A stretch of 32,000 nt of DNA from Thermodesulfobacteriota bacterium (GTDB lineage Bacteria; Desulfobacterota; WTBG01; JAGOGO01): contig CP113000.1 of the NCBI GenBank assembly GCA_026625185.1, positions 2,892,651 to 2,924,650 of the forward strand, written 5' to 3'. Made by a program: the position numbers and the translations under genes. Shown piece by piece: positions 1 to 32,000 of the stretch. Each line of letters starts with the position of its first letter. The stretch's first letter is position 1. The notes below the pieces were generated by a model. The model had not been told where the DNA came from. It saw only the letters and a program-made list of their open reading frames with translations, and made no database searches.

Positions 1-527
1 ACAACCTCAGATTCAGCAAAAACTGTACAGGTGCTGCTTATTTCACAGGGCCTCCCGGCTTTCGCCGCAACCTCCGCCAAGTGTTTAACTTTCATCCCTA
101 ACGCACGCGCAATTGTTTCTAAAAATCTTCCTGTCCCGGCAGCACACTTATCGTTCATAGCGAAATCAATGAGATTCCCTTCTTCATCTAATCTGATCGC
201 CTTGCTGTCCTGACCTCCGATATCGATTACTGTCCTCGCCGAGGGTATCATCGCATGGGCACCTTTGCCATGACACAAAATTTCAGTTTTGATGCTGTTT
301 GCAAAATCAGCCGATACCCTCCCATAGCCTGTGGCAATAATATACTTGACCTCTGCCTTTTTTTTTATCTTTCTCAAGGCCGCTTCCATAGATTGCCTTC
401 CCAAGGCAACAACATCACCCTCGCTAGGTACGATATGATAAGATAAAATTTCATTATTTTCAGCACAGTCCAGTATCACAGCTTTGGTTGTAACTGAACC
501 AATATCAACACCCGCAACAAATGGCAC
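1..527 (-). CDS. BcrAD/BadFG/HgdC-type ATPase (activase or electron-transfer ATPase of 2-hydroxyacyl-CoA dehydratase / class I benzoyl-CoA reductase-like enzymes). The 3' end runs off the window.
   Basis: Absent from the ORF track because it has no stop inside the window. I translated the minus strand from GTG at 527-525, which has an AGGAGAAGG Shine-Dalgarno at 540-532. The result is VPFVAGVDIGSVTTKAVILD...YIIATGYGR...VIDIGGQDSKAIRLDEEGNLIDFAMNDKCAAGTGRFLETIARALG...ISSTCTVFAESEVV, open to position 1. The DIGS.TTK and DIGGQD ASKHA phosphate motifs and the CAAGTG cluster-bridging Cys motif are family hallmarks. Confidence 0.85.
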   Translation of the reverse strand, partial: MPFVAGVDIGSVTTKAVILDCAENNEILSYHIVPSEGDVVALGRQSMEAALRKIKKKAEVKYIIATGYGRVSADFANSIKTEILCHGKGAHAMIPSARTVIDIGGQDSKAIRLDEEGNLIDFAMNDKCAAGTGRFLETIARALGMKVKHLAEVAAKAGRPCEISSTCTVFAESEV

Positions 528-540
528 CTTACCTTCTCCT

Positions 541-1944
541 TTATTTTGCCATACGTAACCTGAGCAATTCAGCAAAACTCTCGACTCTGGTCCTCAATTG
601 CGGAGCAGAATAAGCACGGGTATCGTAGATACTTGAATCCATCAACAACATAGGAATATCTTTCTTCTTCTGAATAAACTCTTTGAGCATCAGGGCATCA
701 GAGGCAAACGGCCTGCAAGGAGTCTCGTTGAGCCAGAGGATGCCATCCAAGTTCCAGTATTCGCATCCCTTTACGATTAGATCAGCCTTTCCGGGTACCC
801 CCTTGTAAAGCATATTCTGGATATATAAATTTGCGATAGTCTCTTCCCATTTCAAGAGATTCACCTTCTCTGACATCTGCACTTTAGTACTTCCATCCGG
901 ATCGAAGAGACGGAACCCCACGGCCCCCACGGCAAGTCCTACTTCTTCTATCATGTGAGCAATCCCAGGGTCGCTGATAGGAGTAAATGTTGCAGTCATG
1001 ACTCTTGGAGCCCCTTTAGGCAGCACACCTTTCCCGGCTTTTACCCTCTCCTTTACCTCTTCAGCCAGAATGCTTAATGCCTCTGCAACCCCCGCTAAGT
1101 CCTGCACACCGGTAAACATGATGTAATCACACAAGGACATATCTGCTTGATGTAAAGGCATGGGGTCAGCCCTTAACAACTCCGCAATTTCACTCCAATG
1201 CATGTAACAGTTCATTACCGCACCCATCCCTTTTAACATCATTTCGTCGGTCACCTCCCAGCCCAATGTGTCACTCATCACTTTTTGGCATCCTTTTATC
1301 TGGGCACAAACATAATCCATGATGCGTTGAGGCACTTCTGTCTCCTTAAAACCGTCATCCTGGATCCGGTTGATATAATAGGTAGGGACGCCAAACCAGT
1401 CCTCGATTAATCCATCAACTTTGGGAGCCTCAACACAAAAACAGGCCCACGTAATATTGAGATCCGGCTTTCGTTTTCCCATTCTACCCATGGCATAAGC
1501 CCCTATTTCCGTCATATCACATCCGCAGTGAATCTCTCCCGGGGTCATACAAAGGTTTTCCGCAGCTTCAAGGAGTTCCGGAAGTTTGCCGAATACTGCA
1601 CCAAGATTATGAAGATTTGCTATCTTCGGGAACCCCCCCCATACTTCATGAGGTCTTTCTAGCACTGCCGCAGCAACCGGCATTCCTCCGACTGAGGGAA
1701 TTTGACACGTGATTATCTTTTTCTTTTCCTCTGGCGCAAGAATCATATCTATCCAATCTCTCAGCTGACAACCAAGAAGCTTCCTTACGCCCTTCAGCTC
1801 AACATCCCAAAACTTTTCAACTCTTTTTTCTGCTACCTTAATATCTTCTTGAGATATTCCATAAGCTTCAAGTGCTTTCTTTACTCTGGGCAATTCTTTT
1901 TTTATCTCATTGGGTTCATAGCCGCACAGTTCTAATAATTTCAT
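541..1944 (-). CDS. HGD-D-fold subunit (BcrB/BadE/HgdA-like) of an ATP-dependent CoA-ester reductase/dehydratase, 467 aa
   Basis: The track ORF 541..1968 begins at a TTG. A GAGGTGA Shine-Dalgarno lies 5 nt upstream of the in-frame ATG at 1944 (MKLLELCG...), so I place the start there. The core is Cys-rich (HCGCD, WACFCVE). The gene sits between a second HGD-D-like subunit and the activase-type ATPase, with a 13-nt gap to the ATPase. Confidence 0.75.
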   Translation of the reverse strand: MKLLELCGYEPNEIKKELPRVKKALEAYGISQEDIKVAEKRVEKFWDVELKGVRKLLGCQLRDWIDMILAPEEKKKIITCQIPSVGGMPVAAAVLERPHEVWGGFPKIANLHNLGAVFGKLPELLEAAENLCMTPGEIHCGCDMTEIGAYAMGRMGKRKPDLNITWACFCVEAPKVDGLIEDWFGVPTYYINRIQDDGFKETEVPQRIMDYVCAQIKGCQKVMSDTLGWEVTDEMMLKGMGAVMNCYMHWSEIAELLRADPMPLHQADMSLCDYIMFTGVQDLAGVAEALSILAEEVKERVKAGKGVLPKGAPRVMTATFTPISDPGIAHMIEEVGLAVGAVGFRLFDPDGSTKVQMSEKVNLLKWEETIANLYIQNMLYKGVPGKADLIVKGCEYWNLDGILWLNETPCRPFASDALMLKEFIQKKKDIPMLLMDSSIYDTRAYSAPQLRTRVESFAELLRLRMAK

Positions 1945-2056
1945 AATTATCACCTCTATTGGGGTCAATATTAATAAATACAGCTAAACCTTCCCGCTCT
2001 TTTTATTCCCAATTGCCCCCCTTGGATAATAGATATTACGTTATTTATTTCATTCA

Positions 2057-3214
2057 TTACCTTTTTTTTGTTTTTAGCATATCAATAAAGGTGTCCACTC
2101 TTGTTTTATTATATCCAAATTCCAGTGCATCGTAATTCGACACCAACTTAAGCATGGGTAGGCTTAACTCCTTGTCAAAATAATCTTTAAACCAATGTGA
2201 CTCCATATCATAACACTCACAAAGCCTGATTTGATACCAAAACACCCCGTCTACTTCAAAATCCTTGGCCAGTTTAGATAAAAATTGTGATCTGGGTATG
2301 GTTGATTTCCTCATAATGCCAGCAGGGGGAAACTTTCTGAGATACCTCTGCGCCAGGTTTTGATATGGATCCCCATCTTCCTCCACATTTTGCCAGTAGA
2401 ATCTCACCCCCTCAAACGCTTCTTCCACAACAACGTCGGCTTTACCTTCGCCTTCAGCTAATTCAAATATTTTGTAATCTCCACGAGCTAAATTCGGGCC
2501 CGTTAAAAGGATTCTCGGCTTCACACCATTCCTTTCTAACCGTCTTTCCTGCAATTCTTCATAAAGCGATTGCAATATTTCTACCATGAAAGTTGGGTCG
2601 GCATAAAATGAGGCATGGTTTATTTTCATAAATTCAAGGCCGCTCAGGGCGGGAGGGTCTTGTGTCCTCAACAGGCTAATCTGTTTTAGAAGATTTCGCA
2701 TCCGGTTATATAAGAAAATGGCCTTCTTAAGTTCCTCGATCTTGATTTCAGTTCCCACTACCCCTTCAATTTTTTCCTTAAGTCTCCTTTGTGCGTCTGC
2801 AAAATAGTTTAATTCGAGTTCCATGCTCTGATGTGGTACGCCTAACCTAAACACATCAATGTCAGTATAATACTCATAACAATCGGCTGCCCTATGAAGG
2901 TGAATACACGGCACTGGTACCACAAGCAAGTCCATTAACCGGTAATAGGGCTGTTGGTTTAAAACACATAGAGCAAACTGTGTTTTAGAAAAAGGGCACA
3001 GTGCGTGATGCATATAGGCCCCAGCAGCGTCGACTTCCTCACCTGAACCTCCATGGACAAGACCAATGGGGATAGCGCCTGCAGCGTATATCATTTCCTC
3101 GGGAACAAATTCTCCGGCAAAATAGGCGATTATCTTTTTCCCCTTTTCTTTCATTTTCTTCAGGTCAATTGGCCTATTATGTAAATGTTCGTCGAGTTTT
3201 CTAAGTGTATCCAT
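2057..3214 (-). CDS. HGD-D-fold subunit (BcrC/BadD/HgdB-like), 385 aa
   Basis: The N-terminus (LKKMKEKGKKIIAYFAGEFVPEEMIYAAGAIPIGL) is typical of the BcrC/BadD/HgdB family. It has conserved-looking Cys (HHALCPFSK, VPCIHLH, RLCECYD). A GGAGAA RBS precedes the ATG at 3214. It is co-directional with the partner subunit and the ATPase. Confidence 0.8.
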   Translation of the reverse strand: MDTLRKLDEHLHNRPIDLKKMKEKGKKIIAYFAGEFVPEEMIYAAGAIPIGLVHGGSGEEVDAAGAYMHHALCPFSKTQFALCVLNQQPYYRLMDLLVVPVPCIHLHRAADCYEYYTDIDVFRLGVPHQSMELELNYFADAQRRLKEKIEGVVGTEIKIEELKKAIFLYNRMRNLLKQISLLRTQDPPALSGLEFMKINHASFYADPTFMVEILQSLYEELQERRLERNGVKPRILLTGPNLARGDYKIFELAEGEGKADVVVEEAFEGVRFYWQNVEEDGDPYQNLAQRYLRKFPPAGIMRKSTIPRSQFLSKLAKDFEVDGVFWYQIRLCECYDMESHWFKDYFDKELSLPMLKLVSNYDALEFGYNKTRVDTFIDMLKTKKR

Positions 3215-3326
3215 TAGTTTTCTCCTGTCTTATCTCAACCTAACATTGTTTTTGTATTGTTCCATGATTGTGGTCAACCCGATGACCAATTTCTAGCTTC
3301 CTTTCGATTTTCTTTTTTTACTGCTT

Positions 3327-3626
3327 TCAAACGATATATTCCAGATAAAACTCACATTTACCGTCTCCACAGCAAAGGGACTTATCAATATGACCCCTTA
3401 TCTTGCCAGTCATACCAGCTGCTTTAATCATGCCCTCGAGCCAGGCATTGCTCATGTCTTTCCATAACACGCAGACATGATCGCTTTCCCCAACGCCAAA
3501 ATACTCAAATGCATACGCTGGCCACGTACAACTTTCGCTCTCGAAGGTCCATCTGTTTGGTGTTTTATCTGTGCACTTGGTTAAGATAAATACATCATTA
3601 TAGACACCAAGCACCATCTCTGCCAA
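3327..3626 (-). CDS. Small Cys-rich protein resembling the C-terminal part of the L-2-amino-thiazoline-4-carboxylate hydrolase-like family (PF14196-like). The start is uncertain.
   Basis: The C-terminal pattern HVCVLWKD...WLEG...KSLCCGDGKCEFYLEY resembles the C..D...G...tla.GD..C.F signature I associate with that family. The track start is a TTG at 3626, but the frame stays open upstream to 3797 (57 more codons) with no ATG, GTG or TTG. Confidence 0.5.
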   Translation of the reverse strand: MAEMVLGVYNDVFILTKCTDKTPNRWTFESESCTWPAYAFEYFGVGESDHVCVLWKDMSNAWLEGMIKAAGMTGKIRGHIDKSLCCGDGKCEFYLEYIV

Positions 3627-4391
3627 TTGCTCGAAATTTTCTTTGAACCAAATCTGGGCATTGAAAATACAGGAAAATCTTCTTGGTACAGTATCTTTCT
3701 GGATAATTGTTACTTCGTATTGGGGTTGAATTTGGCTGGCATCAAGAAAACATTTTAATGAAGTGTGGCTATGTTGGTAAATAACAACGGATCGCCTTTA
3801 ACCGATCCCAAATAAGTCAACTAAGTGGCGTCTATTACTAACACCTTTTTTTACTTGATTTGTCTGAAACAGTACACTAGAACAAAAACGCCAATAAAAA
3901 ATAACCGTCTCATTTTTCTTGTCCGAGCTTCTTTCAACCCAAATTAATATATATATATAAGGTCTTCCAAAAATTGATTAACTCAGAGCTTTCAGATTAC
4001 ATGAAAAGTGCCTCTATAATCGATTCTAAGTTCCCTATCGTTGAACAGCAATATTCCTTTCTGACTCCCCCTCAGTCCAGCAATAAGATAGATCCCAACA
4101 TTATGTTTTCAGAATATCTACGGAGTCTCTTCATAGATATTCCAATATTTTTTCCATTGGTGGGGTCCTTTGACTGCTGAGACAAAATGCTTACAAAAAT
4201 TTTCTGGGGGCGCTCCATCTATTATCGATCCTAATTGTCCACATCTGATTCATTTATCTTGTGGAGGTGCTTTGGGATAAAGGTACGTGTTCTTCCGAAC
4301 TCACAGTACTTTTGTAATCTCTGTCCAATTTTTTAATTCTTCGCCAAAAGATACTTCTATTGACAGCGTTTGTCAATGTAAATAATAAAGG

Positions 4392-4652
4392 TTAGTTTAC
4401 CCTTTGCCCTTTGTCGTGCTCTTTTTTATGGTGGCTCAAAGATCTAAAATAGAGGAAGGGTAATACGATAATATATCCCAAAACTGAGAAACTTATAAAC
4501 AACCTTAATAGACGAAGGACTTCTTGTGGTGTGAAGTAAAATTTTGCTTCCCACATACCTGCTTTCCCCCTAACCACAAACTTATCGGCTTCTCGATGAA
4601 ATTCCAACGGCTCAAAATCAATATGACCTAATGGTGAAATCATTTTTCCCAT
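4392..4652 (-). CDS. Hypothetical small membrane-anchored protein, 86 aa
   Basis: A GGGAGG Shine-Dalgarno lies about 9 nt upstream of the ATG at 4652. The soluble N-terminal half is followed by one hydrophobic helix (LFISFSVLGYIIVLPFLYF) and a basic tail. I recognised no family. Confidence 0.5.
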   Translation of the reverse strand: MGKMISPLGHIDFEPLEFHREADKFVVRGKAGMWEAKFYFTPQEVLRLLRLFISFSVLGYIIVLPFLYFRSLSHHKKEHDKGQRVN

Positions 4653-4772
4653 CTCTATATACCTCCCTTGGAATAGATTCAGGCAACAGAAAACTGAAGA
4701 AAAGTTTATCTTTTTACATAGTTGATGATCAGGTTACTCTCCCATTCGATCTTACCCGCTCAACATTTTGGT

Positions 4773-4967
4773 TCAAATGAGGAAAAGATTGCTGTGGAAA
4801 GTCGGTTCTGTATATACCTTGGTTAGAGACGGATCGCTTGGACGCAGTAATATACCTTCATGCGTTTCCGAGACCAAAAGAGTTGTCCCGGAATCTAAAC
4901 CCCAGCGGCGTCGAAGTGTCACCGGCAACTCTACTTTGCCATCTTTCTCAACAATTAATTTTTGCAT
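4773..4967 (-). CDS. AbrB/SpoVT (MazE-like swapped-hairpin) domain protein, 64 aa. Antitoxin-like or small DNA-binding regulator.
   Basis: MQKLIVEKDGKVELPVTLRRRWGLDSGTTLLVSETHEGILLRP matches the SpoVT-AbrB looped-hinge pattern (G.v.lP..lR...gl..G..l.v......i.L.P). A GGGAGG RBS lies 4 nt before the ATG at 4967. Confidence 0.7.
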   Translation of the reverse strand: MQKLIVEKDGKVELPVTLRRRWGLDSGTTLLVSETHEGILLRPSDPSLTKVYTEPTFHSNLFLI

Positions 4968-5032
4968 GGCGCCTCCCGAAATCCACGAATTTGATCAAAA
5001 GCCAATCAGGCATGCTGTTGTTTCACAGGAAC

Positions 5033-5314
5033 TTAACTTAAATGAATAGGGTTATCCCTCTGTTTCTCAAATGCAGATTTGACGCGATTTCTGCGCTTTG
5101 AAAATACGATGACAAAATTTATGACTATTCTGCGTCTCTGAGAACACACAAGGGGGGCAGAAATTTCCAGCACTGTTAAGGACTGGGGGGTGTCCAAAAA
5201 AGGACGCATCTTAACAATTTCCGACATTACGGAAAAAATCTCGCCCAAATATTCCTGAACGTGTGAAACGTAATTCGAGTCCAGTCGCTTTTGAAAAAAA
5301 TTTAATGAGAACAC
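5033..5314 (-). CDS. Hypothetical ORF, 93 aa. Possibly a gene remnant.
   Basis: This is an ORF-track call only. It has a GTG start without a convincing RBS, no recognisable motifs, and two G6/C6 homopolymers inside it (5152-5157, 5185-5190). Confidence 0.25.
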   Translation of the reverse strand: MFSLNFFQKRLDSNYVSHVQEYLGEIFSVMSEIVKMRPFLDTPQSLTVLEISAPLVCSQRRRIVINFVIVFSKRRNRVKSAFEKQRDNPIHLS

Positions 5315-5347
5315 CTTGGCTACGTTTTCAAGTTTTTTTTTTGTAGA

Positions 5348-6301
5348 TTATGTGATGACTTCCAATAATTCTGAGAATTTCAACAAACATACACTAACTG
5401 GCTCATCCTTTCCCTTAACGGTAATAGAACTTAAACGGTGGTCCCAAAAATGGCGGGGAAGATAGCTAAAAGAATAGGAACTGATTACCAGGTCAGTTTT
5501 TAACTCTTTGGAAGCCTTCTCTAAACGGAAAGCAAGATTTACTGAATCGCCTAAAACAGTATAGTCCTGTAGACGGCCAGAACCTGTATCTCCCACCACT
5601 GCTTCTCCGGTATTAATCCCCACGCCAATTTGTAATGGCTTTTGCAACTGAGGATACGATTGATTTATTGACTCGGTTGCAATATGAAGTTCATAGGCAG
5701 CCTTTAAGGTATTTCTAACATCGTTTTCGGGATTTTTTTTATCAATTAGCCAGCATGCCATAACCGCATCGCCAATAAACTTATCTACTCCGCCTCCATT
5801 TTTTTCAATAACATCGTTAACCGATCGAAACCATTCCCCTAATAATTTAGCCAAAAGATCTATAGGCAATTGCTCGGACATTGAAGTGTAATCACGAATG
5901 TCCGCGACCAGTACTGTTACTTCCTGGACTAACGGTATATCATATGTAATCATGGTTTCTGAGTCAGCTGCCTCATTTCCAATAAAGTCTGGTTGAATTT
6001 TTTGATCATAAGGTTCTGTCTGAAAAATTAAAAAATTCGAACCAACTTGAATAACATCACCCGATTTAAGGAGGATCGGAACAATTACTCTCTTTCCATT
6101 GAGGTAGGTTCCATTGGTGCTTCCCATATCGATAAGATAGTATTTATCTTCACCAAGACAACGCAACAATGAATGATTTCTGGAAACTTTGGGATCAGGA
6201 AGAACCAAATCATTATTTTTGCTCCTTCCGATGGTGGTTAGAGGCCCTAGGGATAGTTTTTGTTTTTCGTATGGAAACTCAAAATTCAAAAATGCTTGCA
6301 T
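5348..6301 (-). CDS. FHA domain - class III adenylate/guanylate cyclase fusion protein, 317 aa
   Basis: The N-terminal FHA reads TIGRSKNNDLVLPDPKVSRNHSLL...LIDMGSTNGTYLNGKRV...GDVIQVG. The C-terminal CYCc catalytic core reads VTVLVADIRDYTSM, KFIGDAVMACW, GINTGEAVVGDTGS and YTVLGDSVNLAFRLE. Confidence 0.9.
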   Translation of the reverse strand: MQAFLNFEFPYEKQKLSLGPLTTIGRSKNNDLVLPDPKVSRNHSLLRCLGEDKYYLIDMGSTNGTYLNGKRVIVPILLKSGDVIQVGSNFLIFQTEPYDQKIQPDFIGNEAADSETMITYDIPLVQEVTVLVADIRDYTSMSEQLPIDLLAKLLGEWFRSVNDVIEKNGGGVDKFIGDAVMACWLIDKKNPENDVRNTLKAAYELHIATESINQSYPQLQKPLQIGVGINTGEAVVGDTGSGRLQDYTVLGDSVNLAFRLEKASKELKTDLVISSYSFSYLPRHFWDHRLSSITVKGKDEPVSVCLLKFSELLEVIT

Positions 6302-6439
6302 AGAAAAATATGCTATTTTTTTTTGATATTCATAAGGTTCATAATATATTGCAAGAAATAAGTCAAGTTATTTTATTAACCTCCTTAAATTATGATGTTT
6401 TCTTTAAAAAGAAATGATTATGGTCTTTTAATCAGTAAT

Positions 6440-6448
6440 GGGGGGGGG
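6440..6448. repeat. G9 (C9 on the coding strand) homopolymer in the rsmA-cyclase intergenic region
   Basis: Read directly: aatg-ggggggggg-tattaagg, nine consecutive G. It lies 15 nt downstream of the rsmA stop (the stop ends at 6463, so the gap is 6449-6462) and about 140 nt upstream of the cyclase start at 6301. Confidence 0.9.
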
Positions 6449-6462
6449 TATTAAGGATTTTT

Positions 6463-7320
6463 CTAAGTTTTCATCATTTTTAAATGTAGAACTAATTGAT
6501 TACAAAGAAAAACAAATTCTTTTAACGTTAAAGTCTCCGGCCTTTTAATAGGATCAATCGTACCTTCCGTGAAAAGCCTTTCGATTAATTCAGACGGAAA
6601 AGTCCCGATTGCTTTCATCGCGTTTTTTAAGGTTTTTCTTCTTTGAGAAAACAACGTTTTAACGAAAACTGAAAAAAATTTTTCATTTTCCACTGGTTCA
6701 CGGGGAAATGGCAGAAGATTAAATTTTATTACTTTTGATTCTACCTTTGGTCGCGGATAAAACGCTTCTTTTCCCACTGAAAGCACTACTACTGAATCTG
6801 CATAAAGATTCGCCATTAAAGTTAAAAAACCGTAATTTTTATTTCCAGGTTGTGCGGTTATCCTTTCGGCTACTTCTTTCTGATACATGAATACCATTCG
6901 TGAAATATGATCTCCTTTTTTTAAAAGCTCTATGGTTAAAAGAGACGCAATATAAAAAGGCAAATTCCCAACCACGATTAAAGCTTGGCCTGCCTCGTTT
7001 GCAACTCTTTGGTAATCGAAACGAAGGGCGTCCTGATGGATTATTTTGACATTACTCTCTCGTATAATCTTTGTTCGTAAGAGGGTTGCTAATTTTCCGT
7101 CTTTTTCAATCGCGAATACCCTCTTTACTTGTTCCGCCAAACGGCATGTTAAACCACCCAGGCCCGCACCGATTTCAACAACGATATCCTCCTTCGTAAA
7201 ACCACAACACTCAACAATGCGATTGAGGATTTCCTCCTGAACAATAAAATTCTGCCCCATATTTTTACGAGGCAGGATTGTAAAGTCTTTAATGAGTTTT
7301 CTTTGAGAAATAATTTCCAT
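6463..7320 (-). CDS. rsmA: 16S rRNA (adenine1518/1519-N6)-dimethyltransferase
   Basis: GQNFIVQ, EIGAGLGGLT (SAM-binding motif) and GNLPFYIAS are KsgA/RsmA hallmarks. The length of 285 aa is typical. Confidence 0.9.
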   Translation of the reverse strand: MEIISQRKLIKDFTILPRKNMGQNFIVQEEILNRIVECCGFTKEDIVVEIGAGLGGLTCRLAEQVKRVFAIEKDGKLATLLRTKIIRESNVKIIHQDALRFDYQRVANEAGQALIVVGNLPFYIASLLTIELLKKGDHISRMVFMYQKEVAERITAQPGNKNYGFLTLMANLYADSVVVLSVGKEAFYPRPKVESKVIKFNLLPFPREPVENEKFFSVFVKTLFSQRRKTLKNAMKAIGTFPSELIERLFTEGTIDPIKRPETLTLKEFVFLCNQLVLHLKMMKT

Positions 7321-7615
7321 TTTTTTTAATTTTTCAATCTGGTTCTTATTCCAAAAAGTTAATGTGTATTCCGCTCATGTCCCCGCCAACGAGAAAAAAA
7401 ATTGTTTGAGATAATAAGTGCGTATCGAGAGCAGGTACTACCAGGATCATGGAGGGCCTAACGATCAGTACCATTAAAAGTTTTTCTTGGAATTATCAAA
7501 ATATGATTTGCGTACTTGCTTGAAAAATGCAGGGGTAAGATTATGTATTTTTTGGGTGAAACGAAAGTTTTAACGCCAGAGACTTTGTTCTTATGGTCGA
7601 TTGATAAAAAAATGT

Positions 7616-8692
7616 TCACAAAGGAGCATCCTCCAAGCGATAACCGCCATCTGCCTGAAGATGATAACCATATTTAACTCCCCCTGGATACGTAAGGTCG
7701 TCTTTTTTAATTAAACCGGCATATACTAAATCTTCCAAGCTGACTGGGTAGTTACCGGTTTTTAAAAAATAAACATTTAATGCGTTTTTAATCTTTTGGA
7801 ATTGGGTTTTGGCAAAGACCTTTTTATAAGAGGCAATATCATCGCTTAAAGAAGGAGACAAAAGTAATCGTAGCCATAGCATAAGCAAAACGATCAATAT
7901 GGGAAAAATCCCATAAAAAACATATTGCCAGCAATTTTTCTTTATTGGTGGTTTTAAATAAGGCTCCTTTTTGGTCGCAATTTTTTTAATAAAATGCCCC
8001 TCTAATAGGCTGTGCAATGCTTTTAAAGTATTGTATCTCCCCAATACACTCTGGTAAATAATATCTTGAGTAGTTTTTATCCCATCAACTAAACGATAAA
8101 TAATTTTTTCATTAAAAGTTAGCTCATCAATACCGGCCAAAGTTTTTTCATCCAGGGGATTTTTTTGAAAGACAATGCCGAAATGTGGTATTTTTTGGTA
8201 AAGTTCTGGTTCTTCATCTATCATTCGTAGAATATCAAGAAGGATATGCTCAGTAGCGATTATAGTGCTCAATCTCTTGTCATGCTCAATTTCTTTAAGA
8301 TTAAATTCATAATCTCCGGATTTCCATTGAAGAACATCATAGAGTGTCTCTACTAATAAATAATTGTTTATTTTTTGTATTTGGTTTATATTTAATAAAT
8401 TTATATCCAAGAAAACTTCTTCCAAGTTTTTTAAATTTTCATTATGTATTTCCAAGGCCCTTTGTAACTCTTCTTCAGTAACTAACCGAGCCTTGACCCC
8501 GGTATCTCCAAATGGATCCCTTTTCGGTGATAAATAAAAAGGGGATACCTTGGAAATCATGCCATTTGCAAAAATAACATCGGCCTTTTTCCCGCTGCTC
8601 TGAATCGTTAACACACCAGACCGTTGTTGTTGACTGATCAGCTGAAAAATCTCCACTAGGCCGAAGTCGTCAATTTTACCCTTTAAGGCCAC
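7616..8692 (-). CDS. PATAN/DUF4388 domain protein with one TM helix and a C-terminal GspG-like (pseudopilin-like) domain, 358 aa
   Basis: The N-terminus LKGKIDDFGLVEIFQLISQQQRSGVLTI...ADVIFANGMI is the DUF4388 signature. The TM helix is WQYVFYGIFPILIVLLMLWLRLLL (about residues 255-278). The tail AKTQFQKIKNALNVYFLKTGNYPVSLEDLVYAGLI...YGYHLQADGGYRL resembles the T2SS GspG C-terminal pattern (..Al..Y....G.YP.sL..Lv...yl......Y.Y......Y.L). The GTG start has an AAGGAAA RBS and overlaps the upstream gene by 10 nt. Confidence 0.75.
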   Translation of the reverse strand: MALKGKIDDFGLVEIFQLISQQQRSGVLTIQSSGKKADVIFANGMISKVSPFYLSPKRDPFGDTGVKARLVTEEELQRALEIHNENLKNLEEVFLDINLLNINQIQKINNYLLVETLYDVLQWKSGDYEFNLKEIEHDKRLSTIIATEHILLDILRMIDEEPELYQKIPHFGIVFQKNPLDEKTLAGIDELTFNEKIIYRLVDGIKTTQDIIYQSVLGRYNTLKALHSLLEGHFIKKIATKKEPYLKPPIKKNCWQYVFYGIFPILIVLLMLWLRLLLSPSLSDDIASYKKVFAKTQFQKIKNALNVYFLKTGNYPVSLEDLVYAGLIKKDDLTYPGGVKYGYHLQADGGYRLEDAPL

Positions 8693-10818
8693 GGGTTTTC
8701 CTTTTTAATGTTATTGCTCGTTTCCTGCTCTTCAGTTTGATCTTTTTGTTTTTGACTTCTCATCCGAAAGTCTTCCATGGTTTGCATAAAGTTTTTATTG
8801 GAAAGTTCTTTTTTTTGATAACTTTTATTTTTCACAAAGAAATAAAATAAAAGAAATAGTAAAGCAAAAAAAATAATCTTTAATAAAGAGCCTGAATAAT
8901 TCAACAAGAAAGGATCTTTCATGAACCCATTCCAAAATAATATTTTTACAATAAAACAAAAAAAAATAAAAACATATAATATTCCTATCCCAGTGAAGCC
9001 TAACCACAACTGGCCGCTCCCCGGCAACCCAAACGTTAAAAGTTTCCAAACTAACGTTTGACGCCTTTGATGTTTTTCCACTTCCTCAATCATTCTGCCA
9101 TTTACGTTTGCATCACGTTTAAGTTCTTGAATATAAATATTGACACAATGAGAGCAGAATTCGGAAACCATGCCTCCCTTACTCAAAAGCCTTCTTCTTT
9201 TCATGGGCCTTCCACATTGATGACACCGAGTTGATAAATTTTTTCCAACTTCCTGATGAAAAAGAAGAACAAAGATAAATAACGAAAGCAAAATAAAGAA
9301 AAAAATTCCATAGGCATAAGGTATTCCTTTGAAAAAAAGGGGCCACAAAGAATAAACCACTATCTTCTTTTCTTCCGAATTTTGGAATGCTCGATTCCAA
9401 AATTCTTTAAAACTGATGGTCTCGTCAATTATTATACGATTATAAGTAGTAGGACTATAAATTTTTTTTAAATGATAATCAATCAGCTGGGGGTCAAGCC
9501 TTCGGGCAATGAAGAGTTCTTCTCTTTTTTGCGCTTCTAAAAATTTATAAAGCTCAAGATATGTCCGATAAAGATTATAATGAAAAGAAGCTTTGTTATT
9601 AATTATACTAAGGGCCGTTTTATAGGCAGCTTCGGCCTGTTCCAATTTTCCTTGGGCAAAGTAAACATTCGACAGATTATTAATGCCTACTCCCGATGAC
9701 GGATTACTTTCCAAAAATGTCATGTAATATCTTTTAGCTTCTTCCAAGCTTCCCCATTTTTTTTTAATTAATCCTAACGTAAAAATAACATCCAAATCAA
9801 GCGGTTGTGTCTTTAGATAAGCCTCCAGTTCTTTTTCGGTTTCTTGTGACCAATCTTCATAATTAGCTTTGTAAAGCGAATCCAATAACCCTTCTTGATT
9901 TATGAGCACCATTGAAGCAGCAGTTTCAAAAGCCAAAGGTGATAAAACCAAAAGCAAGGCTATACTAAAAATAGCTTGTTTTTCTTTTTTGCTCGCATAC
10001 AACGCCAGAATAACCAGCCAGTAGCAAGCAATTAAAATAGGGCCGATGCCCAAGATAACTGGAAGAGTAACAACAATACCCGCCCATACATATCCCGGTA
10101 TAGCATAGGTCTTTTGGGAAAAAAAATCACCGCTATCTTTTGCTAATAAATTATAATGTTTGATAAGGAGAACAAAAGAAAACACAATGATAGTAAGGAA
10201 AAAAGCAAAGAAAAAAATAAAATAGGAATTGCCTGCTATTAGGGCAAAGGTTTTAAAATTTTTAAAAGCAATCAGATCACCTTTTAAGTATTCTCCAATA
10301 ACTCGAAAAAAGTTAAGTTTGTTTTCTTCTCCGTAGGCCTGAGCTAAAGCCCACGATGGTTGGGGAAAATCAGGGGCGATTTTTTTTGCTGCTTTAGCAA
10401 GGCGAACAGCCTCAGAAGCTTCCCCGCTTCGAATCAATTTCTGAGACTCATTAACCAAAAAACACGCAACGGTTGTAAAATTTTTTATCCCATTATTCAA
10501 TTGGTACTCATGAATTGAATTCAAAGTAATGTCATCCAATTTTATGTTACCGGGAACGATTGTTTTTATGAAATTAGATAAAAAAGGATATTGAGTAAAA
10601 GGAAGGGAAAAGTCTTCTTCGAGGTTCTGCGGGGCTATTGTTTCTGAAGGTTTAGTCGTTTGCTCTTGTTTTGAAGAAACATCTTCCAATGGCTGAAAAG
10701 GTAAAACGTTTTGTTGGGAATACGCAAAAAAAGGCAAGGAGGAAAATAAGGAGAGTAAAAAAAATAGAAAGAAGTAAAAAGTCCTCTTCAAAACGACTAA
10801 TCTTTTATGCATAGTCAA
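8683..10818 (-). CDS. Polytopic membrane protein with TPR-like repeats and an internal CxxC...CxxC zinc ribbon, about 710 aa
   Basis: It has an N-terminal signal-like segment (FYFFLFFLLSLFSSLPFFAYSQ) and several hydrophobic helix clusters. TPR-like stretches include EAKRYYMTFLESNPSSGVGINNLSNVYFAQGKLEQAEAAYKTALSI. The zinc-ribbon motif is CHQCGRPMKRRRLLSKGGMVSEFCSHCV, and the C-terminal tail is charged. The start could be TTG 10818 or ATG 10812. Confidence 0.7.
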   Translation of the reverse strand: MTMHKRLVVLKRTFYFFLFFLLSLFSSLPFFAYSQQNVLPFQPLEDVSSKQEQTTKPSETIAPQNLEEDFSLPFTQYPFLSNFIKTIVPGNIKLDDITLNSIHEYQLNNGIKNFTTVACFLVNESQKLIRSGEASEAVRLAKAAKKIAPDFPQPSWALAQAYGEENKLNFFRVIGEYLKGDLIAFKNFKTFALIAGNSYFIFFFAFFLTIIVFSFVLLIKHYNLLAKDSGDFFSQKTYAIPGYVWAGIVVTLPVILGIGPILIACYWLVILALYASKKEKQAIFSIALLLVLSPLAFETAASMVLINQEGLLDSLYKANYEDWSQETEKELEAYLKTQPLDLDVIFTLGLIKKKWGSLEEAKRYYMTFLESNPSSGVGINNLSNVYFAQGKLEQAEAAYKTALSIINNKASFHYNLYRTYLELYKFLEAQKREELFIARRLDPQLIDYHLKKIYSPTTYNRIIIDETISFKEFWNRAFQNSEEKKIVVYSLWPLFFKGIPYAYGIFFFILLSLFIFVLLFHQEVGKNLSTRCHQCGRPMKRRRLLSKGGMVSEFCSHCVNIYIQELKRDANVNGRMIEEVEKHQRRQTLVWKLLTFGLPGSGQLWLGFTGIGILYVFIFFCFIVKILFWNGFMKDPFLLNYSGSLLKIIFFALLFLLFYFFVKNKSYQKKELSNKNFMQTMEDFRMRSQKQKDQTEEQETSNNIKKENPWP

Positions 10819-10822
10819 ATTA

Positions 10823-10838
10823 CTCCCGTTGTCGGGAG
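10823..10838 (-). promoter_or_regulatory. GC-rich intercistronic stem-loop that includes the Shine-Dalgarno of the downstream membrane-protein gene
   Basis: On the minus strand the sequence reads CTCCCG-acaa-CGGGAG, a perfect 6-bp stem with a 4-nt loop. The 3' arm GGGAG is the only SD-like sequence ahead of the TTG 10818 / ATG 10812 start. Confidence 0.4.
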
Positions 10839-10848
10839 ATGTAGTTCA

Positions 10849-12273
10849 TCAAATAAGCTCTTCTAAATGTATGGTAATAGTAAGTTTTGCCTTTTTTTGA
10901 ACATCGCTTAATTGAAGGGTTAAAGGTAATTTTATTGAAGCGGGTAAAATTTTTTCCGGGGCACCACAGCTAATAATTTCAATTCCACCCGTTGTTGATG
11001 GCGCTTTGGGAACGCTATTTGTTAAATCTTCCCTTTGGACTGATTGCGCTTCATCTATAAACTCTTTATCACCTTGAGATGTTACCGCAGCTTCATCAGT
11101 TTCAAGCTCAATCCATTCCGGAGAGTCTTCGAGATCTAAAGGTATCTCTTCAATGTCCGTTTTATTTTCTTCAACTTCAAATTCAGTAGTTCCTTGCGTT
11201 TCTAATAATATACCTTGGTCTTCTTCCTTGGAGCCCATTAAATCAATCTCGTCCGCAAATTTTTCTTTGGCTTCTTCACGTTTGAAATATGGTTCGTCTG
11301 AAATCGGTATGTCATCCGTTATGCCATTGAACTCAAATCCTTCTTCCGATACATCAAGTTCATTTCCAAAATCTTCCTCGGTAAACTCTTGATCAATTGC
11401 CTCGGTTTCCCCAGTGGCAAGGACATTTTCACTGTCAAAATTTTCTGGCCCCTTTGTTGTCTTTAAATCCACGGGCTCTGATTGAGCTGTTGCTTGCTCC
11501 TTTTGTTTTAATAATCTATCGATGGTCGCACGCCTTTCAGCTCGAAGTCTTTCAATGTCAAAGACCTTTTCCTCCGATTCCAATTCAATGAAAGATTCCA
11601 CATCACTTTTTGGTAAAGGGGGTGGAGTTTTAGTGGTATCCGGAGTTAAAGGTGCTGAACGGGTTGGTGGCTTTACTTTTGGTTTTTTAGAAGAATCCTC
11701 TAGGCTTTCTAAAACTGCTTTACTTATATCGGTAAGGGTTTCCATCACCCCTTTTCCGTTTAAACCTACTGATTCAATGACAGGAAGGTTGCGTCGGTTT
11801 AACTTTGAGTTTAAAGTTTGAATACTGGAAATTTTTTTTAAATCTCTTTTATTGTATTGAAGAATCATCGGGATATCATCAATTTTTTTCCCATAATAAA
11901 GAAGATTTTTTTCCAAGTCTTCCAAACTTTCAATGTTCTCCGCCAATTTTTCTTCTTGTGAATCGGCCACGAAGACAATTCCATCGACCCCGGTTAAAAC
12001 TGCTCTCCGAGTTGAAACATAGTAAACTTGACCAGGAACTGTATATAGGTGAATTCGAACATTAAATCCTTTTATCATCCCAAGGTCCAAAGGAAGAAAA
12101 TCAAAAAAAAGTGTTCTGTCGTCTTTTGTGGCCAGAGAAATAAGATTACCTCTCTGTTTCGGATTTAACCGGTTATGGATAAAATGAAGGTTAGTAGTTT
12201 TACCACCAGCAGCGGGACCATAATAAACTATCTTGGCTCCAATTTCCCTTTTCGAGGGGTTAAACACAACCAT
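10849..12273 (-). CDS. MglA-like Ras-superfamily GTPase with a ~280-aa Pro-rich/acidic C-terminal extension, 474 aa
   Basis: The G domain occupies about residues 1-192. Motifs are KIVYYGPAAGGKTTNL (P-loop), DRTLFFDFLP (switch I), LYTVPGQVYY (the MglA-specific PGQ in place of DxxGQ) and QYNKRDL (G4). Overall it runs closely parallel to Myxococcus MglA as I recall that sequence. The tail (nt 10852-11697) is PPTRSAPLTPDTTKTPPPLP followed by long D/E-rich low complexity, ending in a short beta-looking module (IKLPLTLQLSDVQKKAKLTITIHLEELI). Confidence 0.85.
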   Translation of the reverse strand: MVVFNPSKREIGAKIVYYGPAAGGKTTNLHFIHNRLNPKQRGNLISLATKDDRTLFFDFLPLDLGMIKGFNVRIHLYTVPGQVYYVSTRRAVLTGVDGIVFVADSQEEKLAENIESLEDLEKNLLYYGKKIDDIPMILQYNKRDLKKISSIQTLNSKLNRRNLPVIESVGLNGKGVMETLTDISKAVLESLEDSSKKPKVKPPTRSAPLTPDTTKTPPPLPKSDVESFIELESEEKVFDIERLRAERRATIDRLLKQKEQATAQSEPVDLKTTKGPENFDSENVLATGETEAIDQEFTEEDFGNELDVSEEGFEFNGITDDIPISDEPYFKREEAKEKFADEIDLMGSKEEDQGILLETQGTTEFEVEENKTDIEEIPLDLEDSPEWIELETDEAAVTSQGDKEFIDEAQSVQREDLTNSVPKAPSTTGGIEIISCGAPEKILPASIKLPLTLQLSDVQKKAKLTITIHLEELI

Positions 12274-12279
12274 TAGTTT

Positions 12280-13362
12280 TTATCCTTTCGATAATTCCTC
12301 TAAAATTTTTTTTGTGTTCTTGTAACTTGGATTAACTTTTTGGATATCTTTAAATACCTCGAGAGCTTTTTTTGACTCCTCCATCTTCGCATAGGTTAAA
12401 CCTAGCTCATAATTCAATTCTAAAAACTCTCTTTGAGAAATAAAATTGCTTTTTAAACCACTTTTAGCCGCATTAATAGCATGTTTATACATCTCTTTTT
12501 CTCGAAAACAGGTAACTAAACGCCGGAAACAATCATTTTTAATGTCCTGATCATCTAACGCTTTTTTAAATTCCTCGATTGCATCGTCAATCCTATCCAT
12601 TTGTTGATATGCTATTCCAAGTTCATAATGAAGTCTAAAGGCTTCTTCCTTGGGTTTTTCTGCAATACCTTTTATGATGCCTTCAAAGACTTTATTCACC
12701 TCCATTGAGGACTCATCTTTGGCTATTTCAGTTTTATCTGTTGATATGATTAATTCCTCACCATCGTTTAACCGAGATCCCAGATCAAAATAGCCTTTTT
12801 CACTCAACCCTTCTGGCGAAGGGACCATCTTTATATGCTCGGGTTGTTTTTCCCCAACTTCGATTAATTCTTCTTCACCATCTTGTTTATTATGAGAAAC
12901 CTTCTTTAATGACACAAAAAATTTATTCGCTTTTTCTCTAATAAATCGATTCGAGGGGTCAAGGTTGATCATCCTTTCAATTATATTTCTGACTTCAAAA
13001 GGTTTTCCTGAAATCAGAAGATACTGCGCCAATTTCTCATAGGTAGCAGCCGCATCACCTATAAAACCAAGCTTTTGATAAAGCTCAGCAAGCGTTAAAT
13101 AGACATTTACCAAAGTTGGGTCAAGAGAAAGCACTGTCTTGTAAATTGACATTGTCAATTGGTAAAGTTCTTCCTTGGCATAGGTTTCAGCAGAATAAAG
13201 ATATTCTTTTACGGCTTCCTCTTTTTTCCCTTTCTTTAAATACAAGTCAGCTATTTTCATATGAACCCCAATATTATCAGGTTCATTTTTAGCTAGTTGC
13301 AGATATTCATCAAGGGTTTTTTCACCGGATTTTTTTTTCATTAAAAAAGATAAAAACTTCAC
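12280..13362 (-). CDS. TPR repeat protein, 360 aa. First gene of the GTPase operon.
   Basis: Repeated TPR-like helical pairs are present (ADLYLKKGKKEEAVKEYLYSAETY, LAELYQKLGFIGDAAATYEKLAQY, LGIAYQQMDRIDDAIEEFKKAL, LGLTYAKMEESKKALEVFKDIQKVNP). The GTG start at 13362 has a GGAGAA RBS 9 nt upstream. The stop lies 6 nt before the GTPase start. Confidence 0.8.
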   Translation of the reverse strand: MKFLSFLMKKKSGEKTLDEYLQLAKNEPDNIGVHMKIADLYLKKGKKEEAVKEYLYSAETYAKEELYQLTMSIYKTVLSLDPTLVNVYLTLAELYQKLGFIGDAAATYEKLAQYLLISGKPFEVRNIIERMINLDPSNRFIREKANKFFVSLKKVSHNKQDGEEELIEVGEKQPEHIKMVPSPEGLSEKGYFDLGSRLNDGEELIISTDKTEIAKDESSMEVNKVFEGIIKGIAEKPKEEAFRLHYELGIAYQQMDRIDDAIEEFKKALDDQDIKNDCFRRLVTCFREKEMYKHAINAAKSGLKSNFISQREFLELNYELGLTYAKMEESKKALEVFKDIQKVNPSYKNTKKILEELSKG

Positions 13363-13662
13363 TCTTAATTTTTCTCCGATCTCAGAAAAATCTCTTATAT
13401 TTTTTAGCCAGTTTGTAATATATTTAATTTTTAAGTATACGTTTTTAAAAATAATACTATAAAATTTAAACTATTTCAAAAAAACATAAAATATCAGATA
13501 ATTTATCTGGTTATCTTTAAAACTTTTTTATACCACAAGATATATTTAAAATAAACTTTTTTTGTTCTTAGGATTATGATTTTAGATAAATCGCATAATT
13601 TTTAAATTTCAAATCACTTCCTAATCATTTATATTGACATAATATTTATTCTCAATTATTTA

Positions 13663-13698
13663 AAATATTAGGAAAAATTAAAATATTAGGAAAAATTA
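13663..13698. repeat. Perfect 18-bp tandem duplication (AAATATTAGGAAAAATTA x2) in the divergent promoter region
   Basis: Read directly: 13663-13680 is identical to 13681-13698, followed by a partial third unit (AAA). It lies in the 541-bp AT-rich gap between the GTPase operon and the PP2C gene. Confidence 0.9.
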
Positions 13699-13903
13699 AA
13701 ACCAAATTAATTTTTTAAAAATCATTTACATCTTTCCCCCCAGGGCTAACTTAAAAAAAATAAAAAAATACCAATGTAATTTTTACATGATTTCTCAGGT
13801 AATTACAGCCTTCAAAGAGTTCCAAACAAACATTCACGCTCTTTCAAATTCAACGGAAATTTTTTCCGTTTTTTTTTACTACCTATTGTAATAATTAAAA
13901 AAT

Positions 13904-14737
13904 ATGAAAGTTTCATTCTCCGCAAAATCTGACTTGGGTCTCAAAAGGAAAATTAATGAGGACAGCTTCTTAGCCGATAAAGATATGGGTCTTTTTTTGA
14001 TATTAGATGGTATTGGCGGCCACTTGGCAGGTGAAGTGGCAAGTAAATTAGGTCTTAACACCATAAAAGAAAATGTTATGCGATCTTTAACCAATAAATG
14101 GTTAACAGAGAGCCAAAATTTATCCCGAGAAGTAGAGATTCTCAATGAAAGCCTTGTGTTGGCTAATAATGTTATCTATGAAGCAGCTAACTCAAAACCT
14201 GAATACTTCGGGATGGGCACAACGGTAGCTTCACTTCTTTTAGGGTGTGAAAATATCGCCATTGCTCATGTTGGAGATAGCCGAATCTACCTTATCCGAG
14301 AAAATTCTATTGAAAGACTTACTGAAGACCATTCCTTAGTCGTGGAGCAGCTTAAAAGAGGTATTATTAGCGAAGAAGAAGCAAAAAAGTCAGGAATGAA
14401 AAACGTAATTACACGAGCCTTGGGAGCAGAAGAATTATTGACTCCCACGGTAAATGAACTTATCCCTTTTAATAACGACTTATTCCTTATTTGCTCTGAT
14501 GGACTCACCGACCTCGTTACCGATGATGAAATTCTTGAAATTATTTTAAAAAGTCGTCACCTTTTAGATAATGCTGTCCAAAATCTCATTGATAAGGCAA
14601 ATGAAAAAGGAGGAAAGGATAATATTACCGTTATCTTAATTAGTATTAAATGTCGTTGCAAAAAAAAATTGACCCAATATTTGTTTTCGGCTCTTGACAG
14701 GGTTTTTTCATGGTTGCATCTGAAAATGATTGACTAA
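13904..14737 (+). CDS. PP2C-family Ser/Thr protein phosphatase (Stp/PrpC-like), 277 aa
   Basis: SDLGLKRKINEDSF, FLILDGIGGHLAGEVAS, GMGTTVASLL, AHVGDSRIYLIR, LTEDHS, ICSDGLTD and GGKDNITVILI are the PPM metal-binding and core motifs. Confidence 0.9.
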   Translation: MKVSFSAKSDLGLKRKINEDSFLADKDMGLFLILDGIGGHLAGEVASKLGLNTIKENVMRSLTNKWLTESQNLSREVEILNESLVLANNVIYEAANSKPEYFGMGTTVASLLLGCENIAIAHVGDSRIYLIRENSIERLTEDHSLVVEQLKRGIISEEEAKKSGMKNVITRALGAEELLTPTVNELIPFNNDLFLICSDGLTDLVTDDEILEIILKSRHLLDNAVQNLIDKANEKGGKDNITVILISIKCRCKKKLTQYLFSALDRVFSWLHLKMID

Positions 14738-14802
14738 AAACAAAAAAAGGTTTATGAAATGGTCTAATTAAGGCTTACCAAGCATTTGGAGGATTTTTAT
14801 CT

Positions 14803-15531
14803 ATGCCCAAGCTTATTTTAAAGTTCAAGGAAGCATTATTAAAAGAATATGCATTAGAAGAGGAGATGGTGACTATTGGAAGAGTTGATGATAACACCAT
14901 CAAGGTTGATAATATGGCCGTCTCAAGTCATCATGCTAAATTAATTCGAGAAAATGGTGATTATGTTCTGATTGATCTTAACAGTTTAAATGGAACTTTT
15001 GTAAATGGGCAAAAAGTATCAAAATGGATCCTCAAAAATAACGACTTTATAACGATTGGTAAACACACCCTGGTATATATTGATGAAAGAGCACCGAAGA
15101 AATCTCCTTTATCAGGGACCTCTGAATTGAGATCACCTGAAGAAACGGTCATGCTCGATATGCGCACTCAGCAGCAGTTGCTTGAGGAAGCTGCTGCTAA
15201 AAAAGGGGTTGACAAGATGGGAGAATTCGTTGGGGCGCTAACCTTTATATCGGATAACGAAGGTGAAGGTGAAATAGATTTATCAAAACGAATCACCATG
15301 ATTGGAAAGGGTAAAGAGGCGGAAATCAAAATAAAGGGCTTTTTTCTTCCCAATATCTCTGCTGTTATCAGTAGAAGACCGGCCGGATACTTTCTCTCTC
15401 ATTCTGGGGGCAGAGCCATACCAAAGGCAAATGGTGAATCAGTAAAGGGGCAGGTCAAGCTTAAAGATGGTGATATAATCGAAATTGCTGGGCTTAAAAT
15501 GCAATTCTTCTTAAAACCAACCCAAGAATAA
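14803..15531 (+). CDS. Protein with one canonical FHA domain and one degenerate FHA-like domain, 242 aa
   Basis: The N-terminal FHA is VTIGRVDDNTIKVDNMAVSSHHAKL...LIDLNSLNGTFVNGQKV...DFITIGKHTLVY. The C-terminal segment is ITMIGKGKEAEIKIKG...VISRRPAGYFLSH...ANGESVKGQVKLKDGDIIEIAGLKMQF. It keeps the FHA beta-sandwich pattern but lacks the canonical GR / S.H / NGT residues. A GGAGGA RBS lies 9 nt upstream. Confidence 0.85.
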   Translation: MPKLILKFKEALLKEYALEEEMVTIGRVDDNTIKVDNMAVSSHHAKLIRENGDYVLIDLNSLNGTFVNGQKVSKWILKNNDFITIGKHTLVYIDERAPKKSPLSGTSELRSPEETVMLDMRTQQQLLEEAAAKKGVDKMGEFVGALTFISDNEGEGEIDLSKRITMIGKGKEAEIKIKGFFLPNISAVISRRPAGYFLSHSGGRAIPKANGESVKGQVKLKDGDIIEIAGLKMQFFLKPTQE

Positions 15532-15576
15532 TTTTGAATTACGCAGCTTCGGTCCTTTAAAAAGAATAATGAATTT

Positions 15577-15730
15577 TTACCCTGTTAGAAATTCCCCGAT
15601 TACCCTGTTAGATATTTGATATCTATTACTCCAGCAATTAAACACGTAAATAAATTCAGTGCAATGCCCGTTGTTGCTGGAAATAACGACTATGCTTTTA
15701 TATATTTATCTGCCGGAGTAATAACAGGGT
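15577..15730. promoter_or_regulatory. Three copies of an ACCCTGTTA-core motif (two direct, one inverted) upstream of the HPr-fusion gene
   Basis: TTACCCTGTTAGA occurs at 15577-15589 and again at 15600-15612, with a 23-bp period. The inverted core TAACAGGGT is at 15722-15730. A 7-bp stem, CCAGCAA (15631-15637) with TTGCTGG (15674-15680), lies between them. Confidence 0.4.
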
Positions 15731-15954
15731 GAAGAAGCACGGTTGGTAACCTTAAAAAATACTTAAACTTTTTCACACGGGGTAAATAAATCCTTCGAAG
15801 GGGTTTGCTGAACGATAAATCGTTTCATCCGTGAATCTTATCCCTCCTCATTGCTTACTTTTCACTTATCTCAAATTTTTTTTCTTTTTCCTTAACATTT
15901 TTTTTTTGATATTATTCAAAAATATTTTTTCTAAAAATAGTTTCGGAGGCTTGT

Positions 15955-17283
15955 TTGAACAAAAAAGAAAAGAGAACAGAAATATCAAAGTCGACCACGA
16001 CCCACCTCATGGAAATCATCTCGGAAGAGGAATTTTTAAAGCTGGTACAAAATGCTGCCGCTGACGTTCTTCGGCTAAGCCTTTTTTTAGAAGATTTAAA
16101 AAGTAACGAGAAGGTTTTTAATAAAAAATTATTTTACGCGATTCTTACGGTGTCTAGGGACCTGGAAGATTTTTTGGATGCTCATGGCGCAAAAAACAAT
16201 CGAGAGTGGTCTTATTTTAGGGAACTAGTTGCTTCAGCACGCAATTTGGGATTTGTTGCATTTCTGATTGAGCATATCGAAAAAAGTTACATTCCCGCTG
16301 AAGAACAAAAAATTTTTGATGAATATTTTGATAAAACGAGGAATACTAAACATTACTTTAATCAAACCCTACAAAAAATTTTTGAACTTATAAGAGTAGA
16401 AGCCCAACGGCTTAAAATATCTTTTCCTCCAAGAGGACTCACAGAAATTTATTATTATGATATCCCATCGAATAAATTTCTCCCGCAAAATTTGGATGAA
16501 GGAGAAGTAAAAAATAAAAGAGAAAATATTATTAAGATCTGTTCCAAGTATCTCAACATAAGTAGTCAATTTCACGATCTCAGATTCAACAAACAGTATC
16601 CTTCAGAGATACTCGCCCAAATGATTCCCGAAAAAATTAATGAAGAGAGAATCAGACGATTTGAATTGGTTATGCATAATTTAGAGTCGGTTTATGACAC
16701 CTATGTAAAAGATAAGGCGTTGGAAAATGAAGACTCCCGCTTTGGCCGCTTACGGACATATATCTCATCCATCCTCCATCTCTTTGAGATCGCGCGTGTA
16801 TTAGCGCATTTTTATGAGCGCCATGAAAAAATAAACAGTATCCTTGAAAAATCTATTACCCATATTAATATTTTAAACTGTACTATCAACTGGGCGCTTT
16901 ACTACATTAATGTGATGATGCTATCTGGTCGCATGTTGGCTGATGCATTATTAAAGGAATATACGGCGATGGATTCAATTGAATTGCCGGTCCCTAAGGA
17001 CTTAGGTTTTCATCTTCGGCCATCTACCTTAGTTGCAAAGGTGGTTAACCATTATGGTTCTGATGTTTATATGGTAGTGGGACAAGACAAATTTGATGCC
17101 AAAAGTGTTCTTAGTTTAACGTGGGCAGGAGGAAAAATCGCACGAGAAAAAATAGAGAAGGTTACTTTTGTAGGAGATAAAAGAGTATTAAAGGATTTGA
17201 AGATCTTGGCTAATATAAACTATGGTGAGGACATCATGGGAAAAGATCGCCCTTTGCCTAAAATACTTTCCTATCTTCGTTAG
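15955..17283 (+). CDS. Unknown all-helical N-terminal domain (~340 aa) fused to a C-terminal HPr (PTS phosphocarrier) domain, 442 aa
   Basis: The C-terminal ~100 aa (nt 16978-17283) read IELPVPKDLGFHLRPSTLVAKVVNHYGSDVYMVVGQDKFDAKSVLSLTWAGG...VTFVGD. This aligns with HPr (..NGLHTRPAA.FV..A..F.S.I.V...GK...AKSL..L..LG). The His15 equivalent is the cat codon at 17011-17013, and a Ser46 equivalent lies in AKSVLSL. The TTG start at 15955 is 5 nt after a GGAGG at 15945-15949. Confidence 0.75.
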   Translation: MNKKEKRTEISKSTTTHLMEIISEEEFLKLVQNAAADVLRLSLFLEDLKSNEKVFNKKLFYAILTVSRDLEDFLDAHGAKNNREWSYFRELVASARNLGFVAFLIEHIEKSYIPAEEQKIFDEYFDKTRNTKHYFNQTLQKIFELIRVEAQRLKISFPPRGLTEIYYYDIPSNKFLPQNLDEGEVKNKRENIIKICSKYLNISSQFHDLRFNKQYPSEILAQMIPEKINEERIRRFELVMHNLESVYDTYVKDKALENEDSRFGRLRTYISSILHLFEIARVLAHFYERHEKINSILEKSITHINILNCTINWALYYINVMMLSGRMLADALLKEYTAMDSIELPVPKDLGFHLRPSTLVAKVVNHYGSDVYMVVGQDKFDAKSVLSLTWAGGKIAREKIEKVTFVGDKRVLKDLKILANINYGEDIMGKDRPLPKILSYLR

Positions 17284-17317
17284 TTTTCTTTAATTAACTA
17301 TTTCATTAATTAAAACC

Positions 17318-18628
17318 CTAAACGGAAATAAAATGTTTTATTAATTCCAAGTTTTTTTCGGTTGCCCCCTGGTTAACCTTGAGCACGTGAAAACCCCTTT
17401 CCCCACCTATACGGACTTCTTCGCTATTTCTCAAAAGTCTTTGCGCATGAAAAAGTAAATCCTCTTTGGTTTTTACCACGATACCGCCACCAGATTCTAT
17501 TAATACGTCAACAAACTCCGAAACATTGTGGGTATAGGGCCCAAAAATAACGGGTTTTTTATAAACTAAGGGCTCTAAAAGGTTATGCCCTCCGATATTG
17601 ACTAAACTTCCTCCCACAAAGATAATTTCACCGATACTATAAAGTTGAGCAAGTTCACCAATAGTATCTATGAGAATTACCCGTGGCCGTGATAAAGGTC
17701 GATATTTGCTTATTTGGCTTTTGCGGTGGACGGTAAGACCTTTTTTTTTCATTAATTTTTCTACCTCAGAAAATCGTTCAGGATGGCGGGGAGCTAAAAT
17801 TAAAACCAAATTTGAATATTCCTTTATGAGGTGTTGAAAAACTTCAAGAATAATATCTTCCTCCCCCGAATGCGTACTGCCGGCAATAAAAATTTTATCG
17901 TTCCATCCCAAATTAAGCTCGTTTAGAAGTTTTTCTTTGTGATCGTCATTTGCATCCGGAATTTTTTGGTCAAACTTCATATTACCAGTGATTAAAACTT
18001 TTTGAGGATCAGCACCAATATCAAGGACTCTTTGATAATCAATCATCGATTGCATCCCAAAAGCGGACACTTTATTAAAAACTTTTTTAAAAAACCATTT
18101 AAAAAGCTTGTAGCGGCGGCATGATTTAGATGAAATTCGACCATTAACAATCACTGATGGTATTTGCCTTTGATGAAGAAAAAAAAGAAGGTTTGGCCAA
18201 ATTTCAGTCTCAGTATGAATGAAGATACAAGGGTTAATGATCGTAAGTATTTTTTTTACGATAAAAAAAAAGTCGTAAGGAAAATAAATAAGAAAATCTA
18301 TTTCGGAAATTTTTTCCCGGGCAGTTTTATTGCCGGTAAAAGTAATCGTTGAGAAAACTATTTTTTTTTGGGGATATGTTTCCTTGATCTTTTTAATGAT
18401 TGGTATCGAGGCGATAACTTCACCCACTGAAACTGCGTGAATCCAAATAGGATGAACGCCCTTGAGTTGATCGTGAACTGATTTTGGAATGAACCCCATC
18501 CTCTGGCATACTCCCTCACGGTATTTCTTTTTGGCTACCAAGGCTACCAGAAGAACAGGGAGTGCAATAAAGGACAAAATATTATATAAAATATACCACA
18601 TATAGAATTTACTGTTTGGTGCTTTCAC
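17318..18628 (-). CDS. waaA: 3-deoxy-D-manno-octulosonic acid (Kdo) transferase
   Basis: It has an N-terminal membrane anchor. Motifs IWIHAVSVGEV..S.P.IKKIKE, HTETEIWPNL, NGRIS.KS, GNMKFD, LILAPRHPERF and DT.GEL..LY....I.FVGGS match the KdtA/WaaA pattern. The start (GTG 18628 or ATG near 18601) is uncertain. Confidence 0.85.
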   Translation of the reverse strand: MKAPNSKFYMWYILYNILSFIALPVLLVALVAKKKYREGVCQRMGFIPKSVHDQLKGVHPIWIHAVSVGEVIASIPIIKKIKETYPQKKIVFSTITFTGNKTAREKISEIDFLIYFPYDFFFIVKKILTIINPCIFIHTETEIWPNLLFFLHQRQIPSVIVNGRISSKSCRRYKLFKWFFKKVFNKVSAFGMQSMIDYQRVLDIGADPQKVLITGNMKFDQKIPDANDDHKEKLLNELNLGWNDKIFIAGSTHSGEEDIILEVFQHLIKEYSNLVLILAPRHPERFSEVEKLMKKKGLTVHRKSQISKYRPLSRPRVILIDTIGELAQLYSIGEIIFVGGSLVNIGGHNLLEPLVYKKPVIFGPYTHNVSEFVDVLIESGGGIVVKTKEDLLFHAQRLLRNSEEVRIGGERGFHVLKVNQGATEKNLELIKHFISV

Positions 18629-18660
18629 CTTAGACGGCCGACTGGTTCTTTGCCAGGAAA

Positions 18661-20256
18661 TTATGATCCTTCCTCGGAAAAAAATTCAGGATAAACTTTT
18701 TCGATTTCCGCCCGCACATCAGTCAAGTTTTTTATTATCCGGTCAGCATAGGTGTTATTCGGGTATTTATCCAAAACACTTTTCAGCAGATTATAGCTTT
18801 CGATAAGATAACTCTTTTTATGTTCTACGTTTTTACTGCTCCGGGCTTGAAGAAACAATTGGCTTGCCTTAAGCCTCCGAGTGCGAGCCAAGCCATCAAT
18901 AGCTAAAAGTTTCTTTTCTTCAGCGTCAAGTTTATAGGCAGTGCCGGCAAGTTCCTCATAGAGAGCGATGGCCTCTTCAAAATTTTCCGATTCGAGTAAA
19001 TGATTGCCCCTTTCCAATTTTTGTTTTTCCGTTTCATCGCTCACGTTGATTGGTTTATTCTTGTTTAATAAAGTCTCCGTTTTAGGGATAAGCGCAATTT
19101 TTTCCTGCAATGAAAAAGGGTATTCACCGGGAGGAAAAGATCTTTTTAGGGAGAACAAAACTGCTTGCGCTTCCGAATATTTTGACATTTTAATATCACT
19201 ATCTAACTCTCGCAGTTTGCCATCAATGTAGTCTATTCCTTGTTCGGTTAGCTGATTAAGAAAATCCTGAACGCCACTTTGGCACGTAAGGTCTAAGCAT
19301 TCCCTTTGAGCTTCAATGCCCAAATGATATGCCTTAAGAAAATCACCACGCTCATATAAAAGACCATGCGCTTGATCAAGTTTGTTTTTTATCATTATCT
19401 CCTGAGGTCCGGTCTGCAAGAGGGAGGCCTTCCCTTTTACTTTGGCGTACCATGACTCCTCATTCATATAAAAAGCATTAAGTTTTTGAAATATCTCTTG
19501 TGCACGTTGGGTCTGTCCATTATTAATCAGGCATTCACCAAGAGTAAAGTACAGTGGTGCGTTATCTGAGGTAAGGGAAAAGTCTTTAGACATAAGTTCT
19601 TCAATAACGTTACGAGCATCTTCTCCTTGGTTCAAGCAAACAAGAGATAGTGCATAATAAGCCCTACTGGTAAAATTTATTTTTTCGCCGGAGTTAATCT
19701 TGGCAAGTTGATTATAAAGCTCTACTACTTTATAGTAGTTATTTTTCTGGTAATTAGCGGCAATTCCATCTTCCAATTTTTGGGTAATGATTGCATTTTG
19801 ATATTCTCTCCCGCGTAACGATTCAGCGCATTTTAACGTCGCCAGATAATGATCAACCAAATCTAAATAAAATATTTCGCGTGACAAAGCAGTATCACCC
19901 ATCGTTAATTTGTGTTGCAAAATTCTAATCCGTTTCAAATCTTCAAGATACGCAGTAACTATTTGATTTTTTTTAGTAAGGAAAGTATTGTCTTCGGTTG
20001 ATGGTTCCCCATAAAGAGAAACCTTATTTTTCTCAATCTCTATCTGAAGTTCATAAATAATTTCATTGAGCGTTTTTTCCCAAATTGATAGATCTTTTTG
20101 GAGCCTAAGCTTTTGAGCATTTTCCTGCAAAGATTCTTGTTGAGCTTTCGGCCTCGGAGGAACTTCTTTAACTCTCATGCGCTCAGGATAAGCGCAACTA
20201 ACCATAATAAGTATTATTAAAAGAAAACACCACCGTGCTGCATTGCATAACAACAT
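18661..20256 (-). CDS. Putative lipoprotein with TPR-like helical repeats, 531 aa
   Basis: The signal peptide ends in a lipobox-like IMVSC (MLLCNAARWCFLLIILIMVSCAYP). An AAAGGAGAA RBS lies 5 nt upstream of the ATG at 20256. The body is helical and repeat-like, with no catalytic motif recognised. Confidence 0.65.
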   Translation of the reverse strand: MLLCNAARWCFLLIILIMVSCAYPERMRVKEVPPRPKAQQESLQENAQKLRLQKDLSIWEKTLNEIIYELQIEIEKNKVSLYGEPSTEDNTFLTKKNQIVTAYLEDLKRIRILQHKLTMGDTALSREIFYLDLVDHYLATLKCAESLRGREYQNAIITQKLEDGIAANYQKNNYYKVVELYNQLAKINSGEKINFTSRAYYALSLVCLNQGEDARNVIEELMSKDFSLTSDNAPLYFTLGECLINNGQTQRAQEIFQKLNAFYMNEESWYAKVKGKASLLQTGPQEIMIKNKLDQAHGLLYERGDFLKAYHLGIEAQRECLDLTCQSGVQDFLNQLTEQGIDYIDGKLRELDSDIKMSKYSEAQAVLFSLKRSFPPGEYPFSLQEKIALIPKTETLLNKNKPINVSDETEKQKLERGNHLLESENFEEAIALYEELAGTAYKLDAEEKKLLAIDGLARTRRLKASQLFLQARSSKNVEHKKSYLIESYNLLKSVLDKYPNNTYADRIIKNLTDVRAEIEKVYPEFFSEEGS

Positions 20257-20274
20257 TACGGTTCTCCTTTTTTA

Positions 20275-23200
20275 CTACCAAGGGCTCTGAGTGTTGAGTC
20301 GATTGGTTTGGAAGGGAGTAAAAAACCTCTGCGGTCGGAATTGGCCACCCTCTACTTGTCCATAAGAATACACGATTGCTTCATCCCCCGAGTCGCCCAA
20401 TGAGGGGTCTAAAACAAAAGGCAACCCGCTTCCCTTATCAACCGGAACCGCAATTGCCCCTTCTGGGTTCGATAACAAGAGGTCATTCCCCGAAAGAAAT
20501 GCCAGTCCGGCGAGGTCAATATTTCTGTGAAATAGTTGGTTCTTTGTAATTTCATTCGCTACCTCGATCCAAATTGGCAAAGCACCTGAAGCGCCGTAAA
20601 TCCGAAAATGATTGTTTTTCATCGGCGTATTATCATCATACCCAACATAAGCAGCAATAACAAAAGAATTTGGTAAAGACAAATCAAAACCTTTTTCGAA
20701 AAAAGTCGGAATAAAGCCGATATAGCTTGAGTTACTATACTCATTTGCTGTGCCTGTCTTTCCGAGGGTAGGCACGTTAAAAGTCAATGTATTGCCACCA
20801 GTGCCCAAGTTCACTTCGAGTTTAATCGAATCTTGAGCTTTATTGCCGGTCCCATAGCTTACAACATTTTTTAAAATCTGCGCTATCATATAAGCAATAT
20901 GATGATCAAGTACCGGCTTATCCTCGGGGCGATAACGATAAATGTCTTTCCCCTCGGAATCAGTAATTCTATCTATAATAATAGAGTTTTCCAGAGAATA
21001 ATCGTCTCGCACCGTATATTGTTTTCCATCGGTAAAGGTGGTATAGGCGCGCAAAATTTCCAAAACACTAACCGCGCTTGGTCCCAAGGGAAAAGAAAGG
21101 ACAGGCTCTAAAGGAGTATGGATGCCTAAACTTTCACAAAGCTTTACCACGTAAAGAAGCCCAACCAATACTCGGTATTCCCTGATATTACAAAGCGTTA
21201 TCATATCATAGGCACGGTTCAGTTTTATCTTTCCGAGCTCTCTTTCCAGAGACTCACCTAAGTTGGATACTATCATGGAGCGAATTTTACCCTCGATCAA
21301 AATTTCTTCGGCAGAAAATCCGCGGTTGATAAGTTCAATCGCTTTTTCATAACTTAAGGGAATAAACCCTTTTCCCGCTAAGCCCTCACCGTAGCCAACG
21401 ACCTCTTGTCCTTCCGACACACCTAAATAAAATCGATTCAACAAATCAGCGTAATTCACAGGATCAATACCTTTTAACTCATCCCATTTTTTAAGCATTT
21501 CAGAGTTGAGCCGAACGAAGCGAAAAAAATGTTCTTTCAATAATCTTTCTTCAATCGCTTTTTCCAAGACATCCTCCTCACCTTCTGGTATGATGTCTGG
21601 CCGGTATTCATCAAACCCTATTCCGTACTTTACAACTTGTAATTCTTCAGCCTCCTTGGTTCTTCCCTCGAAAATAAGGTCAGCAACCAGTTCTTCCTTC
21701 GCAGCTTGGAAAGCCGATTCTCGAAGGTCCCTTTCATTTATTCTAATGCCCCACGAATCTCGAATTCGTTTTTGAAAAGCCAGGTAATCTTCATTTGCCC
21801 GGGGACTCAAATCCACCAAATCGGCAATCTGTTTAAATTGAGAAAAAGAAAGTTTATCACAAAGGTGATAAAGGAGCCAGACTGACGCCACGTTTTCTGA
21901 TTTTGCTCCCGCCCACGCTAAGGAAACTTTCTCATAAGGGCTTTCGTGATCTGGTCGAGGGAAATAAAACTGGTTTTGAAAAACAAAAATATCGCGCCGG
22001 TTTTCCAAAGGATCAAGAATATTCCATCCTAACTGCAAAGCTGCGGAATATACCAGGGGTTTAAATATAGATCCCATCTGGCGCTTGGCATCAACCGCGC
22101 GGTTGAAATAACTGTTTTCAAAACCTCCACCCATCGCCAAAATCTTACCGCACTGTGAAACCAAAAGCCCCCCTTCAAGTTTCGGTTTTTGCTCTAAGTC
22201 AAATAAAAATATGCCATCTGGCAACTGGTCGCGTACAAAAACATATACTAAATCATTAACTTTTATTTGAGATAACAATTCCTTAACATCCTTTGGGTTT
22301 GTATTCGCCCACATTCCCACTTTGTACTTCGCGTAGGCAGAAGCCAATTCGTTTAAACCCACTTGGTCAACTTTTCCGATAGCCTCCCCCACCCTTACGA
22401 AAATTCCTACATCCTTTCCTTCTTCGATTTTCTTTTCCACTTTTCCAAATACAAATTGACCAATTTTCGGTTCAATAACTTGGGGGATATCCAAATGAGA
22501 ATACCGCATCTGCAAATTTTGCCGATTATACCCTGAAAGCGAAGTTTCAAGCTGAGATAAGTGCTTACGTAATATCAGATGGCTTTTTTGTTGCAGCTCC
22601 TGGTTTACAAAGGTATAGATTTTAATTCCCGAGGTAGCGATATTGCTTATGCCGTGTTCACTTAAAATTTGTTGGTATTTTTCCGATTGGAGCTCTTCCC
22701 GAATGTAATCTAAAATCACATTGAGATCAAAATAAACCTTTCCTTCCTTAAAAGGTATCGAGGCTTGAAAAAGCTCTGTGTACTGAGAAGGGGTGATCAT
22801 GCCGAGCTTTGCCATATTCCGGAGAACATAATTTTTTCGTTCAATCGCCCGTTCAAAAACTACCTTCTTTTTTTCCTGATTGGCATGCACGAGAGGATTA
22901 TACCGATTGGGGGCCCGAACTGCTCCAGCAATAAACGCGCATTCCAGGAGAGTTAACTGGTCTACTGATTTGTCAAAAAAATATTTTGCCGCAATCGCTA
23001 ATCCCCGACCGGTCCCGGTCACATAAAATTGATTGGTAAAAAACTCAATAATCTCTTCTTTTGAGAAATGGGCTTCAAGCTTGAGCGCTTGAGCCAATTC
23101 TATGAGTTTCGCTTCAAACGTGCGTCCACTCCGTTTAAAAAGGTTTTTGGCGGTTTGCTGGGTGAGCGTGCTTCCACCCTGAATGATTTTCCCTGATTCC

Positions 23201-23601
23201 AGGTTTACGAAAGCCGCCCGAAGAATACTTAACGGATCAACCCCAGAGTGGTGAAAATAATTTTTGTCTTCAGCCGCCACTAAGGCGTTCACAAAATTTT
23301 TGGGAATGTCCTGATATTTTATATAAATACGATGTTCATTTTCAAAAAACACTCCAATCAAATTTTTCCCGTCATCATAATAAACCGGCGTTTCCCGCGA
23401 TAACGCATCCATAATTGCTTTTCGCGTAAAATCTTTCCCCGGCTGCGCAATAATAAAATAAAAGTACAGAGCGCAAAGAACGCCAACACCAAGCAAACCG
23501 ACCAAAAAGGCAAATACTACCATTGACCGCATTCTTTCCCAGAGCCAGAAAAAAATAAAAAATGGAAAAAAGAGTATTTTTATGATAATTTTAAATTTCA
23601 T
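20275..23601 (-). CDS. Class A penicillin-binding protein (GT51 glycosyltransferase plus transpeptidase), unusually long at 1108 aa
   Basis: GT51 motifs are AAEDKNYFHHSGVD, GGSTLTQQTAKN and RKIxE-like KLIELAQALKLE. Transpeptidase motifs are SIFK (S511..K514), SEN (568-570) and KTG (948-950). The N-terminus carries a TM anchor. Confidence 0.9.
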   Translation of the reverse strand: MKFKIIIKILFFPFFIFFWLWERMRSMVVFAFLVGLLGVGVLCALYFYFIIAQPGKDFTRKAIMDALSRETPVYYDDGKNLIGVFFENEHRIYIKYQDIPKNFVNALVAAEDKNYFHHSGVDPLSILRAAFVNLESGKIIQGGSTLTQQTAKNLFKRSGRTFEAKLIELAQALKLEAHFSKEEIIEFFTNQFYVTGTGRGLAIAAKYFFDKSVDQLTLLECAFIAGAVRAPNRYNPLVHANQEKKKVVFERAIERKNYVLRNMAKLGMITPSQYTELFQASIPFKEGKVYFDLNVILDYIREELQSEKYQQILSEHGISNIATSGIKIYTFVNQELQQKSHLILRKHLSQLETSLSGYNRQNLQMRYSHLDIPQVIEPKIGQFVFGKVEKKIEEGKDVGIFVRVGEAIGKVDQVGLNELASAYAKYKVGMWANTNPKDVKELLSQIKVNDLVYVFVRDQLPDGIFLFDLEQKPKLEGGLLVSQCGKILAMGGGFENSYFNRAVDAKRQMGSIFKPLVYSAALQLGWNILDPLENRRDIFVFQNQFYFPRPDHESPYEKVSLAWAGAKSENVASVWLLYHLCDKLSFSQFKQIADLVDLSPRANEDYLAFQKRIRDSWGIRINERDLRESAFQAAKEELVADLIFEGRTKEAEELQVVKYGIGFDEYRPDIIPEGEEDVLEKAIEERLLKEHFFRFVRLNSEMLKKWDELKGIDPVNYADLLNRFYLGVSEGQEVVGYGEGLAGKGFIPLSYEKAIELINRGFSAEEILIEGKIRSMIVSNLGESLERELGKIKLNRAYDMITLCNIREYRVLVGLLYVVKLCESLGIHTPLEPVLSFPLGPSAVSVLEILRAYTTFTDGKQYTVRDDYSLENSIIIDRITDSEGKDIYRYRPEDKPVLDHHIAYMIAQILKNVVSYGTGNKAQDSIKLEVNLGTGGNTLTFNVPTLGKTGTANEYSNSSYIGFIPTFFEKGFDLSLPNSFVIAAYVGYDDNTPMKNNHFRIYGASGALPIWIEVANEITKNQLFHRNIDLAGLAFLSGNDLLLSNPEGAIAVPVDKGSGLPFVLDPSLGDSGDEAIVYSYGQVEGGQFRPQRFFTPFQTNRLNTQSPW

Positions 23602-24615
23602 TTATATTAACCCTACTCCATCTATTTTCGCCTGGCAATCCGGACACCTTCCTTCCTTAACCTTGTATCGCGAAATAGTAAATCCACTTCTTTCAATCAG
23701 AAGGTTGCCGCAGGAATAACAATAGGTGTTCGCACCGATTTCACCAGGAACATTTCCTTCATAGACATAACGAAGCCCAGCTTTAAGTCCGATCTCACGT
23801 GCCTTTCTCAAAATTTGAATTGAAGTCCGGGGTGGATCATTAAGCTTATAGGTTGGATAATAAGCAGAAATATGCCAAGGAATGTTTGCATCGAGATGGA
23901 AAATAAAATCAGCAATATTTTCAAGTTCCTCATACGAGTCATTATAGGTAGGGATTATAAGCGTGGTGATTTCTAACCAAATCCCCAATTGCTTGTATAA
24001 CCGCAGTGATTCTAAAACGGGCTCAAGCCGTGCCCCGCATATCTTTTTATAAAAAGTATCAGAAAAACTTTTGAGATCTACATTGGCACCATCCAAATAG
24101 GGCTGAATGTTCCGGAGGGCTTCGGGGGTTATATAGCCATTAGTAACAAATATATTTTTAAGTCCTTGCTGATGTGCCAAGACCGCGATGTCAGAAGCGT
24201 ATTCATAAAAGACAGTCGGTTCAGTATAGGTAAAAGAAATAGAGCTACACTGATATTTTTTTGCGGTTTTTACAATCTCATAGGGGGAGACATCATTGCC
24301 GACGATTTTTCCATGATCCCGGACCAGCTGAGAAATACTGTAGTTCTGACAATGTTTACAGCTGAAATTACACCCGGCCGTAGCGATCGAAAAGGAGCTG
24401 CTCCCCGGGTGAAAGTGATAAAGGGGTTTCTTTTCGATCGGATCAATCGCCTGTGAAATACATCTCTCATATACTAAGCTATAAAGAATACCTCCATTAT
24501 TCTCCCGCACCCCGCAAATTCCTCTGCGTCCGTCACGAATGAGGCACCGGTGATTACACAGCGCGCACCTGACGTCATTGCCTTCAAGTTTCTGGTAAAA
24601 CAACGCTTCTTTCAT
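23602..24615 (-). CDS. AmmeMemoRadiSam-system-type radical SAM enzyme (PFL-activase-like)
   Basis: The N-terminal VRCALCNHRCLIRDGRRGICGVREN, then KKPLYHFHPGS, then the radical-SAM cluster motif GCNFSCKHCQN, together with a length of 337 aa, fit the AmmeMemoRadiSam family pattern. ATGA start/stop overlap with the upstream permease. Its stop abuts the PBP start codon with a 0-nt gap. Confidence 0.8.
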   Translation of the reverse strand: MKEALFYQKLEGNDVRCALCNHRCLIRDGRRGICGVRENNGGILYSLVYERCISQAIDPIEKKPLYHFHPGSSSFSIATAGCNFSCKHCQNYSISQLVRDHGKIVGNDVSPYEIVKTAKKYQCSSISFTYTEPTVFYEYASDIAVLAHQQGLKNIFVTNGYITPEALRNIQPYLDGANVDLKSFSDTFYKKICGARLEPVLESLRLYKQLGIWLEITTLIIPTYNDSYEELENIADFIFHLDANIPWHISAYYPTYKLNDPPRTSIQILRKAREIGLKAGLRYVYEGNVPGEIGANTYCYSCGNLLIERSGFTISRYKVKEGRCPDCQAKIDGVGLI

Positions 24616-26167
24616 CCGGATTTTTCCCTATGGTTCGAAATACCGGCAGTCAGAAAAAAAGCTCCCCCCATTGTCAGATAGCCTATAGAAAAATAGGGAG
24701 AACTATTTAACCCTATCACACTTATTATGCCACTGCCAATTATTTTATACGCCTGGATGACCCCGACAAAAGAAAGCAGACTACCAATAATTGCCCAGCA
24801 CCCTGTTTTAAAAAATTCTTTTTCAATCACAAAAACGACGATTGCCGCCAGAATCATCGCCGTAAGAATAAACCCTCGTTCCAAAGCAATCATTCCTGAA
24901 ATATAAAAGCCGTTCGATCTAAAAACATCTAAACTTATTGTTGCCCAGCTTTTTCCGGCTATCCCTAACGTTTTTTCCATAACCGAAATTCCATAGGCCG
25001 CCACCGCAGGAAACAGTCCGAAGGCAACTGCAGGGGCGTGCTTTAAGGAAGTTGTTTGGAAGGCCTGAGCAGTCATAATGATACCAATCCAAAGCACAAT
25101 GGCGGCTCCAGCTTCAATGGGTATCAAATTGAATATTAGATTAACCAAACCGGAAAGACAAATAAAACCGATAAAAAAAGCGTTCAGAATTGAATAACCG
25201 GATCGTGCGCCAAGCGCTTTCCATCCGGGGTGACCGATATAGATGGTGGTGGGAAAGCAGGAGCCAAAAAGAGACGCAGCGATCGTCCCGATGCCGTTTA
25301 TTGCCAAAGAAGGCATCGTCGGAAAACGATCACCCGCCGCTTCAGCGCTCTCGATATTTTGCAGCGAACCAATCACGTTAATGATACCCATGGGAAAAAT
25401 AATGGAAAAATATTTCCACGCATAATCGGTCGCTAAAATCTCTCCAATCTCTCCCCCTGAAAAGGTAGGAAGCGTAAGATGAAATTGTGCCAAAGAGTTT
25501 TGCAAAGCAACAGGATCCATGTAACTAAAACCCCAAGCTTGAAGAGCACCCAGGCCAGAACGGTTCCCGTGCCAAGCGCCACCAGACCGCCGGGAAGTCC
25601 AAAGGGAAATCTTATCCGGGCGAAATACTCAATCAGAATGATTGAAAATGGTAAAAAGGCAATCAGGGGTCGATCAAAAATCCGAAGAGCGAAATCCATC
25701 CCAATAAAAGTAATCGCGATGCCGGCCAGGCCTGAAAGCAACGCTGCTCGAGGAGTATGCTTCCTTATAAATTCTGCTCCCAAAGCCCCGACCAGTTCTA
25801 TTATGCCACTTCCCAAACATGCTAACAACCCAACCTTCCAGGCCATTTCCGGATTCCCGGTTTCTAATTTCACCGGGAGCATAACAAAAAATATAAAGGC
25901 AAATAAACTCGGAGTATTAATGCCGAACGGGAGAGCAGTTACATCGTTGCGTTTTTCTCGGCGAGAGCACTTCCGTGCCTGCCACGCGTAAAAAATATTA
26001 CCGATAAAAATTGAAATTGCAGCGCCGGGAAGGATTATCCCAAAAACTTTTGTTGGGCTTATACCGCAAACCTGTTGACAAAGAGCACCGATGACAATTA
26101 GCTGCATCAGGTTATCTGTCATTAAACCAAAAAAACCGTCGATGTCCTTTTTAACGAACAAAGCCAT
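24612..26167 (-). pseudogene. NCS2/AzgA-like (xanthine/uracil permease superfamily) membrane permease split by a 1-nt frameshift
   Basis: Track ORFs 25433..26167 and 24612..25520 are both polytopic and overlap by 88 nt in different frames. Motifs include [13 protein letters not shown] and GSLQNIESAEAAGDRFP. Adding one base in the A4C4 run at 25527-25534 (GGGGTTTT on the coding strand) joins ...VLFKLG to [11 protein letters not shown]... into one ~518-aa ORF. Confidence 0.7.
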
Positions 26168-26195
26168 TTATTAGTGTGGTTTTAGATCGCCCTTT

Positions 26196-27005
26196 TCAAT
26201 AACTGGCATCAGGAAAAGAACAAATCTGCCGGGGCTTTTCCACCATTTTATACATTTGGGGAGATGACCACCCCCCTTGGATTAATTCGTCGTCAACATC
26301 TCTTAAAATCCCATCATGGATTGCCCAACTCCGTCCTCTTATTGTTTTGTGAAAACCTATTTGCCGAAATGGCGTTGATCCATCCAATTTTTCACAAAGA
26401 ATGCTTCCGGGTTGAAAAAGCTCATTGATTCGCCTCATCATCTTAAAACCTTCAAAATAAGAAAAACCATACCTCTCATAGATTATGGCATTATGATAAA
26501 AAAGACCATCCAATAAGATTGACTTTACCCCCAAGATACGACAAAAATGTTCTAAACAATGCAAAAATTCCCCGGTAAGCCTTAAAGCATGTTTTATCTG
26601 TCCGGGGGCCAAACCTGCATGAAGCGCTCTTATCTCTTCGGTTATGTTGCGGTTAGCTCGACCAAAAAGAGTATCCTTCCCCAGCGGATCGACATCAGTA
26701 TTAAACCTTTCACTTTGAGGATCATTGACAATAATAAAATCCAAACGAATTTGGGTCCTGTCCTTAGTATCAGAAACTTGCACAAAGAAAATAGAGTCCT
26801 GGTCTGCAAGGTCCTGTTTAACTTCAACCAAGGTAGCATTATCTTTTGGCGGACAATAAAACCGGACGAGACGTTCACGTTTTTCATTTAAAAAAAGGAT
26901 AGGGTGAATATGAAAACGATGAAAAATAGACGGAGGAATAAGAATCCGGTAAAGTCCCTCTTTCTCAATATCAGATAGATGACTTATTTTAAAAATCCAA
27001 GACAT
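26196..27005 (-). CDS. Hypothetical conserved-looking cytoplasmic protein, 269 aa
   Basis: The ORF is clean, with an AGGAA RBS about 9 nt upstream of the ATG at 27005 and an 11-nt gap to the upstream gene. I recognised no family. The segment LLDGLFYHNAIIYERYGFSYFEG is vaguely acyltransferase-like, but no diagnostic motif is present. Confidence 0.6.
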   Translation of the reverse strand: MSWIFKISHLSDIEKEGLYRILIPPSIFHRFHIHPILFLNEKRERLVRFYCPPKDNATLVEVKQDLADQDSIFFVQVSDTKDRTQIRLDFIIVNDPQSERFNTDVDPLGKDTLFGRANRNITEEIRALHAGLAPGQIKHALRLTGEFLHCLEHFCRILGVKSILLDGLFYHNAIIYERYGFSYFEGFKMMRRINELFQPGSILCEKLDGSTPFRQIGFHKTIRGRSWAIHDGILRDVDDELIQGGWSSPQMYKMVEKPRQICSFPDASY

Positions 27006-27016
27006 TGTTCTAATTC

Positions 27017-28087
27017 CTAAAACTTATAGAGTTCGTCAAGCTGCGTAACAATCTTCTGTGTTGCCACATCACCACCCAGAAGTTGAACAAAGCGTTTAAG
27101 CTTGTAAACATCCTTAAAGGTAATATGTGTCTGCTGCCTTTGAATCTTCTCCATAGTGACAAAAGTATCAAATGGGGTTACTACCAAGGGTATTCCCAAA
27201 TCGCCACAGGTATTAACGATGATAGGAGCAGGCCTTCTACCTCCGGTAAGCAAAATACCGGTAACTTTGGATGAACTTAGAGGGGTATTTAAGCTATCCA
27301 ATTCAAGGCCAAGCAGAATAATTTTATTATAGATCCGCCGAAACAAGTGTAATGAGCCTTTGAGATGCGAAGAACTTATCGAGGTGCTCTCCACCAAGTT
27401 TTCGAGACGATTTTCACCAGTCAGTACCTCACCCCGAATAATATCAACAATGTTTCTCACCGTTAAAGAGGTCAGTATTCTATCCTGAGGCACAAGAAAA
27501 ATCATCGGTGTTCCTCTTTTTTGAAAAAAAGGAACAAGTTTATTATATGCGGTATCCAAACTCTCCAACGGTATCTGGTTAACAAAAACAAACTTAACCT
27601 TATCTTTTAAAAATGAGTCGATCGCAAGCACAGAGTACATACTTATATTTTCATTTTGAAACCTGTCTACCAAAAGGACCGGGGCATTGAACCTGTTCAC
27701 TAATACCCCATCAGGAAGGTAAGGAGAATCAGGTTCATAAAAAATTTTTTCGGATCCCATAATAATGAGTGCATCCTTTTCTTTCTGCACTTTTTCATAG
27801 CATTCATCAATCTGTATCAGCTGTTCTTCCCGGGCAACCTCATCACCTGGAACTCCTTCAGGAATCACCGGGCATAAAAGACTTAATTCTTCCGGCAGGT
27901 TAAAATATTCTTTCATTAAGAGCGCATCTTCATCGATAATTTGGCCATTGTGTGAAGCCGGACGGGTAACAAAGGGTTTAAAGAAACCAACGCGCAATCC
28001 TTGAGAACGAAGCATTTCACCTACACACCAGGCAGCGAGACTTTTTCCAGACCGAACCCCAGTAGAACTAATAAATATTTTTTTCAT
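27017..28087 (-). CDS. Stand-alone phosphotransacetylase-N-terminal-like protein (BioD/CobQ-like nucleotide-binding domain plus DRTGG domain), 356 aa
   Basis: The N-terminus MKKIFISSTGVRSGKSLAAWCVGEMLRSQGLRVGFFKPF parallels the E. coli Pta N-terminal domain (IMLIPTGTSVGLTSVSLG...KGVRLSVFKPI). The C-terminal segment VTGILLTGGRRPAPIIVNTCGDLGIPLVVTPFDTF fits the DRTGG-domain pattern. There is no Pta catalytic domain. Confidence 0.7.
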   Translation of the reverse strand: MKKIFISSTGVRSGKSLAAWCVGEMLRSQGLRVGFFKPFVTRPASHNGQIIDEDALLMKEYFNLPEELSLLCPVIPEGVPGDEVAREEQLIQIDECYEKVQKEKDALIIMGSEKIFYEPDSPYLPDGVLVNRFNAPVLLVDRFQNENISMYSVLAIDSFLKDKVKFVFVNQIPLESLDTAYNKLVPFFQKRGTPMIFLVPQDRILTSLTVRNIVDIIRGEVLTGENRLENLVESTSISSSHLKGSLHLFRRIYNKIILLGLELDSLNTPLSSSKVTGILLTGGRRPAPIIVNTCGDLGIPLVVTPFDTFVTMEKIQRQQTHITFKDVYKLKRFVQLLGGDVATQKIVTQLDELYKF

Positions 28088-28108
28088 TTTATTTCACGTC
28101 ACTAATAG

Positions 28109-28474
28109 CTATTCTAAAGATTTTTTTATTAAATCAATAAGGTGCTGAGGAGCAATTGGTTTTGGCAAAAACAGATTTGCACCCATTTCCATGCCTTTTT
28201 TCTTATCCTCAATACCGCTTTTGGCAGTAAGCATAATTATCGGTACAGCCTTATACTCGTCTAGCTCTCGAATTTTCCCGCAAAGCTCAAATCCATTCAT
28301 ACCGGGCATGAGTATATCAAGGATCATAAGATCAAATTTCTTTTTGTTGAGTTTTTCTAAAGCATCATCGCCGTTATTTGCAGTTGTAACATCATAGCCA
28401 CTGGGCGAAAGGAGCGCTTCTAAGGCTATTAATACAAGGTCATCATCATCAACTACTAATATCTTCTTTGCCAT
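28109..28474 (-). CDS. Single-domain CheY-like response regulator receiver
   Basis: KILVVDDDD, the phospho-acceptor context FDLMILDILMPGMNG, IIMLTA and LPKP are present. There is no output domain. An AAGGAAG RBS is present, and the gene overlaps the kinase gene by 26 nt. Confidence 0.9.
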   Translation of the reverse strand: MAKKILVVDDDDLVLIALEALLSPSGYDVTTANNGDDALEKLNKKKFDLMILDILMPGMNGFELCGKIRELDEYKAVPIIMLTAKSGIEDKKKGMEMGANLFLPKPIAPQHLIDLIKKSLE

Positions 28475-30857
28475 TTTTTTCTTCCTTGTTTAAATTTAAA
28501 TTACTCGATATCGCCGGAAGGATTACCCTAAACGTAGCCCCCTTCCCTATCTCGCTATCCAGTTCTATCCTCCCTGCATGCTTTTCCACGATCCCAAAAC
28601 AGAGGGAAAGTCCAAGACCAGTCCCCCTTCCAACCGCTTTAGTAGAAAAAAAGGGGTCAAAAATCTTATACTTAATTTCTGGCGGGATACCTGGACCAGT
28701 ATCAGTAAAGGAGATGATAATTTCTCCCGGCGTTCCATTTTTGGCTCGATAAAAAGAACGTATAATAAGCTCTTTATTCGAATGCTGCATATCTAAAGCA
28801 TCCCGGGCATTACTAATGATATTTAAAAAAACTTGTTCGAGCTGCGAAGCACTTCCCATTACTTTAGGCAAGTCCCCTGAAAAATCCTTGGTTACCTCGA
28901 CCTGGTGGTCAAGGAGCATCTGTCCGGTAATAAGAAGAGAATTATTTAAGGGGATCATAATATCTAAGGCCTCAAACTTCATTTCACTTCCACGGGAGAA
29001 TTCCCCAAGGTGGTTGACAATCGTAGCAATCCGGTCGTTACAGCGTCCAATTAAATCTACAAACTCAATGATCTTTTTATGCGAGCAGTTTTTTTGTTGT
29101 TGATAATCCTCCTTAATTCGAAAAATTAAGGTCTGCGACGCCATAAGGGGGTTGTTTATTTCATGCGCTACTCCGGCAACCAAGTCTCCGAGTTCCCGCA
29201 TTTTTGCCGACTGGATAAGAGAAGCTTCAGCTTTTCTCAGCGCGGCCTCTAACCTTTTCTTTTCCGTCATATCTTTAAATATTCCAACCGTTCCTATTAT
29301 TTCTCCTTTAAAATTTTTTAGCAGAGACGCTGAAGTGTTTATCGGGATTTCTCTCCCACTTTTATCGGCCATGGTCATTTCATAATTAGTAAATTTCTGA
29401 TCCCGGCGTAGAATATTCATAATCTTTCGCGCCTCTGCTATTCCGTCCAGATAAAAAAGGGAAACATGGCTCCCAATTAATCTTTCTTTTTTATCATGGA
29501 GTATTTCCTCCAATCCGCGATTAACATAGGTAATCGTTCCTTTTTGGTTTGTGGTTATGATCCCATCGGCAGAACTTTCAAGTATGCTTTCCAGATAATC
29601 TTTAGTCTCGATTAACTCCCATTCGAGACGTTTACGCTCGGTTATATCACGAGAAATTTCTAAATAACCAATTAAATCCCCTTCCATATCTCTCATTGCG
29701 GTTATTACCGCTCGGCTCAGAAATACTTCTCCGTTTTTTTCCTTCCGCATCACCTCTTTTTCTAATGCATTACCAGCTTGGAGTTTACTAAATTCTTCCC
29801 ACTCAATAAATGATTCCTTTTTTTCCACGTAGGTTTTGTAAAGATACTCCCCTAATATTTCTTCTTTCTCCCACCCAAATATCTTGCGAGCACCAGTATT
29901 GAACTCTAAAACCTTCCACTGAAGATCCGTAGCAATAATGGCATACTCCGTAGAGCTTTCTAAAACATTAGTTAACAGGGTCGATATTCTTTTGTACTTT
30001 TCTTTGGATTCCAAAAGCTCTTGAGTGCGTTGCTTAACCAAGGATTCCAAGTTTTTCGTGTGCTCCTGGATCTGGGCCGCCATCCGGTTGAAAGAAAGAG
30101 CTAATTGGCCAATCTCATCTTTTTGATGAATGGCTACTCGTAAGGACAATTCTCCTTCTGCCATTCGTGAGGAAAGGTGGGTAAGCTCTAATATGGGTTC
30201 GGTCAGAAACCGGGCAAAAAATACCACCAGAGCTAACATGAGGGTTAAGGTGAAAATAGTTAAAATAAAGACTGCTTTTTGTGTCCTACCTACAGCTCCA
30301 AAAATTTCGCCCTCATAGCTTCCGGCAGCAATCACCCAACCCAGTTGAGACAGATAACGAAATCGGGTAATTTTCATACGCGGTGATTTTTCACCCAATT
30401 CTTTATTTATCCATGGATAGCGGATTTCCCCGGTACCTTCTCCCCTCAAAGAAATCGCTTTATAAATCATCTCGTTGATAAAATAATCGCCTTTGGAGTC
30501 CTGGCTGTAAAGGATATTTTCGTTTTCTTTGGTAGGATGAATAATGAGGTTTCCCTTCTCATCAATTATAAACGGATAACCAGTTTCTCCGATAATAATG
30601 TCTTTGACTACTTTTTTAATTTTGGAAAGTTGAGTAAGGGGGATGAATGGTTTATTGTTTTCACTCGATAAACTAATTTCACACAACGCGTAAATAGTAT
30701 TTACCACATGATCTAAATCTTTTTCCGCTCCATTTTTTAAAGCGGAATTAAGCTGGGTGGTGGCAAAATAAGCAAGCAGGATTAAGGGAATGATTACTAA
30801 AGGAGCAATAACTAAAATTAATTTATTCTGTATAGTCCAGTCAGAAATTTTTTTCAT
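28449..30857 (-). CDS. Sensor histidine kinase: TM, Cache-like periplasmic domain, TM, HAMP, 2x PAS, HisKA, HATPase_c
   Basis: The Cache-like segment is GETGYPFIIDEKGNLIIHP...YPW...GWVIAAGSY. The HAMP is FLTEPILELTHLSSRMAEGELSLRV. Two PAS-like modules are present (EYAIIATDLQWKVLEFN, DGIITTNQKGTITYVN). Kinase motifs are the H-box VAHEINNPL, the N-box NIISNARDAL, the G1 DTGPGI and the G2 GTGLGLS. Confidence 0.9.
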   Translation of the reverse strand: MKKISDWTIQNKLILVIAPLVIIPLILLAYFATTQLNSALKNGAEKDLDHVVNTIYALCEISLSSENNKPFIPLTQLSKIKKVVKDIIIGETGYPFIIDEKGNLIIHPTKENENILYSQDSKGDYFINEMIYKAISLRGEGTGEIRYPWINKELGEKSPRMKITRFRYLSQLGWVIAAGSYEGEIFGAVGRTQKAVFILTIFTLTLMLALVVFFARFLTEPILELTHLSSRMAEGELSLRVAIHQKDEIGQLALSFNRMAAQIQEHTKNLESLVKQRTQELLESKEKYKRISTLLTNVLESSTEYAIIATDLQWKVLEFNTGARKIFGWEKEEILGEYLYKTYVEKKESFIEWEEFSKLQAGNALEKEVMRKEKNGEVFLSRAVITAMRDMEGDLIGYLEISRDITERKRLEWELIETKDYLESILESSADGIITTNQKGTITYVNRGLEEILHDKKERLIGSHVSLFYLDGIAEARKIMNILRRDQKFTNYEMTMADKSGREIPINTSASLLKNFKGEIIGTVGIFKDMTEKKRLEAALRKAEASLIQSAKMRELGDLVAGVAHEINNPLMASQTLIFRIKEDYQQQKNCSHKKIIEFVDLIGRCNDRIATIVNHLGEFSRGSEMKFEALDIMIPLNNSLLITGQMLLDHQVEVTKDFSGDLPKVMGSASQLEQVFLNIISNARDALDMQHSNKELIIRSFYRAKNGTPGEIIISFTDTGPGIPPEIKYKIFDPFFSTKAVGRGTGLGLSLCFGIVEKHAGRIELDSEIGKGATFRVILPAISSNLNLNKEEKNGKEDISS

Positions 30858-30971
30858 AATATTTTCAAAATGGTTTCTATCACAAAAAAATAACCTTGAA
30901 CTTATTTTTTTTAAATTTATTTAATAATATTATCAAATAATTAGGTTAAATTCAAGCTATTTGTAGTTATT

Positions 30972-30994
30972 AAATTTTTATCGAATAAAAATTT
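30972..30994. promoter_or_regulatory. Perfect 10-bp inverted repeat (AAATTTTTAT-cga-ATAAAAATTT) upstream of the kinase operon. Its right-hand core, TTTTATCGAAT, recurs at 31101-31111.
   Basis: Read directly. The IR arms are 30972-30981 and 30985-30994. The 11-bp direct repeat TTTTATCGAAT is at 30976-30986 and 31101-31111. Both lie in the 486-bp AT-rich gap upstream of the kinase start at 30857. Confidence 0.3.
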
Positions 30995-31343
30995 TTATCT
31001 TTTAGTTCATGAGTGTAAAAAAATATAGCCAAAATAATTGATTGGTTGCTGTGTTCCCCCACTTCAATAGGATTTTTTATAAGGAAATTTTTAATAGATA
31101 TTTTATCGAATCAGGCGGGGGAAATAACTACCATGGTAAACAGGTTGGATTTTATTTTTAACTTAGAACCCGATTAAGTAATGATACCAAAAGAATCATT
31201 AATTACAATTGTAAGCATCATATAGAATTGTTACCTCGTATTAGCTCTAGAACGTCATTTGTGAAATTCATCCATAAATGTGACGGTCTTATCTTTGCAG
31301 AACACCATATACTGTATAAAAATTAATAAGTTACGTAGCAGGG

Positions 31344-32000
31344 TTAACCTTCCTTTAAATATCTTTCTATTTTTGCACCTTTTTTTAATTTTTCAAGATA
31401 TAAATCAGTTTCTTTTTCGATTTTATCATTTTTAAGCATCGCTGCTAAGCGATCTTTTATCTTTTCATACGCCATGGTTGTCTCCGGCTTTTTATCCGTT
31501 AGTTTAATTATATGATATCCGAAATCAGTTTCAACTATACCGCTCACTTCTCCTGGTTTTAAAGAAAACGCCACATCTTCAAACGGCTTTACCATCTGGC
31601 CCCTACTAAAGTAACCCAGATCTCCCCCTTTGGAATTACTGGGACAGTCAGAAAATTTCTTAGCCAATTCTGAAAAATCCGCTCCATTTTTTAACTGCTT
31701 TTGTATATCTTCAATCTTTTTCCGTGCCGCTGCCTTTTGTGCTGCATCTGCTTTTGGGTCAACCTTAATCAAAATATGGCTGGCACGAACTTGCGCGGGG
31801 TTTTTAAAAAAATTCGGGTTGCTGTCATAAAAGGCTTTGGTTTCTTGATCAGAAACCAATGCCTTTTGCCCAAACTTCTTTTCAACAAACTGCTGAACCG
31901 CAATTCCCATCTTAAACTTGTCCTTGATCCCGGTCTCAGATAAATTAAGTTTCTTCAAGAATTCATTTAATTTTTCCTGACTGGGTATTTGTTTTTTCCA
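31344..32000 (-). CDS. Parvulin-type peptidyl-prolyl cis-trans isomerase (PpiC/PrsA/SurA-like). The 5' end probably lies beyond the window.
   Basis: The rotamase signature reads VRASHILIKV...FSELAKKFSDCPSNSKGGDLGYFSRGQMVKPFEDVAFSLKPGEVSGIVETDFGYHIIK. The track start is TTG 31958, but the frame stays open to 32000 (WKKQIPSQEKLNEF...). The true start is therefore likely upstream, outside the window. Confidence 0.85.
   Translation of the reverse strand, partial: WKKQIPSQEKLNEFLKKLNLSETGIKDKFKMGIAVQQFVEKKFGQKALVSDQETKAFYDSNPNFFKNPAQVRASHILIKVDPKADAAQKAAARKKIEDIQKQLKNGADFSELAKKFSDCPSNSKGGDLGYFSRGQMVKPFEDVAFSLKPGEVSGIVETDFGYHIIKLTDKKPETTMAYEKIKDRLAAMLKNDKIEKETDLYLEKLKKGAKIERYLKEG

Follow-up and report, generated by a model that had tools for sequence, protein, structure and literature searches.

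What would an MglA GTPase do in an operon that it shares with a TPR protein and two membrane proteins, with no MglB alongside? The question is raised by four minus-strand genes (Table 1) of a 32-kb window, i.e. the whole stretch of DNA that was analysed. These genes form a single co-directional and tightly packed unit, with a 6-nt gap between genes 1 and 2, a 30-nt gap between genes 2 and 3 and a 10-nt overlap between genes 3 and 4, in agreement with the initial annotation. Only the start of gene 3 needs revision, because an ATG two codons downstream (position 10812; 709 aa, MHKR...) is the start in homologues and in the JGI gene call, so that the second gap is probably 36 nt rather than 30. 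The region 5' of gene 1 is 541 nt long and AT-rich, and the best match to a sigma-70-like promoter within it is listed as a candidate, promoter-like sites in this region being no more numerous than expected from shuffled sequence. An Rfam scan of the 32-kb window returned zero matches.

Table 1. Coordinates of the four genes and of the features discussed in the text.
Feature	Position	Strand	Basis or remark
Gene 1, TPR protein, 360 aa	13362..12280	minus	ORF list
Gene 2, MglA with tail, 474 aa	12273..10849	minus	ORF list
MglA G domain, gene 2 residues 1-192	11698..12273	minus	PDB phmmer, alignment, motif counts
Linker, gene 2 residues 193-428	10990..11697	minus	Acidic, Pro-containing, poorly conserved
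C-terminal module, gene 2 residues 429-474	10852..10989	minus	Alignment A3
Gene 3, polytopic TPR/Zn-ribbon membrane protein, 711 aa	10818..8683	minus	ORF list
Zn ribbon of gene 3, C532, C535 ... C555, C558	9145..9225	minus	Basic cytoplasmic loop
Gene 4, PATAN–TM–pilin-like protein, 358 aa	8692..7616	minus	ORF list
Candidate sigma-70-like promoter, TTGAAA-17-TATTAT	13451..13479	minus	Best match upstream of gene 1

The four-gene operon is real and conserved in many sulfate-reducer-type bacteria. Conservation of the neighbourhood, which had been set beforehand as the test on which the proposal would stand or fall, is strong. The order TPR–MglA–membrane protein–PATAN is found in 23/23 related loci carrying a tailed MglA, in 13 of 80 GTDB species loci, in all four of the four independently sampled tailed-MglA homologues and on other metagenome contigs (the loci listed with this order are L004, L010-13, L015, L019-21, L025-28, L045 and L090-93).

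By its sequence, gene 2 encodes a true MglA of group 1. Its residues 3-192 match solved MglA structures (6h17, 5ymx and 3t12) at E 3e-61 in a PDB phmmer search, the matches being the MglA of M. xanthus and T. thermophilus, and all the G motifs are found, that is, a GPAAGGKT P-loop (GxxxxGKT, as in G1 GxxxxGK[ST]), DRTLFFD with the intrinsic Arg53, TVPGQ with Thr78 and Gln82, and NKRD (G4 NKxD). Group-1 MglA is characterised by an intrinsic arginine finger beside the Thr of G2 and by TVPGQ as its G3 motif (Wuichet & Sogaard-Andersen 2015), and TVPGQ is kept in 119 of the best 120 gene 2 homologues. The genuine MglA core with a tail that had initially been recognised is thus confirmed, together with its TVPGQ and switch I, but the P-loop is not fully MglA-like, with Ala at residue 21 where Myxococcus MglA has Gly21. 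This glycine is required for GAP-stimulated hydrolysis of MglA, and among 118 tailed MglAs residue 21 is Ala in 94, Ser in one and Gly in 23 (Ala/Ser 95/118, ~80%).

Gene 2 departs from a single-domain MglA of ~195 aa by its 474 aa, which include a 236-aa linker and a 46-aa C-terminal module. The exact gene 2 protein is also found on NCBI/JGI contigs of >1 Mb. The linker is probably disordered; its length and sequence vary in an alignment of 14 cluster MglAs, some tailed relatives have a CPRC...CPIC Zn ribbon within it, and the D+E fraction of the tails ranges from 0.10 to 0.32. The module (consensus GIEIISCGAPEK...IKLPLTLQL...KLTITIHLEELI, three predicted beta-strands) is present in the best 120 homologues. 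Its profile, run against 1.84 billion representatives, gave 84 matches, nearly all at the extreme C-terminus; of the 24 matches of at least 300 aa, 19 have the MglA TVPGQ and the other five look like fragments or weak matches. Of all the ORFs in 93 loci, only the MglAs of the 23 four-gene loci carry the module. On this profile evidence, the conserved ~46-aa module is the signature of the tailed MglAs, which, judging from the alignments, are a sizeable and previously undescribed subfamily made of an MglA core, an acidic linker and this C-terminal module.

Gene 1 is, from its alignments, a cytoplasmic and short TPR protein of the SgmX/Bd2492 type, which keeps the N-terminal 'output' and the C-terminal MglA-binding blocks. 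Residues 7-139 align to positions 13-145 of the NCBIfam SgmX model NF052243 (E 2.5e-30, versus E 3e-13 for the next-best TPR model) and residues ~176-352 to positions 827-1008 (E 6e-14, SgmX being again the best match), and no TM segment is found by hydropathy analysis. The homologues in L004, L021 and L090-L092 show the same end-to-end mapping, the C-terminal half of the one in L092 aligning to positions 834-1014. A full-length SgmX equivalog is defined by 1800 bits, 14 TPRs and a FrzS-binding middle, and the 105.5 bits of gene 1, far under that cut-off, indicate homology of parts to SgmX rather than orthology. In SgmX, MglA-GTP is bound by the C-terminal TPRs, and T4aP activation is the work of those at the N-terminus (PMC11580455, PMC7668184, PMC7519303). 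Bd2492 (353 aa) binds the MglA of Bdellovibrio, where residue 21 is Ser and MglB is lacking (PMC3983030). STRING reports that SgmX co-occurs with PATAN proteins in Myxococcus, and nothing was found in the literature on MXAN_3211, MXAN_4965 and SgnC beyond this listing. The partners of sgmX in its M. xanthus operon, MXAN_5763-65, were considered as homologues of genes 3 and 4 and discarded, as they are Omp85, TamB and SecA-like proteins in the literature. The giant proteins (2160-2555 aa) encoded 5' of the membrane pair in L005 and L008 were also discarded as TPR+MglA/SgmX-like fusions, with a few TPRs only and zero BLAST, NCBIfam SgmX or GTPase matches.

Searches for Roadblock proteins covered the 32-kb window and flanks of up to 10 kb (~20 kb per relative). 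Robl_LC7/MglB is absent from all window ORFs, small ones included, no Roadblock/MglB domain was found within ~9 kb in the 23 related loci, and the L004 and L090-93 flanks gave no Robl_LC7 match. The initial claim that there is no Roadblock-sized ORF was too strong, since ORFs of 100-260 aa exist, but there are zero Roadblock/LC7 matches among them, and the absence of an adjacent MglB stands as a local result. In L019-21 and L025-26, two small co-directional ORFs lie 5' of the TPR gene; tried as Roadblock candidates, they were identified as DUF948 and YtxH. Locally, then, this is not a coupled MglA–MglB system, with no Roadblock/LC7 gene within four genes of mglA and Ala21 in place of Gly, and Ala or Ser at this residue fits the pattern published for MglB-less species.

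The gene 3 product is predicted, by hydropathy and positive-inside analysis, to consist of a signal/anchor (7-34), a periplasmic helical domain (35-189), a TM block (190-307), a periplasmic TPR domain (308-493), a TM segment (494-526), a cytoplasmic Zn-ribbon loop (527-601) and two TM segments (602-666), followed by a cytoplasmic tail. A polytopic TPR/Zn-ribbon protein, as first proposed, agrees with this topology, with Pfam TPR matches at 364-430 and with the four Cys of the ribbon, which are invariant in alignment A2; CxxC...CxxC is found in the homologues of 13/13 four-gene loci and 58/60 two-gene loci. The AF2 model has a pLDDT of 69.5 and a pTM of 0.69, and a PDB fold search for a known membrane fold with the 711-aa model gave generic TPR matches only.

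Gene 4 would encode a bitopic protein with a cytoplasmic PATAN core (3-51 and 127-177), an alpha-clip/MshEN-like insert (60-120), a winged-helix-like domain (182-240), a TM helix (~254-280) and a periplasmic pilin/pseudopilin-like remnant (283-358). This prediction, made in outline by the initial annotation, is borne out by PF14332 (DUF4388/PATAN; E 1.8e-23, 83.3 bits against a Pfam cut-off of 25), by the topology and by the AF2 model (pLDDT 85.3), in which a helix at 254-312 and two short strands are seen. The pseudopilin-like fold fared less well; T2SSG is recovered at E 8.8e-4, but with 19.7 bits it is under the Pfam GA of 21, the periplasmic tail matches TIGR01710 (NCBIfam) at E 7e-4 and GspG (5wda) at E 0.5 in a profile search, and the Foldseek match to PilA4 is weak (E 2.4, probability 0.6). 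Foldseek otherwise gave nothing at E <0.1 with the PATAN model, and its matches to GATOR1/KICSTOR (Roadblock/longin-containing) are too poor to interpret. The likeness to GspG/ComGC pseudopilins lies in a hydrophobic helix running into an amphipathic alpha1, in '...ALxxYxLxxGxYPxxLxxL...' and in the short strands after it, whereas the globular part is cut to ~45 aa and no prepilin-peptidase site (G-1/E+5; GFTLxE motif) was found. Since the hydrophobic helix is internal, behind ~250 cytoplasmic residues, prepilin processing or polymerisation is impossible.

The gene 4 insert matches the N-domains of PilF, MshE and PilB in a profile search against the PDB (E 7e-24 to 1e-7). The MshEN c-di-GMP receptor motif is a tandem RLGxx(L/V/I)(L/V/I)xxG(L/V/I)(L/V/I)xxxxLxxxLxxQ, and in gene 4 its two copies read PFGDTGVKARLV...H and KNLEEVF..., respectively, with other residues where MshEN has Arg, Gly and Gln. 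A c-di-GMP-binding role for the alpha-clip was rejected on this motif and on the score (NF053729, 22.7 bits against a cut-off of 38). PATAN binds PilB and PilC in Synechocystis, and the PATAN domain of the cyanobacterial PatA-type PATAN-REC proteins PixE and PixG, which has an alpha-clip insert too, is alone able to bind the N-domains of PilB1 and PilC and localises to the membrane (bioRxiv 10.1101/2021.06.11.447907). Gene 4 differs from PixE/PixG in the fusion partners of PATAN: where they have a receiver, it has a winged-helix-like domain, a TM helix and a periplasmic pilin-like domain, and the input proposed here is a GTPase instead of phosphorylation.

The products of genes 3 and 4 (the Mem–PATAN pair) are an older and wider module than the four-gene set, found far beyond MglA-containing genomes. 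Their homologues are adjacent in nearly all of the 80 GTDB loci, the pair has 534 relatives in GTDB species genomes and many of these pairs occur without MglA, Myxococcota included. In Syntrophaceae the pair adjoins guaB/guaA or ispDF, and in Archangium (Myxococcota) mazG/phoH/pgpH/ybeY, in both cases with no MglA; it is also present in Anaeromyxobacter and other Myxococcota. A search for Walker A and prepilin motifs found no pil, gsp or secretion-ATPase genes within ~9 kb in 93 loci, the lone prepilin gene among them lying downstream in L045.

We propose, with about even confidence, that the operon is an MglB-independent polarity switch of the MglA/SgmX type with a physical link to an inner-membrane complex, for which type IV pili would be the most likely target. 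By analogy with Myxococcus, MglA-GTP would bind the C-terminal TPRs of the mini-SgmX encoded by gene 1, while the C-terminal module, on its flexible linker, would anchor MglA to the membrane pair on its cytoplasmic side, candidate surfaces being the Zn-ribbon loop of gene 3, its C-tail or the PATAN domain. This would confine the action of the switch to a fixed site on the membrane, instead of its depending on RomR/RomX recruitment and MglB clearance, and Ala21 could make hydrolysis slow or GAP-insensitive. PATAN/alpha-clip and the SgmX-like N-terminal TPRs might engage a PilB-type ATPase or the PilC platform, and the periplasmic pilin-like and TPR domains might interact with the alignment complex or with pilins; assembly of a type IV pilus, or of another filament of the type IV class, would then be licensed locally. 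No outer-membrane component was found, every predicted part lying in the cytoplasm, the inner membrane or the periplasm, so the initial description of the module as envelope-spanning is not supported. A bolder version, which we put forward tentatively and consider improbable as a whole, makes the Mem–PATAN pair the missing receptor in the inner membrane that links MglA–SgmX-type switches to the T4P machine. In its four-gene form, the GTPase would be regulated MglB-free via permanent tethering by its C-terminal module, and either this module or the PATAN protein would act as a built-in GAP/GEF-like platform.

Half of this composition has precedents. M. xanthus MglA–SgmX has the same group-1 core (58% identity), with the Arg53, Thr78 and Gln82 equivalents, and the same N-terminal and C-terminal MglA-binding blocks in the effector. 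The operon differs from it by (i) an effector of 360 aa, versus 1060 aa, without the FrzS-binding middle, (ii) an MglA with a 280-aa tail and Ala21, (iii) adjacent TPR and MglA genes that are co-operonic with two membrane proteins and (iv) no MglB, RomR/RomX or TamAB genes near. Bdellovibrio MglA(Ser21)–Bd2492 (PMC3983030) shares a TPR partner of ~350 aa, a non-Gly residue 21, the lack of MglB (here, none locally) and a TPR gene that heads an operon including membrane proteins, but these, likened by description, are TamB/TamA (DUF490/Omp85) and not TPR/Zn-ribbon and PATAN proteins, and mglA is unlinked and untailed. SofG of M. xanthus, again likened by description, is a GTPase of the MglA family that also extends beyond its G domain and has no known cognate GAP of the MglB type; it acts on PilB/PilT positioning. 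PATAN genes beside mglA have already been noted in the literature. The initial view that the composition had not been described therefore holds for the uncharacterised membrane-pair half but not for the TPR+MglA half, which is the known MglA–SgmX/Bd2492 effector pair.

Could the four genes be adjacent by chance, or sit in a mobile or defence island rather than form one module? This is effectively refuted by the conservation data, since order and tight spacing are kept while PATAN identity falls from 91% to ~28% and in differing flanking contexts; moreover, the GC content of the operon is that of the surrounding DNA, and window ORF searches found no integrase or defence signatures. The sole point for an island, which we regard as exceedingly improbable, is a sub-threshold match of the TPR protein (E 1.4e-4, 18.8 bits) in a near-empty PADLOC output, and a defence-system reading was rejected. 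A much more serious contender, which we hold possible though somewhat short of even, makes the tailed MglA a SofG-like accessory paralogue beside a canonical mglA–mglB (plus romR/romX) elsewhere in the genome, 'without MglB' being then true only locally. Orphan MglA paralogues with extensions and no known cognate GAP exist, SofG being an example, Gly21 is kept in those 23 tailed MglAs, and the inspection spans 32 kb of this genome; yet Ala/Ser21 in most of the family is the pattern of MglB-less species, and the inspected flanks hold zero Roadblock domains. Such a paralogue would alter only the claim of an MglB-less organism and is compatible with the membrane-tether model.

An unlikely alternative keeps the architecture and changes the target, the Mem–PATAN pair being a general landmark for envelope, polarity or division into which a tailed MglA and a mini-SgmX have plugged in one Desulfobacterota clade. 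The pairs that sit among housekeeping genes without MglA in Myxococcota and Syntrophaceae suggest a primary function that may have nothing to do with MglA. The 93 loci have no pil or secretion-ATPase genes nearby, the Bd2492/SgmX operons are tied to TamAB envelope biogenesis and not to pil genes, and Anabaena PatA (PATAN-REC) is reported to interact with the divisome (PMC7380572). What speaks for type IV pili instead is that all the experimentally studied relatives of the soluble parts act on T4P (SgmX, Bd2492/MglA_Bd, PixE/PixG PATAN), that the alpha-clip is of the type seen in the N-domains of PilB/MshE ATPases and that the periplasmic tail of gene 4 has a GspG/ComGC-type motif. A membrane-tied MglA/SgmX switch acting on type IV pili is the reading that we prefer.

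No direct SgmX–PilB or SgmX–PilM interaction has been detected that would explain in physical terms the licensing of pilus extension by MglA and SgmX (PMC11580455). By encoding MglA and a minimal SgmX together with a transmembrane PATAN/pilin-like protein, all in one transcription unit, the operon nominates candidates for the missing link and may show how the MglA switch is wired to the cell envelope. It would add to Bdellovibrio a second, independent case of an MglA system that apparently dispenses with MglB, and the tailed-MglA subfamily to which it belongs would escape earlier censuses of single-domain small GTPases. As for the Mem–PATAN pair, it represents a widespread and uncharacterised two-gene module of Myxococcota and Thermodesulfobacteriota, whose presence in Archangium, Anaeromyxobacter and other Myxococcota makes the membrane-receptor reading testable in model myxobacteria.

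The first two genes of the operon are a compact, gene-linked version of the pair formed by MglA with SgmX in Myxococcus or with Bd2492 in Bdellovibrio. In Myxococcus SgmX, three C-terminal TPRs bind MglA-GTP, eight N-terminal ones activate type IVa pili and FrzS binds in between (PMC11580455, PMC7668184, PMC7519303). Bd2492 (353 aa), which has been described as a distant homologue of SgmX, binds MglA. Gene 1 (TPR protein) matches both ends of SgmX: its residues 7-139 align to positions 13-145 of the NCBI SgmX model (E 2.5e-30; next TPR family E 3e-13) and the top match of its C-terminal half is SgmX 827-1008 (E 6e-14), an N-to-N and C-to-C mapping that is repeated in distant homologues (from the related loci L004, L021 and L090-L092). 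Judged by its sequence, gene 1 is a 'mini-SgmX' without the SgmX middle, which denotes homology at both functional ends rather than orthology, because its score is far under the SgmX equivalog threshold (105 vs 1800 bits).

The four minus-strand ORFs of the initial annotation were found again at the same positions, as were the 6-nt gap between genes 1 and 2 and the 10-nt overlap between genes 3 and 4, but the 30-nt gap between genes 2 and 3 is more likely 36 nt, because homologues and the JGI gene call start gene 3 two codons downstream (MHKR..., 709 aa). The GC content of the unit is that of the surrounding DNA. In consensus scans (alone not significant), the top promoter-like site on the minus strand falls in the 541-nt AT-rich spacer 5' of gene 1, and the sole terminator-like hairpin on that strand within the unit is a weak one in gene 3.

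Features of the operon, its flanks and its two membrane proteins (window nucleotides, or residues where stated)
Feature	Position	Strand	Remark
Gene 1, TPR protein	13362..12280	-	360 aa
Gene 2, tailed MglA	12273..10849	-	474 aa
Gene 3, TPR/Zn-ribbon membrane protein	10818..8683	-	711 aa; 709 aa from inner ATG
Gene 4, PATAN–TM–pilin-like protein	8692..7616	-	358 aa
PP2C phosphatase	13904-14737	+	divergent, upstream of operon
FHA protein	14803-15531	+	divergent, upstream of operon
rsmA/ksgA	6463-7320		between operon and FHA–cyclase gene
FHA–adenylate/guanylate cyclase	5348-6301	-	downstream, beyond rsmA/ksgA
Tandem repeat	13660-13701		18 nt, 2.3 copies
Short ORFs	3215-5347		~2.1 kb; 64-156 aa
HPr-like protein	15955-17283	+	442 aa
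Three successive ORFs	24612-27005	-	302, 244, 269 aa
Gene 3 signal or anchor	N-terminus		predicted topology
Gene 3 periplasmic helical domain	residues 35-189		predicted topology
Gene 3 four TM helices	residues 190-307		predicted topology
Gene 3 periplasmic TPR domain	residues 308-493		predicted topology; then one TM helix
Gene 3 basic cytoplasmic loop	residues 527-601		predicted topology; invariant CxxC...CxxC zinc ribbon
Gene 3 two TM helices, cytoplasmic tail	C-terminal end		predicted topology
Gene 4 PATAN core	residues 3-51, 127-177		AlphaFold model
Gene 4 alpha-clip	residues 60-120		AlphaFold model
Gene 4 winged-helix-like domain	residues 182-240		AlphaFold model
Gene 4 long helix	residues 254-312		AlphaFold model; first part is sole hydrophobic segment
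Gene 4 two short strands	residues 342-354		AlphaFold model

Gene 2 had been called MglA-like, and its core bears this out: residues 3-192 match solved MglA structures (M. xanthus, T. thermophilus; E 1e-59 to 3e-61) and every group-1 hallmark (as defined in PMC4316618) is present, that is, GxxxxGKT, DRTLFFD with the intrinsic Arg, TVPGQ and NKRD. The P-loop, GPAAGGKT, is however noncanonical at residue 21, with Ala at the position of Myxococcus Gly21. The same bias is seen in related long MglAs with a P-loop found, where residue 21 is Ala in 94/118, Gly in 23/118 and Ser in 1/118. Milner et al. reported Ser21 in the MglA of Bdellovibrio, which has no MglB (the Roadblock/LC7 GAP), and Ala or Ser in 5/9 MglB-less species, and argued for a GAP-insensitive, mostly GTP-bound MglA (PMC3983030). 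The claimed absence of MglB holds on a local scale, with no Roadblock/LC7 match among window ORFs (small ones included) or among the called genes around L004 and L090-L093. In several relatives, Roadblock-sized ORFs located 5' of the TPR gene proved to be DUF948 and YtxH proteins.

The second departure from canonical MglA is a tail of 282 aa beyond the core. In an alignment of 14 cluster-encoded homologues, an acidic, Pro-containing and variable linker leads into a conserved ~46-aa C-terminal module, (L/I)xI(I/V)SCGxPxK...(I/V)K(I/L)PLxL...KxxLxIxI, predicted to form three strands. The best 120 database matches to full gene 2 are all 299-500 aa long, with the module (by inspection) at the listed C-termini. 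A module-only profile matched 84 proteins among 1.84 billion representatives, nearly all at the extreme C-terminus; TVPGQ occurs in 19 of the 24 matches of at least 300 aa, the rest being mostly fragments or weak matches. Across the 93 loci compared, the MglAs of 23/23 four-gene loci carry the module and no other ORF does. Because of these module-bearing long homologues and profile matches, tailed MglA is a distinct subfamily. In a subset (L019, L021, L025, L026, L028), the linker carries a zinc ribbon, CPRCSLKFKPNVKQCPIC (e.g. L021:5325-6824), and a zinc ribbon is also cytoplasmic in their gene 3 partner.

Gene 3, whose predicted topology (hydropathy plus charge distribution) is self-consistent, matches TPR families only; its model (pLDDT 69.5, pTM 0.69) retrieves generic TPR folds from the PDB, and neither the PDB fold search nor domain families offered a solved or named relative of the transmembrane core. 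In L090, a Gly21-type locus with two SgmX-like TPR paralogues upstream, gene calling yields three ORFs (L090:10232-12248; 383, 127 and 153 aa) in place of a single gene 3 homologue; they match successive parts of the 711-aa protein and may reflect either a true gene split or frameshifts.

Gene 4 (confident AlphaFold model, pLDDT 85.3) matches DUF4388/PATAN (E 1.8e-23) and its family profile matches, via the alpha-clip insert, MshEN/GSPII-type N-domains of PilF, MshE and PilB (E 7e-24 to 1e-7). The c-di-GMP motif of the alpha-clip scores below the model cut-off, its key Arg, Gly and Gln being replaced in the window protein. Since a basic stretch precedes the single TM helix, the N-terminal 250 residues are predicted to be cytoplasmic and the last 75 outside, in line with the initial placement of PATAN. 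The pseudopilin-like fold proposed for the far side is retained in part: a GspG/ComGC-like motif (...KIKNALNVYFLKTGNYPVSLEDLV...) is conserved family-wide, but the scores are marginal (T2SSG 19.7 bits vs GA 21; TIGR01710 E 7e-4) or weak (GspG 5wda E 0.5; Foldseek PilA4 E 2.4). With no prepilin-peptidase site and a helix anchored behind a cytoplasmic domain, gene 4 was rejected as a pilin, and sequence and model point to a pilin-like remnant. Weak Foldseek matches of the PATAN model (m1a35f1040c45, residues 1-180) to GATOR1/KICSTOR chains (probability <=0.72) hint at PATAN being a fold that serves as a GTPase platform, but their quality is too low to build on.

Searched against GTDB species genomes, the gene 4 profile finds 534 relatives, of which the top 80 belong to Thermodesulfobacteriota (with Syntrophaceae among them), Myxococcota (Archangium minus, Archangium gephyra, Anaeromyxobacter) and a small number of Acidobacteriota bins. 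The closest genomes at species level bear the label Thermodesulfobacteriota or 'delta proteobacterium' MAG. In nearly every one of these 80 loci with enough upstream DNA, gene 4 directly follows a gene 3 homologue, whose zinc ribbon is kept in 71/73. The proposed check on neighbourhood conservation was borne out, as TPR and tailed-MglA genes precede this membrane pair in 13/80 loci, in L004 and in 4/4 diverse, independently picked tailed-MglA homologues (L090-L093), with differing flanks and gene 4 identity down to ~28%. The pair also occurs without MglA, amid guaB/guaA or ispDF in Syntrophaceae, amid mazG/phoH/pgpH/ybeY in Archangium, and elsewhere after a 2160-2555-aa TPR protein (L005:1367-7849, L008:321-7988) in which a few TPRs around residues 460-800 are the only recognisable domains, and which is neither SgmX-like nor a GTPase fusion. 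On this distribution, the pair is the older and wider unit, with mini-SgmX and tailed MglA as a strictly linked add-on.

How might these parts work together? MglA-GTP would bind the C-terminal TPRs of mini-SgmX, while the C-terminal module, on its flexible acidic linker, would hold the GTPase at the cytoplasmic side of the membrane pair by docking onto its PATAN domain, its basic zinc-ribbon loop or its tail. Recruitment by RomR/RomX and clearance by MglB would thereby give way to permanent tethering with slow hydrolysis. The most likely output would be a PilB-type ATPase or the PilC platform, because (i) the N-terminal TPRs of SgmX act there genetically, (ii) PATAN domains of Synechocystis bind both PilB and PilC, (iii) the alpha-clip is of the PilB/MshE N-domain type and (iv) the periplasmic tail of gene 4 is pilin-like. 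Such a tethered MglA/SgmX switch with a type IV pilus-type output has, in our view, an even chance of being correct. The same architecture acting on another envelope or polarity target is rather unlikely. What speaks against the pilus-type output is that PatA has contacts with the divisome as well, that operons of SgmX/Bd2492 have ties to TamAB, and that no pil or secretion-ATPase genes lie within ~9 kb of any of the 93 loci bar one prepilin gene. That gene, L045:11686-12225 (GFTLIELMITVAIIGILAAVA), the only pilin gene near any of them, is type IV prepilin-like and sits 1.6 kb 3' of the four-gene cluster, beyond an AAA ATPase gene. A canonical mglAB elsewhere in the genome, a somewhat doubtful prospect, would be compatible with either target.

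As for the surroundings, Ser/Thr-phospho-signalling genes lie on both sides of the operon, an arrangement kept in L004 (49% PATAN identity), not in L090-L093. The perfect tandem repeat of TTAAAATATTAGGAAAAA lies in the divergent promoter region that separates gene 1 from the PP2C gene and is very AT-rich (27% GC). The window is metagenomic, and a protein identical to gene 2 occurs on JGI contigs and contigs >1 Mb. Further away, the short-ORF stretch (four small genes in the JGI call) has no Pfam or Rfam match; the 442-aa protein has a single match, an HPr-like phosphocarrier domain at C-terminal residues 344-389, its N-terminal 340 aa being without a domain match; and the three successive ORFs, which have a radical-SAM gene on one side and a DRTGG/AAA_26 gene on the other, have no Pfam match, the 244-aa one resembling a multi-pass membrane protein.

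PATAN genes near mglA were previously noted (Makarova et al. 2006; Wuichet and Sogaard-Andersen), and STRING records associations of SgmX with uncharacterised PATAN proteins of Myxococcus. In the searchable literature, we found no description of a tailed-MglA subfamily characterised by this C-terminal module, of a PATAN–TM–pilin-like architecture next to a TPR/Zn-ribbon membrane protein as its pair, or of the conserved four-gene operon. The operon is of interest mainly as a source of testable candidates for what connects MglA/SgmX with the pilus machine.
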